From positions 1 to 58,938 of IMG/VR virus record IMGVR_UViG_3300038954_000089: a stretch of DNA of 58,938 bases; one strand, written 5' to 3'. Under the pieces are notes generated by a model. The model ran no database searches. It was given only the letters and a program-made list of their open reading frames with translations, and was not told the origin of the DNA. The stretch comes from a virus (taxonomy: Duplodnaviria > Caudoviricetes). The translations under genes were made by a program, and so were the position numbers. Numbering within the stretch: the stretch's first letter is position 1; the number at the start of each line of letters is the position of its first letter. This document shows positions 1 to 58,938 of this stretch, one piece after another.

Positions 1-127
1 CAGGGGGATCGGCGGCAGTGAAATATAGCCTTTCACCCGTTGCTGATATCCAGGCTGGAACGGCGAACTGGATCACTAAAGAGACCGGGAAAACATCCGC
101 CGGTTCAACATCCATATACGGCCCGGT
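1..127. repeat. Terminal direct repeat (assembly overlap), copy 1
   Basis: Identical to 58812-58938; an ORF reads continuously across the junction. Confidence 0.97.
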
Positions 128-185
128 AACAGGCGTCCGACTTGAAGCAACGAGCGCGGCGGTAATTTTCGAGGTGGTGATATGA
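1..185 (+). CDS. 3' part of a ~104 aa virion-associated protein spanning the circular junction (starts at 58682)
   Basis: Manual translation ...SGGSAAVKYSLSPVADIQAGTANW...GPVTGVRLEATSAAVIFEVVI*; TGA overlaps the next ATG (ATGA). Confidence 0.8.
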   Translation, partial: GGSAAVKYSLSPVADIQAGTANWITKETGKTSAGSTSIYGPVTGVRLEATSAAVIFEVVI

Positions 186-1684
186 AAAATGTAATCGTCC
201 TCATCATTCTTTTGCTTGCATCTTCCGCGTTTGCTCAGTTTGGGCCGACGTTTGAGTCTGAAGGTAGCGGCAGCGGCGTTCCCGACGGTACGGCTGACGG
301 GCAGGTGCTTACATGGGATTTGGCCGGGGATTCCACTTCGTGGGTTAGCCCGATTCCGGTCTCTTCAGGAGGGACCGGGGCGACTACGGCAGCAGCGGCA
401 AGGACGAGCCTTGGCGTTCCGGTTGTCGCCGACGCCACCGCCGACGGCCAGCTACTCGTTGGCGCGGCGGATGGTTCGTGGGATGCGTCAGCCTATCTCA
501 CTATTAAGGAAACATCTTCTGCCTACACGAGTTTTTTCCAAGGCAGTGGTCTTATCTTTAGAGTTGGGCCGGTGTACGGCCTCTATGGTACAGGTCCGGG
601 AATCAAAACAAGAGAAGCAGCGACCCTGACTGAAGCTAATTTGCGGCATCGGTATGCTGAAAACTCCGGTCTCGGCGGGTTAGAAGATAAGCCTACGATT
701 GTTGCAAACGGTAAAACCGGGATGACAGTAGATGGCTCCGGTACCTACCCCACCACCACCATCTTCGGCGGCGCGGCCTCCGGGGCGGTTGGAACCGCCC
801 TTACCGTCGAAAACCCCGAAACCGGCGCGGATGGCGGCGGGGTAGGCATTGATTTCGTCCACGACGACGCCCTCGATTCGCCGCATACTTTGGCGCAGAT
901 TCAGGCGTCGTGGCTGAATGAGCCAGGGACAACGGAGGTAGCGTGGAGCGGGGCGAATCGGTATGATTTTGGCGGGGACATATTTCTATATCCCTCAATA
1001 AACCCCTATATTATCCTCTTAAAAAACTCCGTATCCTCCAATGCGGAGATACAATTCAAAACGACTGCGGGGGGAACGGACTGGCACATCGGATCGGCTG
1101 ACGGCACACCCGCCTGGAGTGATGGGGAATCTTTTTTCATTGGGATGGGATCGTCGACTAACACCACGCCTTCGGTCGTGGTGGATAAGAATGGTAATGT
1201 CGGCATAAACACCACCGCCCCCGGCCGCAAGCTCGACGTTTTAGACGCCTCCAACCCCCAAATCCGCGCCTCATACGACGCGACAACCTACGCCGAGTTT
1301 CAGGCGGATGCGTCGGGTGATACGCAGTACACCAACACTGGGACCAAACATGTTTTTGATGGCTTTGTAACTGATACCGTAGACGCCCGCACAATAGCAG
1401 ACACCGGCGACGCGAATGCCGGAACATTAACTCTCACACCAACAACCGGATACGTCGAACTGACGTGTAATGACTCCAACGGTTGCGATATTACGATGGG
1501 AGAAACTGGCATGGCGCAGGGGATGAAAATTGAGATTATCAATGTGTCGGCAAACTCCTGTAATTTCGCCGATACAGCCGGGGTGTCTGAGACATCTGGC
1601 GTGGTTAATTTAGGGCAATATGATGTTATTGCGTTCCGTTATATTTCAGACCGATGGGTTGAACGCGGTCAAATAAACAATTAG
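182..1684 (+). CDS. Tail fibre/virion appendage-like protein with N-terminal signal peptide
   Basis: GGTGATTAAAARTSLG and GNVGINTTAPGRKLDV fibre-type motifs; G/T/S-rich; starts MKNVIVLIILLLASSAFA. Confidence 0.65.
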   Translation: MKNVIVLIILLLASSAFAQFGPTFESEGSGSGVPDGTADGQVLTWDLAGDSTSWVSPIPVSSGGTGATTAAAARTSLGVPVVADATADGQLLVGAADGSWDASAYLTIKETSSAYTSFFQGSGLIFRVGPVYGLYGTGPGIKTREAATLTEANLRHRYAENSGLGGLEDKPTIVANGKTGMTVDGSGTYPTTTIFGGAASGAVGTALTVENPETGADGGGVGIDFVHDDALDSPHTLAQIQASWLNEPGTTEVAWSGANRYDFGGDIFLYPSINPYIILLKNSVSSNAEIQFKTTAGGTDWHIGSADGTPAWSDGESFFIGMGSSTNTTPSVVVDKNGNVGINTTAPGRKLDVLDASNPQIRASYDATTYAEFQADASGDTQYTNTGTKHVFDGFVTDTVDARTIADTGDANAGTLTLTPTTGYVELTCNDSNGCDITMGETGMAQGMKIEIINVSANSCNFADTAGVSETSGVVNLGQYDVIAFRYISDRWVERGQINN

Positions 1685-1698
1685 TAGGAGGATTTAAG

Positions 1699-2046
1699 AT
1701 GAAAAAGATGTTTGCAGTTTTGATGATTTTGGCAATGGTTCTTATGTCCGGTTCGGCTATGGCGCAGGACACACGGAAAGAACAGTGTCTTGATAAAATC
1801 CAGATCGTTTCGACTGAATTTGTCGAGGTGATTCAGAAACTTGAAGAGATGCGCGATATTTGGAATGATGAACAATACGGACCGGCTGCGGCGGATGAAA
1901 TTACGGCTCAAGACGTGACTGATGCGGGGTACACTGATATATCTGTCGCTGAATTCCAGAGCGCAATGGCGCAGATTTACGACATCCTCGATAACTGGCA
2001 GACGGCCGCCAAAATGGCCGAACTGCGGAAGGTTGCGAGGTATTAA
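1699..2046 (+). CDS. Exported hypothetical protein
   Basis: Strong SD (AGGAGG); signal peptide ending AMA. Confidence 0.75.
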   Translation: MKKMFAVLMILAMVLMSGSAMAQDTRKEQCLDKIQIVSTEFVEVIQKLEEMRDIWNDEQYGPAAADEITAQDVTDAGYTDISVAEFQSAMAQIYDILDNWQTAAKMAELRKVARY

Positions 2047-2399
2047 TGAAGGCATTGCATATCCTTGCTATCGCTTTGGCACTGGCTGGATGCGCCCACA
2101 TGGAACAACCAGCTTTCAGGGTCTCCTGTGAGCCGGAGGCTCTCGCCATCGCGACAGAAGCGAGTCGGCACCTTGACAGCCCAATCCGTGTTCAGGCCGG
2201 GCCATCGGTCTGGTCAGATAAGGGCCATGCCGAAGCCGCGACAATGATCGATGGCGAGTGGTTCCCGTTGGTTAAAACCACGACCCGTTATGACGGCGTG
2301 GGCCTTGTCATGGTCGGAGAAAAATGGGAATCAGGCATTGAGGCAGTCAAGCAAACATGGACGCTTGATGAGTATCATCTCTATCTAATGACGAAATAA
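2046..2399 (+). CDS. Putative lipoprotein, possibly transglutaminase-like Cys/His peptidase fold
   Basis: Lipobox LAGC; SCEPEALAIA and GHAEA motifs. Confidence 0.6.
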   Translation: MKALHILAIALALAGCAHMEQPAFRVSCEPEALAIATEASRHLDSPIRVQAGPSVWSDKGHAEAATMIDGEWFPLVKTTTRYDGVGLVMVGEKWESGIEAVKQTWTLDEYHLYLMTK

Positions 2400-2434
2400 T
2401 CAAATTTACAAGTGGTTCGGATAGGAGAGCATCG

Positions 2435-2893
2435 ATGAAGTACACATTGGCAGTAGCTATTGTAGTGTTCGCGGCACTATTGTTTGCGGGGCAAGCATTT
2501 CCAGCAGGTCCAAAGCAAGACGTTTCCCTCACACTTGCATGGGATTATCCAGCCGAAGGCATAGCGGATGTGTCTTCGTGGGTGTTCTATCGCGCCTTCC
2601 CCGGTACTGAAGATGAAACGGCTTGTGAAGGACTCGAAGGTGCCGTTTGGCACATCGAAGATGCCGTATGTTTGCCGTTTGAAAAGTTTCTTGAGCTTCA
2701 GAAGGAACAGGACAGCACGACATACACACAGGAAGTCGATTTCTCCGACTTTACAGGAGGCGTCGTCTACATCACAATGACGGCCCGTGGAAATGGCGGG
2801 CTACAGAGTGATTATAGCAACATCGTTTCCAAAGACCTTACGTTGCCGGCTGCCCCGGTAATCAACACATTGACATTAGTTGACAATAAGTGA
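2435..2893 (+). CDS. Exported Ig/fibronectin type III-like protein
   Basis: Signal peptide; LTLAWD...YITMTA...SDYSN pattern typical of Fn3. Confidence 0.6.
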   Translation: MKYTLAVAIVVFAALLFAGQAFPAGPKQDVSLTLAWDYPAEGIADVSSWVFYRAFPGTEDETACEGLEGAVWHIEDAVCLPFEKFLELQKEQDSTTYTQEVDFSDFTGGVVYITMTARGNGGLQSDYSNIVSKDLTLPAAPVINTLTLVDNK

Positions 2894-2899
2894 GGACGT

Positions 2900-3061
2900 A
2901 TGGAATTTATAATTCAAAACTGGGAGTGGTTCCTTTTCGGTTTCATGGTTACCGAGAAGATCGTCAAAATTACACCCGTCAAGTGGGACGATATCATTGT
3001 TGACGGCATCAAGGAGGCGGCCGGTAAAATCGCCGCAAGAAAGGGATTGAAAAATGGGTAA
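2900..3061 (+). CDS. Small membrane protein, holin-like (53 aa; not in ORF track)
   Basis: MEFIIQNWEWFLFGFMVTEKIVKITPVKWDDIIVDGIK...; SD GAGG. Confidence 0.6.
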   Translation: MEFIIQNWEWFLFGFMVTEKIVKITPVKWDDIIVDGIKEAAGKIAARKGLKNG

Positions 3062-4082
3062 AAAGTTAGTCCAGATGGAAGCGGCGCGGACGCTTAAGTC
3101 CAAAAGTGAAATGACCGACAGTGGGGACAAAACCGTTTTTACGCTTTCCGGTGTGACGGTCGTCTCTGGAAAGTCCGGTTATGCCCCGGAGGTGTTGCCG
3201 GATGGTGTGCTCGATACGCAGACAATCGGAAGCCCCGGCAGTTCCAACAATGTGCTGAACATTGCAGCGTTCACGGCGCAGCTCGCCGGGGAAACATACA
3301 GCGTTTCAGCCACAACCGTTGACTTGTCGTCAGTAAGGCCGGAAACTGACGTTGCCAAGTGGGTTTCGATCCAACTCGACAGCGACGGATCGACTATCAA
3401 TACTGTGGAAGGCACTGATAGCGCAGATACGTCCTATTTGACCACTCGCGGGACATCGGCCGGGCAGATCCCCTACGTTGTGGATGGTGATATCGAGCTA
3501 TGTTGCGTGCTCTTCACATCCTCGACCGATGCGGTTCTTACCGAATCGCAGATCTATCAGACTGCCAACACATACCAGGACCGTGTGTATTATCCGATTG
3601 TGAAAACCATCTCGAACCTGGGCATGGGCAACAAGGCGCCGGTTTCTGGGAAAAAGAATTTTTACGTGGAATTCAATGCCGCGCTTGAAGCGAAATGCAC
3701 AGGCGACACGACAAAAAACGTCTATGTGACCGCTTACTCCGTGACGACTTTTTCCGACATTTCAAGGACCTACGATTTCGTACCCAATACCCAGTCTTAC
3801 GGACAGGGATCACGGGCCACATATGACGGCGCGGTGAGTTTCGAGACCGACCCTACATTGAATCAGGGCAGCTTTTCCGCCGTGGTAATTGATGGCATCA
3901 CGGATCAGATCGCGCAGGCTGAAGGAGAAACAATGACGTTTCGGTTTTATCCCGATGAGGATGAAAACCCCTACTACCTTCAGCAATCTAAGGTTGGGAT
4001 CACGCCGGCTTATCCGACCAGCGGGGCGAAAACGGTTTCCGTTACGCTTACCGGGGACGCTGCGGTCAAATTCTTTTCATAG
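3054..4082 (+). CDS. Major tail (tube) protein
   Basis: Position before chaperone and tape measure; beta-rich, T/S/D-rich, 342 aa. Confidence 0.7.
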   Translation: MGKKLVQMEAARTLKSKSEMTDSGDKTVFTLSGVTVVSGKSGYAPEVLPDGVLDTQTIGSPGSSNNVLNIAAFTAQLAGETYSVSATTVDLSSVRPETDVAKWVSIQLDSDGSTINTVEGTDSADTSYLTTRGTSAGQIPYVVDGDIELCCVLFTSSTDAVLTESQIYQTANTYQDRVYYPIVKTISNLGMGNKAPVSGKKNFYVEFNAALEAKCTGDTTKNVYVTAYSVTTFSDISRTYDFVPNTQSYGQGSRATYDGAVSFETDPTLNQGSFSAVVIDGITDQIAQAEGETMTFRFYPDEDENPYYLQQSKVGITPAYPTSGAKTVSVTLTGDAAVKFFS

Positions 4083-4090
4083 GAGCATAG

Positions 4091-4543
4091 ATGCCGAATC
4101 CTGAATGGCTAATCCAAACTGAATTCACGGCGCGGACGAAAGAATTCGACGCGCCAAAAAACCTTACAGGTATGTTCACGGACGGGGAAGAGAAGGTTTT
4201 CCGCGTCCGTGGGCTTACCCTAAATGAAATATGCCGACGTGATGAGGAAGTAACGGCGATCAGAACGGATCATTTTAAGAACCTGATTGCCCGCGCTTTT
4301 GACACCGGGGAGGGCGGCGGACTTGCGGTGGCAGATGAAGCACTTGCCTATTACTTCGGCGACGCAAAAAAGACCAGGGCCGTAACAGTCCATCACATCT
4401 CAAATTGCGTTCAGGGGTGTGAATATCCTGAATTGAAACGCAATCATTGGGTGAAAATCGGAACCATCGCGCCTAAGTTTGTTGAAAAACTTTCCAATGC
4501 TATCGAAAACATGACCGGTGAGGGCGCCCAACCGGGGGAATAG
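4091..4543 (+). CDS. Tail assembly chaperone (gpG-like)
   Basis: Between tube and tape measure; ends in slippery G GGG GAA then TAG. Confidence 0.8.
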   Translation: MPNPEWLIQTEFTARTKEFDAPKNLTGMFTDGEEKVFRVRGLTLNEICRRDEEVTAIRTDHFKNLIARAFDTGEGGGLAVADEALAYYFGDAKKTRAVTVHHISNCVQGCEYPELKRNHWVKIGTIAPKFVEKLSNAIENMTGEGAQPGE

Positions 4544-4743
4544 ATCGCCTCTGGAACATCCCGGAAGTCCAGATGGCGCTCAACAACGGGGCAGAATACG
4601 GACAGTTTTCAGGCGGGTTTATAGGCGTCCGTCGTTATTTGTTTGAGGTCTTGCCCCAACATTTCCCATGGGGCAGGCTGACGCGCATTGAGATGGCCCT
4701 GTGGGGCCGGTTCGCAGAGATGAGAAAGAATTCAAATGGATGA
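4534..4743 (+). CDS. Tail assembly chaperone -1 frameshift extension (gpGT-like)
   Basis: GGGGGAA at 4534-4540; -1 frame open GIDRLWNIPEVQMAL...RRYLFEVLPQHFPWGRLTRIEMALWGRF to TGA 4743. Confidence 0.75.
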   Translation, partial: GGIDRLWNIPEVQMALNNGAEYGQFSGGFIGVRRYLFEVLPQHFPWGRLTRIEMALWGRFAEMRKNSNG

Positions 4744-4894
4744 TGAAACCAAAAACGCCATATTGTCGCTGATCGATATTTTGCAGAAGGCTACCAGCAG
4801 CCAAAACAATCATCATTATCATTTCACGTTAGACGATGATGGCCGAAAAGAGCTGGAAGCGTTGAAAAGCAAATTGATTTTTTGGGATGAATAA
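4736..4894 (+). CDS. Small hypothetical protein (52 aa)
   Basis: Manual ORF MDDETKNAILSLIDILQK..., coupled to neighbours. Confidence 0.5.
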   Translation: MDDETKNAILSLIDILQKATSSQNNHHYHFTLDDDGRKELEALKSKLIFWDE

Positions 4895-5013
4895 TGTCCG
4901 AACAGATCAAGATAAAAATTGAAACTCCCGAGTTGCGCGGCCACCTTTATAGCATTCTAATCGAAGTGATGGACAAGATTAGAAGCGTTTTAAGTGAGAG
5001 GCAAAAGGAATAG
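4894..5013 (+). CDS. Small hypothetical protein (39 aa)
   Basis: MSEQIKIKIETPELRGHLYSILIEVMDKIRSVLSERQKE; TAATG coupling, stop abuts tape measure ATG. Confidence 0.5.
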   Translation: MSEQIKIKIETPELRGHLYSILIEVMDKIRSVLSERQKE

Positions 5014-7608
5014 ATGGCCGGCATTCAACGCACAATTGAAATTCTTTTCAGCGGGACCGATAACGTCTCCGGGGTCGCTGAATCCATAGGCGATAACCTA
5101 TCCGGGATCGGCGACGGGATACAGGACGCGACGCAGCCATTCGCCGATCTGACGGCGGCTATCGGCGTCGCTGAAGCAGCGTTTGCCGGGCTTGTGGGCG
5201 TGGCCATCGCGGGCAAGGCCGATATCGAAGACCTGGGGAAATCTATCCAGGCAACGCTCGGAATAACGGCGGATGAAGCGGCAGGTTTGGCCGATGAGGT
5301 TAAGGAAATATTCGCCGAAGGGTTTGACCTGGAGATATCGACAGAGGCCGTTACTTTCGCGTTTCAGCAGTTCCGGGATTCAGCGGAGGAGGATGTCGGG
5401 GCGATTGCATCCAGCGCAACAAAAATATCCCAGGCTTTCGGCGGCGATCTAAAGCAGACAATCGACGCGACCAAAACACTCACCGAGCAATTTGGCCTTA
5501 CAGGGAAAGAGGCGCTTGATTTCATAGCTTCCGGCTTTCAGTCTGGGCTTGACCGCTCCGGCGATTTCCTGGAAACGATCAACGAATACTCTACGCAGTT
5601 TAGTAGCGGCGGTGCGTCGGCCGAACAGTTTTTTTCGCTCCTGGATTCAGGGTTGCAAGGCGGGATACTCGGGACAGACCGCGCCGCAGATGCTTTCAAA
5701 GAGTTTCGTGTCCGAATCCAGGACGGATCGAAATCAACGAGAGAAGGTCTCGAAGCCATCGGAATTAACGCTGCCGACATGGCGGCGAAGTTTCAGAATG
5801 GGAGCATAACGGCGGCTGAAGCGTTTCAGATCGTCCTGAAGAATATTAATGAGACTGATGATCAAAGCAAAGCATTCCAGGCCGGTGTGGCTCTCCTTGG
5901 GACGCAGTTCGAGGATCTTGGCGACAAAGCAGCCAAGGGGTTGACGCTCGCCGGGACAGAGATGGAAGACCTGGCCGGATCGGCTGATCAGGTTGCCGAA
6001 AAGTTTGATACAATTGGCCAGGCTGCACAAGCGGCGTTCAATTCCATTCTTGCATCATTCGCCGATACTGATGCGCTGGATGGATTGTCAGACAAATTTG
6101 AAAAAATTTTTCAAAACATCGCGGAGAATTTCCCGAAGGCTCTGGAGGGTGTAGATTTCTCCGGGCTGAATGATGCGCTGGAAGACGTATTAAGCAACGC
6201 TGAAGGACTTATAAGCGACTTTTTCGGCGGGGTCGATCTGTCCACGCCGGAGGGGCTGGAGGCGGCAATACAGGCCATCGTGGACGCGCTCGAAGGATTC
6301 CAGGATATTGTCGGGGGCGTTATAGACGGGTTCGGGCCGTTAGTGGGATTTCTCGGTGATGCGTTAGATTATTTCAACGATTTGTCGCCGGAGGTCAAGG
6401 CCACTGCCGGCTTCATGCTCGCATTGGCGACGCAGGCGAATCTTGCGGCCGGGGCGTTATCCGGTATCGGCGGGGCTATCAGCGGAGCGGGGCAGGCGCT
6501 TGGTGGGCTTTCAACGGCGGGAAAAGCCGGTACCGCTGCTATCGGAAAACTTGCAACGGCTCTTGGACCGGCTGGCCTCGTGGTTGCCGCAGGGGCGGCC
6601 GGAGCGGCCATCGGGACCCTGATAAATCAAATCCCAGGCGTACAAGAGACGGTTCAAGGGGTAATCGCAGAAGTCGATAATTTTCTCGGTGGAGTGTTTT
6701 CGGCAGGGCCTACGCTTGACGAAATGGAGAAGATCGACAACGCTTTTTTCGCCGCAAAGCAACAGTTTCAGGAGACACAAAAAGCAGCCGAAGATACCAG
6801 CGAGGCAATTGCGAATGTTCCAGGTGAAAAAGAGGTCAACATTGCCACAAACACCGAGGAAGCACAGGCGAAGCTAAATCAACTCGGCGGTGACGTTGAC
6901 AGCCTGACAACCGATGAGTTTTTGCTGGCCATCGGAATCGATGACCAAGCAAGCAATGAAGTTAGACAGGCAAAAGAAGAGTTCCTGGCGCTTGATGGGA
7001 CGGTTGTTGAATTCGTCGGTAAGGCCGACACTGAAGATGCGAAAAAGGCGATTGAAGAACTTGTACCGCCAGACAAACGGCTTGAATTACAGGTTGAACT
7101 CGAAACCGCTCAGATCGAGGCCGACGCGGAGAGATTTGCCGCTCAAATGGAGGCGCTTCAATCGTCAGTTGAATGGGAAGCTAAACTTGATATTGCACAA
7201 GTTGAAGCGAATGCGCGGCAGGTAGAGGCCGCTTTCGAGTCAGTCAATACGACGATCCAAAGCACAGGAGACGTAATTTCAGAATCTCTCGGGCTGCTTG
7301 TCGGTCTGGGTGATGGCATCGGAAACGCGCTTGAAAAATTCGCGATTACAGAACAGATAAGAAAAGAAAATGAACTACGTGAACGGGCAATTAAATTACA
7401 GGAGAAATTGACGGAACAACAAATAGTAACAATGCGAGACCTGTCCGACAGGTTAAACTCGGATGATCCGATCAAATTGACGTTGAACACCGACAACCTA
7501 TCTCCAGCCCTTGAATTGGTTTGGGAGGAGATCCTCGAAGCATTGCAGGATCAGGCCGTGCTTGAGGGTGGTGATATGCTAGTTTCCATGTTGGGGTCGT
7601 CTTCATGA
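5014..7608 (+). CDS. Tape measure protein
   Basis: 864 aa A/G-rich helical protein; GLDRSGDFLETINEYS...TDRAADAFKEF minor-tail/TMP motif. Confidence 0.93.
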   Translation: MAGIQRTIEILFSGTDNVSGVAESIGDNLSGIGDGIQDATQPFADLTAAIGVAEAAFAGLVGVAIAGKADIEDLGKSIQATLGITADEAAGLADEVKEIFAEGFDLEISTEAVTFAFQQFRDSAEEDVGAIASSATKISQAFGGDLKQTIDATKTLTEQFGLTGKEALDFIASGFQSGLDRSGDFLETINEYSTQFSSGGASAEQFFSLLDSGLQGGILGTDRAADAFKEFRVRIQDGSKSTREGLEAIGINAADMAAKFQNGSITAAEAFQIVLKNINETDDQSKAFQAGVALLGTQFEDLGDKAAKGLTLAGTEMEDLAGSADQVAEKFDTIGQAAQAAFNSILASFADTDALDGLSDKFEKIFQNIAENFPKALEGVDFSGLNDALEDVLSNAEGLISDFFGGVDLSTPEGLEAAIQAIVDALEGFQDIVGGVIDGFGPLVGFLGDALDYFNDLSPEVKATAGFMLALATQANLAAGALSGIGGAISGAGQALGGLSTAGKAGTAAIGKLATALGPAGLVVAAGAAGAAIGTLINQIPGVQETVQGVIAEVDNFLGGVFSAGPTLDEMEKIDNAFFAAKQQFQETQKAAEDTSEAIANVPGEKEVNIATNTEEAQAKLNQLGGDVDSLTTDEFLLAIGIDDQASNEVRQAKEEFLALDGTVVEFVGKADTEDAKKAIEELVPPDKRLELQVELETAQIEADAERFAAQMEALQSSVEWEAKLDIAQVEANARQVEAAFESVNTTIQSTGDVISESLGLLVGLGDGIGNALEKFAITEQIRKENELRERAIKLQEKLTEQQIVTMRDLSDRLNSDDPIKLTLNTDNLSPALELVWEEILEALQDQAVLEGGDMLVSMLGSSS

Positions 7609-7946
7609 TAGTTATTTCTCCGATATCGCCGGGGCTTTCGTCGGTCACGTTCAAAAATGCCGATGCTTTTTTTGCCGATACGCAAACGGGGCGCGTTCAA
7701 AAAGTTATGACGCTCGACGGCGAAGTGTCAATAATGAACCACGGCGTTACGGAGGCAGATCGGACGTTTACAATTGAGGGCTGGCAGGATTCGACAGGTC
7801 AGGCGGCCGCGCGGGCGCTATATTCGGCGGGCGCTTATGTCGGCTTTTACTGCAACGACGGCGCGTATAAAGGCATGATCGAAACATTCAGAAACAATAA
7901 CGGAAAAGTGAAAATAACGATTCTCGCAAAGGAGAAAATTTCATAA
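7605..7946 (+). CDS. Distal tail-like protein
   Basis: Follows TMP; RVQKVMTLDG motif. Confidence 0.55.
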   Translation: MIVISPISPGLSSVTFKNADAFFADTQTGRVQKVMTLDGEVSIMNHGVTEADRTFTIEGWQDSTGQAAARALYSAGAYVGFYCNDGAYKGMIETFRNNNGKVKITILAKEKIS

Positions 7947-8890
7947 TGCAAGTTTTCGGAAATTACAAAACAACCCATATCCGAGATGGGGAAGTCCTTG
8001 GCATTTACGAAAAAACGAACCTGATACCAGACGCCGCGTTAAACGATATCCTGGATGTTGTGCTCGGAAATGGGACGCAAAAGACGGCGTGGTACCTCGC
8101 CCCGATGGACGTGAACCATACACCGGCAGCCGCCGATACATACGCGGATAGCTGCGGGACAGGGAACTATGAAAGCACGGATTACAGTGAAGCCAACCGG
8201 CAGACCTGGACGCCGGGGACGGTATCCGGCCAGAGCGTGGACAATTCCGCCTCAATCGCCGCGGTGACGATGCAGGGGAACGATACGGCCATCTATGGCT
8301 GGATGCTGGTATCGGACAATACGAAGGGGGACACGGCGGCATCCGGAGCCATTTTGGCGTCAATGGTGCTGTACGATACGGCTATTACAGGGATTGTAAA
8401 CGGCGACGAATTAAGATGTGAGTTGACCCTGACCGCGTCATCCTCACTAACATCCGGGGCGCTCGTGGTCAATGAAGGGCTTGACCATCTGTTGTCTTCA
8501 TATTTCGCCGGCGGCACACAAATCACAACTTGGTATCTTGCACCTATGGATACCGATCATACTCCGGCGGCGGCCGATACATACGCGGACAGTTGTGGTA
8601 CGGGCGCGTATGAGACGACCGACTATGATGAAGCAAACAGAGTAACCTGCCAATTTGGGAGCGCGTCAAGCCAAAGCATTGACAATAGCGCGAACAAGGC
8701 GACTTTTACGGCTGGAGGTACGGATACGACATGGTATGGTTACATGCTCGTTTCGGACAACACGAAAGGCGATACAGCGGCATCTGGCGCGGTCCTATAT
8801 GACATGGTGCTTTTTTCAGCCGCACGCACCGGGATAGGCGACGGCGATTCAATTAAAATCGAAGCAACGGCGACGATGGCGGCGGCGTAA
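7946..8890 (+). CDS. Tail protein made of two tandem homologous domains
   Basis: WYLAPMD..HTPAAADTYADSCGTG.YE.TDY.EANR and LVSDNTKGDTAASGA each occur twice. Confidence 0.8.
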   Translation: MQVFGNYKTTHIRDGEVLGIYEKTNLIPDAALNDILDVVLGNGTQKTAWYLAPMDVNHTPAAADTYADSCGTGNYESTDYSEANRQTWTPGTVSGQSVDNSASIAAVTMQGNDTAIYGWMLVSDNTKGDTAASGAILASMVLYDTAITGIVNGDELRCELTLTASSSLTSGALVVNEGLDHLLSSYFAGGTQITTWYLAPMDTDHTPAAADTYADSCGTGAYETTDYDEANRVTCQFGSASSQSIDNSANKATFTAGGTDTTWYGYMLVSDNTKGDTAASGAVLYDMVLFSAARTGIGDGDSIKIEATATMAAA

Positions 8891-10435
8891 ATGGCGTGGA
8901 ATCCATCCGACAAAAATGCAAATGTAACCCTATCTAATAATAACCGAACGGCTGAATCTACATCTTTATCAGACTATTACAATTGTAGAGCTGTATGGTC
9001 TGTTAGCTCCGGGAAAATATATTTTGAGCTTACACGAAATCGATCTGGTTTCGGCCTGCATGGGGGTATAGCTACAACGGCTGCACCTTTGAGTGGACAG
9101 TTGGGCGGTGCGAATAGTTGGATATACAATGAATCAGGCGATATAGCACATAACGGAACATGGAATTATTCGTTTGGTGCATCATGGACATCCGGCGATA
9201 TTCTCGGGGTCGCTTTTGATGTTGATAACTCAAAGATTTGGTTCGCCATCAATAACGTTTGGCAGGGAAGTGGAGATCCGGCCAATGGAACTAATCCAGC
9301 ATTAACCGGGGTGACCGGAACAATATATGGAATTGTATCATTATATGACGAGGCGTCAACTATTAATGACGCGAGCGGCGATGCTACCTATTCTCCTCCA
9401 TCCGGCTTTTCATTCCCACCTGAATCCATTGAAACTTTAAGCGATAATGCCTCGGCCGGTGCATCCGGTAACGCTGAAAATCTAACGCGTAGGCTATCAG
9501 ATGGCCTCATAACCGGAGCATCTGGTAACGCTGAAAACCTGACAAAGAGGCTGTCGGACGGCCCTATCGCCGGGGCATCGGGCAGCTCCGAAAATCTCAC
9601 AAAAGGAATAGCGGACGGAATTACATCTGGGGCGTCCGGTGATTCTGAAAACCTCACGCGCCGGATTTCAGACAACACACTAACCGCTTCTGCATCCGGC
9701 GACCACAACGCCATTTTCAACCGAACAATCACGCCGGATGGACCGGTTGCGGGCGCGTCCGGTAGTTCCGGCATCGTCGCAGATCGGTCGATATCAGATG
9801 GACCGGTTGCGGGCGCATCCGGTTTTGCCATAAATCAAGAAGAAATAGAACAATACAAAAAAGAAGCAAAAGTTGAGTATCACTTCACCCTTAACGGCGA
9901 TGAAATACCGATATCTAATTTTCAGGGAAGACTAAGAAGTGGAGAGCCAACATATCTAAAAGTCACGATTCCCGATTATTCATGGGCAGATACCATAAAC
10001 AACAATCAAGAATCCGAATATTTAGTTTTGTCAGAAATAGGATCAGAATTGTGGGCAAAAACACTTCTGGCACAAATAAACTCATCTCCTGGAATGGTTT
10101 TATATGGATCATATTATTCTGGTAACCAATATATTGTGACGCAAGAAATAATGTCGGCAGATGTTTATTCTATAGACTTTTATGAGGGGGCAACATCTAA
10201 ATCAATCGTAATGACCGGAAAGAGGACACGAACAGTTCTGGGTCAAAATTCGTTCTTATATGATAATTTTCTAAAACGAACAATAGGCGGAGATACCTAT
10301 TATGATTTTTCAAAAGTAGATTTTTTTATAAGACCTAATGATACAGTTATTATAGGAGATGATACCATAGATATAGAGCATATAACATATACTGTAAAAC
10401 CAGGTAGCGAGCTAATGACAATAAAGGCAAAATAA
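8891..10435 (+). CDS. Tail protein with SPRY/concanavalin-like domain and ~20 aa repeats
   Basis: WNPSDK..VTLSNNN..A, SSGKIYFE, GDILGVAFDVD..KIWF..N SPRY motifs; GASGN.ENLT..LSDG repeats. Confidence 0.75.
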   Translation: MAWNPSDKNANVTLSNNNRTAESTSLSDYYNCRAVWSVSSGKIYFELTRNRSGFGLHGGIATTAAPLSGQLGGANSWIYNESGDIAHNGTWNYSFGASWTSGDILGVAFDVDNSKIWFAINNVWQGSGDPANGTNPALTGVTGTIYGIVSLYDEASTINDASGDATYSPPSGFSFPPESIETLSDNASAGASGNAENLTRRLSDGLITGASGNAENLTKRLSDGPIAGASGSSENLTKGIADGITSGASGDSENLTRRISDNTLTASASGDHNAIFNRTITPDGPVAGASGSSGIVADRSISDGPVAGASGFAINQEEIEQYKKEAKVEYHFTLNGDEIPISNFQGRLRSGEPTYLKVTIPDYSWADTINNNQESEYLVLSEIGSELWAKTLLAQINSSPGMVLYGSYYSGNQYIVTQEIMSADVYSIDFYEGATSKSIVMTGKRTRTVLGQNSFLYDNFLKRTIGGDTYYDFSKVDFFIRPNDTVIIGDDTIDIEHITYTVKPGSELMTIKAK

Positions 10436-11854
10436 ATGGGTAAATCAACCATATCAAGCCATAGTGGCGAAGGTCTATATGAAGTAACCACAAAATATGA
10501 TGTGCAAAAAATAAACAATAAGATATCAAACCTTCAATTGTCCATTTCAAGAATAGAGACTCAAATATCAAACGAAGGGAACGAAAGTAAAAAAAGGGCA
10601 TTAAAGATTCACAAAGCCTCAAAAGAAAGACAACTTGTAAATTTACAATCCCTACCCTCTTCTGAACCCGAAACAATCTGGTGCGCAGATTACACGACGG
10701 ACCTTTCTGGAGATGTCGGAACGATTGAATTGTGCCGGGACGATGAAAAAACGAAAATCATCCGCCCCGGTTATGAAGGCGCGGCGGTTTATACCGTTTC
10801 ACGAGACGGGCAACTCCAAAACCCGCTCGGAGCGGCTGGACCGTTCACGGCCTATTACAATCTGGCTATTTTCCCGGCGGCGGCAAAATGGGCGAAACGG
10901 TATCGGGTGGGGGAGATCACAGCGTTGGCCGGCGATGTAGCGTCCGTATTACTCGACGCGGCGACGGTGCGCACGGGCCATACCGTACAGGAGGCCGAGA
11001 CCATAACTGGCGTCACAGTGCGGTATATGAACTGCCACGGGGCAGCGTTTGATGTTGGCGACAGGGTTGTGGTGGCCTATGAAAACGAAGTGCCGATTGT
11101 AATCGGATTCGAGACACACCCGCAACCATGTTTTGTCGGAGAGGGCGCCTGTTATATCCAGGGCCAAGTCATTTCGCTCGATGGTACCGAAAATGATGTG
11201 GGCCTGCGACTTTATATGTCAGACGCCACATTAGGTATCCAGTCAATATATGTCACCCAATCCGATTGGGTGGAATGGGCCGTGGGAAGCAATGTCCTTG
11301 CGGTCAATATGGATAATTGTACCTGTCCAAAAACATGCGAAAACCCTGAGATTTTCATTGAAAGCGCCAGTCTAATTTCCCTTCACAACGCGACAAGGGA
11401 AGATGAAGGCGTCAACCCGTTGACCGCCAACAGATTGCTTTATGATGCGGCTTCGGATCATGCCGACTGGTTATTGGCTAATTGTAGGCTTGGCCATACG
11501 GGCGAAGGCTTCACAAATTCAGCAGATCGAATTATCGCTGCCGGTTACACGGAAAGCGTAGTGGTTGGTGGGGAGTATGAAATAGGAGAGAACGTCGGCC
11601 TTGCTCGATCAGAGGATGAGGTTTATTCGGCATGGCTGGATAGCAGCGGACATTATGCAAATATCATTCGGGAGGGATATCATGAAATTGGAATTGCCAT
11701 TCGGGATGTTTCATCTTGTGATAATTTTTATTTGGAGGGCGACGGAACCTACGTTGATTTAGCCGCGACAGGTGAAACCTGGTATATATATGTAGTCAAT
11801 TTTGGGAGAAAACAGCCCTCCCCTTGGACAATTATTCCGATTGAGTTGGATTGA
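10436..11854 (+). CDS. Tail tip/baseplate protein with C-terminal CAP (SCP-like) domain
   Basis: YMNCHGAAFDVGDRVVV; HNATR...AASDHA..GH.G...GENV...WLDSSGHYANI...EIGI CAP signature. Confidence 0.75.
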   Translation: MGKSTISSHSGEGLYEVTTKYDVQKINNKISNLQLSISRIETQISNEGNESKKRALKIHKASKERQLVNLQSLPSSEPETIWCADYTTDLSGDVGTIELCRDDEKTKIIRPGYEGAAVYTVSRDGQLQNPLGAAGPFTAYYNLAIFPAAAKWAKRYRVGEITALAGDVASVLLDAATVRTGHTVQEAETITGVTVRYMNCHGAAFDVGDRVVVAYENEVPIVIGFETHPQPCFVGEGACYIQGQVISLDGTENDVGLRLYMSDATLGIQSIYVTQSDWVEWAVGSNVLAVNMDNCTCPKTCENPEIFIESASLISLHNATREDEGVNPLTANRLLYDAASDHADWLLANCRLGHTGEGFTNSADRIIAAGYTESVVVGGEYEIGENVGLARSEDEVYSAWLDSSGHYANIIREGYHEIGIAIRDVSSCDNFYLEGDGTYVDLAATGETWYIYVVNFGRKQPSPWTIIPIELD

Positions 11855-11857
11855 TTT

Positions 11858-13342
11858 ATGACAGATCTAATCACAAGAGATTCAAGCGATTGCTTATGCA
11901 CCTTATACGGAACTATAACGGGCATAAATGAATCGGCGGGAACGGCTGATGTGTCGCTTGATATTGGTGAGGCTTTATCAGGAGTTGAGGTTTTTTACCA
12001 TTGTGAAAATGGCGATAAAACTAATGGGATTAAAGCCTTCGGTGTGAATGATGAGGTAAAGCTGATATCTGTGAATAACGGCGGAGGGCATACATCTGAT
12101 AATAGTTTCATTGTTGGATTTAAGGACGGCAACAGGCGATATTGTTCCATAACAGGGGTGGCTAAGGTTAGATTTAGCAATTATGCATTTTTGTGGGATT
12201 TTGAAACCGACGATTATTACGAAAAAGACGACGGCACAATTACTGGGTTTGACCACAAAGATAATTTTGGTTTTCTCTCGTCTGAAAGCAGGTATTTAGC
12301 TTCACTGAATACTCGTCCTTTATTCTATGTATATGAAGCTGGGAACTTCCTCCCGACTGGAGGAGAGTTAAAGCCATCAGAGGAAACCCAAATTGATTAT
12401 TGTGATGAATATGGGATGGGGTCGGTTTACGAGACTAAAAGCTCGTATTGGGACCCTTATTTGGTTGATAACGTAAACCAGTACATAGTAAATCCAAATT
12501 ATTTAACAGAAACAGATTATAGCAGAATTTCAGGCTATGGGGTTTATAAAAGGAATACATCAGTTGGTTACTTTTCTGACCGAAAGGACATTTCTGATTC
12601 ATCAGAGAAAGTGGATGAAGTTTTTATGACTCCAGCAGGCGACATGACTTCTGGTTTAACATTAGGAGTAAATCAAAGCTCTTATTGCCAGTATAAACAG
12701 TTTTGTAAAAAATTTGATCCACCCACATATGAAGGTGGGTATAAGCTGCTAAATGCCGTGCAATCCTCCTTTTTTGAAGATGAAATATTTAACGCATGGG
12801 ATAATTTTTATGTATCCGCTTTTACTGATGAGCACATATTGCCTCGGTATATGCAGGACCAGTATGGTTATGTAAGTGACGGTCATTACGTCGTGATAGA
12901 TGATGATACGGACACAAGCAGAAGGAAATATTATCCGGGATCGGTTATCGGAGAAAATGAAGGGAAAAAATTGTGTTGCAATATATTTTTTGTTTATGAC
13001 GGTCGTAAATATGATAGAACATATAGTGAGGGGGAAGATTGTTCGGCTTCGTTTGAGTATGGGGATGAATATACGGGAAACAGGAAAACACCTGTTGTCG
13101 CCGCTGATTTTGGGGCAACATCTGGGAATATTTATCCCGCCATGAAAAAATCTACAAAATTATGCAATGCTACTGCCGGTTTGATTGAATATACACACGA
13201 CCAAGAAGGAATTGCATCAAACGATGTTATTCTATATACTCCTGAAGATGGGGTTTCCGATTGGCAGACAGATGACCCTGATGATTGGGATAGCCCAGAC
13301 GCTCCTTTTAGTATTCATTTATACGATATGGTTGCAAGGTAG
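11858..13342 (+). CDS. Tail tip/receptor-binding candidate
   Basis: N-terminal GTIT.I....ADV...VEVFYHC..AF...DEV module similar to that in the previous gene; AT-rich C-terminus. Confidence 0.6.
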   Translation: MTDLITRDSSDCLCTLYGTITGINESAGTADVSLDIGEALSGVEVFYHCENGDKTNGIKAFGVNDEVKLISVNNGGGHTSDNSFIVGFKDGNRRYCSITGVAKVRFSNYAFLWDFETDDYYEKDDGTITGFDHKDNFGFLSSESRYLASLNTRPLFYVYEAGNFLPTGGELKPSEETQIDYCDEYGMGSVYETKSSYWDPYLVDNVNQYIVNPNYLTETDYSRISGYGVYKRNTSVGYFSDRKDISDSSEKVDEVFMTPAGDMTSGLTLGVNQSSYCQYKQFCKKFDPPTYEGGYKLLNAVQSSFFEDEIFNAWDNFYVSAFTDEHILPRYMQDQYGYVSDGHYVVIDDDTDTSRRKYYPGSVIGENEGKKLCCNIFFVYDGRKYDRTYSEGEDCSASFEYGDEYTGNRKTPVVAADFGATSGNIYPAMKKSTKLCNATAGLIEYTHDQEGIASNDVILYTPEDGVSDWQTDDPDDWDSPDAPFSIHLYDMVAR

Positions 13343-13377
13343 TTGCCGCGAGATCTAAACGCGCCGTTTGACCCGTT

Positions 13378-13416
13378 AGCCCCGTCTGGCCGTGTGGTTC
13401 CAGGCGGGGCTTTTTT
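13378..13416 (+). terminator. Intrinsic terminator ending the late operon
   Basis: AGCCCCGTCTGG/CCAGGCGGGGCT stem followed by a T run. Confidence 0.85.
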
Positions 13417-13507
13417 GTCCTTCCCCGCTCACCTATTTCCCAACCCTCCTAAAATCCAGCCATTTAGACAGCGGGTAAATTTTTTGCCCGCCTTGCCATT
13501 TTTTTTC

Positions 13508-13552
13508 TTGACTTACTAATCCATTATTGATAGATTGGTAATCAGGATAGGG
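13508..13552 (+). promoter_or_regulatory. Sigma70-type promoter with overlapping inverted repeat
   Basis: TTGACT-17-TAGATT; TTACTAATC/GATTGGTAA; CAGGATAGGG leader shared with 24.2 and 26.3 kb promoters. Confidence 0.7.
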
Positions 13553-13584
13553 GAACGGACAACAAACAAGAAGGAGGAAACGAC

Positions 13585-14079
13585 ATGACGAAGAAAGAAG
13601 CCCTGGCGATCTTGAAGCCCGAAGGAAAAGACGAAGACTCATTGAAAAAAGCCTACCGGGCCGCAGCGATTGCGAACCACCCGGACCACGGAGGCAACGT
13701 ACATGCAATGCAGCTCGTGAATGCCGCATATGAGGCGCTGAAGGGCGCGTGGTGGACGCCTTACGACGGCCGCATGGCAGCGAAAGAGGAGCCGTTGACC
13801 GAGGCAATCATCAAGGTTTGGGACTCAATCAAGCATTTCCAAAACATCCGGGCAGAAGTCTGCGGGAGGTGGCTGTGGGTTTTCGGCGAAACCTGGCGTT
13901 ACAAGAAGGAATTGAAGTCCGCCGGTTTTAAATGGAGCGGGAAAAAGCGCGGATGGTATTGGCACAATGACGCCGGATACCGGAAAAAATCAAAGCGTGA
14001 ATGGGGCATGAACGACATTAGGAGCACCTTCGGAAGCGCTGATTTGACGCCCGAAACATCTAACGCGCTGCCGGCATAA
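13585..14079 (+). CDS. J-domain (DnaJ-like) protein
   Basis: LKKAYRAAAIANHPDHGG...MQLVNAAYEAL with HPD motif. Confidence 0.85.
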   Translation: MTKKEALAILKPEGKDEDSLKKAYRAAAIANHPDHGGNVHAMQLVNAAYEALKGAWWTPYDGRMAAKEEPLTEAIIKVWDSIKHFQNIRAEVCGRWLWVFGETWRYKKELKSAGFKWSGKKRGWYWHNDAGYRKKSKREWGMNDIRSTFGSADLTPETSNALPA

Positions 14080-14089
14080 ATCGACTCCG

Positions 14090-14121
14090 CCCCGGCCCAC
14101 TACGGGTCGGGGATTTTTTTT
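14090..14121 (+). terminator. Intrinsic terminator
   Basis: CCCCGGCCC/GGGTCGGGG stem plus T8. Confidence 0.8.
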
Positions 14122-14139
14122 CGATTTAGTGTTTTTTTC

Positions 14140-14168
14140 TTGACATGGCGATCCAATATTGATAGGTT
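14140..14168 (+). promoter_or_regulatory. Sigma70-type promoter, paralogous to 13508
   Basis: TTGACA-17-TAGGTT; shares ATCCAwTATTGATAGrTTrGTAATCA with the 13.5 kb promoter. Confidence 0.7.
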
Positions 14169-14214
14169 AGTAATCAAGAGGGCGGGAAACGAACATAAAC
14201 AAATGAGGACGGCA

Positions 14215-14388
14215 ATGAAAATCAAATGGGAACAAAATGAAGACCGGACGTGGACTGGCCGTGACGAAAACGGGAACAGGTTTGAAGCGCCCGCCAATAT
14301 GGAAACGTGCATGTGCACCCTTCCCGATGGTCGAAAATCCATAGGTTGGACGCCAGAGGAGGCTGTGGATTCGGCTTCAAACCAATAG
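14215..14388 (+). CDS. Hypothetical protein
   Basis: SD GAGG then ATG 14215; first gene after promoter. Confidence 0.65.
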   Translation: MKIKWEQNEDRTWTGRDENGNRFEAPANMETCMCTLPDGRKSIGWTPEEAVDSASNQ

Positions 14389-14486
14389 CCCAAAACGGTC
14401 CCGGTGATGATCCGGGGCATCCATCCGGCGTCATCCGGGAGGGTGGCGCGGGATGGATGGACACAGGGAAAGGGAAGGGAAAAAAT

Positions 14487-14687
14487 ATGAAAATTGGCAA
14501 AGTCAAAATCCGTAGGGGGCTATACCTCTACAGGGGCCGGAAAATGGTTGTAGAAATACGAGCCACAAAAAATCCTATAAAGGGTTGTAAATGGGGAACA
14601 TTTAACACCACAAGCGGGTCGTTATTGGCAAAAACAAAAACCCTGAAAGAGGCCATCGAAATGGCTTCTATCGAATGCAATTATTGA
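14487..14687 (+). CDS. Hypothetical basic protein
   Basis: ATG 14487 after a purine-rich SD. Confidence 0.55.
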   Translation: MKIGKVKIRRGLYLYRGRKMVVEIRATKNPIKGCKWGTFNTTSGSLLAKTKTLKEAIEMASIECNY

Positions 14688-14722
14688 AGCGACCCGTTGG
14701 CGCAGAACATGGAGGTGACTAT

Positions 14723-15082
14723 ATGAACGGCTACGAACTGTGGAAAATCCGTGAACAATTCAGCTTATCCCAGGCGGACCTTGCAGAGCAAACTGGGATC
14801 GCGCAATCTTCAATCTCTCGGTACGAGACCGGAAAGGGGCCGATCCCGGCCTACATCGAAAATTTGATCCGCCACACATTCAATGGGGCTATCCCGCCAG
14901 ATCCGCCAATTGAGATCACACCGGAGAAAATCCGGGAGATCCGCAACCGGTACCAGCTCCGACAACGGCATTTCGCGGCCATGCTCGGGCTATCTCAGGC
15001 GGCTATCCACAAATATGAGCGTGGCCAGATAAGGCCCTCGCAGCAAGTTGCTAAAAAAATTCTGGATTTGGACATTGAATAA
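14723..15082 (+). CDS. Tandem XRE helix-turn-helix regulator
   Basis: Two HTH units: LSQADLAEQTGIAQSSISRYE and LRQRHFAAMLGLSQAAIHKYE; SD GGAGG. Confidence 0.85.
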   Translation: MNGYELWKIREQFSLSQADLAEQTGIAQSSISRYETGKGPIPAYIENLIRHTFNGAIPPDPPIEITPEKIREIRNRYQLRQRHFAAMLGLSQAAIHKYERGQIRPSQQVAKKILDLDIE

Positions 15083-15108
15083 TTTTTTTGATTTTAGTGC
15101 ATTTTTTT

Positions 15109-15363
15109 CTTGAGCGGATCAAGGCCGATCGGGACCGGCTGAAGGTCGTGAAGGCTCAGGCCGAAAACCGGCGAGCCGCAGAGGACAGCGAGAGAGGGGT
15201 TGTGGTCAAGCCAAACGCTTATGGCGATGCGGTTGTGACGTTTTCCGAAAAGCCGAATCGGCAGATTTTAACGGCGCTAAAATCTGCCGGGTATCGGTGG
15301 ATCAAGGGCTCATGGGTCGGGCCGTGGGATAGTCTGCCGGCGGAAGTCGAGGAGATGGTTTAA
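15109..15363 (+). pseudogene. 5'-truncated gene remnant (resembles C-terminus of DUF3560-like proteins)
   Basis: No SD or start; frame begins at a TTTTTTTCTTGA promoter-like tract; VVTFSEKPNRQILTALKSAGYRW. Confidence 0.5.
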
Positions 15364-15370
15364 ACCATAA

Positions 15371-15601
15371 ATGAAAGGATATGTTATGCCTGACAACAAC
15401 AGAATAGGTTCGGCATGTTGGTACAGAATGGGTACAAGTTCAAATCACGAATGGAAGGGTGGAAGGTTGCGACACTGGAGTACGTTATCAAGTGAAGACG
15501 GATCTGCACCGGTGGCAATTATTGAGGACGACACAACCGGTATGTGTATAGAGGTCGATCCACACAATCGAATTTGTTTTGCCTCTATCCCGCCAGATTG
15601 A
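15371..15601 (+). CDS. Hypothetical protein
   Basis: ORF track; plausible start 15371 or 15386. Confidence 0.6.
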   Translation: MKGYVMPDNNRIGSACWYRMGTSSNHEWKGGRLRHWSTLSSEDGSAPVAIIEDDTTGMCIEVDPHNRICFASIPPD

Positions 15602-15612
15602 TTAAAAACCAC

Positions 15613-15653
15613 AAGGGGTGTCAATCTGACCATTCGGTTGACGCCCTTTTTTT
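15613..15653. terminator. Terminator between convergent genes
   Basis: AAGGGGTGTCAA/TTGACGCCCTTT stem with T run. Confidence 0.75.
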
Positions 15654-15975
15654 ATTCCGGCTTTTCCAACGAGATCGCCCTCGACGGAGCCCAGAATATC
15701 CGATCAGATCCCGGAAGCCGGATTTCATCATGCCCGAAAACGTGGATTTTGTGCATATATGCCTGGACATCCTTCGACGCGACGAAAACTTGCTGCTTGT
15801 CGATCATTTTTTGTGCGGCTTTAAAGTCCTCATCCTGGATCATGCTTATAAAATTGTCCAGGTGTTTCTCGGAGATCGCTATCGGATAGCCTTCTTTTAG
15901 CCAGCAGTCGCCCTGGGCAACGACCAGCCCCGCAATGGCCAAAACCAAAAAAGCCGCAAAAATCAATCGTTTCAT
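15652..15975 (-). CDS. Exported hypothetical protein
   Basis: Signal peptide MKRLIFAAFLVLAIAGLVVA; SD AAGGAGG. Confidence 0.7.
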   Translation of the reverse strand: MKRLIFAAFLVLAIAGLVVAQGDCWLKEGYPIAISEKHLDNFISMIQDEDFKAAQKMIDKQQVFVASKDVQAYMHKIHVFGHDEIRLPGSDRIFWAPSRAISLEKPE

Positions 15976-16184
15976 TTATCCTCCTTAAAAATAGGCAAAC
16001 TCTTACATTCAAAAGGCTTTAAAACTCTTGACGTACCATGCTCACGTTTTTGTTCCCAAAAACTAAAGTTACAGCTAAGAATCCCACGTTCATTGTTAAA
16101 GTGCTCGCAGAGGTCATGTTCGTCCCAGCAATAGTCTCCATCTGGGACACAAAAAACAAGGGCCACTTTTTGTTTCATTTTCAT
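15972..16184 (-). CDS. Cys-containing hypothetical protein
   Basis: Coupled to neighbours; SD GGAGG. Confidence 0.6.
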   Translation of the reverse strand: MKMKQKVALVFCVPDGDYCWDEHDLCEHFNNERGILSCNFSFWEQKREHGTSRVLKPFECKSLPIFKEDK

Positions 16185-16393
16185 TACCTCCTATCCTCCA
16201 ATTCGTCAAACAAGTCACAATAATTAACGCAAAGCGCCTTGGCAATTTTTTCAAGCGTTTTGAAATTCAGCCGCTTGAATTCGCCTTCCCGCGCGTAATG
16301 GATTTGATGTTGACCGACGCGGGCGAGTTTCGACAATTCCCGGAAAGTCAATCCCTTGGCTTCCATCAATCGCTTGACGTTGCTCCGAAACAT
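16184..16393 (-). CDS. Cro/C1-type HTH regulator, probably leaderless
   Basis: LMEAKGLTFRELSKLARV...TLEKIAKALCV..CDLF; -10 element lies 6 nt before ATG. Confidence 0.85.
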   Translation of the reverse strand: MFRSNVKRLMEAKGLTFRELSKLARVGQHQIHYAREGEFKRLNFKTLEKIAKALCVNYCDLFDELEDRR

Positions 16394-16399
16394 GGCGCT

Positions 16400-16464
16400 A
16401 TCATAACCAGCAGCAAGGCAAAAGTCAAAAAAAACTTGACAAGTGGATCAACTTTTTTTATCGT
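16400..16464. promoter_or_regulatory. Divergent sigma70 promoter pair
   Basis: Minus strand TTGACT-17-TATGAT (16428-16400); plus strand TTGACA-17-TATCGT (16436-16464). Confidence 0.7.
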
Positions 16465-16501
16465 TGCCAGAAATGGCAGCAAATTAAGGAGGGGGTTAAA
16501 G

Positions 16502-16699
16502 ATGACAGACATCGAACTTATCAGGGCAATTTATTACGCCGGGTACATGCACGGATACGACCACGGCGTGGACCGCTGTACACGGCCAAGCTTGGCTATG
16601 ATTATGCCAGATGATTCATGGCGCGTGGACATCCAGCCGTTAATCGATTCCGGCGAGTTGCGGATTGACTCGCCGGAGGATTGGAGAAAGGCGTATTGA
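16502..16699 (+). CDS. Hypothetical protein
   Basis: SD AGGAGG then ATG 16502. Confidence 0.65.
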   Translation: MTDIELIRAIYYAGYMHGYDHGVDRCTRPSLAMIMPDDSWRVDIQPLIDSGELRIDSPEDWRKAY

Positions 16700-16891
16700 T
16701 GAAAAAAAGAAAATGGAAGCACTATAATGAGTTTAGAGACTGTGCCTACCCAGTTATGCACCTTGACAAGAAAGGCCGCTGCTGCGGTAAAAAACCAGTT
16801 TTCTATACGTGCATTCAACCAGGATGGAACGCAGATAAATAATTGGGCGTGGTATATCGCCGCAAATGGTTTGTTTAGAAAAAAGGCTTGA
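16699..16891 (+). pseudogene. Frameshifted small gene
   Basis: MKKRKW...GRCCGKKPVFY continues plausibly only in another frame (RAFNQDGTQINNWAWY...). Confidence 0.4.
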
Positions 16892-16892
16892 T

Positions 16893-17807
16893 ATGGAAAC
16901 CATGCAAAATCAAGAGTTTGATACATTGCAAGCCACCAAAACATTTTTGAAATTCGCTTGCATGGCATTTTTCCCAATGCTGCTTGTAATTGTCATTGCC
17001 GGGATTTCCTATCAACTCATATCCGACGCCGGAGCCTTTTTCGGGGGCTGGTGGAAGGCTTTCTTTTTGGAAGCCGGGGCGCTGGCCCTGATCGCTTGGA
17101 GGCCAACGAACTGGACGAAGGTGCTTAAGGGGATTGCCCTGATTATTGCTTTTGGCCTGGTGGTTAACGCCGCCGGTATGCACGCCGCAAAACCTCACCT
17201 GGAGGACAGCGGCCTTGCAACGGTGGACCGGATGAAGCTGGAAGCCCTGGAAAGCTCCATCGAGGCGCACAGGGAAGCCGTGGCAGCCGTCAAGGGCCAA
17301 CCGCGCAACTCGGCGATGCGGGCCGGTGACCTGTCCGAAGCCATCGCGACAAGGGACGCATTTCTCGATAGCGTGGAACCGGATAAAACCGTTGTTGCAG
17401 AAAACCACATGGCAGCCGGAACCGCTATTCTTTTTCGTGCTGCGCTACAAGCAATAAACTGGCTTTTGCTGCATTGGCTTGTGTCTATAATTTCGATCAA
17501 AATGGGGAATGACCGTGAAAAGCGTATTGACGTTGCGCCAAATCCTCAACCGTCAGAAGTGAAAACCTCACCGGAACCGGAGGGAAAACCGCTTGCAAGC
17601 GCCGTCAAGTGGGATTCGGAAACACTCAAAATCCTAAGCAAGATCGAGCAAAACGGCGGTCAAATCAAGCGATTGAAGTTGCAGCAAGCGCGGATTGCCG
17701 ACACTGCCGGGCTTGACCCGAGACTGAATCAGCTTTTGGAGGCGGGGGTAATCGATCAGGAGCGGAACGGCAGATTGACCGAAACCATTTACAGGTTGAG
17801 GGGGTAA
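16893..17807 (+). CDS. Multi-pass membrane protein with coiled coil and C-terminal winged-helix-like domain
   Basis: About four hydrophobic segments; C-terminal LDPRLNQLLEAGVIDQ...YRL. Confidence 0.75.
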   Translation: METMQNQEFDTLQATKTFLKFACMAFFPMLLVIVIAGISYQLISDAGAFFGGWWKAFFLEAGALALIAWRPTNWTKVLKGIALIIAFGLVVNAAGMHAAKPHLEDSGLATVDRMKLEALESSIEAHREAVAAVKGQPRNSAMRAGDLSEAIATRDAFLDSVEPDKTVVAENHMAAGTAILFRAALQAINWLLLHWLVSIISIKMGNDREKRIDVAPNPQPSEVKTSPEPEGKPLASAVKWDSETLKILSKIEQNGGQIKRLKLQQARIADTAGLDPRLNQLLEAGVIDQERNGRLTETIYRLRG

Positions 17808-17810
17808 TTA

Positions 17811-18056
17811 ATGGACAAGAAATATCATTGGTTTTGCCTGACATATTTTAGTGGCAGAAACGGAATCGAAATCGGAACAGCATACGTAGGCAACATAAAA
17901 AAGGGTGTGCCCCGGAAACAAATCGACGAATCTAAAGAACCTGCACGGGTTTCAAAAGATGCTGCATTAATTGCGTGTTCATATCTTGGTTATATGACAA
18001 GGGATCAATTTGAATATGGCGATGAATTTGCCGAAGAGGTAGGCGATGGACAATAG
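17811..18056 (+). CDS. Hypothetical protein
   Basis: ORF in a tightly packed operon. Confidence 0.65.
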   Translation: MDKKYHWFCLTYFSGRNGIEIGTAYVGNIKKGVPRKQIDESKEPARVSKDAALIACSYLGYMTRDQFEYGDEFAEEVGDGQ

Positions 18057-18276
18057 GACACCATTTTTAAAGGGCCTGCGCGACTTGCTCGAAAAACACG
18101 GAGCGGAAATTACGTGCGATGACCACTGGGAAGGATACGCCGAATGTGGCCGAGATATCCGCATCACGGTTGAATTCGATGATCACAACATACCGGATAT
18201 AGACTTCGGATCATATATAGACTCAAAAAGTGTCGAACGGATCGCCAGTACAATTCATAGGATGAGGAGTAATTAG
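18046..18276 (+). CDS. Hypothetical protein
   Basis: SD GAGGT; overlaps previous gene. Confidence 0.65.
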   Translation: MDNRTPFLKGLRDLLEKHGAEITCDDHWEGYAECGRDIRITVEFDDHNIPDIDFGSYIDSKSVERIASTIHRMRSN

Positions 18277-18281
18277 ACACT

Positions 18282-18461
18282 ATGGATGCAGATAAGGTTT
18301 TAAAATCTCTCAAACAAATGCATGAAGTTCAAGATGAACTGGAATATTATGTCATGACAAATACGGTGATGTCTACTAAGGGGTTGATGGACATGGCCAA
18401 AAAGTTGCGTGAAGTAGAATCAAAAATAATGGCACTTTACAAGAGGGAATTATTGAGGTGA
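18282..18461 (+). CDS. Hypothetical helical protein (59 aa)
   Basis: Manual ORF MDADKVLKSLKQMHEVQ... filling the gap. Confidence 0.5.
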   Translation: MDADKVLKSLKQMHEVQDELEYYVMTNTVMSTKGLMDMAKKLREVESKIMALYKRELLR

Positions 18462-18465
18462 TAAT

Positions 18466-18708
18466 ATGAACGAATACGATAAACATCGAAATCAACTGCT
18501 TGAAAACATCTCACATGATGTCTGGGGTGCTGCACAATTATTGCCAGGTGAAGGGGTGGAGGATGGAGTAGCGCGAATAATGAATACATTGGATGGTTAC
18601 ATCACCCTGTTTGAATTCGCGATCAGAATAAAAGCCACGAAAGAGGGTGGCGAAATGATGAACGCGTTAAATGACGCGCTGAATGGCGACCGGTCAAAAA
18701 ATGGCTGA
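18466..18708 (+). CDS. Hypothetical protein
   Basis: SD GAGGTG; WGAAQLLPGEGVEDGVARI. Confidence 0.65.
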   Translation: MNEYDKHRNQLLENISHDVWGAAQLLPGEGVEDGVARIMNTLDGYITLFEFAIRIKATKEGGEMMNALNDALNGDRSKNG

Positions 18709-19099
18709 ATCTGGCTATGTGTATGTCATCTATGACCCCGACGTTCCGGCGGTCAAGATTGGCAAAGCGAAGGACGTTCAACGTCGCCTAAAAACATTTT
18801 TGACGGCGAACTACAATTTGGAATTGATCGGCGTCTTGCCGGGATACACGAAGCTGGAAAAAGAGCTACATCGACGCTTTGAATGGGCGAAAATTGACCG
18901 GGAGTGGTTTCACCCGGTCCCTGAGATTCTCGCAATCGCCCGGAGCGGGCAACATCAACCCAAAGCACGGCCGCCGCGAAGGGAGGCGCGGCGGTCAAAA
19001 CCAAAGCGGAGGCAGGCAAGCGATTCAAACGTTCGATATTTTATCGCATTATTGGTTATCGCTTGGGTTGTTTTTGTGATTTCAAATTTGAGAGGTTGA
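18701..19099 (+). CDS. GIY-YIG/T5orf172-like protein with C-terminal transmembrane helix
   Basis: GYVYVI...VKIGKAKDVQRRL...EKELHRRF...REWF; hydrophobic tail FIALLVIAWVVFVI. Confidence 0.8.
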   Translation: MAESGYVYVIYDPDVPAVKIGKAKDVQRRLKTFLTANYNLELIGVLPGYTKLEKELHRRFEWAKIDREWFHPVPEILAIARSGQHQPKARPPRREARRSKPKRRQASDSNVRYFIALLVIAWVVFVISNLRG

Positions 19100-19101
19100 A
19101 T

Positions 19102-19317
19102 ATGGTAGCCGAGAAAGATACCGGAATCACAAAGTACCAAATAAAAAAAGATAGGCCGTGGAACGAATACCCCATAGGAACGAAAGCCTACGCTTTTAAT
19201 GGAGGTTACTGGGAAAGAGTAAGGCTCGGATAGAAATGGTGCACAGGCGCGACGTTTCCAACCCCCGGTGGTGATGCAATTGGCGCGTGTATTGAACTTC
19301 CGGTAGAAGAAAAGTAG
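19102..19317 (+). pseudogene. Small gene with in-frame TAG at 19231
   Basis: ...GGYWERVRLG*KWCTGATFPTPGGDA...; the frame continues 27 codons past the stop (likely TGG>TAG). Confidence 0.55.
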
Positions 19318-19368
19318 AAATCCGTTGACAACCAACCGGCACAACCAAAATCAAATGGAGGATTTGCA

Positions 19369-19719
19369 ATGTCATGGCTCACCTATTTTGAATCGGCAAT
19401 CACCCAGACCGCCGACACCGGTTCTGGCGCTAACACTGATTTTAATCTTTCGGATGTAGATCCCACCGAATACCCCGGATTCCATGCGGCAGCACAACGG
19501 GAAGGGTGGGACAACCTGTCCCCGGAGAACCGGGCCGAAGTGGTGGACCGTTTCGTCAACGCCGAGGTGGGCGCCACCTTGACCAGGGCCGCCGAAAGGC
19601 ATGGCTACGATGAACAGGAGGTGCTCGATCATTACGGATACGCCCCGCAGAGGGGCTCTACCGAAAAACCGACCACAATGGGGCCGTTCGATTGGTTGAT
19701 TAAAAAACTTTTTTTCTGA
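19369..19719 (+). CDS. Hypothetical acidic protein
   Basis: SD GGAGG; first gene of the membrane operon. Confidence 0.75.
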   Translation: MSWLTYFESAITQTADTGSGANTDFNLSDVDPTEYPGFHAAAQREGWDNLSPENRAEVVDRFVNAEVGATLTRAAERHGYDEQEVLDHYGYAPQRGSTEKPTTMGPFDWLIKKLFF

Positions 19720-19892
19720 TGGATTTCTTTGAAGAAATTTGTTGGGTCACCACCGGGATCATCGCCGGTCTGGGATTTAGCGCGGTCTGGGGCGCCCCGC
19801 CGGTAACATGGGCTCTGGCGGGGGTCGCCCTCTTCGCCCTGCTGGCAGGAACCGGGGCGCTGATTATCGCCGTAAGGAAATTTTCAAAATGA
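19719..19892 (+). CDS. Small two-TM membrane protein (57 aa; not in ORF track)
   Basis: MDFFEEICWVTTGIIAGLGFSAVWGAPPVTWALAGVALFALLAG...; TGATG and ATGA coupling at its ends. Confidence 0.7.
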   Translation: MDFFEEICWVTTGIIAGLGFSAVWGAPPVTWALAGVALFALLAGTGALIIAVRKFSK

Positions 19893-20269
19893 AAGAGAAT
19901 ATACTGATTTTATCAATCTTTATAGCTTGTGCCTTCAGCGGCGGGGTTATGGTGGCCGGTGGCCTGCTGCCTGCCACGGTCTGGTATTGGCTGATCGGGG
20001 GTGGGGTGCTGGTCGCCGTAATGGCTTTGTTCATCGGGGGTCTTTTGGGTGTGGTCTGGCTGACGAGGCCAAGGCGCCAGCAGCAGGAACATGTTGACCC
20101 ATGGCGAGAGTACCGCCCAACAACAGATCGGGCCTTACAGGGGCACTCCGGCCGCCCTGCGGTCTGGTTTAGTGCCAATGGCCGTCAACAGATCGACCAC
20201 CAGCAACATGAGCAATTATCCGTCTACCAGCCGAAGGGGGGCGCATTGTGTCGAAGAGATCGGAGTTGA
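19889..20269 (+). CDS. Membrane protein with Q-rich tail
   Basis: Two long hydrophobic segments from MKENILIL. Confidence 0.7.
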   Translation: MKENILILSIFIACAFSGGVMVAGGLLPATVWYWLIGGGVLVAVMALFIGGLLGVVWLTRPRRQQQEHVDPWREYRPTTDRALQGHSGRPAVWFSANGRQQIDHQQHEQLSVYQPKGGALCRRDRS

Positions 20270-20372
20270 CAAAACTCGAAAAGGCCATTGGCGCCGTATA
20301 CCTTACGTTGACCATTGTCTGCTGCTTGGTCTGGGCATGTCTGTTCATCTATCACTTTTAAAAGGAGGAAAT

Positions 20373-20945
20373 ATGTTACACCCACTGCACCCCAAACGAT
20401 TGATTTGGCTGATAATCGCCATTGCTTGTGCGGCCATGGCTGTTCACCTGGCGGTGGGCCTGGCCGCTGACCTTCACAACGAGGCTTATCTCATCGATGA
20501 CAGGATTTCAGAAGGTGAAAAGGGATGGGATCTGGAGATATACGATGGGCGATACATTGCTTTTGTTTTCGCCTTCCCAGACCGGCTTGTCCGAAATTAT
20601 GGCGAGAAGGTAGAGGGTGTACCCAAGGGGTGGAAATACGAGCGCAAGATTGACGTGCTGACATATTGCTCTATACAAGAGGCGGTTGATGTTTTTCTCG
20701 ACGTTGCAAACGAAAATAACCCAAAATTCAAGATAGTTGATGGCCAAAACTCGCCATCAAATCACCGTCATTTTGGCATAGAAGTATGGGACCCTGGTAG
20801 TGGTTTATTAGTTGTGGAAATTGATTTTATCGGCAACCGGGCCGACGTGCAGATTCATAACGGGTATCAAACCACGGGTAGAACTGAGGCATTTCTCAGT
20901 GCCCTGAAGGCAACTATCCGAAACCGAAAAATCATAAAGGGGTGA
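20373..20945 (+). CDS. Membrane-anchored or exported protein
   Basis: SD AAGGAGG then ATG 20373; N-terminal TM. Confidence 0.7.
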   Translation: MLHPLHPKRLIWLIIAIACAAMAVHLAVGLAADLHNEAYLIDDRISEGEKGWDLEIYDGRYIAFVFAFPDRLVRNYGEKVEGVPKGWKYERKIDVLTYCSIQEAVDVFLDVANENNPKFKIVDGQNSPSNHRHFGIEVWDPGSGLLVVEIDFIGNRADVQIHNGYQTTGRTEAFLSALKATIRNRKIIKG

Positions 20946-20948
20946 GCC

Positions 20949-21554
20949 ATGCAAACATTGAGAAACGAACGGGGTTTTATACAATGGATACCCTTGGTGA
21001 TCTGTATTTTGCTCGTCCTGTACGTCGGCGGCATGTTGGCCTGGGATAAAGTGGCCACGTGGGCGCGCCACCGTGAGCTGATCGCCGAGCACCGCGCAAA
21101 ACAGGCAGCGGCCATCGAGGAGAAACGAATAGCCGCCGAGCAGGAAACTGCCCAAAAGCAGATCGAATCGATGCAAGCTGCTTATCAAGATCAGGCAGAG
21201 ATCAACCGCCGGCTGATCGATGAGAATGCCAAAACCGCCGACCGCATAGCAACCGCTCACGAGCAGGCCGCCGATGAGATCGCAACCAGCCACCGAAACA
21301 TGGCCGACATGATGCTGCAATGGGCCGACAGGGGGCAGAACGGCCTATCCCTTGGGGTTGCTTACCTGCTTGGCGCCGTTGCTCTGGTGGCTATTATGGG
21401 GCTGGTGGCCACAGTGTTTTTCGTTCTTCGGCAGGGTGCGAAACATGAGGGGCCGACGATCATTCAAATCGATGGCCAGCCTGTAACGGGCCGAATTGCC
21501 AGTGGGGCCGACGTTTACAAACTGATAGAACATAGAAAGGAATCAATGCGATGA
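20949..21554 (+). CDS. Two-TM coiled-coil protein with prepilin-like (class III) N-terminus
   Basis: MQTLRNERG|FIQWIPLVICILLVL; central coiled coil; second TM. Confidence 0.7.
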   Translation: MQTLRNERGFIQWIPLVICILLVLYVGGMLAWDKVATWARHRELIAEHRAKQAAAIEEKRIAAEQETAQKQIESMQAAYQDQAEINRRLIDENAKTADRIATAHEQAADEIATSHRNMADMMLQWADRGQNGLSLGVAYLLGAVALVAIMGLVATVFFVLRQGAKHEGPTIIQIDGQPVTGRIASGADVYKLIEHRKESMR

Positions 21555-21904
21555 ATAGAAATAATCGATATGACGATCTTATGAGAGCTTTGGTGCCGCA
21601 GCAGGGTGGACCGCAGCAAGGCCACCAGCCGGCCGGACATCAACCAATGGCAGCATATCCGGTTTATCCGCCGGGGCCGATGCCGTACCAGCAGCAACCG
21701 CCATATTACGTTGGGTCCGCACCTATTCAGCAGCAGCCTATGCCGTACCAGCAACTGCAGCCGACATATCCCGACACTGCACCGATGCTCCCCAGACAAC
21801 CGCAGCAACCCCGGAAACAGGGTCCTTCGGCGATAGATACAGCGGCTGTGATCTTTTGTGTAGCTTGTGTCCTGATCTTTTTGGCTGCGATGCTACCGCA
21901 GTAA
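21551..21904 (+). CDS. P/Q/Y-rich low-complexity protein with C-terminal TM
   Basis: PMPYQQ repeats; hydrophobic tail. Confidence 0.7.
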   Translation: MNRNNRYDDLMRALVPQQGGPQQGHQPAGHQPMAAYPVYPPGPMPYQQQPPYYVGSAPIQQQPMPYQQLQPTYPDTAPMLPRQPQQPRKQGPSAIDTAAVIFCVACVLIFLAAMLPQ

Positions 21905-21914
21905 AGGTGATGAT

Positions 21915-23195
21915 ATGATTGGGAAAATAGCCAAAATGTTTTTGGTAGGCGGTATGGGCCTTTTTCTGTTGCTGACGGCCTGCTTCGCCCTGGCCGGGGT
22001 CTCCTGGGGCATGAATGGCGTGGTGGTCTCCATCGCGGCGCTGATCGCCGTGGGCCTGGTGGGGACCGTCATCTTGATTTGGATCCTAGGCGCGGCGGAG
22101 AGCCTGTTTCTCCGGTTCGCCCTCGTATGGCAAGCTCTTCGGAGAATCCGGGCAGAGACCGAAAAACAGGAATTCGCGGCAGACTATTATCAGATCAATC
22201 ATCCCGTGGCTGGCGCCGTGGCCGTGGATCGCAACGGGCGGATGATTAGATTGGACCCGGCGGCATCAAAACCGAAAGATTCTCCGGTACCAGAACAGGA
22301 GCCGGAGGACGACGGGCCGGAAATCGCCGGGCCTCTGCTGCCTATTCTGGAGGGGATGAGCAGGATTCTCTTGATAGGCGGCATGGGGGCCGGGAAAACT
22401 GAGCTGCTCCGGCATCTGGCGTGGGCGAAAGCCCAACAGGACGGACATGTCATAATTTGCGATTCACACGCAAGCCCAACAACTTGGCCTAATTTCGTTC
22501 AAGTCGCTGGAATCGGACGGAATTATGAGGAAATCGAGGGGGCTGTCAATTACGTTTGCGAAGAGCTTGACAACCGGTATAAACTCCGCGCAAGCGGCGA
22601 GCAAAAACGATTTGAACAGTTGACGCTCGTGGTTGACGAGCTATTTGTTCTCAATCAATTCTGTGACTTGCGGCAACAATTCAAGTCCCTGCTGGCCGAA
22701 AGCCGCAAGGTCAATATCGGCCTGATCGTCGCCGGGCAGTCGGATCGGGCCGGGGCGCTAGGTTTGACCGGGAACAAGGATCTTGTGGCCGGATTCGAAG
22801 CGTGTGTCTACCTTGAGCGCCTCGACAATGGGCAACGGGTGGGATTTATCCGAAGCAGCAACCGGCGAGACGGGAAATATTATCTGCATCCGGGGCCGTT
22901 CCGGGGGCGTGGTGGGGGCGCTTCGGGGCGGTGGAGTGGGGAAGGGGGTAGGGGCAATAACACACACACACACACAAATAGAAAACAAGGATTTGGAACA
23001 GAAAATGAGCCATTCAGTCCGTGTGTGTATGTACCCATGACAGATATTGACGCAGACGGAAGAAACGCGGAAATAATTGAACAGTACAGACAAGGAAATT
23101 CAATATCAGCTATCATGAAAAAAGTTTTCGGCCATAGGGGGGGCGCACAAGCAGACCAAATTAAAAACATTTTGAGACGATACGGGATAGCATAA
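21915..23195 (+). CDS. Membrane-anchored FtsK/HerA/VirD4-like P-loop ATPase with C-terminal HTH-like domain
   Basis: Two N-terminal TMs; Walker A GGMGAGKT; Walker B LVVDE; ELDNRY and ESRKVNIGLIVAGQ motifs. Confidence 0.8.
   Translation: MIGKIAKMFLVGGMGLFLLLTACFALAGVSWGMNGVVVSIAALIAVGLVGTVILIWILGAAESLFLRFALVWQALRRIRAETEKQEFAADYYQINHPVAGAVAVDRNGRMIRLDPAASKPKDSPVPEQEPEDDGPEIAGPLLPILEGMSRILLIGGMGAGKTELLRHLAWAKAQQDGHVIICDSHASPTTWPNFVQVAGIGRNYEEIEGAVNYVCEELDNRYKLRASGEQKRFEQLTLVVDELFVLNQFCDLRQQFKSLLAESRKVNIGLIVAGQSDRAGALGLTGNKDLVAGFEACVYLERLDNGQRVGFIRSSNRRDGKYYLHPGPFRGRGGGASGRWSGEGGRGNNTHTHTNRKQGFGTENEPFSPCVYVPMTDIDADGRNAEIIEQYRQGNSISAIMKKVFGHRGGAQADQIKNILRRYGIA
22961..22976 (+). repeat. (CA)8 microsatellite inside the ATPase gene
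   Basis: CACACACACACACACA, preceded by several G runs. Confidence 0.9.
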
Positions 23196-23241
23196 TTTTA
23201 TATCTCTTGACATATCTTTACATATATGATAAGGACTACCC

Positions 23242-23460
23242 ATGAAAGACGTTAAGGTAACGAGATCGATCAGGCCGGATCATAAGGACATCGGAGGCGT
23301 TCAAAAAGTATTCGGAGATAGTCTCGTAAAGGTTCGCTATTATCTCAACACGGCTACAGGCGAACGATGGAAAACTGTAGAGCTTTTATGGGAGGATCAA
23401 TGGAAGGATATGTCTACATCATGTCAAATGAATCCTACAAAGATGGAATCTACAAAATAG
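23242..23460 (+). CDS. Hypothetical protein
   Basis: FGDSLVKVRYY...RWKTVEL; follows a TTGACA-type promoter at about 23207. Confidence 0.6.
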   Translation: MKDVKVTRSIRPDHKDIGGVQKVFGDSLVKVRYYLNTATGERWKTVELLWEDQWKDMSTSCQMNPTKMESTK

Positions 23461-23996
23461 GGTTCACGAAAAACCACCCAGAGCAACGGGCGCAAGAGCT
23501 TTACCAGGCAACCGGAGTCCCGACAGAATTCAAAGTTGAATTTTTTACTCCATGTACCGATATGACAATGTGCGAAAATATCATCCATTCATGGCTTTAC
23601 CGATACAGAATGAACGGCAAGCGGGAGTTTTTCGAGATCGATATTGACCGCGCAATAGACTTGTTAATAAGAGCCGCTGAATATCAAGCCACAATTGGAA
23701 CCAACCAAATGTTGAAACGCATGCTTGATAATGAAGATGATGTATGTCTTACAGAGGGCGAGGTACAAATGGAATCAGAAGATGAGGAATTCGATTCAAA
23801 TGAAAAGCCTGAACTAACAATATCTGGTTTGGTATGCATGAACGACGTGGACGCCACCGGAAGGGATGCCGAGATCATCCAGATGTATCGAAACGGGGAA
23901 ACCGTATCGGCGATTAGAAAAAAGGTCTATGGCCAGTCCGGGGGGAAATACATCGAGCTGATTCGTGGCGTTTTGTATCGCTACGGGGTCGCATGA
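23400..23996 (+). CDS. T5orf172/GIY-YIG domain protein with C-terminal domain shared with the ATPase
   Basis: GYVYIMSN...YKIGFT..PEQRAQEL..TGVPT.F...REFF. Confidence 0.85.
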   Translation: MEGYVYIMSNESYKDGIYKIGFTKNHPEQRAQELYQATGVPTEFKVEFFTPCTDMTMCENIIHSWLYRYRMNGKREFFEIDIDRAIDLLIRAAEYQATIGTNQMLKRMLDNEDDVCLTEGEVQMESEDEEFDSNEKPELTISGLVCMNDVDATGRDAEIIQMYRNGETVSAIRKKVYGQSGGKYIELIRGVLYRYGVA

Positions 23997-24212
23997 TGCC
24001 CAAAAAAGAAACAAAAAAGCTGCTATGGCATGGTCTGACGAATTTTTCCGCCGCCGGTTCGATTGCCATCCCACAGATGAGACGCCGGAGGCGGTCCAGA
24101 AATGGGCGGATATTTATATCGGCCGTAATGATGTGGGCAAAAAGGCAGTTAAAATAATACTCAAGTAATTGACTTGATACAACAAACCAGCAAGGCCGGA
24201 TTTTTTTGATCT

Positions 24213-24280
24213 GGCCTATTTTTTTCCTTGACAGGGTGCCCTTAGAGGGTATATATTGTTTTCCAGGATAGGGAAAAACA
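24213..24280 (+). promoter_or_regulatory. Repeated promoter cassette, copy 1
   Basis: CTTGACAGGGTGCCCTTAGAGGGTATATA...CCAGGATAGGGAAAAA, near-identical to 26316-26382. Confidence 0.85.
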
Positions 24281-24301
24281 GCAACCATAAAGGAGGAGGC
24301 G

Positions 24302-24829
24302 ATGAGGGCATACCGGAGCATAGACATAAAGGAGTTATACCGGATTTTTAAATCCGGAACGGTAGCGCCTCACAAGTTCAATGGTAGCTGTGACAGCGAT
24401 GCCTCGGCTGGCAGTTTTTTGTCCTTTTGGTTTCCGTCGGATAAACCGGTAAGGATGTCACGCGCATTTTACGTTGTTGTTGAGGCTGACGTTTGTCCTG
24501 ATTATGCCGGCAGGATGCGGTTTCATCAAGACGACGGCTATAATACTTTCACATATTTTGTGAACGAGGTCGCAACAGATAAGTCTGTTTGCCCAAAGCG
24601 CCTATTTATCGACCGAAGCATGATTGATTGGGTCGAGCAAGATTATTGGGATATGTGTTTAACGCTTGACTTAGATGAAACAAACGGCGTTGATTGGGTA
24701 TATGGAGGCCAAGGTGACGATGAAATGGCTGCATTCTACGATTGGATGCGTCAAAATGAGTACGATATCGAGTCAATCCAGACTATCCACTCAATCGCCG
24801 AAATGGCAGAATGGAGGCAAAATGACTAA
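24302..24829 (+). CDS. Hypothetical acidic protein
   Basis: SD AGGAGG; first gene after promoter. Confidence 0.75.
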   Translation: MRAYRSIDIKELYRIFKSGTVAPHKFNGSCDSDASAGSFLSFWFPSDKPVRMSRAFYVVVEADVCPDYAGRMRFHQDDGYNTFTYFVNEVATDKSVCPKRLFIDRSMIDWVEQDYWDMCLTLDLDETNGVDWVYGGQGDDEMAAFYDWMRQNEYDIESIQTIHSIAEMAEWRQND

Positions 24830-24965
24830 CTGGCAGAAATCCTGGATGCGGAGAAAGAAAACCCGCGCCGCCGCCAAACAAAAGGCGAAGATCAAGCGGC
24901 GGCGCAACAAAAAGAACCGGCGCGACGGAATAGATGCGCCATTGAATGAAAGGGAGGTGACATAA
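24822..24965 (+). CDS. Small highly basic peptide
   Basis: MTNWQKSWMRRKKTRAAAKQKAKIKRRRNKKNRR; SD GGAGG. Confidence 0.6.
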   Translation: MTNWQKSWMRRKKTRAAAKQKAKIKRRRNKKNRRDGIDAPLNEREVT

Positions 24966-25309
24966 TGAACGAGCAATCACACGAACACAACGGAAGCGAA
25001 AATCCATGGGGGCAGTGGGAATGCCACTCTCATTGCCCCGAATGCGACCGAGAAGAAGGCCGCACCTGTGACCATTGCGGCCAGCCTGAAACCTGGGGCC
25101 ACTCCACCGATTGTCCGGAACATCCCGACAACCAGCCCTGGAATTGCCCGGAATGGAACCATAACGTGCATGGGTGCAATGGATGCCACGGATACGGCGA
25201 TTGCGGCCGCCAAGATTCGCAAAGAGGGCAAGACGTTTACTGCGGCAACTGCGGCGCTCCGATGGCCCCAGGTACACGTGATTGTGGTATGTGCGGGAGC
25301 ACATACTAA
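24965..25309 (+). CDS. Cys/His-rich metal-binding protein
   Basis: Multiple CxxC and HxxxC motifs; SD GGAGG. Confidence 0.65.
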   Translation: MNEQSHEHNGSENPWGQWECHSHCPECDREEGRTCDHCGQPETWGHSTDCPEHPDNQPWNCPEWNHNVHGCNGCHGYGDCGRQDSQRGQDVYCGNCGAPMAPGTRDCGMCGSTY

Positions 25310-25466
25310 TGCAATCCATAACCCTAATCCGCGGTCTTCCGGGCAGTGGCAAGTCAACCATTGCCCGGAAAATGGTCGTAGACAAAAAGCAACCGGCAAT
25401 TATAACAACGTCCGTGGCGTACCGAACGAGGTCATGGACAGAATGAGAGAGAAATGGGAGGATTGA
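25309..25466 (+). pseudogene. Internally deleted AAA_33-type P-loop kinase gene
   Basis: MQSITLIRGLPGSGKSTIARK then a family-like C-terminus GNYNNVRGVPNEVMDRMREKWED in another frame. Confidence 0.65.
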
Positions 25467-25468
25467 TT

Positions 25469-25636
25469 ATGAAAATCGTAGAAAGTTGGATTATTGACTA
25501 CCTCATGGTGGTCAAATTGGAGGACGGCAGTTACCGCTATGGAACCGAGGCAAACATTTTCGGGTTCAATCGCCTCGACAAAAATGTGGCTGAAAAAATG
25601 ATTGCAACAGGAAAACGAGAAGAAGGGATTTATTAA
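25469..25636 (+). CDS. Hypothetical protein
   Basis: SD GGAGG then ATG 25469. Confidence 0.6.
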   Translation: MKIVESWIIDYLMVVKLEDGSYRYGTEANIFGFNRLDKNVAEKMIATGKREEGIY

Positions 25637-25650
25637 GAAAGGAGATTGCC

Positions 25651-26004
25651 ATGTTCAGAAACTTCACACCCCATGTAGTAAAGATCATTGACAGCAACGG
25701 CAATGTCGCCATGGAGATCCCGCCAGAAGGCGTACAGGTACGAGTGAAAGAGCAGGTTGAATACGAAGGTATTATTCAATTCAAGCACGAAGGTTTTTTC
25801 CGTGGCGTACCTGTAGTCCGCAAGAAATATGCCGAAATCGAGGGGTTGCCGCAACAAGAAGATGGCGTCACGTTAATTGTCAGCGTGATTGTTTTAAACG
25901 CCTCAGACCGGTCCGATCTGGTATGCCCCGATACAGGCCCGGATTCGGTCGTGCGGGATGAAGACGGTAATATTCTCGGAGTTCGCCGCTTCCAGAAAAA
26001 ATAA
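25651..26004 (+). CDS. Phage hypothetical protein (N[LF]TPH-type)
   Basis: NFTPH...IEGLP...LIVS...DLVCPDTG..VRDEDGNILGV. Confidence 0.75.
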   Translation: MFRNFTPHVVKIIDSNGNVAMEIPPEGVQVRVKEQVEYEGIIQFKHEGFFRGVPVVRKKYAEIEGLPQQEDGVTLIVSVIVLNASDRSDLVCPDTGPDSVVRDEDGNILGVRRFQKK

Positions 26005-26005
26005 A

Positions 26006-26062
26006 GCCGAAACGCCCTTCGGGGCGTCCGTCGGGGCGGTTCCCGGCGCTGACGAGGCAACC
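26006..26062 (+). ncRNA. Type II hammerhead ribozyme
   Basis: GCC GAAA CGCCC-TTCG-GGGCG TC| CGTCGGG-loop-CCCGGCG CTGACGA GGC; full core; loop GGTT can pair with downstream AACC. Confidence 0.9.
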
Positions 26063-26080
26063 AAAAATGGAGTTTTCATA

Positions 26081-26302
26081 ATGACACCAAACCAAATCAG
26101 GGAGGCAAGGGAACATCTCGGGCTATCACAGGCCGGAATGTCCCGCCTAATGGGGGTACACAAATCGACCTATTTAAAGTGGGAGCATGGAGAAAATAAC
26201 CTTTCCGCCGCCGCGGGGACGCTGATAAACTTGTTTCTATACCTCAAAAAAAAATTACCAGCATCTAAGTTCAACGAGATCAAGCGTTTTTTTATGGAGT
26301 GA
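26081..26302 (+). CDS. XRE helix-turn-helix regulator
   Basis: MTPNQIREAREHLGLSQAGMSRLMGVHKSTYLKWEHG. Confidence 0.85.
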   Translation: MTPNQIREAREHLGLSQAGMSRLMGVHKSTYLKWEHGENNLSAAAGTLINLFLYLKKKLPASKFNEIKRFFME

Positions 26303-26315
26303 TTTTTTTTACTCC

Positions 26316-26382
26316 GGCCTATTTTTTTTCTTGACAGGGTGCCCTTAGAGGGTATATATATTTAACCAGGATAGGGAAAAAA
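26316..26382 (+). promoter_or_regulatory. Repeated promoter cassette, copy 2
   Basis: Near-identical to 24213-24280. Confidence 0.85.
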
Positions 26383-26404
26383 CATCAACCGGGGAGGAAA
26401 GACA

Positions 26405-26830
26405 ATGACAAATGCAGAGCTTAAAAACAAGATCGAAGCAGCAATAAAAGCCCACTCCATGCTCAACGAAATGGAGTCTGAATATCTTTATTATGGTCTC
26501 AGATTTGAAGATGCCGACAGGCAGATCGGAGAAGTTTGCGGAAACAGCCGGCACAATCCCGACCGGGAAGATGAGAGGGAGTTTCCGGAATACGGGTCTG
26601 CAGATTATGAGGGGATGGAAGAGCTTGACGGAACATCGGCGTGGATGATCGATGCGTCCGGTTGGTGGGTCAATTCATTCAAATCTTTTTGGATGAAGGA
26701 CGACGCCGATGTCGCAGTAATGGCCGACCATTGTTACATTATCGCCGGAGATGCCAAAAAGACCCATGACGACGCCGACGAAAATGAGATTGTAATAGGT
26801 GGCGCGGTTGTCATTGAAAAATTGTTTTAA
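26405..26830 (+). CDS. Hypothetical acidic protein
   Basis: SD GGAGG; first gene after promoter. Confidence 0.75.
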   Translation: MTNAELKNKIEAAIKAHSMLNEMESEYLYYGLRFEDADRQIGEVCGNSRHNPDREDEREFPEYGSADYEGMEELDGTSAWMIDASGWWVNSFKSFWMKDDADVAVMADHCYIIAGDAKKTHDDADENEIVIGGAVVIEKLF

Positions 26831-26853
26831 ACAACCCAAAAAAGGAGGAAGCC

Positions 26854-27087
26854 ATGATCACGAAACTGCAATACCTCCGTGATGAGGCGATCAGCATGAT
26901 CGCCGACCTGGAGACAAAACTGCGCGGCATGTCTGAGAAGGATCTGGAGATAGTCACGGCCCGGCTGACGGATCTCCGGCTTGAACTGGAAGACCGAAAA
27001 CAGAATGCGCCGAAAGACGGCGGCGGTGGCAGGGTCTACAACGATCTGCTGGCGGAATACACCCTGCACGAAGATGGGGGGTGGTGA
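26854..27087 (+). CDS. Hypothetical protein
   Basis: SD AGGAGG. Confidence 0.65.
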   Translation: MITKLQYLRDEAISMIADLETKLRGMSEKDLEIVTARLTDLRLELEDRKQNAPKDGGGGRVYNDLLAEYTLHEDGGW

Positions 27088-27088
27088 A

Positions 27089-27436
27089 ATGGATTACAGG
27101 AAAGAAAAAGCCGAGAAACTTCGGCAACGTGCCGCAATGATCGCAGAGGCGGCCGGGGGGTTGGACGACTTCTCACAGTATGAGGCTGAGATGGCGGAAG
27201 CCGCAGGGCTCCGGGCTGAAGCAAATCGCCTCGATCCTCCGCCCCTAAAACAACTAAAAACTCCACAGATACAGCTTTGTGTCCTATGCAACAAAATCGC
27301 TGCCAACAAAGGATGGAAGGTCATCGAACGGCAAATGGCCCTCTGCCCAGATTGCGAGGATGCGACACCAGAGGATCTCAGGCTTACCGGCCGCCGGTTG
27401 TTCCACGCCGCCAAGGTTCTGGAGCGGCAGGCATGA
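27089..27436 (+). CDS. Zinc-finger-containing hypothetical protein
   Basis: CVLC...LCPDC. Confidence 0.6.
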   Translation: MDYRKEKAEKLRQRAAMIAEAAGGLDDFSQYEAEMAEAAGLRAEANRLDPPPLKQLKTPQIQLCVLCNKIAANKGWKVIERQMALCPDCEDATPEDLRLTGRRLFHAAKVLERQA

Positions 27437-27819
27437 GACTATGGCACTATAAGCTAATCCCCCACCTTGACCGTCAGCGCCTACTCGGCCAGCACCGAGA
27501 ATGCTGTGCCTTGAGGGGCCACGGGTGGGGGAAAAAACACGCGACGGTAGACTACGTTTTCGAGCACCACTATGCCATGCTGTTCAACTATCATTGCCTC
27601 ATAATGGCAGAAATGACGAGGCGAGGATATAGCGTCACAGACGATTGGTGGATTCCACCATATCGCGGCAAGAAGATAGGCCATGACCACTCACCTTTCA
27701 CCAAAATCCCGAACAATCAATGCATCTACCCGGATCATGACGAAAAGTATCTTAATGAATGCACTGAGAATTTGAGGGACAAGGGGGTGAACATCTGCCG
27801 AAAAACGATTGTCGGTTAA
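27433..27819 (+). CDS. Pyrimidine dimer DNA glycosylase/endonuclease V-like protein
   Basis: MRLWHYKLIPHLDRQRLLGQHRECCALRG.GWGKKHATVDYVF...EMTRRGY. Confidence 0.85.
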   Translation: MRLWHYKLIPHLDRQRLLGQHRECCALRGHGWGKKHATVDYVFEHHYAMLFNYHCLIMAEMTRRGYSVTDDWWIPPYRGKKIGHDHSPFTKIPNNQCIYPDHDEKYLNECTENLRDKGVNICRKTIVG

Positions 27820-27837
27820 CTGCTGGATAGGTGAATT

Positions 27838-28092
27838 GTGAATGTGAGTGAGTGTACCGGTTGTGGGCAATGCTGTTTGTCAGAGCAATGTGAGGCTTCA
27901 AAAATAGCCGTTGGATCGTCTGACAATATCTGCCCTTTTTTAAAACTATCATCACCTGGTTTTTATAGATGTCTCTTGGTTGAGCTTGAAGAATCGACAG
28001 ATTTAGACCCATTAATTAAAAATGCTTTAGCGATTGGTTTTGGATGCACAAATGATTTTAAGTCACCTAACCAGGGTAGTACAGCGGACTAA
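27838..28092 (+). CDS. CxxCxxCC (YkgJ-like) cysteine-cluster protein
   Basis: CTGCGQCC...CPFL...YRC. Confidence 0.7.
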   Translation: MNVSECTGCGQCCLSEQCEASKIAVGSSDNICPFLKLSSPGFYRCLLVELEESTDLDPLIKNALAIGFGCTNDFKSPNQGSTAD

Positions 28093-28116
28093 GGCCGCTC
28101 ACCTCAAACGTTATAG
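28065..28116 (+). other. attC-like recombination site (degenerate)
   Basis: ACCTAAC...AGCGG/CCGCT...GCTCACC TCAAAC GTTATAG. Confidence 0.55.
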
Positions 28117-28192
28117 AATAAAGATGTATGCCTAAACATCGACTAAGCGAAGAAGATTTTTATCCCACAACCATCTGCATTAGGAGAAAAAA

Positions 28193-28606
28193 ATGAAGGC
28201 ACTCTCGATACAACAACCGTGGGCGTGGGCAATCTTGCACGCGGGAAAGGATGTTGAAAACCGGACGTGGACACACAATTATCGTGGGCAAATTTTGGTT
28301 CATGCCGGCAAAAAGTTTGACAAAGCTGGATATGCTTGGCTGATCGATCAATCTCTTAGAAACGGCCCCATAAAGCTAACTATCGATGATATTCCAGCGA
28401 AAGAAGATTTTTATCGTGGCGGACTGGTCGGCCGTGTAGTAATCAAAAAAATGGTAAGGTCGATCGGATACTCTCCGTGGATGTTCGGTCCGTGGGGATG
28501 GGTCCTGGAGGACCCAGAGCCTATCGATTTTTTACCATACACGGGGCGCCTCGGATTGTTCGATGTCAATATAACCCGTCATACGAAAGGATGCGCCCGG
28601 CAATAG
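28193..28606 (+). CDS. ASCH domain protein
   Basis: MKALSIQQPWAWAILHAGKDVENRTW...YRGQILVHAG. Confidence 0.9.
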   Translation: MKALSIQQPWAWAILHAGKDVENRTWTHNYRGQILVHAGKKFDKAGYAWLIDQSLRNGPIKLTIDDIPAKEDFYRGGLVGRVVIKKMVRSIGYSPWMFGPWGWVLEDPEPIDFLPYTGRLGLFDVNITRHTKGCARQ

Positions 28607-28640
28607 GAGGCCGGCCGCACCGCTCAATTCTACGTTATAC
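28569..28640 (+). other. attC-like recombination site
   Basis: ATATAAC CCGTC...TGCG.CCGGC/GCCGG.CGCA...GCTCAAT TCTAC GTTATAC. Confidence 0.65.
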
Positions 28641-28663
28641 AGGGAAAGGGGAAATGGCAGAAT

Positions 28664-29140
28664 ATGCGTTCAATACCAAGAGACGAACAGCAAATAAAAA
28701 CGTGGGAGCGGCATAAAAAGGATATCAACTTGGCCGCAGCAGAGTTGAAGATGACACCTCAAAAGCTACGCTACCGGTTGATAGCGTGGGGAGAATACAA
28801 GCCTACAACAATACAGGCTTGTAGAAATTGCAACAGAGATTTCTACGCAAGACGAAATCATGTTCGATGTCCAGAATGCCGCCGTAAGGAGGCGACCAGA
28901 AAAAACTCAGTAAAAAGGCGGAGAAAGCTGGATGTTGAGAAGCCAGAAAAAGTACCGCCCCGATGGCATGATTGCCGATTTTACGAGCGGTGCCTCAACG
29001 AATCGGCACGAAAAAGTGCGGAAATGGATTGTAGGGACTGCAATTACTATTCCGAGATTTCACTCAAAGAACAGGTTGCCAAGTATTCCACATGCGTGGA
29101 AAGAAAAGTGCATGGATTCACACCTATGGAGACGTTTTAA
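28664..29140 (+). CDS. Zinc-finger/HTH hypothetical protein
   Basis: AAAELKMTPQKLRYRL; several CxxC pairs. Confidence 0.65.
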   Translation: MRSIPRDEQQIKTWERHKKDINLAAAELKMTPQKLRYRLIAWGEYKPTTIQACRNCNRDFYARRNHVRCPECRRKEATRKNSVKRRRKLDVEKPEKVPPRWHDCRFYERCLNESARKSAEMDCRDCNYYSEISLKEQVAKYSTCVERKVHGFTPMETF

Positions 29141-29365
29141 ATGCTTTATATCCCGAAGAAAATTCTTTCGAACTATCAGCTTACATATACGGACAAAGTG
29201 TTGTGGGCGATCTTTTCAGACAACCCCACAATTACCAACAGGGAAATTGGAAGTAAGGCAGGAATAGGCCCGAATGCGATTACGAGAAGCCTAAAAAGGC
29301 TGGAGCATTTTGGGTTTGTTGCAATCGACCCGAGTAGGCGCAATGGAGATTATCTAGGAAAGTAA
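29141..29365 (+). CDS. Winged-helix DNA-binding protein
   Basis: ITNREIGSKAGIGPNAITRSLKRLEHFGFV. Confidence 0.75.
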   Translation: MLYIPKKILSNYQLTYTDKVLWAIFSDNPTITNREIGSKAGIGPNAITRSLKRLEHFGFVAIDPSRRNGDYLGK

Positions 29366-29392
29366 AGGTAACCAAGTAGGATCGTTTTCTTC

Positions 29393-29421
29393 TTGACATC
29401 ACTAAACAAATATTATAATAT
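29393..29421 (+). promoter_or_regulatory. Sigma70-type promoter
   Basis: TTGACA followed by AT-rich TATTATAATAT. Confidence 0.7.
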
Positions 29422-29452
29422 TACAGGCAAAGAAAGGGGGTGGTAAGGGGTG

Positions 29453-29602
29453 GTGACAATCATATCAATAAGCGCAGACAAGGAGGTGATCGACAAGTTT
29501 CGTGATCTGGCGCACAAGACGCGCCGGACGCAGAAAGATTTGTTCGCGGAAGCTGTTGGGTTGTTGGAGGAGAAGATAAAGGAGGAGGAGAAGAATGGCT
29601 AA
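29453..29602 (+). CDS. Ribbon-helix-helix protein (not in ORF track)
   Basis: MTIISISADKEVIDKFRDLAHKTRRTQKDLFAEAVGLL; paralog of 41463. Confidence 0.7.
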   Translation: MTIISISADKEVIDKFRDLAHKTRRTQKDLFAEAVGLLEEKIKEEEKNG

Positions 29603-30629
29603 AAAGGATGATAAATCAGGTCTGGATCTTCTGCGGGAACCGTTTCCAGCCAATCTTGTCTCTAAGTTGCCAAAACCGACCAAGCAGCAAACGGAAGCCG
29701 TTAAAAAGGATTTTAAGGCAGGCATTAGGTGCAAAGTGTGCGGGGCGTGGCACCATCCTAAAGTTGTCCATTTGGATTATGTAGGCCACGCAGCCTTAAC
29801 CGACCGACTTCTTGATTGTGATCCTGAATGGAATTGGGAGCCAATGTCAACAGACAGTAACGGCGCCCCAATGATCGACGACAATGGCGGCATTTGGATT
29901 AAATTAACGGTTTGCGGAGTTACCAGAATAGGATATGGGCACCCAGACGGAAAAACTGGAGGCAACGCGATCAAGGAAACAATCGGAGATGCACTGAGAA
30001 ATGCAGCCATGCGCTTTGGTGCAGCCCTTGATTTGTGGCACAAGGGCGATTTGCACCCTGATGAGGGGGACGACACTGGAGGTAACGGCACAGGGGCGCG
30101 AGAGGCTGATCCGCAGGATGCGACAGGCACACAAAAAGACGATACCGATGTCAGGATTAAAATGATTCGGAAAGAGATCACTGGGTATCTCAACTCCGAA
30201 TGGCTGGCATTCGACAAGAAGTCCGCGGGCGAAAAGTTCATGGAAGAAAACCCTTCTTTGGCCAGGCTGGAAAAATTTCGAGACAGCCTGTTGAAGCTAT
30301 ACGGCGAATGGCAGGAGGCGGAACGTCAGAAAAAAGAGGAGGATGACAAAAAACCTGAAAACCCGGTCGAAAAACCGTCAGAAAAAATGTGGCGGTGTAT
30401 CGTTTGCAATTCACAGTCAAAGGGCGGCAGCGACGATGCTACCAAAGACTGGAAACTGATATCAACCCAACAGACCGGGCCGCACATGGGCCTATGCCCA
30501 AAGCACGCCGGAGAAACAGCCGACAGCCTCCGCGATCAGGCCGAAGCCGCGAAAGAGAAAGGCAAAACGGCCGACGTGACGCGGTATGAAAAGGCTGCTG
30601 GCATTCTGGCAGACATGAAGGGCCAATGA
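29595..30629 (+). CDS. Rad52/Sak-like single-strand annealing protein
   Basis: LDYVGHAALTDRLLDCDPEWNW...KETIGDALRNAAMRFG. Confidence 0.8.
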   Translation: MAKKDDKSGLDLLREPFPANLVSKLPKPTKQQTEAVKKDFKAGIRCKVCGAWHHPKVVHLDYVGHAALTDRLLDCDPEWNWEPMSTDSNGAPMIDDNGGIWIKLTVCGVTRIGYGHPDGKTGGNAIKETIGDALRNAAMRFGAALDLWHKGDLHPDEGDDTGGNGTGAREADPQDATGTQKDDTDVRIKMIRKEITGYLNSEWLAFDKKSAGEKFMEENPSLARLEKFRDSLLKLYGEWQEAERQKKEEDDKKPENPVEKPSEKMWRCIVCNSQSKGGSDDATKDWKLISTQQTGPHMGLCPKHAGETADSLRDQAEAAKEKGKTADVTRYEKAAGILADMKGQ

Positions 30630-30667
30630 AGGGCCAGAACCACCTCACATGAAACAACAATATAACC

Positions 30668-30700
30668 GCCCTGGCTCATGACCAGCCGGGGCAGAAAGGA
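30668..30700. repeat. Hairpin direct repeat, copy 1
   Basis: GCCCTGGCTCATGACCAGCCGGGGCAGAAAGG, similar to 31392-31423. Confidence 0.8.
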
Positions 30701-30709
30701 ACCACAAAC

Positions 30710-31384
30710 ATGCATTTTCATTGTGAGCTAATTATGCCAAAGTCAAGAAACATAGAGGAAGATGTCGAACAAATCATGGGAGACTTTTACGAAGGAAAGG
30801 ACGATGAAGAAATACATGGCGGAGAGTTTCATGATTTTTATGTCATAGGGGGGCGGTTCGCTGGAGCAAAGGAGTTGTGCAGGTACAGTGAAGACAAGCT
30901 GTCAGAGTTCTACAAGTTTTTACGGGAAAAAAAGGTGACCGTTTCCGGTCTCCAATTTGGCAAACAAGAAATTTATCCATCGTCACAGATCCCGATGGTG
31001 GATGAAGCATGGAACCGCTTTTTCCCGACTGAAAACGGAGAAACCACCCCTTGTCCGCTTTTTGCACACTCCAACGACCAGCGCGAAAATCTCGATATCA
31101 TTTCTTGCGACATCTGTAACGTGGATGAAATTCCAACAAATCTCGAATGTGAAAGGGTTATAATAGCAGGCCCTTCTATAAGAGAGGACAAATTAGAAGC
31201 AAAATATATGATTTGCAAGGATGTATGGAATGGCGTAAACCATATGCCGATAGCATGGGATTTACGCGTTTTATCCGCCATTGAGATGTTTGAGGAAAAA
31301 GGCGAGAGGTATCGGAATATTTATTGGGAGAAAATCAGGCCACGGCCAGACCATATATGTATAACAATTGACTATCACTTATAA
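30710..31384 (+). CDS. Hypothetical protein flanked by hairpin repeats
   Basis: MHFHCELIMP...DFYVIGGRFAG...TIDYH. Confidence 0.75.
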   Translation: MHFHCELIMPKSRNIEEDVEQIMGDFYEGKDDEEIHGGEFHDFYVIGGRFAGAKELCRYSEDKLSEFYKFLREKKVTVSGLQFGKQEIYPSSQIPMVDEAWNRFFPTENGETTPCPLFAHSNDQRENLDIISCDICNVDEIPTNLECERVIIAGPSIREDKLEAKYMICKDVWNGVNHMPIAWDLRVLSAIEMFEEKGERYRNIYWEKIRPRPDHICITIDYHL

Positions 31385-31391
31385 AGTACGA

Positions 31392-31423
31392 GCCCCGGCT
31401 CACGACCGGCCGGGGCAGGAAGG
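31392..31423. repeat. Hairpin direct repeat, copy 2
   Basis: GCCCCGGCTCACGACCGGCCGGGGCAGGAAGG. Confidence 0.8.
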
Positions 31424-31428
31424 CTACG

Positions 31429-31893
31429 ATGACTAACCTTGTCGCGATAGATCCAGGCCCGGAGAAAAGCGCGTGGGTGTTATTTGATGAAGCACCGGTT
31501 ATGGCCGGGATCGATGACAACGAAAAACTCGTCAGAGAGATAGAGTTTTTAGATACGACACACCTGGCCGTCGAAATGGTCGCTTCATACGGGATGCCTG
31601 TTGGTCGAGAGGTTTTTGAAACTGCATTTTGGGCCGGACGTTTCGTAGAGGCATGGTTCGGAACATGGGAAAAAGTCTACAGGTCGGACGTAAAAATGTT
31701 TCTGTGCGGCAACATGAGGGCAAAAGATAGCCATATTCGGCAGGCACTGATAGACCTGTATCCTCGGACCGGAGGCGGTAAATGCCCTCAGATAGGGACC
31801 AAGGCGAAGCCGGGGCCGCTCTATGGATTCAAAAAGGACATGTGGGCCGCATTGGCGGTTGCCCATACCGTGGCTGGTAGACACGTTCCATGA
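31429..31893 (+). CDS. RuvC-like Holliday junction resolvase
   Basis: LVAIDPGPEKSAW...LAVEMVASYGM...DMWAALAVA. Confidence 0.8.
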   Translation: MTNLVAIDPGPEKSAWVLFDEAPVMAGIDDNEKLVREIEFLDTTHLAVEMVASYGMPVGREVFETAFWAGRFVEAWFGTWEKVYRSDVKMFLCGNMRAKDSHIRQALIDLYPRTGGGKCPQIGTKAKPGPLYGFKKDMWAALAVAHTVAGRHVP

Positions 31894-32237
31894 AATGCCC
31901 ATGCTGCGGCACGCCGTTGGTTATAGACGAATGGGGCGGCTGGATATGGACCTGCTTCCATTGCGATTACACGGCCAGGCCAGCAACGGATGAAGAGATT
32001 GAGGCACAGGAGAGGGTCGTTCAATTACCGTTTGAGGAAATTGGGGAAAAATGGATGCCTGACATAAGGGGACAGCTAAAAATAAAAAGTGTTAGGTTAA
32101 GGCAAACTGGCGATGTAGCCATATACCTTGATGTCTACCTTGAAGACGAGGACCAAAGGGTTTTCAAGGCTCAAACATCCAGTTTTTTGTTTGACCTTGA
32201 ATGCGTTGTTACGGCTGGTGATAAGTCCACACCGTAG
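31890..32237 (+). CDS. Zinc-ribbon hypothetical protein
   Basis: CPCC...CFHC. Confidence 0.6.
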   Translation: MKCPCCGTPLVIDEWGGWIWTCFHCDYTARPATDEEIEAQERVVQLPFEEIGEKWMPDIRGQLKIKSVRLRQTGDVAIYLDVYLEDEDQRVFKAQTSSFLFDLECVVTAGDKSTP

Positions 32238-32312
32238 TCATCACTTTTAGCCCAAAAATGATAAACAAAAGAATTTTACGTTTAATTTTTCAAGACAAGG
32301 AAGGATTGATTT

Positions 32313-32717
32313 ATGGCGGGTTTAAACAAAATGTCAATTATCGGCTTTTGCGGTCGGGACAGTGAGGTTCGCTATTCTGCACAAGGGATGGCAATTACAA
32401 ATTTCTCCGTCGCGGTCTCTGAGAAAATCAAGGGCGAGGACAAAACGTTATGGTTCAAAATTGTGTGTTTCGGTAAGCTCGGAGAATTGATGGGCGAGAT
32501 GATCCGACGGGGACAACAGGTTTACATAGAGGGCCGCCTCCAGACAAGCGAATGGGAAGACAGGGACGGTAATAGGCGATTCAACCTCGAAATTGTGGCG
32601 AATCAGGTCATTCTGCTCGGCAGCAAATCCGACAACAACCAATCCCGCCAGCGTCACGACGAACAAAAGCGGAATGGGTATCAACCGGAAGCGGATGATG
32701 ACTCAATTCCGTTTTAG
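32313..32717 (+). CDS. ssb: Single-stranded DNA-binding protein
   Basis: LNKMSIIG...VYIEGRLQTSEWEDRDG...acidic DDDSIPF tail. Confidence 0.95.
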   Translation: MAGLNKMSIIGFCGRDSEVRYSAQGMAITNFSVAVSEKIKGEDKTLWFKIVCFGKLGELMGEMIRRGQQVYIEGRLQTSEWEDRDGNRRFNLEIVANQVILLGSKSDNNQSRQRHDEQKRNGYQPEADDDSIPF

Positions 32718-32760
32718 CGTTGGAGTTTCTGTATGTTAACCTGTTATAATGCGAGGTAAA

Positions 32761-33123
32761 ATGAACTGTGACAAATGCGGGAGGTTTCACGATCATGGAC
32801 CTGGGAGTGCCTGGAAAGTGGTTTATTCAGGCGGACCTATTCCCATGCCCGATCGAGAGATTACGAGATGCCGGGCGTGCGTAGAAAAGCATGGCCCATT
32901 TTTACCGCAATACGGAATTAAGTCAGGCCATAGCTGTGGGCTCGTATCATCAGGGGAACAAACGTCAATACCTAATAATGCTGCGGTATCTTGCATAAAT
33001 GTGAATTGCGGGTGGGAAGGGGAACTCAAGGATTGCCCTGTTGAATGGGCCATAGAAACCTATGAAACTGGTCTATATCAAGTAGCTTTATGCCCTAAAT
33101 GTGGTGAAGAGTTTGATATTTGA
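32761..33123 (+). CDS. Zinc-finger hypothetical protein
   Basis: Several CxxC pairs; SD GAGG before ATG 32761. Confidence 0.6.
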   Translation: MNCDKCGRFHDHGPGSAWKVVYSGGPIPMPDREITRCRACVEKHGPFLPQYGIKSGHSCGLVSSGEQTSIPNNAAVSCINVNCGWEGELKDCPVEWAIETYETGLYQVALCPKCGEEFDI

Positions 33124-33170
33124 TCAAATATGGACATGCGCGGGGTGGTCGTTAATTAAGGAAAATCACC

Positions 33171-33341
33171 ATGAAACGAAAAGACGTTTTAAGGTTGGCC
33201 GATTCACAGGACACAATTATGCGTGTATTGGCCAGGTCGTGGCTGGATGCGGATACAGGTGATTGGCCCCGCCAAAATGCGGGACAATGGAAGAGCCTGG
33301 TCGAGAAGGCCATTTCGCAACGGATCGAGGAGGGGGGATAG
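33171..33341 (+). CDS. Small hypothetical protein (56 aa)
   Basis: Manual ORF MKRKDVLRLADSQDTIMRVLARSWLDAD... Confidence 0.5.
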   Translation: MKRKDVLRLADSQDTIMRVLARSWLDADTGDWPRQNAGQWKSLVEKAISQRIEEGG

Positions 33342-33393
33342 CTGAATGGACCACCGCCGCGAAACCCGTCGCGTGATATACGCAGGGACACTA

Positions 33394-33457
33394 ATATAAC
33401 CCGTCAGTTGAGGCGGACGCGGAAAAAGCCCCGCGCCGCTCACTTTAAGAGTTATGC
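33394..33457 (+). other. attC-like recombination site (best conserved)
   Basis: R'' ATATAAC, 5 nt, L'' AGTTGAGG, GC stem, L' GCTCACT, 6 nt, R' GTTATGC; 64 bp. Confidence 0.75.
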
Positions 33458-33477
33458 AACACAAAAAAGGAGCCGAC

Positions 33478-33681
33478 ATGATTATTGAAATATATACACC
33501 GATGAACACGAAGCATGTGGTGGAAGCGGACAAGGAAGATAAACACCGTATCCTTGATTTGATTTTCTCAGCCGAATACGGCGACATAGATATCAAAACC
33601 CCTTCCGGCAGGCTTATTATTCCTCATGAGGTAAAACGACGATGCATTTTTATGGTCAAAGATCAGCATTCAACGGCATAA
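33478..33681 (+). CDS. Hypothetical protein inside an attC-bounded cassette
   Basis: SD AGGAG; stop TAA lies within GCATAAC. Confidence 0.7.
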   Translation: MIIEIYTPMNTKHVVEADKEDKHRILDLIFSAEYGDIDIKTPSGRLIIPHEVKRRCIFMVKDQHSTA

Positions 33682-33740
33682 CCCAATACCGAACCGGACC
33701 GGCGAAACAGCCAGCCGGCCGGTTACATTAGTCGTTAATC
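33676..33740 (+). other. attC-like recombination site
   Basis: GCATAAC...AACCGGACCGGC/GCCGGCCGGTT...GTTAATC; 65 bp. Confidence 0.65.
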
Positions 33741-33744
33741 ATAA

Positions 33745-33901
33745 TGTGCGGGGCCGAATATGGCGGCTCGGTTGCGGGGAATTGTATCCTTTATGGCGTT
33801 TTTCCGGCGGACCAACTGGTCTGATGGGTACGCACCATAGGCGGCCCGGTGCGGCGATGTTGTAGCCGGAAGAGGAGTCGGGTGGGGAATCCGACCGCAT
33901 A
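33745..33901 (+). ncRNA. Candidate tRNA-like structured RNA with large internal domain
   Basis: 7 bp TGTGCGG/CCGCATA, D-like CCGA/TCGG, T-like TCGGG-7nt-TCCGA. Confidence 0.45.
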
Positions 33902-33936
33902 TTTTTCTCGACACACTTTTTTGGGAGAGCGTAGAA

Positions 33937-34143
33937 ATGGGATGCGATTTGTGCGGAGATGATACCGAAACAATTCACCTTCCTTTGTATGTTTTCGGTT
34001 CTGAAGGAATCGAAACGTGCCTACAATGTAGGCTTGTATTAACTGAAGTCGCGAGTGGTATCCGATCTGCTTCATACAAGGCGAGGAAACAGGGTTATCT
34101 TTCCGGGAAAATGATTCGTGGCGTATCAGGCAATGAGGATTGA
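33937..34143 (+). CDS. Zinc-finger hypothetical protein
   Basis: CDLC...LYVFGSEGIETCLQCR. Confidence 0.65.
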   Translation: MGCDLCGDDTETIHLPLYVFGSEGIETCLQCRLVLTEVASGIRSASYKARKQGYLSGKMIRGVSGNED

Positions 34144-34205
34144 CAATCCTATGAATTTATCGAGGCCTTTATCGACGTTTCCGCTTGACATATGGGAGTT
34201 ATAAT

Positions 34206-34478
34206 ATGGGAATTCACATTTTTTTATTAAAAGAAAGTAGCGCCGATCATCCTGATTGGGATTCGCTGAGACAAATCAACGACAGGAATTTTGCTGGATT
34301 AATTGATTATGAGCAAGTCGATATAAATCCAGATGATGAAGAAGAGTTTAGACCAGGAGATTTGGATAAATTAGTGGATAGAGTCAACAGAACGGATTGG
34401 TGCAATAAAGAAAGGTATTTGCATTTGATCGATTTATTAGAAAAAAACGATGAATACTGGCTTTATTTTTCAAGGTAA
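34206..34478 (+). CDS. Hypothetical protein
   Basis: SD GGAG then ATG 34206. Confidence 0.65.
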   Translation: MGIHIFLLKESSADHPDWDSLRQINDRNFAGLIDYEQVDINPDDEEEFRPGDLDKLVDRVNRTDWCNKERYLHLIDLLEKNDEYWLYFSR

Positions 34479-34491
34479 ATATAGGTGTATT

Positions 34492-34668
34492 ATGAAATGG
34501 AAAACATATTGGTGGGGGTGCAAGTTTTTAGCCGAAAATGATGATGAAGAAGAGTTTTTGAAAAAATTCAAACATATTTTGGGTGAAAAAACGTCAGATT
34601 GTTATGAGGAAGGAACCGCTGAGTTGATAGAATCAGATACTGAAATAATGCTTGAAATCAACAGGTGA
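34492..34668 (+). CDS. Hypothetical acidic protein
   Basis: ATG 34492 after AGGTG. Confidence 0.55.
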   Translation: MKWKTYWWGCKFLAENDDEEEFLKKFKHILGEKTSDCYEEGTAELIESDTEIMLEINR

Positions 34669-34771
34669 TTTATGCGCGGGGTGGGCGTTAATTGTCGCGG
34701 CGTTTATCGACGTTTCCCCTTGACACGGGGGCGGGGTCAGCGGATCAAGAGATTGAGGCACAGGAGATGAT

Positions 34772-34960
34772 ATGGGATTTATTGAGGAAATAGGCGATTT
34801 TTCGGAGTTCGGAGACTATTATGACCATCACATGATGCGATGGTACGCAATTCAGACATACGATGTTTGGTTTGGGGCCAACTCATCGATTCTAAGGCTG
34901 TTCCTTTTCGCCTGGGCATGCGGGTACACCGTTGAGATTGACCTGGTGCATAAAAATTGA
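34772..34960 (+). CDS. Hypothetical protein
   Basis: SD AGGAG; flanked by duplicated CCCTTGACACrGGGGCGGGGT. Confidence 0.55.
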   Translation: MGFIEEIGDFSEFGDYYDHHMMRWYAIQTYDVWFGANSSILRLFLFAWACGYTVEIDLVHKN

Positions 34961-35040
34961 GTTTATCCCCTTGACACAGGGGCGGGGTTGGGGTAGGGTA
35001 TACTTGTGATGAAAACATATACTATAGCATTGGGGGCGAC

Positions 35041-35211
35041 GTGGAGACAGCTACTGAAAAGCTTGAAAAAAGGATCACCCTGGTAGTTGACCCAGAGATA
35101 AAAGAATGGGCTCGAAAAGAGGCCGAAAAGCGGAAGTGGAGCCTGTCACTCTACTGCCGGGAACTACTCAGGGAGGCGATGGAGCGGGGGCTCTCAAATG
35201 GGGCTGAATAA
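35041..35211 (+). CDS. Ribbon-helix-helix protein (not in ORF track)
   Basis: KRITLVVDPEIKEWARKEAEKRKWSLSLYCRELLREAM. Confidence 0.7.
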   Translation: METATEKLEKRITLVVDPEIKEWARKEAEKRKWSLSLYCRELLREAMERGLSNGAE

Positions 35212-36025
35212 CGACAACTGGTTTAAGGTTCACCGCGAACTTTTTGAGAAGCCCATTTTTTTGAACTCATCGCCAGAGCATTTCAAGGTTTTAATGGTGA
35301 TTTTAAAAATGGCGAATTTTGCGGAAAAAGAATGGGAGTGGGGGGGAAAATCATTCAAGGCCGCCCCCGGCCAGTTCGTCACAAGCCTTGAATCAATCCG
35401 CCAAAATTGCGGCAAAGGGGTAACAATCCAAAATATCAGATCGGCCATAACTCGTTTTGAAAAGCTCGGATTTCTAACAAACGAAGCAACAAAGACAGGA
35501 CGGCTAATAACTATTGTAAATTGGGCAGCTTATCAGGCCACAAAAGACAATGGCAACAAAGGAGCCAACAAAGAAGTAACAAAGAGCCAACAAAGAGGTA
35601 ACAAAGAGGTAACAAAGCGGCTAACACCTAAAGAAGAATGTTATAAAGAAGGGAGAGAAGGAAAGAATGGAAGAATGGGAGAAAACAGACAAACACCTTC
35701 TGCCCGGAACGCTGCCCGCGATTCCGGTCCGCCGCCGGCGGATACCGTTTTGTCTATTCCCCTTGCTCGGAAAAACGGCGACGGCAACCCGGAGCTTTTC
35801 CATGTCACCAAGGACATGGTTGAGGACTGGCAATCGGATTTCCCAGGGGTGGATGTTATCCAGGAACTCCACAAGGCCAACGCATGGAACAAGGCCAACC
35901 CGACGAAGCGGAAAACCCGATCAGGCATACGGCGGCATCTGGCCGGGTGGCTTGGGAAGGCGCAAGATAAAGGGAACGGAGCAAACGCCAAAAAATCACC
36001 TTACTCAACGGAGGTATGTTTATGA
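35198..36025 (+). CDS. Phage replication initiator
   Basis: WFKVHREL...GQFVTSLESI...LITIVNWAAYQ; internal iterons; C-terminal KTRSGIRRHLAGWL. Confidence 0.85.
   Translation: MGLNNDNWFKVHRELFEKPIFLNSSPEHFKVLMVILKMANFAEKEWEWGGKSFKAAPGQFVTSLESIRQNCGKGVTIQNIRSAITRFEKLGFLTNEATKTGRLITIVNWAAYQATKDNGNKGANKEVTKSQQRGNKEVTKRLTPKEECYKEGREGKNGRMGENRQTPSARNAARDSGPPPADTVLSIPLARKNGDGNPELFHVTKDMVEDWQSDFPGVDVIQELHKANAWNKANPTKRKTRSGIRRHLAGWLGKAQDKGNGANAKKSPYSTEVCL
35555..35617 (+). repeat. Iteron array, probable replication origin
   Basis: Six AACAAAG copies with 11-12 bp period inside the initiator gene. Confidence 0.8.
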
Positions 36026-36345
36026 ACAAAGAAACCGATGTTTTTAACAGTCTTCTAAAAAGGTCATTTTATGAGTATATCCCGGTAAGATGTTCACATT
36101 GCGGGTTTGATTATACTCATCAATTTGAAACCCATGTGTTTGAGAGGCCAGAAGACGCCAAACATGGGAATCATGTAACGGTTAACAATAACGATGTTAA
36201 GATTGACAGGGATATTTCAAAGAATCCGAGTGGAAGGCGGCACGGAGTATCCATTCTTTTGTCATGCGAAGGTTGCGACGGAATAACTCGTCTCGATATT
36301 ATTCAACACAAAGGGAACACGCTTATAGAGGTCCATAAAACATGA
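36022..36345 (+). CDS. Zinc-ribbon hypothetical protein
   Basis: CSHC...NPSGRRHG...CEGC...QHKGNT. Confidence 0.7.
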   Translation: MNKETDVFNSLLKRSFYEYIPVRCSHCGFDYTHQFETHVFERPEDAKHGNHVTVNNNDVKIDRDISKNPSGRRHGVSILLSCEGCDGITRLDIIQHKGNTLIEVHKT

Positions 36346-38060
36346 AAACCCTTTCCGACTACGGGATCGAACTCGGAGCGTCGGCAACCGGCACAGAAAC
36401 CAGGACAACCTGCCCGCAATGCTCTGAACAGCGGAAAAAAAGCCGTGACAAATGCCTTGCGGTTAATACGGAGAAAAAGACTTGGTTCTGCTTTCATTGC
36501 GGGTGGGCTGGCGGAATAGGGCGTGAAGAGTCGGCGTCGGAATATGTGGCCAGGACGCCGATGCCAGCTAACAATTACCGTAAGCCGCAACCGCCGAAGG
36601 CAGACCCCGACGGATTGCCGGAGAAAGTCGTTAGGTGGTTCGCGGATCGCGGTATATCCAAAGCGACATTGGAGGCCGCTAAAGTCGGTTACGGCCCGAT
36701 CTGGATGCCGCAGGAAAATGGCGAAGTGAACGCGATAAATTTTCCGTATTACGGCGGCGGGGAACTGATCAACGTCAAATATCGGGACGGTAAAAAGAAT
36801 TTCCGAATGGAGAAGGGGGCACGTCGGGCGCTTTACGGTCTGGATGATATCAACGAATTCCAAACAATCTGGACGGAGGGCGAAATAGACAAGCTGTCCT
36901 TTGCGGAGGCTGGCTTTTCAAACTGCGTATCGGTCCCGGATGGAGCGCCGACGCCAAACACGAACAACTATTCATCGAAATTCGATTTTTTGGACGATGC
37001 CGAAAACCTTATTGAGCCGGTCCTATCCCATGTCATAGCTGTCGATGGGGACGCCCCAGGTGCAAGGCTGAAAGCCGAGCTTATCCGCCGTCTCGGCCCC
37101 GGTAAATGCCGCGTGATCGAATGGCCGAACGGTTGTAAAGACGCCAACGAGGTTTTGGCCGCCCATGGGCCGGAGGCGCTAAAGAATCTTATTGACAAAG
37201 CCCGTCCTGCACCGGTCGCCGGCGTGTTCGATGTCGATGATATCGAGCGGGAGGTTTTGGATTTTTATGATTATGGATTTGAAAGGGGGGAATCGACAGG
37301 GTGGAAAGCGGTTGATGAATTTTACACGGTCAGGGTACGGGAATGGTCCGTCGTTACTGGAATTCCTTCACATGGGAAATCGGAATGGCTGGACGCGGTA
37401 ATGGTTAACATGGCGCAAACTGCCGGGTGGAGGTTCGGTATTTGTTCTATGGAAAATTTTCCGCTGTCAAGGCACTTTGCCAAACTGATTGAAAAATATG
37501 TCGGTTTGCCGTTCCAGAGCCATCACCGAACATCGAGGATGAGCCGGGATAATTTAAAATCCGCCATCGAATGGGCGCGGGAGCATTTCTTTTTTATCCA
37601 TCCTGAAGACGACGAAATGACGGTTGATGGCGTTTTGAGCTTGGCTCAAGTCCTTGTTTATCGCCATGGGATACAGGGCTTGATTATCGATCCGTGGAAT
37701 GAACTAGATCACACATGGCCCCGTGAACAAAACGAGGTCATGTATATTTCTTCATCCCTTTCAAAAATCCGCAGATTTGCCCGTAAGGCCGGGGTCCATG
37801 TCTGGATCGTTGCGCATCCGACGAAATTACCAAAGCGGGCCGATGGGCAATACCCTCCGCCGACACCGTATGACATCAGCGGAGCGGCTCACTGGCGAAA
37901 CAAGGCCGATAACGCTATTACGATCTATCGGCCAAACATGGCGGATTGGGAGGATCCGACAGTTGAAATTCATGTCCAAAAAGTCCGCTTTAAAGAAATC
38001 GGAAAAGTAGGTCTTGCAACATTGCAATATGATTACGCAAACGGGAGGTATTCAGAATGA
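36342..38060 (+). CDS. Primase-helicase (T7 gp4/Twinkle-like)
   Basis: Zn finger CPQC...CFHC; TOPRIM TEGEID, D.D, KDANE; helicase GIPSHGKS, IIDPWN, VAHP, DISG. Confidence 0.95.
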   Translation: MKTLSDYGIELGASATGTETRTTCPQCSEQRKKSRDKCLAVNTEKKTWFCFHCGWAGGIGREESASEYVARTPMPANNYRKPQPPKADPDGLPEKVVRWFADRGISKATLEAAKVGYGPIWMPQENGEVNAINFPYYGGGELINVKYRDGKKNFRMEKGARRALYGLDDINEFQTIWTEGEIDKLSFAEAGFSNCVSVPDGAPTPNTNNYSSKFDFLDDAENLIEPVLSHVIAVDGDAPGARLKAELIRRLGPGKCRVIEWPNGCKDANEVLAAHGPEALKNLIDKARPAPVAGVFDVDDIEREVLDFYDYGFERGESTGWKAVDEFYTVRVREWSVVTGIPSHGKSEWLDAVMVNMAQTAGWRFGICSMENFPLSRHFAKLIEKYVGLPFQSHHRTSRMSRDNLKSAIEWAREHFFFIHPEDDEMTVDGVLSLAQVLVYRHGIQGLIIDPWNELDHTWPREQNEVMYISSSLSKIRRFARKAGVHVWIVAHPTKLPKRADGQYPPPTPYDISGAAHWRNKADNAITIYRPNMADWEDPTVEIHVQKVRFKEIGKVGLATLQYDYANGRYSE

Positions 38061-38278
38061 TAACCGAAGCAATCGAAAGCGACGCTGAGACGATCATGGA
38101 TGTTCTGGAAGAAATGGTTCTTTCAACCGGCGATCGTTACATTGCAATATCCAGGTGGCGGGAAAAATGCGGCGAGTTTAACGGCGATAGATGGAAAGCG
38201 GCGGCGCGGTATTTGGTCGATGAAGGCATCATTCATAGATCCGGGGCGCTTGTGTCTTTCGGGGGGAAACAGCAATGA
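38057..38278 (+). CDS. Hypothetical protein
   Basis: ATGA-coupled to the helicase. Confidence 0.6.
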   Translation: MITEAIESDAETIMDVLEEMVLSTGDRYIAISRWREKCGEFNGDRWKAAARYLVDEGIIHRSGALVSFGGKQQ

Positions 38279-38504
38279 GCAACTACCTATGCCGCCACTG
38301 CGCAAAATAGCGGACAAGGAACCCTGCCAGCACTGCGGCTGGCATGATGGCGAGGACCGGATGGAGCACGTCAGCGGGCCGACTTGGCGGGTGATGGACC
38401 GGCTTGGTGGTGATCAATGTCCGATGTGCGGTGATCCAGTAGACAGGGCGTTTCAGCCGTATTGCTCCGAGGAGTGCTGGGATATAGGGAGGGGGGAGCT
38501 ATGA
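38275..38504 (+). pseudogene. Frameshifted zinc-finger gene
   Basis: MSNYLCRHCAK* continues as IADKEPCQHCGW...CPMC...YCSEEC if one A is added to the A run near 38305. Confidence 0.5.
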
Positions 38505-38749
38505 CGATCAAGAACAATCAATTCAAATGTGATATCTGCGGCAAGAAATCAAAGACATGGGGGCGCGACTGGTGGCGGTATGGGTCAATAGAGCAAATTG
38601 AAAATTGTCCGGCCGAATTGCCAATGGCATGCTCTGATGCGTGCCGACATGAATTGAATCGAAAAATCCAGAGTAAGGAATTTGTGCTCCCAATATTGCG
38701 AAATCGAGGATATTATTCGGACATCGCGTATGCGAGAAAGGGCTATTGA
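38501..38749 (+). CDS. Zinc-finger hypothetical protein
   Basis: CDICGK...CSDAC. Confidence 0.65.
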   Translation: MTIKNNQFKCDICGKKSKTWGRDWWRYGSIEQIENCPAELPMACSDACRHELNRKIQSKEFVLPILRNRGYYSDIAYARKGY

Positions 38750-38985
38750 TGATACTCGGTGGATATAGGAACAAGAAAACTGGCGACATATACTGTGCTA
38801 TTGCCGTTGCAGATGAGTTCTATGCCCGCGGCAGAGGCCATATTGTTGTTTTTCATCCGAAGAATAACGATGGTGAGATTTTTGTTTGTCAAGAGTCTAA
38901 GTTTATGGATAATTTTAACCTTTTAATAGCATTCACAATTCCGACTCGTTTATCGATAACGGCGAATGCAAGTGGCGACTCATGA
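38746..38985 (+). CDS. DUF1653-like small protein
   Basis: GGYRNKKTGDIY...IVVF...IFV...F. Confidence 0.5.
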   Translation: MMILGGYRNKKTGDIYCAIAVADEFYARGRGHIVVFHPKNNDGEIFVCQESKFMDNFNLLIAFTIPTRLSITANASGDS

Positions 38986-39236
38986 CCGGCTACCACGTCA
39001 CTACCCCGAAAAAACTGGAGCGATACCGAAAAACCGGAGCGATCCTCCCGCCGGTTCGATTTTGGCCGAACGAATACACGGCTCGACGATGGGCGAAGCG
39101 GACGGGCAGGTCTGTGATTTTGGAAATCGATGTGGAGAAGTCATCTCCCCTGCCGGATCATAGGTCGGCTCGGTGGACGGATGAGGTTGTGAGGGGGTGG
39201 AAAAAATATCTTGACACAACCGAACGAATGGGATAA
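38982..39236 (+). CDS. Hypothetical protein
   Basis: YHVTTPKKLERYRKTGAILPPVRFW. Confidence 0.7.
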   Translation: MTGYHVTTPKKLERYRKTGAILPPVRFWPNEYTARRWAKRTGRSVILEIDVEKSSPLPDHRSARWTDEVVRGWKKYLDTTERMG

Positions 39237-39280
39237 AAGGGAATCGTGGAAGCAAAAATCGACAAAAAGAGGGAGGTAAG

Positions 39281-39940
39281 ATGAAAGAATATCATAAGAT
39301 TCAGACTGTGTTTAAAAGAGATCCAGAAACAAAATATAAAACCCTTCTTGAAGATGATTACTCTAAGCCAGAGTTTGAGTATCTGCAACACAATAAATGG
39401 ATTTTCACCGAGAAGGTTGACGGAACTAATATTCGCGTGATGTTTAATGGAAACCAAATTATTTTTGGCGGCAAAACAGATCGGGCGCAGATTCCAGGCA
39501 AGCTTTTAAATCGCTTGAGAGAGCGGTTTGACCATCAACTTGATTTCTTTAAGGCCATTTTTGACGATGGTAACGAGGACATACTAGAGCATCTTGAGGT
39601 TTGTTTTTATGGCGAAGGGTACGGCGCAAAGATTCAAAAGGGCGGCGGAAACTATTGCATCGACCAAGACTTTGTACTTTTTGACGTAAATGTAAATGGC
39701 TGGTGGTTGCAGCGCAATGACATTGAAGATATCGCAGTTAAGTTTGGCATTGATGTCGTGCCCATTATCGGCGAAGGAACACTGCCGGAAATGGTCGAAA
39801 AAGTTAGGGGCGGGTTTCACTCTCAATGGGGCGATTTTATGGCAGAGGGTATCGTTGCGCGTCCCGAAACTGAATTAAGAGCAAGAAATGGAGAACGAAT
39901 CATCACTAAATTAAAAGTCAAGGATTTTATCCGAAGGTGA
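39281..39940 (+). CDS. RNA ligase-family nucleotidyltransferase
   Basis: Motif I TEKVDGTN; FYGEGYG; LFDV; EGIVARP; KLK. Confidence 0.88.
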   Translation: MKEYHKIQTVFKRDPETKYKTLLEDDYSKPEFEYLQHNKWIFTEKVDGTNIRVMFNGNQIIFGGKTDRAQIPGKLLNRLRERFDHQLDFFKAIFDDGNEDILEHLEVCFYGEGYGAKIQKGGGNYCIDQDFVLFDVNVNGWWLQRNDIEDIAVKFGIDVVPIIGEGTLPEMVEKVRGGFHSQWGDFMAEGIVARPETELRARNGERIITKLKVKDFIRR

Positions 39941-39943
39941 ATC

Positions 39944-40111
39944 ATGGAAACCGAAGAAAAAAGCTGGCTAAGGGTTGAGATGGACAAGGCGCTCCATCGC
40001 CAATTCCGTGCAGCGGCCATAATGCACGGGATGTCAATCAAAGACGCGGCCAAAGAGGCCGTGGAGATGTGGCTGGAGAGGTACCAATCGGAAAGGGTGG
40101 TGAAAGGATGA
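39944..40111 (+). CDS. Ribbon-helix-helix protein (not in ORF track)
   Basis: LRVEMDKALHRQFRAAAIMHGMSIKDAAKEAVEMWL. Confidence 0.7.
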   Translation: METEEKSWLRVEMDKALHRQFRAAAIMHGMSIKDAAKEAVEMWLERYQSERVVKG

Positions 40112-40305
40112 GTAGGTTGCCGTGGGAGGAGAGGGTGCCGCTGTTTTCGATCAACCCGGACGCCGCCAACTCGGAAGACGTGGCCAGGATGGCGGCCGAG
40201 TTGATGGAGGCTCGGCGTGAATTAATGGTTGCCCGCAAGTTGATTTGGAAGGTCCATATATCGGTTCAGAAGTACAGCTCAGAATACGGAAGGGGGGAAG
40301 GGTGA
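40108..40305 (+). CDS. Hypothetical protein
   Basis: WEERVPLFSINPDAANSEDVARMAAELME. Confidence 0.6.
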   Translation: MSRLPWEERVPLFSINPDAANSEDVARMAAELMEARRELMVARKLIWKVHISVQKYSSEYGRGEG

Positions 40306-40544
40306 TGTACACAGGCGACAGGGGATCGAACGGTTTTGTACTGAACAAACGCCGGTCCCGACTGCGGTTGTTGATCGGCGAGGTTCTGAGGGCTCTGGTG
40401 ATTTTTATTCTCGGCGGGATGCTGGCGTGGATGATCTTATGTGCCCCGAAGGCAGGGGCAGCAGGGTCGCCCAGTATTGAGCTTGAAGGGCCAGTAAGTG
40501 TGCGCGGCAAACAGGCGTGGCGGCCTGGATCGGACGGAGATTGA
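40305..40544 (+). CDS. Small membrane protein
   Basis: One hydrophobic segment; TGATG coupling. Confidence 0.5.
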   Translation: MYTGDRGSNGFVLNKRRSRLRLLIGEVLRALVIFILGGMLAWMILCAPKAGAAGSPSIELEGPVSVRGKQAWRPGSDGD

Positions 40545-40548
40545 ATAC

Positions 40549-40887
40549 ATGGAAAATCTATTGCCAGAATACAGGATTAAAACTGAAAAGTGTTTGATCT
40601 GTCAAAGACAAATCCCCATTGAGCACCCATGTCTGATGCTGAAAAGAGGGTTTATTTGTATGCTATGTGAGAACGTAGCGAACGAAAAAATGGTTGTTTT
40701 TAAGTTGTCACCAGAACTTGGGGATGGGCAAAGCGTTTTTGTCGAGGCATCGGTTGAAAATGTTTTGTCCGCCGTCAGGACGTTTTGTGAGTATGCCTTG
40801 GCTGGCGAGCATGAGGCTGGCGAACACTGCCGGATTGAGATCGGCGAAATGAACCGGCTGGAATTTAAGTCCCTACCGGATTTATAA
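40549..40887 (+). CDS. Zinc-finger hypothetical protein
   Basis: CLIC...CMLC; stop lies within TTATAAC. Confidence 0.6.
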   Translation: MENLLPEYRIKTEKCLICQRQIPIEHPCLMLKRGFICMLCENVANEKMVVFKLSPELGDGQSVFVEASVENVLSAVRTFCEYALAGEHEAGEHCRIEIGEMNRLEFKSLPDL

Positions 40888-40909
40888 CCCGATCAATTCG
40901 ACGTTATGC
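40882..40909 (+). other. Collapsed (internally deleted) attC-like site
   Basis: TTATAAC CCG A TCAAT TCGAC GTTATGC; both ends match the 28569 site. Confidence 0.55.
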
Positions 40910-40931
40910 CGCAAGGCAGGAAGGATTAGAT

Positions 40932-41204
40932 GTGAGAAAATATAGAAAAAAACCTGTTGTTGTCGAAGCTGTCAAGTTTGACACAGGTTGTGATATGCCA
41001 GAGGTTGACCTTGTTATGGCCGATCCCATTGATAGCGAAGAGATCTGCCCTGTTTGTGGAAAAACGGCAAAAGAACACGGTAATGTAAAAACATTGGAGG
41101 GTTATCTATGCGCTTGCCCTGGTGATTTTATCATTAGAGGGATCAAGGGAGAACACTATCCATGTAAGCCGGATATTTTTAAATCAACTTACGAGCCGGC
41201 ATAA
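40932..41204 (+). CDS. Conserved phage protein (KYRKKPVVVEA...PCKPDIF type)
   Basis: RKYRKKPVVVEAV...TLEG...PGDFIIRGIKGEHYPCKPDIFKSTYE. Confidence 0.85.
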   Translation: MRKYRKKPVVVEAVKFDTGCDMPEVDLVMADPIDSEEICPVCGKTAKEHGNVKTLEGYLCACPGDFIIRGIKGEHYPCKPDIFKSTYEPA

Positions 41205-41278
41205 CCGGGCTATTGGATTGAGTGAGACGGGCCGCGGCATCAATGGATATGGCAGCACTGGGAAATAAACACTGAGTT

Positions 41279-41371
41279 TGCGCTCGGAAACGCATCCGAT
41301 CCCTGTACAACACAATTTGCCGATTGTATCCCAGGGTAGGATGCGGGCGACTGGTACCCGCCGAGAGCGCA
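41279..41371 (+). ncRNA. Candidate structured intergenic RNA
   Basis: Nested pairs TGCGCTC/GAGCGCA, GCATCC/GGATGC, CCCTG/CAGGG, TACAA/TTGTA. Confidence 0.45.
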
Positions 41372-41375
41372 TTTA

Positions 41376-41409
41376 GCCGGGGGGATGGTGACTCCCCGGC
41401 TTTTTTTTT
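41376..41409 (+). terminator. Intrinsic terminator abutting the next promoter
   Basis: GCCGGGG/CCCCGGC plus T9, then CTTGACA. Confidence 0.85.
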
Positions 41410-41462
41410 CTTGACAGATAGATATATTTATTGATATGTTTTCCATGAAAGGAGGTGATTAC

Positions 41463-41621
41463 ATGACAACGATTTTTTCAATCAATGCGGAACAAGATGC
41501 GGTCAAACGGTTCAGGGAGCTGGCCGTAAAAACAGGCAAGACCCAAAGGGAGCTTTTCGACGAGGCGGTTGATTTTCTGTCGCGGGAGTATGGAGTAAGG
41601 GAGGATGTGAAAAATGGATAG
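41463..41621 (+). CDS. Ribbon-helix-helix protein
   Basis: MTTIFSINAEQDAVKRFRELAVKTGKTQRELFDEAVDFL; SD AGGAGGT. Confidence 0.75.
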   Translation: MTTIFSINAEQDAVKRFRELAVKTGKTQRELFDEAVDFLSREYGVREDVKNG

Positions 41622-41781
41622 CTTAAATAATGTGGACTGGGAACATGGCGGGAATGTCCATAATTGGAGACGGCATGTCCCGGTAAACGTTCGTAAAATA
41701 TGGGATTCCTTTTTTGAGTTTCAAAAAAAGGCCCTGTATGAATGGGCAGAGAGCTTGGCAGACGGGGAGGAATGGGAATAA
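41614..41781 (+). CDS. Small hypothetical protein (55 aa)
   Basis: Manual ORF DWEHGGNVHNWRRHVPVNVRKIWDSF...ADGEEWE. Confidence 0.6.
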   Translation: MDSLNNVDWEHGGNVHNWRRHVPVNVRKIWDSFFEFQKKALYEWAESLADGEEWE

Positions 41782-43184
41782 TGGGAGAATATGAGGATTT
41801 TATCCTAAAAAAAGAACATTACCATGACGATAGCGGATTTGAACCGTTATGGCTGCCGGACTTCCTGTTTCCGTTTCAACGGGACTTGGTTGAATGGTCG
41901 GTAAGAAAAGGACGGGCGGCCCTATTCGCAGATTGTGGGATGGGGAAAACACCTATGTATCTTGTGTGGGCCGAGAATGTTGTCAGAAAAACAAATGGCA
42001 GAGTAATAATTTTGACGCCGCTTGCTGTTGCGGATCAGGTTGTTTCTGAGGGCGAAAAATTTGGCATTGAGGTCGAGAAAAGCCGAGACGGCAAGTTTTC
42101 AAAAAATATCGTCGTTACAAACTACGAGCGGTTGAGGTGTTTTGATCCTGGAGACTTTGATGGATGTTGCGGCGACGAATCAAGTATAATCAAAAACTTC
42201 AATGGATCGATCAAGAGCGAAGTCACTCAATTTATGCGCAAAATGTTGTACCGTATGTTAGCGACTGCAACAGCGGCACCAAACGATTACCCTGAAGTTG
42301 GGACATCATCTGAGGCATTGGGCTATCTTGGATATATGGATATGCTCAATCGATTTTTCAAAAATGAGCAGGGGAATTCGAAGGTCGGCCGCCATTACGG
42401 GCAGGTTTTGAAGTGGCGGATGAAGCCACACGCCGAGCCTATTTTTTGGCGATGGATGACATCATGGGCGCGTGCCGTAAGAAAGCCGTCAGATTTGGGA
42501 TACGATGACGGTGATTTTATATTACCGGAATTGATCGAAAGACAGCATGAAGTCAAAGCGACGAGGCCGCACCCTGGCAAGCTATTTATAGAGGAAGCTC
42601 ACGGGCTGCAAGAACAGCGCGAAGAACTGAGAATGACATTGACGGAGCGATGCGAAAAAGTCGCAGAATTGGCGCATGGGTGGCCAGTTTCCGTACACTG
42701 GTGCAACCTAAACTCTGAATCTGATTTGCTTGAAAAGTTTATTCCGGGCGCTGTGCAAGTTTCCGGATCAATGTCAGACGAAAAAAAGGAGGAGAGAATA
42801 AAGGCTTTTGCGAATGGCGAAATCAAGCATTTCATCACCAAGCCAAAAATAACAGGGTTCGGGATGAACTGGCAACATTGCGATTATATGAGCGTTTTTC
42901 CGTCACATTCTTTCGAGCAATATTATCAAATGATCAGGAGAATGTGGCGGTTTGGGCAGAAAAAACCTGTTCATGTTGACCTGATAACCACTCCGGGCCT
43001 TCGGAAGGTTTTGGCCAATTTGCAACGAAAACAAGCTGATGCCGACAAAATGTTTACGGAACTGGTTCGGTTGATGAATGAGTCAATCAATATCCAAAAC
43101 AACCGGGATGTCGGTAAAAAGATGGAACTGCCGACATTTTTGAAAGGAGGAGAAAATGGGGATAGTAGATCAAGAGCTGCATGA
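41781..43184 (+). CDS. SNF2-like SF2 helicase
   Basis: FPFQ; ADCGMGKT; GDESS; ATAT; QMIRRMWRFGQ. Confidence 0.9.
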   Translation: MGEYEDFILKKEHYHDDSGFEPLWLPDFLFPFQRDLVEWSVRKGRAALFADCGMGKTPMYLVWAENVVRKTNGRVIILTPLAVADQVVSEGEKFGIEVEKSRDGKFSKNIVVTNYERLRCFDPGDFDGCCGDESSIIKNFNGSIKSEVTQFMRKMLYRMLATATAAPNDYPEVGTSSEALGYLGYMDMLNRFFKNEQGNSKVGRHYGQVLKWRMKPHAEPIFWRWMTSWARAVRKPSDLGYDDGDFILPELIERQHEVKATRPHPGKLFIEEAHGLQEQREELRMTLTERCEKVAELAHGWPVSVHWCNLNSESDLLEKFIPGAVQVSGSMSDEKKEERIKAFANGEIKHFITKPKITGFGMNWQHCDYMSVFPSHSFEQYYQMIRRMWRFGQKKPVHVDLITTPGLRKVLANLQRKQADADKMFTELVRLMNESINIQNNRDVGKKMELPTFLKGGENGDSRSRAA

Positions 43185-44127
43185 AAAATACGCTATTTAT
43201 TGCGGGGACTGCCAGGAGGTAATGGGAGGCTTACCGGATGAGTCTGTTCATTTGTCTATCTATTCTCCTCCGTTCGGGACTAAGCGTGGAGGTCTTTATC
43301 ATTACAGCAGCGATCCGCGCGACCTTTCCAATTGCGTCGATTATGATCAATTCATGTCGCATTACAAGCACCATGTGAAGCAAATTGCCCGGATAACAAT
43401 GCGCGGTCGGATGTCTTGCGTCCATTGCATTGATGTCCCTTCAGGAAATAGCGGGCAGGATTATATGCTTGACTTTCCTGGCGATATAATCAGGATGCAC
43501 GAAAGGTTCGGATTCCACTATTGCGGTCGGCATATGATATGGAAAGAGCCCTTGGGGGTCCGAAATCGAACTATGGCAAAAAATCTTGCACACAAAACGG
43601 TTGTCGAAGATTCGATTTATGCATCCCTTGCCGGAGCGGAATATCTTTTGCTTTTTCGGAAGCGCGGAAAAAATCCTATACCGGTTGCCCACCCTACAGG
43701 TCTGCATGAATATGCCGGAGAGCGAGAGATACCGCACGAATTGACATCATTCAGGGGGTACGAGGGCAAGCAAACTAAAAACCGTTTCAGCCATTGGATA
43801 TGGCGCCAATATGCGTCTTCAAATTGGGACGACATTAGACTTAACAACGTCTTGCCATTCAAGCCGGCCAAGGAAGAGGACGACGAAAAACACGTTCATC
43901 CGCTGCAACTTGACGTAATAGAACGATGCGTTACACTTCGGTCTAATCCAGGAGAGGTAGTTTTTACCCCATACATGGGCGTAGGGTCTGAGGTTTATGG
44001 CGCTGTCAAAAATGGAAGGTTTGGCATTGGGTCTGAGTTGAAGCATAGCTATTTTAAGCAGGCGCAACGCAACATGGTTGACGCGATAGAACCGAAAGCA
44101 AATGAGCAACTCGAACTTTTTTCTTGA
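43156..44127 (+). CDS. DNA methyltransferase (N4C/N6A, beta class)
   Basis: YSPPF catalytic motif; HVHPLQLDVIER; TPYMGVGSE SAM motif. Confidence 0.92.
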   Translation: MGIVDQELHEKYAIYCGDCQEVMGGLPDESVHLSIYSPPFGTKRGGLYHYSSDPRDLSNCVDYDQFMSHYKHHVKQIARITMRGRMSCVHCIDVPSGNSGQDYMLDFPGDIIRMHERFGFHYCGRHMIWKEPLGVRNRTMAKNLAHKTVVEDSIYASLAGAEYLLLFRKRGKNPIPVAHPTGLHEYAGEREIPHELTSFRGYEGKQTKNRFSHWIWRQYASSNWDDIRLNNVLPFKPAKEEDDEKHVHPLQLDVIERCVTLRSNPGEVVFTPYMGVGSEVYGAVKNGRFGIGSELKHSYFKQAQRNMVDAIEPKANEQLELFS

Positions 44128-44253
44128 CAAAACACCTAAACCATGCCGATAATGCGGCATGTTCGGTTCCTTTCTCGCCATTGTTCCATTCTTTCCTCCA
44201 GGGGCCGGGTTTCCTCCTTCCCCGGCCCCACCCCTCCATTTTTCCGTCGAATC

Positions 44254-44592
44254 ATGACCGAAGACGATATCAAAAGCATGGTCGATGCCATGTTCAAAAA
44301 ACTCGACAGGATCGAGTCTAAAGTAGATGCGGCTCAAGTCCATAACTCTGAAAACTACAGAATGCTTTCTGTACTGGAGCAGCGCACAGTCGGGAACGAG
44401 GCGCGGATCAAAAGATTAGAAAAAGAGGCAGAATCGGCAGAAGCGCATCAGGTAGAATGCGCAAAACATCGAGGACAATGTCCGGCGGATGAATTCCATC
44501 AGTTCCGTCGGCTTTTTTTTGGCCTTCTTTTTGGCTTTTTTCTCCAAACAATCGGAATCATTTTTACGCTCCTAAAAGCAGGGTCAAAATGA
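44254..44592 (+). CDS. Coiled-coil protein with C-terminal TM (holin/lysis-like)
   Basis: Coiled coil then LFFGLLFGFFLQTIGIIF; downstream of a TTGACA-17-GATAAT promoter at 44124. Confidence 0.55.
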   Translation: MTEDDIKSMVDAMFKKLDRIESKVDAAQVHNSENYRMLSVLEQRTVGNEARIKRLEKEAESAEAHQVECAKHRGQCPADEFHQFRRLFFGLLFGFFLQTIGIIFTLLKAGSK

Positions 44593-44918
44593 TTGCTTGT
44601 GCCTCAACAGCGCATACAGGATGTGACCAATGCCGACCGACTGTTAGTGACTCGATTCCGCCATTCGATATGTATTCATATGACGTTACAACGCGGAATT
44701 ATGGCGCCGAACTCGCTTACCAAGCATATATCCATTGGTTATCTATTCGGACAGTTTATATCGAAAAATTCAAAGCGGCATGCGACCGGGTAGATGCCCG
44801 CTTTGTTTTTCTTTCCAGATGCTTTTTCAATGTTTGGCGCCCTATCCTTTTCCGCCGGCAGATGATATCTAAAAGCGGCTTTCTGGGTAGGAATGGAAAG
44901 AAGAAGAAGGGGTTATGA
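44589..44918 (+). CDS. Hypothetical protein
   Basis: ATGA-coupled at both ends. Confidence 0.5.
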   Translation: MIACASTAHTGCDQCRPTVSDSIPPFDMYSYDVTTRNYGAELAYQAYIHWLSIRTVYIEKFKAACDRVDARFVFLSRCFFNVWRPILFRRQMISKSGFLGRNGKKKKGL

Positions 44919-45178
44919 GGGACGAATATCAGGCCATAGTGCCAAGGACATCGACCGGTGGAGACGAAGCTATCGACCAGCCGGCTCATTATCAACACCC
45001 CTCTGGGATGGAGTGCATTCAAGTTGCCAAGCTGTTTGGGTTTTGTCTCGGCAACGTCGTGAAATACATTTGGCGGTTCGAGTTTGGAAATAGGCCGAAA
45101 GAGAAAAAACTTGAAGATTTGAAAAAAGCCAGGAAATATATTGACATCAAAATAGCCGATTTTGAGACGGAAAAATGA
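44915..45178 (+). CDS. DUF3310-like protein
   Basis: PAHY...ECI...FCLGNVVKYIWR...EDLKKARKYI. Confidence 0.88.
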   Translation: MRDEYQAIVPRTSTGGDEAIDQPAHYQHPSGMECIQVAKLFGFCLGNVVKYIWRFEFGNRPKEKKLEDLKKARKYIDIKIADFETEK

Positions 45179-45375
45179 GCGCCACAAAATATACAAACCA
45201 TAACCTTTCGCAATTCCTGCGATATTTGGCTGCCGATATGGATTCTGCATCATTTCAGATGGCAAAACTACCAGATCCGTGGCCGGTCAATTCTTGCAAG
45301 CTACGCGGCCAGGCATCGCTTGTTCGTGAATGGGCCGAACAGATCGAAAAGGACGTGGATTATGGCTCGGATTGA
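45175..45375 (+). CDS. Hypothetical protein
   Basis: Coupled ORF. Confidence 0.55.
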   Translation: MSATKYTNHNLSQFLRYLAADMDSASFQMAKLPDPWPVNSCKLRGQASLVREWAEQIEKDVDYGSD

Positions 45376-45547
45376 CGTTGAAATATTGAAGATTCTCGGC
45401 ATTGACCCGGAAAAGGTCACCCGGTTCAAGATCGGATTTTCAGCGAACGAACAGCCGTATCTGTATTTGGAGCGGGCCATAACAGACCAGGAACTCGGCG
45501 AAATAAAAAATGAGCTGTACCTGTTGCGGGCGGTCAAAAATGAGTGA
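45362..45547 (+). CDS. Hypothetical protein
   Basis: ATG 45362; EILKILGIDPEKVT. Confidence 0.55.
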   Translation: MARIDVEILKILGIDPEKVTRFKIGFSANEQPYLYLERAITDQELGEIKNELYLLRAVKNE

Positions 45548-45704
45548 GGATCGCGATAGGTGGATATGCTTCGACGATTCGGAGGACGCGATCAAGAGAT
45601 ATGCGGAATCGATGAGGATAAAAATTGACGATCATAGACAGGGTGGCGGCTCATTGGAAGAAAAGAGAAGACCTGATGTACCGTTTGGCAAAGCATGTTC
45701 GTGA
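45540..45704 (+). CDS. Hypothetical protein
   Basis: Overlapping start at 45540. Confidence 0.4.
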   Translation: MSEDRDRWICFDDSEDAIKRYAESMRIKIDDHRQGGGSLEEKRRPDVPFGKACS

Positions 45705-45769
45705 TACCGACGATTCGGAGGATGCCCGCGCTATTCTGGCAGAAATAAGGGCGTTGGACCCAGGGAAAT

Positions 45770-46345
45770 ATGAAAGAAAAACACAAAATACATGAGGATC
45801 TGATCCCGCTGAAAGCCGGGATAGACGACTTCCGGCCGGACCCGAAAAACGCGCGAAAAAATCATGACGTTGATGGGATTGCGGCAAGCCTGAAAGAATA
45901 TCACCAGCGAAAGCCCATAGTAATCAACTCCAGGACCGGGGCAATTGAGGCCGGAAACGGGACGTGGAAGGCCGCTAAAAAACTCGGTTGGACGCATATA
46001 GCCGTTTTGGTAGTCGATGAGGATAGAACCGCTCAGATTGGTTTTTCCGTGGCAGATAATTTGCTCACAGATAAATCAAAATTTGACATTACGACATTAA
46101 GTGAACTTTTTAACTCTATTGATGATCCGACAGACATTCCAGGCGTTGACAATGTTTTTCTTGATGACGTAATGCCATCAAAAGATTTTTTACTCGAAGA
46201 CCCAGAGGAAGAATATATAGACCAAGGTTATGAAAAAATTCATATTCTAATTTCTGTCGATGTGGATAAATACGTTCAAATATCAAAACTAATTGAAGAA
46301 ATGTCAGAAAATAATTTTGTTGAGATCGAAAAAAGTGCCAACTAA
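45770..46345 (+). CDS. ParB/sulfiredoxin N-terminal domain protein
   Basis: PDPKNARKNH...IAASLKEY.Q.KPIVI...IEAGNGTWKAAKKLG...ADN. Confidence 0.85.
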   Translation: MKEKHKIHEDLIPLKAGIDDFRPDPKNARKNHDVDGIAASLKEYHQRKPIVINSRTGAIEAGNGTWKAAKKLGWTHIAVLVVDEDRTAQIGFSVADNLLTDKSKFDITTLSELFNSIDDPTDIPGVDNVFLDDVMPSKDFLLEDPEEEYIDQGYEKIHILISVDVDKYVQISKLIEEMSENNFVEIEKSAN

Positions 46346-46874
46346 AACAGACAACAGCCATTTTGAGCACAAGGTCAAAATAAGACTTGATAATCTTCCA
46401 AGTTCAAAAGAAATATCTGTCTTGGATTGCTTCCATGGCGATGGAAAGATATGGTCTGAAATAAAGAGACGTGCTAACATTCAAATAAATGTTGTCGGAA
46501 TAGACAAAAAAAACAATAAAAACGGCGCCATGGTTGGCGATAACATAAAAGTTATGCGCTCAATCGATTTGAATAAGTTTGATGTAATAGACCTCGATGC
46601 CTACGGGAGCCCTTTTAAACAACTTTTTGTTTTGTTTGAAAAAAAATACAAAGGCACTGTATATTTTACATCTATTCAGACTATGCAAGGCAATCTCCCA
46701 TTGGGGCTTTTGACATCACTAGGGTTTACAAAAAAGATGATTCAAAAATGCCCCACCTTGTTTTCAAGGAATGGATTTGAAAAGCTAAAAAAATATTTGT
46801 CCATGAATGGAGTAACCTTCATTAAGCACTATTCTTTTGGTCGGAAACATTACGGTTGTTTTTCGATACTTTAA
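46335..46874 (+). CDS. Class I SAM-dependent methyltransferase-like protein
   Basis: VLDCFHGDGKIW; GDN; FDVIDLDAYGSP. Confidence 0.75.
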   Translation: MPTKTDNSHFEHKVKIRLDNLPSSKEISVLDCFHGDGKIWSEIKRRANIQINVVGIDKKNNKNGAMVGDNIKVMRSIDLNKFDVIDLDAYGSPFKQLFVLFEKKYKGTVYFTSIQTMQGNLPLGLLTSLGFTKKMIQKCPTLFSRNGFEKLKKYLSMNGVTFIKHYSFGRKHYGCFSIL

Positions 46875-47085
46875 ACACTTGATTTTATTTACGAATAAAA
46901 ACTTGGCATCAGTTAAGCTATATGGTTCACATTTTTCAGGAAAAATCAAATTGAAAACAGATATTTACAATGCAGGTTTAAACGGTCGTAAAAAACACCG
47001 AATACCAAACCATAGGGCGGTATAAAAAGATTGATTACAAGCGATTCTACGGGGTTTGTTTTTTTTAATAGTACGTTGAATTTAC

Positions 47086-47114
47086 TTGAAATTTATATCA
47101 ATATGGTTTATAAT
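47086..47114 (+). promoter_or_regulatory. Sigma70 promoter
   Basis: TTGAAA-17-TATAAT. Confidence 0.8.
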
Positions 47115-47115
47115 T

Positions 47116-47185
47116 ATGGATGGAATAGGGTAGCTCCCGAAAAGCAAGTGTCCTGGCTTGTCTGTCCATCCATTAACCCAGGACA
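47116..47185 (+). ncRNA. Structured 5' leader (three-way junction plus pseudoknot)
   Basis: ATGGATGGA/TCCATCCAT; GGG-TAGCT-CCC; GCAAG/CTTGT with loop TGTCCTGG complementary to CCAGGACA. Confidence 0.6.
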
Positions 47186-47206
47186 AACAACTACAGGAGG
47201 TTGAAA

Positions 47207-47938
47207 ATGGGTATAATTTACACACCGAGAGGCAGGGCGCAGGAATATTCACCTTTGGCGGCTAATTTGTTTTCAGGATGCGTCCATGGATGCAAGTATT
47301 GTTATGCTCCGGCTTGTTTGAGGCGAAAGCCGGAAGATTTCCACGGAAAAACTATTGTCAGGAAAGATGTTCTCGATATTATTGAAAAGGACTTGAAGAA
47401 AATTCAACCCAGCCTTTTTGATGACGATTTACCGCCAGTTTTGCTTTGTTTTACGACTGATCCGTATCAGCCGAACGAAAGTAAAGAAATCACACGACAG
47501 GCTTTAGAGCTTTTCAGGTGGTACGATTACCCATTCCAGGTATTGACCAAGGGCGGCATGAGGGCGGCGCTGGATTTTGATTTATTCTCAGGAAAAGACG
47601 CTTTTGCGTCAACCCTTACCTTTTTAGATGAATCTTTGTCAAAAGAGTGGGAACCTTTCGCCGCGAGTCCATCCGACAGGATTGAGGCCATAAAACTTGC
47701 GAAACAAAAAGGCATCCATACATGGGTATCGTTTGAGCCGGTTCTTGATGCTGATCAAGTTTTTCAGCTTTATGAAGCCACAAAGGATTTTGTCGATCTT
47801 TATAAGGTCGGGAAATGCTCTGGCACATATTCCAATGTAATAGATTGGGCCGCATTCGCCGGAGAAATTATTCGTCGAATGGAAGATGATGGCAAAAACT
47901 ATTACATCAAAAATGATCTTAGGAAGCACATAGAATAA
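47207..47938 (+). CDS. Radical SAM protein (spore photoproduct lyase-like)
   Basis: GCVHGCKYCYA; FTTDPYQ; LTKGG; TWVSFEPV. Confidence 0.9.
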   Translation: MGIIYTPRGRAQEYSPLAANLFSGCVHGCKYCYAPACLRRKPEDFHGKTIVRKDVLDIIEKDLKKIQPSLFDDDLPPVLLCFTTDPYQPNESKEITRQALELFRWYDYPFQVLTKGGMRAALDFDLFSGKDAFASTLTFLDESLSKEWEPFAASPSDRIEAIKLAKQKGIHTWVSFEPVLDADQVFQLYEATKDFVDLYKVGKCSGTYSNVIDWAAFAGEIIRRMEDDGKNYYIKNDLRKHIE

Positions 47939-48312
47939 TGCCTGCTGGAAGGCCGAAAAAACAAATCAACCTCGACGAAGCGGCGAAGCTGTGTAGCCTG
48001 CAATGTACCCTTTCCGAAATCGCCGGCTTTTTTGGTATCGATGAAGACACCGTACAGGCCAGGATAAGAGATGCTGGATATGACAATTTTTCGGCCTTCT
48101 ATAAAAAGCATTCCCACGGCGGGAAAATAAGTCTCAGGAGAAATCAGTTTAAGCTATCTGAGAAGAGCGCGGCCATGGCCATTTGGCTCGGCAAGCAATA
48201 TCTATGGCAATCTGATTATCCGAATCAAGAATTTGATGAAGAGATGGATGATGGTTTTTTTGACGCCTTGAACGACACCGCGCAGGAAGTGTTCGACGAT
48301 GGCGACGAATAA
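47938..48312 (+). CDS. terS: Terminase small subunit
   Basis: GRPKKQI; HTH; SLRRNQF..A.MAIWLGKQYL.Q; directly before terL. Confidence 0.8.
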   Translation: MPAGRPKKQINLDEAAKLCSLQCTLSEIAGFFGIDEDTVQARIRDAGYDNFSAFYKKHSHGGKISLRRNQFKLSEKSAAMAIWLGKQYLWQSDYPNQEFDEEMDDGFFDALNDTAQEVFDDGDE

Positions 48313-50632
48313 GCGAGATCAAGCCCGTCCATTCAAGTGGGGGACGTTATCCCGGAAAGCCAAGCAGGCGCTTACCTGGTGGGTTGATTCGTCGCCGCAT
48401 CGGCACAAGGATATTTTTATCGCCGATGGTGCGGTCCGGTCGTCGAAATCCTTGTGTGTTTCATCTGCTTTTGTCGATTGGGCGATGGAGCGGTTTTCCG
48501 GGGAGTTGTTCGGTATGGCAGGTAAGACCATCGGATCATTTCGTCAAAATGTTCTGCGGGATTTAAAGCGCGTTATGGTTGGGCGGGGGTACACGTTCAA
48601 GGACCGGCGATCCGAGAACGTTTTGGAAGTATCCAAAGGCCGCCGTGTCAATGAATTTGAAATATTCGGCGGGAAAGATGAAGCAAGCCAGGATTTGATC
48701 CAGGGGCGGACGCTGGCCGGTTTTCTCGGTGACGAGGCAGCTCTTTATCCGCAGTCGTTTCTGAAGCAGGCGATGGCGCGATGCTCGGTTGACGGATCGA
48801 AAATATGGTTGACGTGCAATCCTGGACCGCCGCAGCACCCAATCAAAAAAGAGTTGATCGACCGTGCCAAAGAGTTGAATCTGCTTCATATCCACTTTAC
48901 CCTCGATGACAACCTCACCTTAACGGAATCCATCAAGAATCGGTACAAAGCACTGTATTCCGGTCTTTTTTTTAAGCGGTTCATTCTTGGCCTATGGGTC
49001 ATGGCCGACGGAATCATTTATGATATGTTCGATCCAGACCGGCATATAGTTGATGATGTGGATTTGACGGGATGGAATCAGCTTATATCCGGTGTCGATT
49101 ATGGCATCGGAAACCCGACAACATGGGATGAAACATGGACGGACGGTGAACGGTTCCACGTTGCGCGGGAATATTATCATTCATCCGGTGTGACCGGACG
49201 GCAGATGACGGATGATGAATATGCGGATGAATTCGATGCTTTCTGGGGAGAAAGACGGCCGGACAAGGTTTACATCGACCCGTCGGCCGCGTCGCTGAAA
49301 TTGGCATTGCAGAACCGTGGATATTCGATATTTTCAGCGGACAATGACGTGCTGGAGGGGATCAAGTATGTATCGACGCTTTTGCATACCGGAAAATTGA
49401 CGTTTTCACCGAGTTGCCACAACCTGATTGAGGAAATGGGTTCATATATTTGGGACGCCAATGCCCAAAAGCGCGGAGAAGATAAGCCGTTGAAGGCGAT
49501 GGACCATTGTTTTGCGGCTGGAACTATGGTCGAAACAATCAATGGAGAGGTGCCGATAGAAGAGATAGTGGAGGGCGACTTGGTTTTAACGTCGCAAGGG
49601 TTCAAGAACGTTTTGTCTTCTGGCATAACGTCAAAAAATGCAGAGGTATTCGATTTCTTGATGCCTAACGATACAGTTTTAATTGCAACAAAAGGACACC
49701 CGGTGTATACTGAATGCAATGGATTTGTTGAAATATCAAACCTTAAAAAGGGGGATGTTTTAAAATGCCTTTGCAAGCAGAAACACAGGAGTTTAACGGA
49801 ATCGTGTATAGACGTTATCCAGAATCAGAAACAATGTCAGATCGGCGGTATTTTAGGTGTAATTCAAACCATTTTGAAAAGGGCTTACGATATTTGCATC
49901 GAGACATTTGGAAGTTTCATTACGGAGAAATACCGAATGGACACCATATCCACCACATCGATGGGGACTTTTCAAATAACTCCATCGAAAACTTACGGCT
50001 TGTCCATGCCTCTGAGCACTTATCAGAACACGGAAAGAAAGGGTGGGAAAATAGGATCGAAGAAGGGCTTAAACGTCTCGAAGAAATCAGGCCGCTTGCC
50101 GCTAAGTGGCATAGCAGCGAAGAAGGTAAAAAATGGCATTCTGAACATGCCAAAAAAGTTTTTGGCAATCTTCCGTATAGACGGTCGTCGTGTGAGGTTT
50201 GCGGGAAAGAATACGAAACAAAGAGACCGGATTTGTCAAGATTTTGCTCCAATAACTGCAAATCAAAATTCAGGAGAATGTCAGGCATTGACGACATTGC
50301 AAGGCAATGTAAAAGATGTGGGAAAGAGTTTGTTATTAACAAATACAGCAAGACGATCTTTTGTTCAGGCCGTTGTGCAAAAAAATATCATTGGGGAAAA
50401 TAAGCGAACGGCAACGGTTTACAATTTGACTGTTGATAATTGCCCGGAGTTTTTTGCCAATGGGGTATTGGTTCATAATTGTCAGGATCGCACTCGCTAC
50501 GCCCTATTTTCGCATTCTGGCAAATGGGCAAGAACTCCTCTTTCATACGCCGGAGCGGATCAAGGCCAAACAGCGACCACTCGGAAAGATGGCAAGCAAC
50601 GACCTACCCGCAGAATGCGAGGATTGAGATAA
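48299..50632 (+). CDS. terL: Terminase large subunit (PBSX-like) with intein
   Basis: DGAVRSSKS; GDEAAL; TCNP; GVDYG; IDPSAAS; DH|C.D.TRYA interrupted by the intein. Confidence 0.95.
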   Translation: MATNKRDQARPFKWGTLSRKAKQALTWWVDSSPHRHKDIFIADGAVRSSKSLCVSSAFVDWAMERFSGELFGMAGKTIGSFRQNVLRDLKRVMVGRGYTFKDRRSENVLEVSKGRRVNEFEIFGGKDEASQDLIQGRTLAGFLGDEAALYPQSFLKQAMARCSVDGSKIWLTCNPGPPQHPIKKELIDRAKELNLLHIHFTLDDNLTLTESIKNRYKALYSGLFFKRFILGLWVMADGIIYDMFDPDRHIVDDVDLTGWNQLISGVDYGIGNPTTWDETWTDGERFHVAREYYHSSGVTGRQMTDDEYADEFDAFWGERRPDKVYIDPSAASLKLALQNRGYSIFSADNDVLEGIKYVSTLLHTGKLTFSPSCHNLIEEMGSYIWDANAQKRGEDKPLKAMDHCFAAGTMVETINGEVPIEEIVEGDLVLTSQGFKNVLSSGITSKNAEVFDFLMPNDTVLIATKGHPVYTECNGFVEISNLKKGDVLKCLCKQKHRSLTESCIDVIQNQKQCQIGGILGVIQTILKRAYDICIETFGSFITEKYRMDTISTTSMGTFQITPSKTYGLSMPLSTYQNTERKGGKIGSKKGLNVSKKSGRLPLSGIAAKKVKNGILNMPKKFLAIFRIDGRRVRFAGKNTKQRDRICQDFAPITANQNSGECQALTTLQGNVKDVGKSLLLTNTARRSFVQAVVQKNIIGENKRTATVYNLTVDNCPEFFANGVLVHNCQDRTRYALFSHSGKWARTPLSYAGADQGQTATTRKDGKQRPTRRMRGLR
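49508..50479 (+). mobile_element. Intein (324 aa) in the terminase nuclease domain
   Basis: Block A CFAAGTMV; block B ATKGHPV; blocks F/G VYNLTV...FFANGVLVHN followed by C. Confidence 0.95.
49765..50403 (+). CDS. HNH homing endonuclease with zinc fingers, nested in the -1 frame of the intein
   Basis: LHRDIW...HIHHIDGDFSNNSIENL...EH; CEVC..FCSNNC; CKRC..FCSGRC; SD GGGGGA 9 nt upstream. Confidence 0.9.
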   Translation: MPLQAETQEFNGIVYRRYPESETMSDRRYFRCNSNHFEKGLRYLHRDIWKFHYGEIPNGHHIHHIDGDFSNNSIENLRLVHASEHLSEHGKKGWENRIEEGLKRLEEIRPLAAKWHSSEEGKKWHSEHAKKVFGNLPYRRSSCEVCGKEYETKRPDLSRFCSNNCKSKFRRMSGIDDIARQCKRCGKEFVINKYSKTIFCSGRCAKKYHWGK

Positions 50633-52041
50633 TGGGTATCCGTCAACGCATAGCGCGACTACTTGCACCCAACCTGATCGAGCGGAAAGAACTTGACGCC
50701 ATTGTTGCGGAAAAGGTTTTGCAAGCGCAACAGGCCATCCCGGCTTTCCGTGATTACGACAAAAACAATCAGGGATTCAGGCCGCTATCGGGCATTGAGG
50801 GACATAAACGGGACCTGTCGCCGATCTCCCAAACGCAGATGATTGAGTCGGCATATTACTATTTCGACACGTCCGGGCTCGTGAGGCGATTTATCCGGGA
50901 TACTCGGAACTTCACGGTGGGGAAGGGGTTCGAGTGGAGGGTCGAAAACGACACAGAAGACGGCCAAGCCCGGCAGGTATTGGTTGATTTTTGGGATTCG
51001 TTTTACAACGGTTGGGGCCGTCTTTTCGATGAGCGGATCGACACATGGTATTTGCTCGGCGAGATCGCACTCGCAATCGACGTGAATAAATTTAATGGGT
51101 CCGTCACGATATCTGACATCGATCCGGCGAACATTAACGATGTGCTGACGGTTCGGTCATTCCCAGGAATACCAGCGGCGCTTGAATTGGCAGGATCGCG
51201 GACATCTGTTAATAAGGCCGTGGTCCGTGAGGACCTCCAACCAACGTCGCGTACATACAAGCGGCTGGTCGGGGAGGTGTTTTTCGAGGCGCTAAACAAG
51301 ACGCCGACTGCATCCCGTGGACGGTCTGATCTGCTGACGGTTTTCGATTTTATCGATTCTTTGGAGCAGGGGCTTTTCGATGAATTGGATCGGTCCCGGT
51401 TTATGAAAAACTTTATCTGGGACATCACAATTGAAGGTGCCACCCAAGCAGAGATCGACGAATATGCCGCAAAGCAGGGGCCGCCTGACCCAGGGTCTGG
51501 GCGGTACCACAATGAGCGAGTTAAGTGGGAGGCGGTTACACCGGATTTGAAAGCGGCCGACAACAAAGCCCTGTATGATACGATCAAGAGCTATGTCGCC
51601 GCTTCACAAAATCGCCCTGACTCATGGCTCGGCGGAGGCGGGAAAGCCTATCAGACAGAGGCCGATTTGATGGGCGAGCCGACTTTTATGGATCTGGAAT
51701 CCCGTCAGAACAGGAATAAACTTTTCCTCCATGACATGGCGCGGTACGTTATCGATCAGGCTGTGATTCACAAGGCGATCCCGAACGGCGATTACAAGAT
51801 CAGCGTTGACACGCCGGATTTGTCGAAAAAAGACATTGCTTCCGTTGCATCGGCATTGCCTCAGTTGTCTAATGCCCTGTCGATGGCCGTAGAGCAGGGA
51901 TGGTGCAGGCGCGAAACGGCAACCCGGATATGGGCGTCACTCGCCAGCGAGACGGGCGTTGACGTGGACCCGGAGGCTGAAATTGAAGCACAACCGGAAC
52001 CAGGCAGCGGAGAAGAACAGGTTACGAAGGACTATCAATGA
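50632..52041 (+). CDS. Portal protein
   Basis: Follows terL with TAATG coupling; 469 aa; RGRSDL motif. Confidence 0.85.
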   Translation: MGIRQRIARLLAPNLIERKELDAIVAEKVLQAQQAIPAFRDYDKNNQGFRPLSGIEGHKRDLSPISQTQMIESAYYYFDTSGLVRRFIRDTRNFTVGKGFEWRVENDTEDGQARQVLVDFWDSFYNGWGRLFDERIDTWYLLGEIALAIDVNKFNGSVTISDIDPANINDVLTVRSFPGIPAALELAGSRTSVNKAVVREDLQPTSRTYKRLVGEVFFEALNKTPTASRGRSDLLTVFDFIDSLEQGLFDELDRSRFMKNFIWDITIEGATQAEIDEYAAKQGPPDPGSGRYHNERVKWEAVTPDLKAADNKALYDTIKSYVAASQNRPDSWLGGGGKAYQTEADLMGEPTFMDLESRQNRNKLFLHDMARYVIDQAVIHKAIPNGDYKISVDTPDLSKKDIASVASALPQLSNALSMAVEQGWCRRETATRIWASLASETGVDVDPEAEIEAQPEPGSGEEQVTKDYQ

Positions 52042-52202
52042 TCGATGACGATCCGGTCCGTTGCTGCTATTGCGGGAAAATATTGGCCGTTGAAGTTGTT
52101 TTTTGGGTCGGCGAAAAGCCCTATTGCATTGATTGCGCGACGAATAAGGGGTTTTCAGTTTCTTATTTAATCGGTGGGAAAATGGTTTAATATGGAGGCA
52201 TT

Positions 52203-52346
52203 ATGCCATAACAAAGGAAAGATGAATCGAAAAACGAATATATCAGCAGATCTGTAGAGATTAGGCAACAGGAAAATCCTAACGAGGATCGTAGCCAATC
52301 TGTAGCAATATGTTCAAGTATGTATGACCAGAAAACGGGTAAATAG
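52203..52346 (+). pseudogene. Small head-region gene with TAA at codon 3
   Basis: SD GGAGG; MP*QRKDESKNEYISRS...QSVAICSSMY resembles the phage MP.P...ES...FISRC...QAVAIC motif. Confidence 0.55.
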
Positions 52347-53231
52347 GTGCTTTCCACTTTCCGAACAGTTAGACAAGCTGAAAACCCACGTCAAGCGGCA
52401 TATGATGCCAAGCTGGCAGATCTGACCGGCAAAGCTCAGGATTATGTTGAATCGCAAGTTACCGGCGTTCTGGATCTGCTGCGGGCCGCACAAAAGGATG
52501 TTTTATCCGCTGTTGCTGGTACGGATTGGGATACATATCACAACGCGGAACGGAAAAAAGCCATTGAGGAGGCAATCAAAACATTTGAGGCCAAAGCAAA
52601 AGATTTTGTCTCCGAATCCCAAAGGGAATTGATCGACGCCGGCATTGATATTATAGATGAACCGATGGCCGCCGCTGGCGTTGACGTCAAAACAAAACTG
52701 CCGGCATTCCCTCCGGAAAATTTGAATATCATGGTCGAATACTCGGCGGATTTGATAACAAATGTTTCGGATGACGCGATAACAAAAATCAATGGCGTTA
52801 TCAGTCGGGCGATCACAGGCGGGCTGACGCTGCAAGAGGCCATCGACCAGATAGGCCGCAACCTGGACTCACCGGGCGTTTTCCGGTCCATCGCCAATCG
52901 GGCCGAATTCATAGCCCGCACAGAGATGGCCAGAGTTAACAATGCGGCACGTCAAGCGCGGGCAAATCAATTATCTGGGATGTTCCCGGAGTTGAACCCA
53001 CAAAAAAAATGGATTCACTCAGGAAAACCAAAAAAGACCCGCCGGCGGAATCACTACAAGGTTGACGGTGAGATCGTGCCGGTCGATGAAAAGTTTTCAA
53101 ACGGGATCGACTATCCGCACGCTCCGGGACTGCCGGCGAAAGAGGTTGTGAATTGCGGATGCACCCATGTCCTTGTCATGGATTGGGATGCGGCCGGGAA
53201 GGATTTTCCAGCATTTGAAAAATTAATATAA
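52347..53231 (+). CDS. Head morphogenesis protein (MuF/SPP1 gp7-like)
   Basis: RAEFIARTE...KKW...RRNH..VDGE...F...YP...EVVNCGC. Confidence 0.9.
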   Translation: MLSTFRTVRQAENPRQAAYDAKLADLTGKAQDYVESQVTGVLDLLRAAQKDVLSAVAGTDWDTYHNAERKKAIEEAIKTFEAKAKDFVSESQRELIDAGIDIIDEPMAAAGVDVKTKLPAFPPENLNIMVEYSADLITNVSDDAITKINGVISRAITGGLTLQEAIDQIGRNLDSPGVFRSIANRAEFIARTEMARVNNAARQARANQLSGMFPELNPQKKWIHSGKPKKTRRRNHYKVDGEIVPVDEKFSNGIDYPHAPGLPAKEVVNCGCTHVLVMDWDAAGKDFPAFEKLI

Positions 53232-53286
53232 CATATTTGCAATTTTAATACATTTGTGAGATAAACGAAAAAAGGAGATTTCTATC

Positions 53287-53547
53287 ATGGATGAAAAAGA
53301 CGATAAACGCGGGCGCAAGAAAGAGAGCCTGTTCGACAAGGCGCTGAAAGCCTACGGGATTACAAGCGGCCATGTCCTTGGTGATTCCGTCGAGCATGAC
53401 GGCGCCGTGACTTTCGTAACGACCGGCGGGAGAAAAATCACGTTTCAGGATGGCGACCAACCGGCAAGAATTCCGTGGCCGATGTTGACCGGAGAGCCGC
53501 CGGAAATGGAACGCGGCGGGCTTACGGCTGGTAAAAAGCAGAAATAG
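53287..53547 (+). CDS. Hypothetical head-region protein
   Basis: SD AGGAG. Confidence 0.7.
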   Translation: MDEKDDKRGRKKESLFDKALKAYGITSGHVLGDSVEHDGAVTFVTTGGRKITFQDGDQPARIPWPMLTGEPPEMERGGLTAGKKQK

Positions 53548-53559
53548 AGGTGCTAAACA

Positions 53560-55827
53560 ATGGATATTTTTAAACCATTCAGGGCCAAACAAGACGCGGG
53601 CGAACAGCCGGTTGAGGTGCAAGCCCATGTTGTTCGGTCGATCCAGGGCCAAAATGGGCGCGTTTGGGAGGCGGTTTTGATCGCTCCCGGCGAATCAAAG
53701 TCGAAACCCAAATTCGATTGGACGCCGCAAGTTCTCCAGATGGCCGTGGATGACGGCGTTTTTGAGGGCGTGGCGATCAATGCCTACCAGGTCGCGGATG
53801 GCTACTATAGCCACGTTGACGCGAAACTGGAAGACCTGAAGCAGTATCTCATTCAGGAAAAGGCTGGCGTCGTCAAAGATGTTCGATACGTCGAAAATGA
53901 GGGCGTTGTCGGATATATCGAATTTTCGGAGCGATACGAATGGATACCGGCGCAGCTTTCGGACAAGCCGGATTTTCTCGGTCTATCCATCGATGCCCGA
54001 GTGACAGCAAGCGAGAATACGGAACCGATTCCGGTGACCAAAATCCTGGAGGCCAGTTCCGTTGACGTAGTGACCCGTCCGGCAGCGGGCGGAAAATTCA
54101 TCCGCGCCGTTGCGGATCAGACAACCCCAAACGAAAAACAGGAGCAAGACATGGACAAGCGCAAAGTTTTTCGGATGCTCCAGGGCGTCCGGCCCGACCT
54201 AACGGACGGGAAACAAATTAACAGCATGAGCGATGACGAGGTGATGCAACTCGTACAGCAGGCTCTTGCCATTCCAGAACCTGGGAGCGCCGAACCGGAA
54301 ACACCGGCGCAGCAGAACGAACCCGCCGGGGACAAAGAACCGGAAAAGGCCAAGGAGCCGAAAAAAGAACCCGAAACCGAGCAACCAGCACAGCAGGGTA
54401 TGACGATGGACGACATCAAGAAGGAATTAGAGAAATTCAAGCGGGAGCAGGAATGGGAAAAATCCCTCCGTTCTGCTATGAGCGAGAGCAACCTCCCTGA
54501 CCATATCCTTAAACGGCTGCGGGAGAAGTGGGAGCCCAAAGTCGGCGAATTGGACGGGCTGAAAGCCGACATCAAGGCGGAAGTCGAATGGCTGGCGAAA
54601 CAGGCCGTCCCCGGCTTCGACATCCCGGATCAGTCCCGTGTCAATGTGGGCGTAGGTCCGATGCAGAAAATCCAGATCGGGCTTGACAAGGCTTTTGGGC
54701 TTTCGCAGGAGGATTTTGACGGGGCGCGGAAAGCCACCCTCCTGAATGGGAAAAAGGCATTCCCGGACCTCCGGGCCGCGCAGGCCGAAGACTGGGACAA
54801 CACGCCGTCGTCCCTGTCCCTTCGGGAGCTATACGTTCAGCTTTCAGGAGATCCCGACATCACCGGCCATTTCCGTCCGGAGAATGTGTCCCGCGACATC
54901 CGGGCCGCACAGGATTTTACATCATCGACGTTCAGTTATGCGCTCGGTAACACGCTCCACCGGCGGCTGGTCAAGGATTTCCGGGAGCCGGATTTCAAGG
55001 AAGACCTGTTGGTTTCCATCCGCAAAACCGTAACCGATTTCAAATCCCAGGAAGCGGTCAACGTCGGGTATTTTCCTGACATCGCCACAGTCAACCCGGA
55101 AGCCGAGGACTACGACGAGATCGCCACCGTAACCGATGAGGAAAGTATCTACACAATCACTCAGAAGGGTAACCTCATGAGCGTGACTCGGAAGATGATC
55201 TTCAATGATGATATTTCCCTTCTCCAGCGGCTTGTCGGACGACTCGGTCGGGCAGCGCGGCGGACACATGCTAAGGCCGTTTGGGCTTTCTTCACCGGTA
55301 ACGCGACCTGCTCCGATGGGACGCCTTGGTTCACCTCCGGGCATGGGAACCTGAGCAATTCCGCGCTTTCCTTCACCACTGCGATTGCTGCTTACAAGGC
55401 GCTGGCGAAGATGACGGAGAAGGACTCCGGCGAACGGATCGGTCTTCTGGACGGCATGGAGATGCCGACGCTCGTTTATCCGATTGACCTGATGGAAACA
55501 GGCATGAAGGTTGTCGAAGATGAGATCTACTATGCTACAAATGACCTGACTGACAAGACCCGGAACCCGCTGCGCGGGAAGATCCGTGGCGCAATGGTTT
55601 CGCTCCTGACCGATGCGAATGACTGGGGCTTGCTTATGCCGCCTTCGGTGGTCGATATGGTGGAGATGGGCTATCTGAACGGTCGGCAGGAGCCGGAATT
55701 CTTTTTAGCCAATAATCCGACGGTCGGGCAGATGTTTTTAAATGACAAAACGCAGTACAAATTGCGCCATGAATACAATGGCGCGGTAATTGCGTATCAG
55801 TCCGGTTACAAGGGCATAGTGGCCTAA
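53560..55827 (+). CDS. Fused prohead protease-scaffold-major capsid protein (Mu gpT-like capsid domain)
   Basis: GLSI...SVDVVTRPAAGG protease motif; E/K/P-rich linker; DFK...TRKMIFNDD...HGNL...YLNG capsid motifs. Confidence 0.9.
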   Translation: MDIFKPFRAKQDAGEQPVEVQAHVVRSIQGQNGRVWEAVLIAPGESKSKPKFDWTPQVLQMAVDDGVFEGVAINAYQVADGYYSHVDAKLEDLKQYLIQEKAGVVKDVRYVENEGVVGYIEFSERYEWIPAQLSDKPDFLGLSIDARVTASENTEPIPVTKILEASSVDVVTRPAAGGKFIRAVADQTTPNEKQEQDMDKRKVFRMLQGVRPDLTDGKQINSMSDDEVMQLVQQALAIPEPGSAEPETPAQQNEPAGDKEPEKAKEPKKEPETEQPAQQGMTMDDIKKELEKFKREQEWEKSLRSAMSESNLPDHILKRLREKWEPKVGELDGLKADIKAEVEWLAKQAVPGFDIPDQSRVNVGVGPMQKIQIGLDKAFGLSQEDFDGARKATLLNGKKAFPDLRAAQAEDWDNTPSSLSLRELYVQLSGDPDITGHFRPENVSRDIRAAQDFTSSTFSYALGNTLHRRLVKDFREPDFKEDLLVSIRKTVTDFKSQEAVNVGYFPDIATVNPEAEDYDEIATVTDEESIYTITQKGNLMSVTRKMIFNDDISLLQRLVGRLGRAARRTHAKAVWAFFTGNATCSDGTPWFTSGHGNLSNSALSFTTAIAAYKALAKMTEKDSGERIGLLDGMEMPTLVYPIDLMETGMKVVEDEIYYATNDLTDKTRNPLRGKIRGAMVSLLTDANDWGLLMPPSVVDMVEMGYLNGRQEPEFFLANNPTVGQMFLNDKTQYKLRHEYNGAVIAYQSGYKGIVA

Positions 55828-55857
55828 TTTTTCAATAATTTATAGGAGGTTTCTATT

Positions 55858-56928
55858 ATGAAACGGTTTTCTTTTTTCATGGCGCTTTTCATGGCGCTGG
55901 TTTTCGCGGCCAGTGTGAACGCCGCTTATACGGTCGATCAGAAATGGGTCCGATTCCCCGGGACCGCCGGCGCGACCCTGGTTACGGGCGATCCCGTGGC
56001 AGTGGCCGATGCGGACGGAGAGGTATATGAGGCCGATGCCAACGTGGCGACGCGACGGCCTTGTATCGGGATTATTGCGCACAAGACGGGCGGCGACGGT
56101 GAAACGGTCGAGGTTGTGACCTACGGCATTGTCGGCGGTTTGACCGGACTCACCGAGGGAGGCGCGGTCTATTTGAGCGAGACGGCGGGAGAATTCACGC
56201 AATCCGCACCGACCTATTCCCAGATTGTCGGATATGCGATTAGTACGACCGAGATCATTTTCAACCCGCTGGCCTACTTTGACACATCCAGTTTGACGGC
56301 GCTTGGGACGTTGACTGGGGCAACCCCGATTATCATGGAGGGCGCCTCTGATGATGCCCACGAAACTACCATCACACCGGAGGATCCCACGGCGGACAAT
56401 GTATTCACTATCCCAGATGACACCGGAACAGCCATTACATCCACGCTATCGACGAATGGCCAGGATGTTGTGAATTCAGTCTGGGGGGCGTCTGACAGTA
56501 TCGTGGCCGAAGGTGCAACGGCTGACGCATACGAAGGCACTCTGACATGGGCAGATCCTACGGCAGACGTGACGTGGACCATGCCAGATGATACCGGTTA
56601 CATCGCCTACCAGCCGGGTGGTTCAACGACCAGTGCGGGAGATTCTCTCGCCATTCCGATTACTCACGCTGTAGTTACGAAAACGACCGGTGGGGACGCG
56701 GAGGCCTTGACATTGGCCGACGGCGAAGAGGGGCAAATCCTGACAATCACTCTCGGAACCGATGGCGGTGGGAATGGCACTTTGACGCCATCAACATCTA
56801 CCGGATGGGCGACGGCTGTTTTTGCCGATGCCGGCGACACAATCACGGTGAAATACGTCGATGATTCGGTTGGATGGATCCTGATGTCGGCATATGGCCT
56901 GACTGCGCAACCTGAAATCACGCAGTAA
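55858..56928 (+). CDS. Capsid decoration/cement-like protein with signal peptide
   Basis: AGATLVTGDPV...G.V.GLTGLT.G..VYLS..AG pattern; N-terminal MKRFSFFMALFMALVFAASVNA. Confidence 0.7.
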   Translation: MKRFSFFMALFMALVFAASVNAAYTVDQKWVRFPGTAGATLVTGDPVAVADADGEVYEADANVATRRPCIGIIAHKTGGDGETVEVVTYGIVGGLTGLTEGGAVYLSETAGEFTQSAPTYSQIVGYAISTTEIIFNPLAYFDTSSLTALGTLTGATPIIMEGASDDAHETTITPEDPTADNVFTIPDDTGTAITSTLSTNGQDVVNSVWGASDSIVAEGATADAYEGTLTWADPTADVTWTMPDDTGYIAYQPGGSTTSAGDSLAIPITHAVVTKTTGGDAEALTLADGEEGQILTITLGTDGGGNGTLTPSTSTGWATAVFADAGDTITVKYVDDSVGWILMSAYGLTAQPEITQ

Positions 56929-56933
56929 TTGAG

Positions 56934-57674
56934 ATGGGCGATCTTACGGACTATAAAGCGGTAGTCGCTGCTCTGGTGCCTGGTACTCACCCGGCATCGG
57001 CCGGCGAACTGTCAACTCTCCAGGAGCGGGCCGTCAATATGGCCTTTGGCGAGCATTCCCGTTTCCGCCCGGTCGATGTCGTGGAAGATGTGACGGCTGA
57101 CGGCGGGCGGGATTACACGCTTTCCGATTTGGCGAGTTGGGTTTCAGGTTTTTCGGTCGTCAATTCTGTTCAATATCCTTTCGACGACACCGAAGAGACG
57201 GCGACAACACTCGAACAGTCTGAAGATTGGTCCATTTATGAAGAGCCTTCCGGGGCGGTTTTGCGCTTTGCAACCGCCCCGGATTCTGGCGACGATTTCC
57301 GCATAAAATATACCGGCAAGCACGCGATTACAGACGACGCATCCAGCTCAACTCTCAATCCTGCCGACGTGCTGCCCACTCAATCGTTAGCAGCCGGTTT
57401 TTATGCCCGTATGATTTCTGCTTATTATGCTCTTGATCAGGACCCCACCATTTCCGCAGATTCGGTGAACCATTCCGACCGGATGTCGAAGTATGAAAAG
57501 TTGGCTCAAAAATATTTCTCGGAATACTATCAGCACGTCGGCGTTAGCACTGGGAAGGGTTCCGGCAATGAAGGCGGAAAACTCGGTGTAGGGATTGCAT
57601 CGACCATAAAAGATTGGGACATGAATGCGTCAATGGGTTATGACCGCTTAACGCATCCGAGACGGTACAGATAA
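56934..57674 (+). CDS. Head-tail adaptor/completion protein
   Basis: Position after capsid genes; DPTISADSVN motif. Confidence 0.65.
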   Translation: MGDLTDYKAVVAALVPGTHPASAGELSTLQERAVNMAFGEHSRFRPVDVVEDVTADGGRDYTLSDLASWVSGFSVVNSVQYPFDDTEETATTLEQSEDWSIYEEPSGAVLRFATAPDSGDDFRIKYTGKHAITDDASSSTLNPADVLPTQSLAAGFYARMISAYYALDQDPTISADSVNHSDRMSKYEKLAQKYFSEYYQHVGVSTGKGSGNEGGKLGVGIASTIKDWDMNASMGYDRLTHPRRYR

Positions 57675-58199
57675 ATGGCCGAAAACATTAAAATAACAGG
57701 CGATAAAAAGCTAATAAAAGACCTGAAAAATTTAGCGAAAAAATGGCCGGAGATTTACAAGGAAGAAACCACCAAAATACTGAAATTGATCGCGGCAAGA
57801 TATGAAAGTGAAGTTGTGCAACGGACGCCGGCAGGCGTTGGAGGCGCATCGGGATTACGCGGATCAATTGGCGCAACGGAACCGAAAGTTTCCGCTGCGG
57901 GAGCAAGCGTTTCTGTAGGTTCACCGCTTGAATATGCCGAGCCGGTTGAATTCGGACGCAAAGCAGGACGTCGTCCGCCGGTCGGTCCGCTTGAATTGTG
58001 GGCGATCCGAAAACTTGGCATCTCAAAAGACGAAGCCCGGTCTGTTGGATTCGCGCTGTCAATTCATATCGGCCGGCATGGAACTGAAGGCGCGTTCATG
58101 TTTCGTGATGGTTGGGCGGCGATGGAAGGGTGGGCCGATGAACAGGCGGCCATATTGCCAAAACGAATCACAGACAGGGCAATGGCGCAGGTGGATTGA
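57675..58199 (+). CDS. HK97 gp10-like tail completion protein
   Basis: TP.G..G.LRGSI...YAEPVEFG...GT.G..MF. Confidence 0.8.
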   Translation: MAENIKITGDKKLIKDLKNLAKKWPEIYKEETTKILKLIAARYESEVVQRTPAGVGGASGLRGSIGATEPKVSAAGASVSVGSPLEYAEPVEFGRKAGRRPPVGPLELWAIRKLGISKDEARSVGFALSIHIGRHGTEGAFMFRDGWAAMEGWADEQAAILPKRITDRAMAQVD

Positions 58200-58666
58200 T
58201 GGCACTATCTGACATTATATCTGCGATCAAAACGAAAGTAGAAACTGCCGTTCCGACTGCAAAAGTCTATGGATATGAAAGATGGTCGCCGCGTTGGGAC
58301 GGCATGTTGGCGTTATTCAAAACCGATACCGACCTTATTAACGCATGGATGATAACTCGAATCCAAACGGAATCAGAGCGGACGGCATACGACACCCGCA
58401 GACGGGCACACGTATTCCGATTGCGCGGCGTTTACGGGCTCGATGATAGTGAAAACACTGAGGCGACATTCCAGGCGCAGATTGAAGCGATTGACGCGGC
58501 CTTTTCGCTCGATGATGAAACAATGGGTGACGCCGTAACAACGATCAGGCCATATTTCGGGCCAATGTCGGGAATTGATGGTACACAGATTGACTCAGTT
58601 GACGTGCGAATGTTTGGGAATGTCCTTTGTCATTATGCCGAATTAAGATTGGGCGTGATCGAATAA
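58199..58666 (+). CDS. Tail terminator-like protein
   Basis: Position; MFGNVLCHYAELRL C-terminus. Confidence 0.65.
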   Translation: MALSDIISAIKTKVETAVPTAKVYGYERWSPRWDGMLALFKTDTDLINAWMITRIQTESERTAYDTRRRAHVFRLRGVYGLDDSENTEATFQAQIEAIDAAFSLDDETMGDAVTTIRPYFGPMSGIDGTQIDSVDVRMFGNVLCHYAELRLGVIE

Positions 58667-58681
58667 GAAAAGGAAAATGAA

Positions 58682-58938
58682 ATGGCGAAAGTGGATTTAA
58701 CCGAAACAATCGACGCATACGGGAAAACGTATAACGGAAGCGTCGGGGCTGGCGATTATGCCATTGTGGAGACTCGCCGAAAGGATGTTTCCGTCGCTTG
58801 GCATCCATCATCAGGGGGATCGGCGGCAGTGAAATATAGCCTTTCACCCGTTGCTGATATCCAGGCTGGAACGGCGAACTGGATCACTAAAGAGACCGGG
58901 AAAACATCCGCCGGTTCAACATCCATATACGGCCCGGT
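58682..58938 (+). CDS. 5' part of the junction-spanning protein (ends at 185)
   Basis: MAKVDLTETIDAYGKTYNGSV...; SD AAGGA; open to the window end. Confidence 0.8.
   Translation, partial: MAKVDLTETIDAYGKTYNGSVGAGDYAIVETRRKDVSVAWHPSSGGSAAVKYSLSPVADIQAGTANWITKETGKTSAGSTSIYGP
58812..58938. repeat. Terminal direct repeat (assembly overlap), copy 2
   Basis: Identical to 1-127. Confidence 0.97.

What the first reader, a model, noticed from the sequence alone, without database searches (positions are those of the whole stretch)
19369..23195. Uncharacterised membrane operon ending in a TM-anchored FtsK/VirD4-like ATPase
Seen: seven tightly packed co-oriented genes, six with TM segments. They include a coiled-coil protein, a P/Q/Y-rich membrane protein and an ATPase (GMGAGKT, LVVDE, RK...AGQ) with a C-terminal HTH-like domain. 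A four-TM, coiled-coil, winged-helix protein lies upstream (16893-17807). Established: FtsK-like TraB plus small Spd membrane proteins mediate dsDNA transfer in actinomycete plasmids. Inference: a phage-encoded membrane DNA translocation, segregation or cell-to-cell spread module. With no integrase visible, it could serve a plasmid-like state.
Basis: partly seen in the sequence, partly recalled or inferred. Interest (0 to 1): 0.72.

Follow-up and report, generated by a model that had tools for sequence, protein, structure and literature searches.

The report
Phage membrane-anchored FtsK-like ATPase operon
A tailed phage from tidal-flat sediment carries an operon of small membrane proteins ending in a membrane-anchored FtsK-type motor ATPase with a DNA-binding tail; the same unnamed ATPase family sits on tiny cyanobacterial plasmids and small integrative elements, so it probably handles the element's own DNA at the cell membrane, but its role is untested.

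Summary
Seven tightly packed + strand genes (19369-23195) lie in a complete 58.9-kb phage genome with terminal repeats. Six of the seven have TM-like segments, against 8 of 86 other ORFs.

The last gene (426 aa) has N-terminal TM helices, a minimal ~200-aa RecA-type ATPase and a C-terminal three-helix HTH. Its model is closest to TcpA (Z 18.3), EccC and FtsK. No Pfam, NCBIfam or PHROG model reaches its cut-off, yet 1124 cluster representatives match in metagenomes.

Relatives lie on small cyanobacterial plasmids (pDU1, pCC7120zeta) and on small integrase/primase islands in Desulfobacterales genomes. There they usually end a string of small genes that includes a TM plus coiled-coil protein. Only that build is shared: g1-g6 have no sequence relatives there.

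Best reading (0.45): a relaxase-free membrane DNA translocase module of mobile elements, built like Streptomyces TraB/Spd or clostridial TcpA, but a separate family. Its purpose is open: transfer, segregation or DNA entry.

Rivals are defence or exclusion, and a lysis role for the small proteins (no endolysin was found anywhere in the genome).

This scan has noted similar phage modules on other DNA before.

The parts
19369..19719 (+). g1, 116 aa, no TM segment; first gene of the packed cluster, unknown function
   Evidence: No family hit below E 0.09.
19719..19892 (+). g2, 57 aa small membrane protein (hydrophobic stretch 25-52)
   Evidence: Its start overlaps the g1 stop by 1 nt.
19889..20269 (+). 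g3, 126 aa, 2-3 N-terminal TM segments and a Q/R/P-rich tail
   Evidence: Its ATG overlaps the g2 stop (ATGA). Weak PHROG 'membrane protein' hit, E 7e-4.
20373..20945 (+). g4, 190 aa, N-terminal Ala/Gly-rich TM or signal anchor plus a ~160-aa domain of unknown fold
   Evidence: The Atlas model is of low confidence and gives no usable match.
20949..21554 (+). g5, 201 aa: TM, ~100-aa coiled-coil-like stretch, TM, then a conserved tail (GRIASGADVY.LIEH)
   Evidence: Four homologues at 55-65% identity (alignment). The same build is found upstream of the ATPase in 8 of 10 genomic loci.
21551..21904 (+). g6, 117 aa, P/Q/Y-rich (50 of 117 residues) and tail-anchored by a C-terminal TM
   Evidence: P/Y-rich tails are fused to the g5-like proteins in the Desulfobacterales loci.
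21915..23195 (+). g7, 426 aa: TM helices, long helix and beta hairpin (1-105), acidic linker, minimal FtsK/HerA-type ATPase, disordered G-rich linker, three-helix HTH
   Evidence: AF2 model with mean pLDDT 85. Fold matches. Family size.
22317..22919 (+). ATPase domain of g7 (residues 135-335): Walker A G155-T162, Walker B D241 E242, invariant R264, and Q275/R278 in the AGQSDRA motif
   Evidence: Invariant columns in 62- and 17-sequence alignments. VIA-align Z 18.3 to TcpA and 16.0 to FtsK over model residues 134-374.
23052..23192 (+). C-terminal HTH domain of g7 (residues 380-426)
   Evidence: Three helices with pLDDT >90 in the whole-protein model, and 79 when folded alone. The best fold rows are all DNA-binding HTHs but weak. 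29 of 54 residues are identical to the end of the next T5orf172 protein.
23367..23996 (+). T5orf172/MUG113 (GIY-YIG-like) protein with the same C-terminal HTH; probably a separate transcription unit
   Evidence: Pfam T5orf172 E 4.4e-15. PADLOC PDC-S57 E 2.5e-25. HTH shared with g7. TTGACA promoter-like site at 23205-23213.
18683..19099 (+). Second T5orf172/MUG113 protein, with a C-terminal TM; flanks the cluster upstream
16866..17807 (+). Multi-TM protein with a charged helical middle part; first large gene of the presumed operon
   Evidence: No family hit. Link to the module is by position only.
16436..16464 (+). Promoter-like site from which the 16.4-23.2 kb gene string may be read
   Evidence: 10 of 12 consensus match. 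No copy of the phage's T-run/TTGACA motif lies between 16.8 and 23.2 kb. This is inference.
24193..24217 (+). Terminator-like hairpin followed by a T run, after the T5orf172 gene

Best explanation
The cluster encodes a membrane DNA-handling machine of a kind shared by phages, small plasmids and small integrative elements.

**Proposed mechanism**
- g7 is held in the cytoplasmic membrane by its N-terminal helices.
- By analogy with FtsK, TraB and TcpA, its minimal FtsK/HerA-type ATPase domain forms a ring that pumps double-stranded DNA.
- Its C-terminal HTH picks the DNA to act on, most likely a site on the element itself.
- The TM/coiled-coil protein g5 and the P/Q/Y-rich tail-anchored g6 are dedicated partners that build or position the membrane passage. 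g2-g4 may be further partners.

**Shown here:** the gene order, the membrane anchoring, the fold class, the conserved catalytic residues, the presence of a DNA-binding-type domain, and the recurrence of the ATPase with a g5-like neighbour on other mobile elements.

**Inferred:** ring formation, DNA pumping, partner binding, and the purpose. The purpose could be transfer of element DNA to a neighbouring cell without a relaxase, segregation of an episome at the septum, or help with DNA entry.
For: **Fold**
- AF2 model, mean pLDDT 85 and >95 across the ATPase.
- Foldseek top rows are TcpA 6o1x (E 1.3e-8), FtsK 6t8b/2ius and EccC 4nh0.
- VIA-align: TcpA Z 18.3 (189 aa, rmsd 2.8), EccCb1 16.7, FtsK 16.0, EccC 15.9, TrwB 14.8, HerA 14.6, VirB4 13.1, RecA-like about 13.

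**Motifs**
- Invariant in 62 sequences: G155, G160, K161, D183, R221, D241, E242, R264.
- In the closest 17 sequences, also S276 and R278 of AGQSDRA.
- This resembles the FtsK Walker A, Walker B and 'TQRP' motifs. That comparison is recalled, not computed.

**Architecture is a family trait**
- 62 of 62 aligned members have a TM-like segment before Walker A and a 69-134-aa tail over the HTH columns.
- The 61 relatives were picked by me from the best 150, all 388-471 aa long.
- The C-terminal domain is replaced by other DNA-binding domains in some members: MarR_2 in 2 of 62 and RFX in 1 of 62.

**Carriers are mobile elements**
- Plasmids: 12 PLSDB records, all cyanobacterial and all typed non-mobilizable. 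pDU1 is filed twice, so these are 11 plasmids. They include pCC7120zeta, 5.6 kb, whose other large gene is a DUF3854 plus VapE-type replication protein, and pDU1, 6.4 kb.
- Genomes: 7 of 401 in the order sample around a Desulfobacterales MAG. Integrase, NrS-1-type primase and DUF3987 genes lie beside the ATPase.
- Atlas: the nearest cluster is 58% viral.

**Neighbourhood**
- A TM plus coiled-coil-like protein on the same strand lies upstream in 8 of 10 genomic loci, within 0.75 kb in seven and within 2.6 kb in one. I classified these by eye from the sequences.
- Membrane proteins lie directly upstream in 5 of 8 plasmid loci.
- In all 8 plasmid loci the ATPase follows co-oriented small genes (one to eight of them), which are tightly packed in the Calothrix, Allocoleopsis and Pseudanabaena loci.

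**Precedent**
- TraB plus Spd proteins form a DNA translocation complex in Streptomyces (PMC4447253, abstract read).
Against: - No function was tested.
- g1-g6 have no sequence match in the eleven Desulfobacterales and Chlorobiota stretches compared by BLAST. Only the g5-like build recurs. Two of 10 genomic loci (L021, L029) and 3 of 8 plasmid loci lack it at my threshold.
- The ATPase is only the RecA-like core. There is no FtsK alpha or gamma domain hit and no T4CP all-alpha domain. Ring formation was not modelled.
- HTH fold matches are weak: best Foldseek E 0.9 and best Z 6.0, below the tool's own noise guide.
- No repeat array that could serve as a clt- or KOPS-like site lies near the cluster. 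No 8-mer stands out apart from a promoter-like motif.
- The likely hosts have two membranes. No wall hydrolase or outer-membrane part was found in the cluster.
- The best named-library hit is a defence protein model, PADLOC mad8, E 5.3e-11. T5orf172 genes with PADLOC PDC-S57 hits flank the cluster.
- No relative was found in 50,697 deposited phage records with three queries.
Confidence: 0.45

Rival explanations
1. Defence or superinfection-exclusion module. A membrane-bound ATPase senses or acts on incoming foreign DNA. It may work with the neighbouring T5orf172 (GIY-YIG-like) protein, which carries the same HTH and would be aimed at the same DNA.
For: - The g7 ATPase region matches PADLOC mad8, E 5.3e-11. 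MAD7/MAD8 is described as an ATPase-nuclease module of the MADS system (PMC13662399, passages read).
- The flanking T5orf172 proteins match candidate defence families PDC-S57 (E 2.5e-25 and 4.3e-7) and PD-Lambda-1.
- The HTH is shared between g7 and the T5orf172 protein, 29 of 54 residues identical.
- The cluster sits in an early-looking gene string just after a switch-like region with Xre-type HTH genes. From general knowledge, phages often keep exclusion genes in such a place.
- HNH nuclease-like ORFs, named by eye from their motifs, follow the ATPase in 3 of 10 genomic loci (L023, L027, L030).
Against: - The other MADS genes are absent. None of the other 9 proteins scanned hits a mad model.
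- The match covers only the generic ATPase core.
- The ATPase is one of two large genes on 5.6-6.4-kb plasmids, an unusual load for a defence gene.
- The T5orf172 gene has its own promoter-like site and is not found beside the relatives.
Confidence: 0.2
2. The small proteins are the phage's lysis or envelope cassette: holin/antiholin g2 and g3, a signal-anchored lysin g4, a spanin-like g5. The ATPase is an unrelated or regulatory neighbour.
For: - No endolysin was found anywhere in the genome with PF00959, PF01510, PF01464 or PF08291. The PF00182 search rang in no control genome and says nothing. PHROG and Pfam scans of 50 ORFs found no lysin either.
- The cluster lies downstream of the tail genes.
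- g5 gives weak hits to Rz-like spanin families, E 4.3e-4 and 9.8e-3.
- g4 has an Ala/Gly-rich N-terminal anchor.
Against: - The spanin hits are at noise level for a coiled coil, and g5 has two TM segments.
- g6 has no signal or lipobox.
- g5-like proteins sit beside the ATPase on integrative islands and plasmids that have no virion or lysis genes.
- g5/g6 overlap by 4 nt and g6/g7 are 10 nt apart, which suggests one unit.
- 5.5 kb of regulatory and small genes separate the tail genes from the cluster.
Confidence: 0.1
3. Protein export machine of the type VII kind. An EccC/EssC-like membrane ATPase with small membrane partners secretes phage proteins.
For: - EccC/EssC domains are among the best structural matches: Z 16.7, 15.9, 14.4.
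- Other first-stage notes on this genome report several structural genes with signal peptides. I did not check them.
Against: - g7 has one ATPase domain, not three.
- It ends in a DNA-binding-type HTH, which other members replace with MarR- or RFX-type DNA binders.
- No WXG100-like substrate or EccB/D/E-like partner was recognised.
Confidence: 0.05

Closest known systems
TcpA, coupling protein of the Clostridium perfringens plasmid pCW3 (PDB 6o1x)
   Same: Best structural match: Z 18.3, 189 residues, rmsd 2.8; Foldseek E 1.3e-8. From recall, TcpA is likewise an FtsK-like ATPase held in the membrane by N-terminal TM segments and encoded on a mobile element.
   Different: - 14-18% identity, and no Pfam FtsK_SpoIIIE hit over the cut-off.
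- From recall, TcpA works within a multi-gene Tcp locus with a VirB4-like ATPase and a VirB6-like protein. Nothing of that kind is in this cluster.
- g7 has a C-terminal HTH.
Streptomyces TraB with Spd proteins (pSVH1, pIJ101, AICEs)
   Same: - Same logic: TM anchor, FtsK-type motor and C-terminal DNA-binding domain in one protein.
- It is encoded with several small membrane proteins on small plasmids and integrative elements that have a replication gene and no relaxase.
- TraB/Spd is reported as a multiprotein DNA translocation complex (PMC4447253, abstract).
   Different: - No detectable sequence similarity. A tblastn of PLSDB with g7 found only two cyanobacterial plasmids.
- The motor is about half the size, and the HTH has no wing in the model.
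- No clt-like 8-bp repeat array was found.
- Carriers are a tailed phage, cyanobacterial plasmids and Desulfobacterales islands, not actinomycetes.
FtsK/SpoIIIE chromosome translocases
   Same: RecA-like beta domain fold, Z 16.0 to E. coli FtsK. Same order of parts: TM, linker, motor, linker, DNA-binding domain. The profile hits FtsK chains at E 5.7e-5.
   Different: No alpha domain, no gamma winged helix, fewer TM segments, 426 aa against more than 700. Not chromosomal.
Type IV coupling proteins (TrwB/VirD4/TraD)
   Same: Z 14.8 to TrwB. TrwB_AAD_bind hits at E<0.01 in 22 of 62 members. PGAP names one relative a 'type IV secretory system conjugative DNA transfer family protein'.
   Different: - The hits cover little more than the P-loop (profile positions 14-51 of 387).
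- There is no all-alpha domain.
- No relaxase or T4SS genes lie nearby, and all 12 plasmid records are typed non-mobilizable.
MAD8 of the MADS defence system
   Same: The only library model with a clear hit: PADLOC mad8, E 5.3e-11, over residues 147-279.
   Different: The other mad genes are absent. Nothing in the passages I read says whether MAD8 has a TM anchor or HTH. The match is to the ATPase core only.

Membership tests
FtsK-HerA superfamily of P-loop ATPases | RecA-like core whose closest structural relatives are FtsK/HerA-type pumps | tested here: met
   The top 13 VIA-align rows are TcpA, EccC/EssC, FtsK, TrwB, DndH-C, HerA and three entries titled only 'ATPase' (Z 18.3-13.5). RecA-type rows start at Z 13.4. 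Foldseek agrees.
FtsK-HerA superfamily of P-loop ATPases | Walker A, Walker B (DE), and a conserved Arg and polar residue after the sensor strand | tested here: met
   G155/G160/K161, D241/E242 and R264 are invariant in 62 sequences. S276 and R278 are invariant in the closest 17. Their assignment as Arg finger and sensor is by analogy, from recall.
FtsK-HerA superfamily of P-loop ATPases | Hexameric ring with a central channel | not tested
   The complex tool takes at most four copies, and I used its one job on g5/g7.
FtsK/SpoIIIE proper (Pfam PF01580 with FtsK_alpha and FtsK_gamma) | Match to PF01580 over its cut-off, and presence of alpha and gamma domains | tested here: not met
   g7 has no PF01580 hit at E<=1. 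9 of 62 members hit it at E<0.01, best 1.2e-5. No FtsK_alpha or FtsK_gamma appears among the 25 of 51 matched families that one search shows.
Streptomyces TraB | Sequence similarity to TraB of actinomycete plasmids | tested here: not met
   A tblastn of g7 against 72,556 PLSDB plasmids at E<=1e-3 found only Nostoc and Pseudanabaena records.
Streptomyces TraB | TM anchor, FtsK-type motor and C-terminal DNA-binding domain in one chain | tested here: met
Streptomyces TraB | clt locus of short direct repeats bound by the C-terminal domain | tested here: not met
   No repeat array in 16-25 kb. The only arrays in the genome lie elsewhere, for example 35555-35626. A dispersed or degenerate site would be missed.
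Streptomyces TraB | Accompanied by Spd membrane proteins | tested here: inconclusive
   Small membrane proteins are present, but none hits any family. I held no Spd sequences to compare.
Type IV coupling protein (VirD4/TrwB/TraD) | Family model over cut-off, all-alpha domain, partner relaxase and T4SS | tested here: not met
   TrwB_AAD_bind 17.0 bits against a cut-off of 20.5, over the P-loop region only. TraD_Ftype 15.5 bits against 521. The ATPase domain is about 200 aa with no inserted helical domain. The 12 plasmid records that hold relatives are all typed non-mobilizable. No relaxase or T4SS family hit in the 10 proteins scanned.
MADS defence system | Eight-gene mad1-mad8 operon | tested here: not met
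   Only g7 hits a mad model. The other 9 neighbouring proteins scanned hit none.
Type VII secretion EccC/EssC | Three tandem FtsK-like ATPase domains after the TM segments | tested here: not met
   One ATPase domain in 426 aa.
Phage lysis cassette | Recognisable endolysin with holin and spanin | tested here: inconclusive
   No lysin family was found in the cluster or in the genome. g5 gives weak spanin hits only. The g4 fold is unknown.

The most novel reading that the evidence does not exclude
This family is the motor of a relaxase-free, FtsK-type double-stranded DNA spread system outside the actinomycetes. Small plasmids, integrative elements and even tailed phages of two-membrane bacteria would use it to pass their genomes directly between attached sister cells, or across a closing septum, without virions or a type IV secretion system.

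For this phage it would mean a second, particle-free route of spread or inheritance. That fits a genome with a switch-like region but no integrase.

From recall, all eleven plasmids carrying relatives come from filamentous cyanobacteria, which is what this reading predicts. Sampling bias was not controlled.
Probability: 0.17. Interest if true: 0.88.

Novelty: new variant of a known kind. Interest (0 to 1): 0.6.

Why it matters
FtsK-type single-protein DNA transfer is textbook only for mycelial actinomycetes. Here a distinct minimal motor family has the same overall build. It has at least 1124 cluster representatives in metagenomes and no curated family model. It turns up on a tailed phage, on classic cyanobacterial plasmids (pDU1, the replicon behind Anabaena shuttle vectors, and pCC7120zeta) and on small integrative elements of sulfate-reducer genomes.

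If it moves DNA, it would explain two things. It would show how 'non-mobilizable' small plasmids and islands spread or persist. It would also give phages a route of inheritance that leaves no virions.

The cyanobacterial plasmids make the question directly testable in a genetically tractable, harmless host. If it is instead a defence or exclusion device, it is a new membrane-bound one.

Tried and rejected
**Family libraries.** Nothing reaches a curated cut-off for any of g1-g7 or the upstream ORF in Pfam, PHROGs or NCBIfam. PHROG terminase and transposition-protein hits to g7 (E 1.6e-3, 4.6e-2) are P-loop noise.

**PDB by sequence.** The single protein gave one chance hit. In the profile search the top rows (midasin, RecA concatemers) are repeated P-loop matches and were discarded. 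TrwB (2.1e-7) and FtsK (5.7e-5) match mainly the P-loop.

**Relatives in virus collections.** INPHARED gave none with three queries. IMG/VR pattern scans gave none with g7, alignment A2, P0155 or P0164. This method only finds near relatives, and the Atlas lists viral clusters, so these blanks do not show absence.

**Metagenome contig scan.** Only two short loci. They were useless for context.

**Close relatives.** I compared contig lengths as a proxy. Only g4 and g5 homologues share a length (4311 bp).

**Complex prediction of g7 with g5.** No verdict: score 0.00, controls not run. This counts neither for nor against binding.

**g4.** The Atlas model has low confidence (pLDDT 0.43) and the structural rows are uninformative.

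**HTH folded alone.** Only weak rows. The HTH class was not assigned.

**Repeats and k-mers.** No candidate binding-site array near the cluster.

**Sequencing runs.** No RNA holder listed. Four other tidal-flat runs hold fragments of the region as short contigs, identical and diverged. A few joints with short sides were not interpretable. The runs are of one year and habitat and may be one campaign.

**Related head module.** It lies on a 34.9-kb contig of one genome in the order sample, but that contig shares only portal-to-connector genes. It says nothing about the cluster.

**Literature.** Searches, and passages read, turned up no description of this family. Supplementary files were not consulted.

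**Rejected idea.** That g7 is the plasmid replication protein. pCC7120zeta has a separate DUF3854/VapE protein, and pDU1 has a separate 373-aa ORF that, from recall, is its replication gene.

Full report
**What the window is.** The window is a whole virus record of 58,938 bp with direct terminal repeats, rated 100% complete. It is a tailed phage.
- Large terminase 48299-50632, portal 50479-52041, head protease/capsid 53560-55827, tape measure 5014-7608.
- Annealing protein, resolvase, DnaD-like loader, primase/helicase, helicase, methyltransferase and a ParB-like protein.
- Nearly all genes are on the + strand, and there are no tRNAs.
- No tyrosine or serine recombinase domain is found anywhere.
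- Runs that hold the DNA are labelled tidal flat metagenome.
- A head module with up to 58% identity lies on a contig of one genome in the order sample around a MAG titled Desulfobacterales. The nearest genomic relatives of the ATPase lie in that order too. A Desulfobacterales host is therefore likely but not shown.

**The observation.** Seven + strand genes run from 19369 to 23195 with overlaps of 1-4 nt or gaps of 3-10 nt, apart from one 103-nt gap before g4.
- Six of the seven have TM-like segments, against 8 of 86 other + strand ORFs.
- g5 is TM, about 100 residues of A/E/Q/R-rich sequence with no proline, then TM.
- g6 is 43% P, Q and Y and is tail-anchored.
- g7 has the quoted Walker motifs.
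- The phage's own promoter-like motif (a T run plus TTGACA; seven copies of the 10-mer on the + strand, none on the other, 0.12 expected) is absent between 16.8 and 23.2 kb. A shorter form follows 10 nt after the g7 stop.
- The cluster is therefore probably read with the upstream genes from about 16.44 kb, just after a region with Xre-type HTH genes on both strands. The T5orf172 gene that follows is a separate unit ending at a terminator-like hairpin, 24193-24217.

**The ATPase.** No curated model covers it. An exhaustive phmmer search of 1.84 billion cluster representatives gave 1124 matches at E<=1e-3, 473 at <=1e-10 and 24 at <=1e-30. Most listed hits are 390-470 aa.

I aligned g7 with 61 of the best 150, all of 388-471 aa, and left out short or atypical ones.
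- G155, G160, K161, D183, R221, D241, E242 and R264 are invariant.
- All 62 have a TM-like segment before Walker A and a 69-134-aa tail over the HTH columns.

The AlphaFold model from this alignment has mean pLDDT 85.
- Two TM helices, the second running on as a long helix.
- A beta hairpin, then an acidic disordered linker.
- A compact alpha/beta ATPase at 135-335, with pLDDT above 95.
- A 45-residue disordered G-rich linker, then three helices.

Foldseek ranks TcpA, FtsK and EccC first. The Foldseek-independent search gives TcpA Z 18.3, EccCb1 16.7, FtsK 16.0, EccC 15.9, TrwB 14.8, DndH 14.8, HerA 14.6 and VirB4 13.1, with RecA-like proteins near 13.

The domain is only the RecA-like core, though. 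No alpha, gamma or all-alpha domain is present, and the protein fails the Pfam models of FtsK and of coupling proteins. The one clear library hit is PADLOC mad8 (E 5.3e-11, residues 147-279). MAD8 is half of an ATPase-nuclease module of the MADS system (PMC13662399, passages). The rest of that system is absent here.

**The C-terminal domain.**
- Folded alone with seven relatives, it is a three-helix bundle with pLDDT 79.
- The best rows are DNA-binding HTHs: GcrA (TM 0.62/0.73), Sin and Tn3 resolvase HTHs, TrpR and Tc3. Foldseek E is at best 0.9 and Z at most 6.0, which the tool itself rates as possibly a common arrangement.
- More telling, other members carry MarR-type or RFX-type domains at this position (sequences). 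The position is evidently reserved for a DNA binder.
- The same domain ends the next gene, a T5orf172 protein: 29 of 54 residues identical, E 1e-16. Another first-stage note on this genome reports the same.

**Where the family lives.** With g7, PLSDB gave two cyanobacterial plasmids. With the pCC7120zeta protein it gave 12 records, all cyanobacterial and all typed non-mobilizable. pDU1 is filed twice, so these are 11 plasmids.
- pCC7120zeta is 5,584 bp. Its other large ORF runs across the record start and carries DUF3854 and VapE-like domains (E 1.1e-21 and 2.1e-62), a primase/helicase-type replication protein.
- pDU1 is 6,361 bp with a 373-aa ORF, a small integrase and the ATPase.
- In Calothrix, Allocoleopsis and Pseudanabaena plasmids the ATPase ends a run of three to eight co-oriented small genes. 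By my hydropathy scan, 5 of 8 plasmid loci have membrane proteins directly upstream.

Among prokaryote genomes, a pattern scan found three Desulfobacterales MAGs and one Chlorobiota MAG. Profile searches found 5 of 401 genomes in the class sample and 7 of 401 in the order sample.
- Integrases lie nearby, with PF00589 at E 9.8e-33 and 1.2e-22.
- NrS-1-type primase-polymerases with DUF5906 or VapE helicase parts, and DUF3987, lie nearby too.
- These are small self-replicating integrative elements.

The Atlas's nearest cluster is 58% viral, the next mostly cyanobacterial. The family is thus a mobile-element family spanning phage, plasmid and island.

**Co-conservation.**
- By sequence it is thin. 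g4 and g5 have homologues at 68% and 66% identity, each on a contig of 4311 bp, probably the same one.
- None of g1-g6 matches anything in the other genomic loci.
- By build it is clear. A protein with a TM segment, a long charged helical stretch, often a second TM and a P/Y-rich tail lies on the same strand upstream of the ATPase in 8 of 10 genomic loci. Its end overlaps the ATPase start in L025. It is absent in L021 and L029.
- In the window the same features are split between g5 and g6.
- These classes were assigned by eye plus a hydropathy scan, not by a statistical test.

**Reading.** Five things point to a DNA-handling machine at the membrane that belongs to the core of small mobile elements:
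- a membrane anchor;
- an FtsK-type motor;
- an exchangeable DNA-binding end;
- dedicated small membrane partners;
- residence on relaxase-free small replicons and islands.

The closest analogue in logic is Streptomyces TraB with Spd proteins (PMC4447253, abstract). The closest in structure is TcpA. It is not a member of either: no sequence similarity, a smaller motor, and no clt-like repeats. I put 0.45 on DNA translocation and leave the purpose open.

**Other readings.**
- Defence or exclusion (0.2) rests on the mad8 hit, the T5orf172 flanks with PDC-S57 hits, the shared HTH and the early-operon position.
- A lysis role for g2-g5 (0.1) cannot be dismissed, because no endolysin was found in the genome. 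The g5-like partners on elements without virions argue against it for g5 and g6.
- Type VII-like protein export (0.05) fits the fold but not the DNA-binding end.

**Novelty and earlier notes.**
- Five literature searches found no description of the family.
- This scan's own notebook holds several follow-ups on other genomes that describe membrane-anchored FtsK-like modules in phages, shared with integrative elements and cyanobacterial plasmids.
- I reached the plasmid and island contexts before reading those notes. I did not test whether theirs is the same family, so they count as agreement and not as evidence.

**From recall, not from any call.** These statements rest on my own knowledge: the FtsK 'TQRP' motif and arginine finger; the TM anchor and Tcp locus of TcpA; the build of AICEs; the pDU1 minimal replicon and its use in shuttle vectors; and the filamentous habit of the cyanobacterial genera listed.

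Noticed in passing
window 13502, 14134, 15104, 26325, 41405, 44118, 46155; also 23205, 29391, 39209: A T-run plus TTGACA motif (10-mer TTTTTCTTGA) occurs 7 times on the + strand and never on the - strand, against 0.12 expected. A shorter form, TCTTGACA, occurs at three more places. It is probably the phage's promoter type and would define its transcription units.
   Followed up: partly
window 22960-22976 and 23021-23029: An (AC)8 run lies inside the disordered linker of the ATPase, between motor and HTH, after a G-rich tract. A (GT)4 run follows 45 nt later. A 2-nt slip would cut off the HTH. The read-laying tool skipped repeats at 22951-22988, so variation could not be judged.
   Followed up: no
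window 23367-23996 and 18683-19099: Two T5orf172/MUG113 (GIY-YIG-like) genes bracket the cluster. Both match the PADLOC candidate family PDC-S57. One ends in the ATPase's HTH, the other in a TM segment.
   Followed up: partly
window 35555-35626: An 11-bp unit repeated 6.4 times lies inside the DnaD-like loader gene 35198-36025. It may be iterons of the replication origin.
   Followed up: no
whole window: No integrase or resolvase domain was found, and no endolysin with the Pfam lysin families tried, one of which rang in no control genome. Lifestyle and lysis genes of this phage are unassigned.
   Followed up: partly
window 14675-15082 (+), 16184-16393 (-), 15652-15975 (-): Switch-like region: a double Xre-type HTH protein on the + strand, and a short - strand block with an Xre-like protein and a signal-peptide protein, just before the gene string that holds the cluster.
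   Followed up: no
window 10436-11854: A 472-aa protein after the tail genes has a C-terminal CAP (cysteine-rich secretory protein) domain, E 1.9e-11.
   Followed up: no
L019 16325-17035, L022 6206-6598, L023 14988-15602, L007 4345-4854, L021 6929-7723: A coiled-coil protein ending in a conserved motif (GKW/W..Q/K...YY/Y.R...G....LG...EA) lies near the ATPase in five Desulfobacterales loci. It has no Pfam hit, and no counterpart was found in the window.
   Followed up: partly
L023 (oriented 3161-3487), L030 2420-2746, L027 (oriented 3990-4343): Small ORFs with HNH nuclease-like motifs (named by eye) follow the ATPase in three genomic loci.
   Followed up: no
L029 (G004, Chlorobiota MAG): The ATPase relative is split into two ORFs of 260 and 142 aa. 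This could be a frameshift, an assembly error or a broken gene.
   Followed up: no

Follow-up and report, generated by a model that had tools for sequence, protein, structure and literature searches.

attC-type sites and putative integron-type gene cassettes in the genome of an uncultivated phage

The locus, its gene ends and the attC-type sites

The virus record IMGVR_UViG_3300038954_000089 is 58,938 bp long, has a G+C content of 49% and carries direct terminal repeats. The record has been analysed as a whole, and this entire stretch of DNA is called the window in what follows. It is a complete phage genome, and clusters of attC-type sites devoid of integrase reside in it. Nearly all genes are carried by the + strand. 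The names assigned through PHROGs include tape measure, terminase, head proteins, a DnaD-like loader and a primase/helicase, as well as the single-strand annealing protein (SSAP), the Holliday-junction resolvase and the SSB listed in Table 1. Both attC clusters sit inside the replication and recombination module of the phage. The first includes the sites S1 and S2, which bracket a gene encoding an ASCH domain; the second is the putative pair S3/S4, located 4.7 kb downstream, which would enclose an ORF of 67 aa. All four sites lie on the + strand, and each of them overlaps or closely trails the end of a + strand ORF. The order found is one ORF followed by one site on the same strand, and this holds for the pairs ASCH/S2, 67-aa ORF/S4, CxxC ORF/S1 and 56-aa ORF/S3.

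Table 1. Coordinates of the attC-type sites, the putative cassette and the genes discussed in the text
Feature	Position	Strand	Remarks
CxxCxxCC ORF, 84 aa	27838..28092	+	cargo upstream of S1; last 11 codons and stop encoded by S1
S1	28065..28116	+	52 nt, short and partly degenerate attC-type site
Putative ASCH cassette, 524 bp	28111..28634	+	from the TT of the S1 G/TT to the G of the S2 G/TT
ASCH-domain gene, 137 aa	28193..28606	+	last 12 codons and stop inside S2
S2	28569..28640	+	72 nt, attC-type site in canonical register
SSAP gene	29595-30629		named through PHROGs
Holliday-junction resolvase	31429-31893		named through PHROGs
SSB	32313-32717		named through PHROGs
56-aa ORF	33171..33341	+	upstream of S3, possible cassette cargo; no family match
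S3	33394..33457	+	64 nt, best-formed attC-type site; newly found, absent from the preliminary description
67-aa ORF	33478..33681	+	between S3 and S4; stop TAA inside R'' of S4 (GCATAAC); no family match
S4	33676..33740	+	65 nt, probable attC-type site; likewise newly found

The ASCH gene matches phrog_3193 at an E-value of 1.5e-43, and its relatives occur in 85 records of cultured phages, several of which are annotated as ASCH; the match to the Pfam ASCH profile is weak (19 bits, under the cut-off of 21.2). Judged from these similarities, the notion put forward in the preliminary description, that the cargo is a typical phage gene, is supported. The same description had the ASCH and CxxCxxCC ORFs reading into palindromes, and so they do: the TAG of the former (28604-28606) is found within the 8-nt loop of S2, the TAA of the latter (28090-28092) within the 7-nt loop of S1. 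Similarity of the ASCH protein to its closest relative (65%) stops at residue 125, corresponding to nt 28567, 1 nt before S2, and all 11 relatives matched over most of their length end at residues 124-127. Similarity of the CxxC ORF to its sole relative (60% identity) stops at residue 73, nt 28056, 8 nt before S1; the ORF of the relative is 33 aa longer, overlaps the next gene, and is followed by no hairpin. Since protein similarity is lost just before S1 and S2, the two sites appear to act as separate modules fused to the ends of the CxxC and ASCH genes.

Profiles of tyrosine recombinases (PF00589), integron integrases (TIGR02249) and serine recombinases (PF00239) gave no match in a six-frame search of the whole 58.9-kb record. 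Control genomes were matched by all three profiles, and the tyrosine recombinase profile detected 14 out of 14 controls. No recombination activity can hence be assigned to the sites within the phage's own genome. In complete integrons intI and an attI site lie beside the array; here, no tyrosine recombinase is encoded in any of the six frames. The distance is 452 nt between S1 and S2 and 218 nt between S3 and S4, and neither pair has an integron integrase in its vicinity. Groups of at least two attCs close together in such a setting are known as CALINs (attC clusters without integrase), and, as an integrase of any kind is absent from the phage, S1/S2 and S3/S4 may be regarded as two small CALINs. 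A 22-nt direct repeat, unrelated to the sites, flanks the second cluster.

According to PMC5371416, attCs range from 57 to 141 bp, and form imperfect hairpins featuring L''/L' stems, an unpaired central spacer, extrahelical bases on one arm and a variable terminal structure. The lengths of S2, S3 and S4 (72, 64 and 65 nt) fall inside the range, that of S1 (52 nt) below it. Inverted core sites (TAAC...GTTA) are present in 4/4 sites. R'' and R' are complementary at four of seven positions in S1, six in S2, and five in both S3 and S4, the value being 3-7 of 7 in real control attCs. S2 starts with R'' ATATAAC, followed by a 5-nt spacer and by L stems of 3 and 6 bp, and ends with L' CCGCTC and R' GTTATAC; its 5' arm carries two unpaired bases, and the upper stem of 10 bp (9 pairs) is closed by a loop of 8 nt. 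S3 pairs L'' GAG(g)CGG with L' CCGCTC (6/6) around one bulged base, ends with R' GTTATGC, and shares with S2 the sequence ATATAACCCGTCA at the 5' side. In S4, R'' is GCATAAC and R' GTTAATC; the 6-bp L stem is fully paired (6/6), as is the upper stem (5/5), and no pair is formed in the 3-bp stem (0/3). In S1, R'' ACCTAAC and R' GTTATAG enclose L'' CAGCGG and L' CCGCTC, paired at 5/6 positions, and a 7-nt loop. Decay of the sites, earlier suggested, is partly supported by S1, which has one L mismatch, an extra spacer base, a length of only 52 nt and no upper stem, by S2, which has two mismatches in the 6-bp L stem (L'' arm 4/6), and by S4, which lacks the 3-bp pairs. It does not hold for S3, well formed and intact except for the single bulged base.

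The limits of the putative ASCH cassette have been set by applying the canonical crossover 5'-G/TTRRRY-3', as given in PMC9892861, to the site boundaries drawn by the models described below. The unit would thus start at the G/TT of S1, the shorter and partly degenerate site which closes the preceding CxxC ORF. The ASCH gene is located upstream of its own site S2, on the same strand, and is preceded by a ribosome-binding site of its own; a scan of the interval 24000-33000 called no promoter-like site from S1 to the ASCH start. R' of S3 (GTTATGC) and R'' of S4 (GCATAAC) are complementary at 7/7 positions, as expected of a cassette once closed into a circle, and R' of S4 itself pairs at 5/7 positions only. 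The complementarity earlier noticed between GTTATAG (28110-28116, R' of S1) and ATATAAC (28569-28575, R'' of S2) is confirmed at 6/7 positions; since R' of S2 also matches at 6/7, the ASCH cassette does not discriminate between the two pairings. Candidate left junctions were spotted by eye at 27813-27819 (GTTAACT, at the stop of the denV-like gene 27433-27819) and at 33151-33157 (GTTAATT).

Scores of the sites against established attCs

Hairpins rich in G+C may by chance lie between TAAC and GTTA, and the sites were initially read as ordinary hairpins of this type. The reading rested on fold and R-box tests. Sequences fitting the strict consensus RYYYAAC..GTTRRRY are absent from the window, though most real Vibrio attCs fail the consensus too. 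A looser R-box definition, admitting S1 and S2 and any 5-bp hairpin, retrieved 27 candidates in the window versus 25 +/- 6.7 in shuffled sequences, and the local similarity of the gene ends at S1 and S2 ranked 78th among 3741 pairs. Folded as DNA, S1 is not better than shuffles (z-scores of -1.2 and -0.6), and neither is the top strand of S2 (-0.95). The bottom strand of S2 reaches -2.3, S4 -2.9, and none out of 200 shuffles of S4 is equally stable. Neither the loose R-box count nor plain fold energy has much power, since on either measure the values of real attCs run into those of the background. Most attCs of class 1 and 2 integrons and of a Vibrio phage integron do not fit the strict consensus, and their folding energies overlap the background. 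Rfam returned no attC match in the interval 26000-31000. The initial reading was reversed by covariance models.

A canonical register was derived from 29 real attCs. The 5' arm is made of R'' (7 nt), a 5-nt spacer, a 3-bp stem, an unpaired base, a 6-bp stem, a second unpaired base and the upper stem; the 3' arm of the 6-bp and 3-bp partners, a spacer of 5-6 nt and R' (7 nt). Watson-Crick pairs counted in this fixed register can be at most 21, and real attCs score 11-20, with a median of 14. S2 and S4 both score 16, a value reached by 2 of the 3070 AAC..GTT candidates in the window versus 0.2 per shuffled window. Unpaired bases sit on the arm on which they are found in real attCs, the register score being 16 on the top strand versus 10 on the reverse strand. 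Additionally, the 3' motif CCGCTCA..GTTAT is common to S1, S2 and S3, and is found three times in the window, always on the + strand, versus 0.13 expected.

Sites were scored with covariance models built in this work from established attCs, and not with the curated IntegronFinder or HattCI models. As the tool itself describes the E-values of such models as rough, reliance has been placed on the gap in bit scores. Model R1 was built on 18 Vibrio attCs folded in the canonical structure. In control searches of six plasmid loci with filters off, R1 retrieved 15 attCs at 14.2-35.7 bits (13 in four loci, plus the aadA1 site of a fifth locus and the dfrA14 site of a sixth), with all other hits at 9.9 bits or less. 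Recovery of plasmid attCs by a model trained on Vibrio sites indicates that R1 generalises across attC classes. In the window the top R1 hit is S3, at 16.3 bits (E 0.059); S2 scores 9.7 bits (E 4), and S1 is unlisted.

Model R2 was built on 13 class 1 and class 2 attCs aligned via R1, and owes nothing to the window. As an independent control, it detected 24 Vibrio attCs at 28-46.5 bits, everything else scoring at most 12.3. S3 and S2 score 27.0 bits (E 1.3e-4) and 24.7 bits (E 5.5e-4), respectively, over a noise of at most 13.5 bits in the window, and are lower than the independent control attCs. S4 (14.3 bits, E 0.39) and S1 (9.8 bits, E 6.4) do not emerge. S1 is therefore at noise level in both general models. 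The segment 52753-52803 reaches 13.5-15.5 bits in the searches with R1 and R2, and is not seen by the third model, R3, described in the next section; it is located inside a head-morphogenesis gene and has R boxes only, and was dismissed as a chance hit.

Class 1 integron attCs, among which those of aadA1 and aacA4, have the same architecture as the phage sites, and S1 has at its 3' end (TCAAACGTTAT) 11 nt in common with the 3' end of an aacA4 attC. L boxes of the phage sites differ in sequence from those of class 1 attCs, and no resistance gene is involved.

Similarity to the attCs of a Methyloversatilis integron

A pattern derived from S2 and S3, TAACCCGTCA..CCGCTCA..GTTAT, has two matches in a 596-Gb genome collection. 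One resides in the chromosome of Methyloversatilis sp. (MAG NZ_OZ260098.1), in a region where five attCs are detected by R2 within 4.2 kb, at 26-54 bits. The MAG encodes an integron integrase (TIGR02249, 479 bits versus a cut-off of 265). Four attCs lie just upstream of the integrase gene on the opposite strand, and the five-attC cluster is separate from them. At the second match, in Perlabentimonas, no attC is detected by R2, and the match was taken as chance.

Model R3 was built only on the nine Methyloversatilis attCs. In the window it scores S3 at 37.8 bits (E 1.8e-8), S2 at 30.5 (E 3e-6) and S1 at 21.8 (E 1.4e-3), over a noise of at most 12.9 bits, and the boundaries of the two sites that the preliminary description had placed around the ASCH gene are returned to the base on the + strand. 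The scoring by covariance models there advocated thus sustains S2 with R2 as well as R3, and S1 only with R3. S4 is near noise in all three models (13.3 bits and E 0.56 with R3), and its two scores of 13.3-14.3 bits do not rise above background. The alignments of S2 and S3 span R2 and R3 from end to end in register; those of S1 and S4 show defects. The S2/S3 motif had led to one of the nine training sites of R3, which introduces some circularity. The sites were therefore compared with the eight other Methyloversatilis attCs by summed Smith-Waterman scores: S1 beats 3000/3000 random segments of the window, the p-values of S2 and S3 are ~0.002 and ~0.001, and that of S4 is 0.14, not significant.

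These data make chance resemblance very unlikely. The unimpressive R-box counts, the low rank of the S1-S2 pair and the weak fold z-scores are what chance would yield; however, S2 and S3 exceed by more than 9 bits the best non-attC hit of R2 (15.2 bits, in about 289 kb searched, E<=10), none out of 100 shuffles of the window contains CCGCTCA..GTTA three times, and the similarity of S1 to independent attCs surpasses that of every random segment tried. The sites carry the sequence and the predicted folded architecture of real attCs.

In a joint alignment of phage sites and Methyloversatilis attCs the spacer GTCA, L'' GAGCGG and L' CCGCTC fall in the same columns. When four sites of the window and four from Methyloversatilis are considered, the 16 canonical pairs are formed in 77% of the cells, versus 27-39% when the register is slid, and covariation is 0.261 versus 0.125, a value that 0/500 shuffles reach. 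The two sets have in common the R''-spacer TAACC(C)GTCA, L'' GAGCGG, L' CCGCTC, a spacer and R' CGTTA. The phage sites differ by mismatches in L'' (S2 4/6, S1 5/6) and by the lack of an upper stem in S1; moreover, G+C is 49% in the phage and 55-69% in the Methyloversatilis attCs. No cargo is common to the phage and the integron, and the resemblance does not imply the identity of the host. On sequence grounds, a betaproteobacterial chromosomal integron provides the attCs closest to the phage sites.

A further explanation is that the sites are structured intergenic elements of the phage itself, such as hairpins at RNA ends, weak terminators, or regulatory stem-loops aiding modular homologous recombination, which converged on the attC shape. 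The location at gene ends with a stop codon inside, the short blocks common to S1, S2 and S3, which could support homologous exchange, and the presence of the 22-nt direct repeat around the second cluster too are in line with this hypothesis, and attCs themselves are thought to act as weak terminators (PMC9892861). Yet, no T-run follows any of the sites, and none of them was called in a terminator scan of the interval 24000-33000. Register, spacer lengths, arm asymmetry and AAC/GTT cores match models trained only on bacterial attCs. The motif shared by S2 and S3 led to the real attC cluster of Methyloversatilis, and has no match in IMG/VR, which argues against a widespread phage element. The hypothesis of elements proper to the phage is accordingly held to be improbable.

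Origin and meaning of the cassettes

The record comes from a metagenome assembly, and pieces of a bacterial integron might in principle have been joined into a phage contig. Logan contigs of the likely source run do break inside S2, at 28594-28623. However, one contig (26432-28623) crosses S1 and the ASCH gene into S2, the next one, of 49.6 kb, starts at 28594, and depth is even (12.3-13.3) across the cassette region. Cassette cargos are phage-type genes, the two clusters of sites are separate and each is surrounded by phage genes, and the record has direct terminal repeats. An artefact of assembly is thus extremely unlikely.

Relatives carrying both flanks of the cassette were found neither among cultured phages nor in IMG/VR or metagenome contigs, and hence no cassette-precise presence or absence was seen. 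At the DNA level, cultured phages gave one match only, of 151 nt, elsewhere in the genome. In IMG/VR, searches with ASCH, a 158-aa ORF located at 28664-29140, the SSAP gene and the CxxC ORF retrieved single-gene matches lacking synteny, and none of the metagenome contigs searched matched the 158-aa ORF or a 30-mer of S2. Joints marking excision or an empty site across the cassette are absent from the contigs of two runs, the second of which spans about 26880-27641 only; neither run is informative on excision. Out of 14 other viral ASCH loci, 13 have no attC-like hit at the ASCH gene. The remaining one has an attC-like site of 18.6 bits at the ASCH end, accompanied by weaker hits of 13.6, 12.5 and 10.0 bits on the same strand.

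The whole of the evidence makes it probable that an integron-type gene cassette houses the ASCH gene, with the attC-type site S2 fused to the 3' end of the gene, and that the phage hosts two CALINs. Sites of this sort have already been described in phages. Qi et al. 2023 (PMC9892861) reported 17 CALINs and 4 integron or integrase elements in 10,705 phage genomes, CALINs being called when at least two predicted attCs with covariance-model scores of at least 20 bits occurred within 3 kb, and IntI1 recombined 5/6 of the phage attCs tested. As in those phages, virulent ones included, attCs and one-gene cassettes have here the same orientation and no integrase accompanies them. The account in PMC9892861 stresses methyltransferase cargo, whereas a phage-typical ASCH gene is the cargo in the present case. 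Two of the four sites here are weak, and scores come from models of our own. Small CALINs arising by integrase-driven insertion at genome sites outside att have also been reported (bioRxiv 10.1101/2022.09.11.507474), and 1362 out of 2961 CALINs have just 2 cassettes. The SALINs, small CALINs and attG sites described there resemble the phage loci in forming two-cassette clusters with no integrase or transposon nearby; the data presented there concern bacterial chromosomes, whereas here the carrier is a phage, and the left junctions are only candidates picked by eye.

How cassettes may have reached the phage can be envisaged as follows. A host integron integrase, acting during infection, would insert circular cassettes into phage DNA, either by attC x attC recombination or by recombination of attC with a secondary GTT/attG site. 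Excision or exchange of the cassettes by this enzyme could still take place, plausibly with lower efficiency at mismatched sites. In a phage devoid of integrase the sites would drift; a phage lacking its own enzyme cannot maintain them, which fits the uneven state of S1-S4. A broader scenario, in which the integron cassette pool takes up accessory genes of phages and serves for their exchange, attCs being fused to the 3' ends of these genes in place of C-terminal tails, as with the CxxC ORF and ASCH, is advanced as a tentative possibility, more doubtful than otherwise.

Bacterial adaptive and resistance genes are the cargo for which integron cassettes are mainly known. A full-text literature search found, within the library searched, no paper joining the ASCH domain with integron and cassette. 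What is new here is a further example of phage CALINs, in an uncultivated phage and with cargo of phage type. In two of the cassette cargos the C-terminal codons and the stop would be supplied by the attC itself. If a host integrase still recombines the sites, the mosaicism of phage accessory genes and the integron cassette pool would be linked, and phages would be a route for cassettes between hosts. Should recruitment into the cassette pool prove true, phages of integron-bearing hosts may both supply and take up cassettes, with consequences for the unsolved problem of cassette origin.

attC sites in Methyloversatilis and attC-like hairpins on a second viral contig

A complete integron is present in the Methyloversatilis sp. 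MAG NZ_OZ260098.1 (loci L041 and L046), and a separate cluster of five attCs, without an adjoining integrase, is found about 513 kb from it. A DDE transposase gene splits this cluster, whose cassettes code for Cys_rich_CPCC, DUF7674 and HNH_5 proteins.

Hairpins resembling attCs are also aligned in a row, on one strand, at 3982-5695 of L005 (IMGVR_UViG_3300035179_000003), the second viral contig, which carries a relative of the phage-type ASCH gene; the third hairpin contains the end of this relative. The motif ACAACAAA..AATGGTG..CACCATT..CGGACGTTGTA is common to two of the hairpins, in one of which the inverted core sites R'' and R' are perfectly complementary (7/7).

Positions of the features described (window coordinates unless a locus is named)
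Feature	Position	Strand	Remarks
intI	NZ_OZ260098.1 119077-120021		four attCs upstream, opposite strand
attC-like hairpins	L005 3982-4038, 4399-4469, 5393-5475, 5625-5695	same strand	R2 (class 1/2 attC model) 10.0-18.6 bits
22-nt direct repeat ATGCGCGGGGTGGKCGTTAATT	33136-33157 and 34672-34693	+	21/22 identical
7-bp perfect inverted pair TGATAAC..GTTATCA	52753-52803	+	attC-like spacers; in head-morphogenesis gene 52347-53231
Type II hammerhead ribozyme	26005-26066	+	Rfam RF02276
Promoter-like module GTGCCCTTAGAGGGTATATAT	24236 and 26339		two copies
Promoter-like module CCCCTTGACACRGGGGCGGGGT	34716-34737 and 34966-34987		two copies
Near-consensus TTGACA..TATAAT-type sites	34186-34208 and 29393-29421		

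Repeats and assembly breaks in the window

Zero direct repeats of the 22-nt kind are expected from shuffles, against the pair found in the window. The two copies, each with a stop codon just 5' of it, enclose 1.5 kb hosting the attC-type site S3, the probable site S4 and five small ORFs. The terminus of the repeat, TGGKCGTTAATT, resembles an attC spacer followed by R'. The 5' half of an attC is absent at the repeat, where the attC covariance models gave zero matches.

The inverted pair in the head-morphogenesis gene scores 15.5 bits with R1 (Vibrio attCs) and 13.5 bits with R2, and is not listed by R3, the Methyloversatilis model. The alignment is limited to R boxes and spacers, and as an attC the pair is probably a product of chance.

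In the Logan assembly of the likely source run, contigs break off and resume within S2, the attC-type site at the 3' end of ASCH, at 28594-28623, with a 30-nt overlap, and again at 26432-26460. The break in S2 may correspond to a branch in the assembly graph, that is, to a 30-mer common to another sequence in the sample; zero matches to this 30-mer were found in JGI metagenome contigs.

Ribozyme and promoter-like modules

The hammerhead ribozyme is recognized with an E value of 2.9e-9 and 53.3 bits, versus an Rfam gathering score of 37. Its first base directly follows the stop codon of ORF 25651-26004. Among the source-run contigs are other sequences that partly resemble this stretch, one of which, at depth 22, carries a 2-nt insertion.

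The repeated promoter-like modules, along with the near-consensus sites, point to a phage host equipped with an ordinary sigma-70.

What the first reader, a model, noticed from the sequence alone, without database searches (positions are those of the whole stretch)
49508..50479. Dual-coding intein: homing endonuclease encoded in a different reading frame inside the terminase intein
Seen: the terL frame stays open through a 324 aa intein with intact splicing blocks (CFAAGT, TKGH, VHN|C), inserted in the catalytic DH|CQD motif. Its central ~213 codons look like no protein domain. The same bases in the -1 frame (49765-50403) encode a complete HNH nuclease with two zinc-finger units, its own ATG and an SD-like GGGGGA supplied by the intein KKGD codons. 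Established: canonical inteins carry the endonuclease in-frame. Inference: the endonuclease is translated separately while the intein frame is kept free of stops as a spacer removed by splicing. This is a nested mobile element that uncouples nuclease expression from terminase splicing.
Basis: partly seen in the sequence, partly recalled or inferred. Interest (0 to 1): 0.9.

Follow-up and report, generated by a model that had tools for sequence, protein, structure and literature searches.

The report
Terminase intein with overprinted HNH gene
A phage DNA-packaging gene carries a self-splicing protein insert (an intein) whose middle also encodes, one base out of step, a complete DNA-cutting "homing" enzyme; the layout is real and widely conserved, but this kind of intein is already in print.

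Summary
The terL ORF 48299-50632 (777 aa) holds a 324-aa Hint intein (49508-50479). A complete HNH_3 nuclease ORF (49765-50403, 212 aa) lies inside it in the -1 frame.

It is neither chance nor an assembly error. The same layout, with the same frame offset and the same insertion site before the C.DA.RY motif, recurs in 41 of the 78 other loci that encode this HNH family. These include Tetrasphaera phage TJE1, C. difficile phage phiCDHM19 and Acinetobacter phage Highwayman.

Selection acts on the HNH frame. The intein frame is kept free of stops only. AlphaFold folds the HNH product well (pLDDT 88.8). It folds only the two ends of the intein-frame product.

Contigs from another sample carry a close terL relative with the empty site exactly at DH|C. 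Relatives of the same HNH also occur in-frame, in split ("fractured") terL genes and antisense.

The kind is published: Brucella phage terL (2015), actinophage inteins (2025 preprint) and the dnaX intein (2026 preprint). This scan also found the layout before on other DNA. My verdict is a new member of a known kind. Separate translation of the nuclease is inferred, not shown.

The parts
48299..50632 (+). terL precursor ORF (777 aa, stop included): N-extein, intein and C-extein
   Evidence: The N-extein matches TIGR01547, PBSX family terminase large subunit, at E 4.9e-44 (151.3 bits, cut-off 105).
48299..49507 (+). N-extein (403 aa), ending ...AMDH
   Evidence: The boundary is fixed by the alignment of 31 precursors and by the empty-site allele.
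49508..50479 (+). Intein, 324 aa, from Cys1 to the terminal Asn
   Evidence: Pfam Hint families. C1, T61, H64 and N324 are invariant in 28 aligned inteins.
49508..49780 (+). N-terminal splicing lobe of the intein (aa 1-91, blocks A and B)
   Evidence: AlphaFold pLDDT 85-96 for the ten-residue blocks of aa 1-90. Conserved in the alignment.
49781..50350 (+). Intein-frame spacer (aa 92-281): open frame with no predicted fold
   Evidence: pLDDT below 50 over residues 92-281. No Pfam domain. Its amino-acid identity is lower than the HNH frame's in 454 of 454 pairs.
50351..50479 (+). C-terminal splicing lobe (aa 282-324, blocks F and G, ...FFANGVLVHN)
   Evidence: AlphaFold pLDDT: the ten-residue blocks for aa 281-290 and 291-300 average 69 and 77, and those for aa 301-324 average 94-96. 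The motif is conserved in every nested locus.
49765..50403 (+). HNH_3 homing-endonuclease-like gene (212 aa plus TAA), -1 frame, with two CxxC...CxxxC zinc units
   Evidence: HNH_3 E 3.7e-17. phrog_15471 E 2.4e-40. AlphaFold pLDDT 88.8. I-HmuI (1u3e) is the best solved match: profile E 0.0022, VIA Z 7.7.
49750..49755 (+). SD-like GGGGGA, 9 nt before the HNH ATG
   Evidence: Read from the sequence. Function is inferred.
49744..49746 (+). TAA that closes the HNH frame 6 codons before its ATG
49747..49765 (+). Two -1 slippery-type heptamers in the terL frame (A_AAG_GGG at 49747-49753, T_TTA_AAA at 49759-49765)
   Evidence: They are specific to this window. Only 7 of 31 relatives have any such heptamer near the border.
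50480..50632 (+). C-extein (50 aa plus stop), starting CQDRTRY
   Evidence: It follows DH directly in the intein-less relative.

Best explanation
This is a mobile intein in the nuclease domain of a PBSX-type phage large terminase. Its homing endonuclease is not a domain of the intein protein. It is a separate gene overprinted in the -1 frame of the intein's central region.

Ribosomes that translate terL read through 49766-50401 as a stop-free, unstructured linker between the two Hint lobes. The intein then splices itself out to give a 453-aa TerL (inferred). Other ribosomes start at ATG 49765, behind the SD-like GGGGGA, and make a free 212-aa I-HmuI-like HNH protein with two zinc-ribbon units (inferred).

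That nuclease most likely cuts intein-less terL alleles near the DH|C(Q)D site. Repair from an intein-bearing copy would then spread the whole element (inferred from the family).

Shown here:
- the anatomy of the element;
- its conservation in 41 other loci;
- purifying selection on the HNH frame together with stop avoidance in the intein frame;
- an exact empty-site allele in a close relative.
For: 1. Anatomy.

2. Conservation. 41 of the 78 other loci with this HNH have a 351-1111 aa ORF in the frame HNH+1 that covers the whole HNH match. None has one in the frame HNH+2, apart from a 286-aa ORF in L076. In the 40 of them that do not end at a contig edge, plus the window, the HNH stop is followed by the block F/G motif, a terminal Asn and a +1 Cys/Ser/Thr. 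All 31 aligned precursors start the intein with Cys and share the insertion site before C.DA.RY. Pfam on those 31 finds Intein_splicing in 27, Terminase_3 in 18 and Terminase_6N in 18. HNH_3 is found in 28 of 28 HNH products.

3. Selection. HNH-frame identity is 0.37 against 0.22 for the intein frame, and is higher in 454 of 454 pairs. In the 8 close pairs, differences by HNH codon position 1/2/3 are 188/143/266. The 26 homologues not covered by an intein frame carry 3.6 stops per 100 codons in that frame, against 0 in the nested ones. Synonymous permutation gives P(0 stops) below 0.05 in 26 of 31 loci. On the same nucleotide alignment, identity in the second frame is 0.227 for nested pairs and 0.21 for non-nested pairs. 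The spacer therefore shows little constraint beyond staying open.

4. Fold. HNH pLDDT is 88.8. In the intein, residues 92-281 are below 50. I-HmuI is the top match.

5. Start. The first start codon after the upstream stop is ATG in 26 of 31 loci, 1-17 codons after that stop. It aligns at the family N-terminus.

6. Mobility. Contigs of run X2 (another sample and study) match terL at 88-99% and run from ...DH straight into CQD (my hand reading of tables 7 and 8). Contigs in runs X3 and X4 hold an intein/HNH relative about 90% alike with unlike flanks. HNH identity exceeds N-extein identity, for example 0.69 against 0.29 for L053/L055.

7. The record is a complete 58.9-kb virus genome with terminal repeats, so terL is expected to work.
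Against: There is no RNA, ribosome or peptide evidence for either product. Splicing and DNA cleavage are untested.

The SD is only SD-like, and most relatives have no SD at all. Their hosts are unknown.

The window has two slippery-type heptamers right at the 5' border, so a frameshift route is not excluded for this copy.

The closest terL relatives among the 119 non-self rows listed are at most 55% identical. The evidence for recent homing therefore rests on low-depth contigs (2-6x) laid, which I could not fetch whole.

The 31 loci are related, so the per-locus P values are not independent.

The nested class was defined by an open frame, so the '0 stops' is partly circular. The Hint motifs and the shared insertion site are the independent support.
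Confidence: 0.8

Rival explanations
1. The nuclease is made by programmed ribosomal frameshifting, not by internal initiation. A -1 shift at A_AAG_GGG or T_TTA_AAA would fuse TerL-N and the N-lobe of the intein to the HNH. A second +1 shift before TAA 50401 would restore a canonical in-frame intein.
For: Two X_XXY_YYZ heptamers in the terL frame lie directly after the HNH-frame stop. The companion note e1-6283606 raised the same idea.
Against: Only 7 of 31 relatives have any such heptamer near the border, and most of those lie downstream of the ATG. The 3' borders show no common shift site. An ATG within 1-17 codons of the stop is the shared feature. Free-standing and split relatives make the same protein from their own start.
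Confidence: 0.06
2. The HNH has been taken over as a helper nuclease for DNA packaging (terminase-associated HNH) and is not a homing enzyme.
For: Free-standing homologues sit beside terS/terL in cultured phages: BP10, PAE1 and CL2. The Brucella phage paper proposes such a link for its own nested HNH.
Against: A close terL relative lacks the whole element, so it is dispensable. The best structural relative is the intron homing enzyme I-HmuI. The element is more conserved than its host gene across very different terL genes.
Confidence: 0.08
3. The HNH ORF is a decaying relic that is no longer expressed. Only terL function keeps the other frame open.
For: No expression data exist. Most relatives have no SD.
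Against: The catalytic and zinc residues H45, H63, H64, N72, N76, H85 and four Cys are invariant in 28 sequences. Third-position excess and higher identity are seen in the HNH frame. The AlphaFold model is confident.
Confidence: 0.04
4. This is an assembly or sequencing artefact: two compensating indels hide an ordinary in-frame intein nuclease.
For: In-frame relatives exist (L051/L052).
Against: The same frame offset occurs in 41 independently assembled loci, including three isolate genomes. A second assembly of the run gives 0 differences. Stops in the HNH frame lie 6 codons before the ATG, and the ORF ends at its own TAA.
Confidence: 0.01

Closest known systems
Brucella phage Tb/Pr terL intein with a nested out-of-frame HNH (GenBank NC_019446; Virol J 2015, PMC4422536, passages read)
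   Same: The host gene is terL. The intein reading frame runs through. A complete HNH gene lies on the same strand in another frame inside the intein.
   Different: The HNH is in the +1 frame ((2171-1348) mod 3 = 1). Its family is PF01844, with the zinc units before the HNH motif. The intein sits in the ATPase half, at aa 181-506 of 848. Only the zinc and HNH motifs align with the window's protein, at E 2e-4.
[quoted passage not shown]
   Same: The nuclease is in 'frame 3' relative to the intein, the same offset as here. Some are in terL. The in-frame middle has no recognisable fold. The authors propose that a free-standing nuclease gene invaded the intein.
   Different: Their nuclease is assigned to IPR004211 (endonuclease VII), while the one here is HNH_3/I-HmuI-like. 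tblastn with the TJE1 homologue found 22 phage records. The organism names shown for them are Tetrasphaera, Acinetobacter, Exiguobacterium, Pseudomonas, Lactobacillus, Clostridium, Sphaerotilus, Salmonella, Escherichia, Rhodobacteraceae, Brevundimonas and an unnamed bacteriophage. Their supplementary tables were not available to me.
Cyanobacterial dnaX intein with an out-of-frame LAGLIDADG nuclease (Phillips et al., bioRxiv 10.64898/2026.09.14.751524; abstract and section 17 read; it credits Gorbalenya 1998)
   Same: An overlapping frame encodes the nuclease. Purifying selection acts in the nuclease frame and is relaxed in the intein frame. Intein-free and intein-bearing alleles coexist.
   Different: The host gene is cellular, the nuclease is LAGLIDADG, and the frame is +2.
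Fractured genes: split inteins with a free-standing nuclease gene between the halves (Dassa et al. 2009, PMC2677866, passages read)
   Same: Relatives of this very HNH sit between TerL-N+IntN and IntC+TerL-C ORFs, for example L008, L032 and L070. That paper predicted HNH could fracture genes.
   Different: The window's intein is contiguous, with one ORF through the nuclease gene. The 2009 nucleases were GIY-YIG and Vsr-like.
I-HmuI, the HNH homing endonuclease of a Bacillus phage SPO1 group I intron (PDB 1u3e)
   Same: It is the best solved relative of the catalytic part: profile E 0.0022; VIA Z 7.7, rmsd 2.9 over 78 residues, with the next entry at 4.6.
   Different: I-HmuI is intron-encoded. 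Its C-terminal DNA-binding part differs. Here there is a long helical linker with a WH.SEEGKKWH motif and one or two zinc ribbons.
ShiLan 'hidden' HNH in a phage methylase (Arsenault et al. 2025, PMC11855218; abstract and discussion read)
   Same: An out-of-frame HNH lies inside a host ORF that stays open.
   Different: No intein or other splicing element is detectable there. Here the splicing blocks are intact.

Membership tests
Intein (Hint-domain protein-splicing element, class 1 type) | N-terminal Cys/Ser nucleophile and the block B T..H motif | tested here: met
   C1, T61 and H64 of the intein are invariant in 28 aligned inteins. Hint_2 and PT-HINT score above their Pfam cut-offs.
Intein (Hint-domain protein-splicing element, class 1 type) | C-terminal Asn followed by a Cys/Ser/Thr +1 extein residue | tested here: met
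   The window reads ...VHN|C. N324 is invariant, and the +1 residue is C, S or T in 31 of 31 precursors.
Intein (Hint-domain protein-splicing element, class 1 type) | Hint fold formed by the two terminal lobes | tested here: met
   AlphaFold gives beta-rich lobes. The ten-residue blocks of aa 1-90 average pLDDT 85-96 and those of aa 301-324 average 94-96. No structural search was run on this model.
Intein (Hint-domain protein-splicing element, class 1 type) | Actual protein splicing | not testable with these tools
   Inferred from a complete phage genome with a single terL and from an intein-less relative whose sequence joins at exactly the predicted junction.
HNH_3 / I-HmuI-like homing endonuclease | HNH (beta-beta-alpha-metal) motif with catalytic His and Asn | tested here: met
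   HNH_3 scores 62.1 bits against a 24.8 cut-off. H63, H64, N72, N76 and H85 are invariant in 28 sequences. The match to 1u3e has Z 7.7.
HNH_3 / I-HmuI-like homing endonuclease | Site-specific cleavage of the element-free allele, and homing | not testable with these tools
   Only indirect evidence: an empty-site allele and a near-identical element in another terL, and an element more conserved than its host gene.
Intein with an out-of-frame, same-strand nuclease gene (as in Gosselin 2025, Brucella phages, dnaX) | The nuclease ORF lies wholly inside the intein, in another frame, while the intein frame stays open | tested here: met
Intein with an out-of-frame, same-strand nuclease gene (as in Gosselin 2025, Brucella phages, dnaX) | Same nuclease family as a published example | tested here: not met
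   Here the nuclease is HNH_3. The Brucella phage one is PF01844. The actinophage one is assigned to endonuclease VII. The dnaX one is LAGLIDADG.
Fractured gene / split intein | Separate ORFs for the N and C halves of the intein | tested here: not met
   The window has a single ORF through the intein. The feature is met in relatives such as L008.
PBSX-family large terminase | Match to the curated equivalog model above its cut-off | tested here: met
   TIGR01547 scores 151.3 bits against a 105.05 cut-off on the N-extein.
Group I intron carrying an HNH gene | Ribozyme core detectable | tested here: inconclusive
   No Rfam match was found in 47000-52000 at E up to 1, other than int-alpA at 47118-47183. 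The open frame and the intact Hint blocks argue for protein splicing instead.

The most novel reading that the evidence does not exclude
In this copy the two slippery-type heptamers at the 5' border, and the A-rich run before the HNH stop, let a fraction of ribosomes shift into the HNH frame and back out of it. One mRNA would then yield three products: a spacer-type intein, a canonical intein with an in-frame nuclease, and a free nuclease. That would be recoding used to tune how much nuclease is tied to terminase synthesis.
Probability: 0.04. Interest if true: 0.8.

Novelty: new member of a known kind. Interest (0 to 1): 0.4.

Why it matters
The window gives a clean, complete example of two layers of selfish DNA written in one stretch: a splicing intein, and a separately read nuclease gene overprinted on it.

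The family found here shows every stage that models of intein evolution predict:
- a free-standing nuclease next to terL;
- a nuclease overprinted inside a contiguous intein;
- a nuclease in frame with the intein;
- a nuclease lying between split intein halves;
- an antisense nuclease.

The family also includes cultured phages (TJE1, phiCDHM19, Highwayman) whose records annotate only terL. Expression and homing could be tested directly in those phages, and genome annotation pipelines are missing these genes.

It does not open a new category. The design was noted in Brucella phages by 2015 and surveyed in 2025-26 preprints.

Tried and rejected
- blastn of the intein DNA against the phage collection found no match. 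Protein-level searches were needed.
- Group I intron as the carrier was not supported. No Rfam family reached its gathering score in 20 loci with non-nested HNH homologues. Nothing relevant was found in 47000-52000 at E up to 1. Intron models are weak on ORF-bearing introns, so this is inconclusive for the relatives.
- No internal promoter for the HNH was supported. One sigma-70-like site lies on the + strand (49683-49711), but 2 sites were found against 2.5 expected by shuffling.
- Frameshifting as a family feature was rejected.
- Foldseek on the whole HNH model gave no match at E <= 0.001, with 1u3e first at E 0.088. VIA re-alignment gave Z 7.7.
- No RNA holder was listed among the sequencing runs, so expression could not be examined.
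- All runs laid were contigs, so starts, ends and allele frequencies could not be read. Table 5 lists no joint across the intein. I read the empty site by hand from the loose ends in table 7 and the pieces in table 8.
- No close intein-less terL was found among proteins. The best non-self hits to the N-extein are 44-55% identical (119 non-self rows listed of 5381 hits).
- Pfam found nothing for the flanking ORFs 47938-48309 and 50632-52038. PHROGs named them terminase small subunit (weak, E 3.5e-4) and portal protein (E 6.2e-22).
- One search failed because I gave the wrong frame for the portal ORF. I corrected it.
- The supplementary tables of Gosselin et al. were closed. They may list HNH_3-type or TJE1-like inteins, which would lower the novelty further.
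- That this HNH_3 family is not in print rests on searches only.
Full report
**What is there.**
The window is a complete 58,938-base virus record with direct terminal repeats. On the + strand, a 124-aa ORF has a weak small-terminase match (phrog_309, E 3.5e-4). It is followed by a 777-aa ORF, 48299-50632. The first 403 residues of that ORF match the curated PBSX-family large terminase model (TIGR01547, 151.3 bits, cut-off 105). A portal-like gene starts at 50632 and overlaps the terL stop by one base.

Residues 404-727 of the terL ORF (49508-50479) are an intein. Hint_2 and PT-HINT score above their Pfam cut-offs at the N-terminal end. Intein_splicing spans 443-727 but scores below its cut-off. 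The intein starts with Cys, has the T..H block and ends in HN followed by Cys.

Inside it, ORF 49765-50403 in the -1 frame encodes a 212-aa protein with an HNH_3 domain (E 3.7e-17). That protein matches phrog_15471 over nearly its whole length (E 2.4e-40). G+C falls to 0.37-0.46 across the element, against about 0.45-0.55 in the flanks.

**More than chance.**
The terL frame has no stop in the 213 codons that overlap the HNH ORF. The third frame has 27 stops across the intein. The HNH frame is closed by four stops just upstream of its ATG. Synonymous permutation of the HNH codons leaves the terL frame open in 0.76% of 20,000 trials. Codon-order shuffling leaves it open in 0.23%.

**Relatives.**
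tblastn of the HNH protein found 92 phage records. In Acinetobacter phage Highwayman, Tetrasphaera phage TJE1 and C. difficile phage phiCDHM19 the match lies under a single annotated terL CDS. By my arithmetic on the tables, it sits at offset 2 from the CDS start, the same as in the window.

Pattern scans brought 64 viral loci and 10 genome loci. Of the 78 loci in total, 41 have a 351-1111 aa ORF in the frame HNH+1 that covers the whole HNH match. None has one in HNH+2, apart from a 286-aa ORF in L076.

In all of these except the truncated L061, the HNH stop is followed at once by the block F/G motif, a terminal Asn and a +1 Cys/Ser/Thr. The extein motif (C).DA.RY comes next in most. In many loci the HNH stop codon is itself built from the Tyr-Asp or Tyr-Asn codons of block F.

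An alignment of 31 unique precursors has C404, T464, H467 and N727 invariant. All of them share one insertion site. Across those 31:
- Intein_splicing is found in 27;
- Terminase_3 in 18;
- Terminase_6N in 18;
- HNH_3 in 28 of 28 HNH-frame products.

Some loci are duplicates of one contig, for example L005 and L069. That is why I count 31 unique ORFs.

**Which frame is selected.**
Across 454 pairs with under 60% HNH identity, identity is 0.37 in the HNH frame and 0.22 in the intein frame. It is higher in the HNH frame in every pair. In the 8 pairs that are 70-99.5% alike at the DNA level, differences fall 188/143/266 on HNH codon positions 1/2/3. If the intein frame were the selected one, the excess should fall on position 1 instead.

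The 26 homologues not covered by an intein frame carry 3.6 stops per 100 codons in that frame. Permutation gives P(no stop) below 0.05 in 26 of 31 nested ORFs, with a median of 0.0065. These values are not independent, because the loci are related.

On identical nucleotide alignments the second-frame identity is 0.227 in nested pairs and 0.21 in non-nested pairs. So the spacer shows little constraint beyond staying open.

AlphaFold agrees. The HNH product has a mean pLDDT of 88.8. In the intein-frame product, the ten-residue blocks of residues 1-90 average 85-96 and those of 301-324 average 94-96. Residues 92-281 are below 50.

**What the nuclease is.**
H45, H63, H64, N72, N76, H85, the WH...WH linker motif and four Cys of the first zinc unit are invariant in 28 sequences. 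The window and some relatives have a second zinc unit.

The only solved relative by profile search is I-HmuI (1u3e, E 0.0022). It is also first by Foldseek (E 0.088) and by VIA (Z 7.7, rmsd 2.9, 78 residues; the next entry scores 4.6).

**How it is probably expressed.**
The first start codon after the upstream HNH-frame stop is ATG in 26 of 31 unique loci, 1-17 codons after that stop. It aligns at the family N-terminus.

The window has GGGGGA 9 nt upstream of the ATG. phiCDHM19, L025, L038 and L039 have SD-like strings too, but most loci have none.

A -1 slippery heptamer near the border occurs in 7 of 31 loci, mostly after the ATG. The 3' borders share no shift site. The window does have two such heptamers, and this keeps a frameshift route open for this copy at low odds. 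The idea came from the companion note e1-6283606. I found no support for an internal promoter.

**Mobility.**
Four sequencing runs hold part of the stretch. All are contigs.
- **X1** may be the source of the record. Its contig is identical across the stretch.
- **X2** comes from another sample and study. Its pieces match terL at 88-99%. One contig's loose end reads ...D-K-P-V-K-A-N-D-H and runs straight into C-Q-D at 50480. A second contig, ending at 49488, overlaps that loose end. I read this by hand as an intein-less allele with the empty site exactly at the predicted junction. By my count, 7 of the last 19 bases before the site differ, and the piece that abuts the site is the most diverged (26 of 220). 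This fits co-conversion or target-site change, but it is only suggestive at depths of 2-6.
- **X3 and X4** (a third study) hold an intein/HNH relative about 90% alike whose flanks are unlike the window's. Their C-extein reads C-P-D-A-L-R-Y.

Across the family the HNH is more conserved than the host N-extein. Examples are 0.69 against 0.29 for L053/L055 and 0.60 against 0.20 for L035/L071.

No close intein-less terL exists among the 119 non-self proteins listed. They are 44-55% identical and mostly 427-463 aa long.

**Other arrangements of the same nuclease.**
- Many "free" homologues sit in fractured terL genes. In L008 a TerL-N plus IntN ORF stops immediately before the HNH ATG, and an IntC plus TerL-C ORF overlaps the HNH 3' end. 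L032 and L070 are alike.
- L043 and L062 have the HNH antisense between the two halves.
- L051 and L052 carry it in frame in a canonical intein.
- In Vibrio phage 1.238.B, two "hint domain protein" CDSs flank an unannotated homologue.
- In BP10, PAE1 and CL2 the gene is free-standing beside intein-less terminase genes.

**Compared with what is known.**
Passages of a 2015 paper state that a putative intein-encoded HNH gene lies out of frame within terL in all annotated brucellaphages. The Tb record annotates terL with "intein present" and a nested HNH. That case uses the +1 frame, a PF01844 HNH and an intein in the ATPase half.

Gosselin et al. (abstract, sections 8 and 15, and passages read) report actinophage inteins, some in terL, with an endonuclease VII-like gene in "frame 3". 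They propose invasion of the intein by a free-standing nuclease gene. Phillips et al. (abstract and section 17 read) show the same selection pattern for the dnaX intein and credit Gorbalenya 1998. Dassa et al. (passages read) described fractured genes and predicted that HNH could fracture genes.

My four literature searches found no description of this HNH_3 family in terL inteins. tblastn with the TJE1 homologue found 22 records. Apart from TJE1 itself, none of the organism names shown is an actinobacterial phage.

This scan has met the layout before on other DNA. 76 notes in at least 69 genomes hold the search words, and the eight listed, all of which had follow-ups, reached the same verdict. 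One of them (e1-6014328) led me to the Brucella phage precedent, which I checked.

**Verdict.**
Splicing, separate translation and cleavage remain inferred. The element is a new member of a published kind, from a large family that current annotation overlooks.

Noticed in passing
window 47118-47183 (+): Rfam int-alpA RNA match (37.8 bits, gathering score 35.8, E 2.5e-5) upstream of the packaging genes.
   Followed up: no
window 50630-50634: The terL stop and the start of the portal-like gene overlap as TAATG. The portal-like ORF 50632-52038 matches phrog_10963 but no Pfam family.
   Followed up: partly
L008, L010, L013-L017, L020-L022, L050 (about 785-3068 in L008): A cluster of viral contigs with a fractured terL: a TerL-N+IntN ORF, then the HNH gene starting right after its stop, then an IntC+TerL-C ORF that overlaps the HNH end. 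Their N-exteins are the closest to the window's among the loci, about 45% identical.
   Followed up: partly
L043 and L062, 2537-5128: The HNH homologue lies on the opposite strand, between the split intein halves of terL.
   Followed up: no
L051 and L052 (1588-3612 in L051): The same HNH_3 family sits in frame inside a canonical intein: Intein_splicing at 297-631 and HNH_3 at 399-443 of one 675-aa ORF.
   Followed up: partly
L083 (Vibrio phage 1.238.B), 2501-3070: Two annotated 'hint domain protein' CDSs flank an unannotated HNH homologue. This looks like a fractured terL in a cultured phage.
   Followed up: no
L079 (Acinetobacter phage BP10) against L001 (phage Highwayman): BP10 has the HNH free-standing just upstream of terS and an intein-less terL. 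Highwayman has it nested in a terL intein. This could serve as a natural pair for homing tests.
   Followed up: no
L045, 2719-2868: Matches to the N and C lobes of the intein lie next to each other, directly upstream of a free HNH gene. This may be a mini-intein followed by the nuclease gene.
   Followed up: no
window about 50630, run X2 record 7: The close relative in run X2 has about 189 extra letters between the end of terL and the portal start (table 8).
   Followed up: no
L082 (C. difficile phage phiCD119), 778-2595: This older record annotates a short 'ter2' and a separate hypothetical ORF3. In phiCDHM19 the same region is one terL with the nested HNH. The difference may be annotation or sequence quality.
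   Followed up: no
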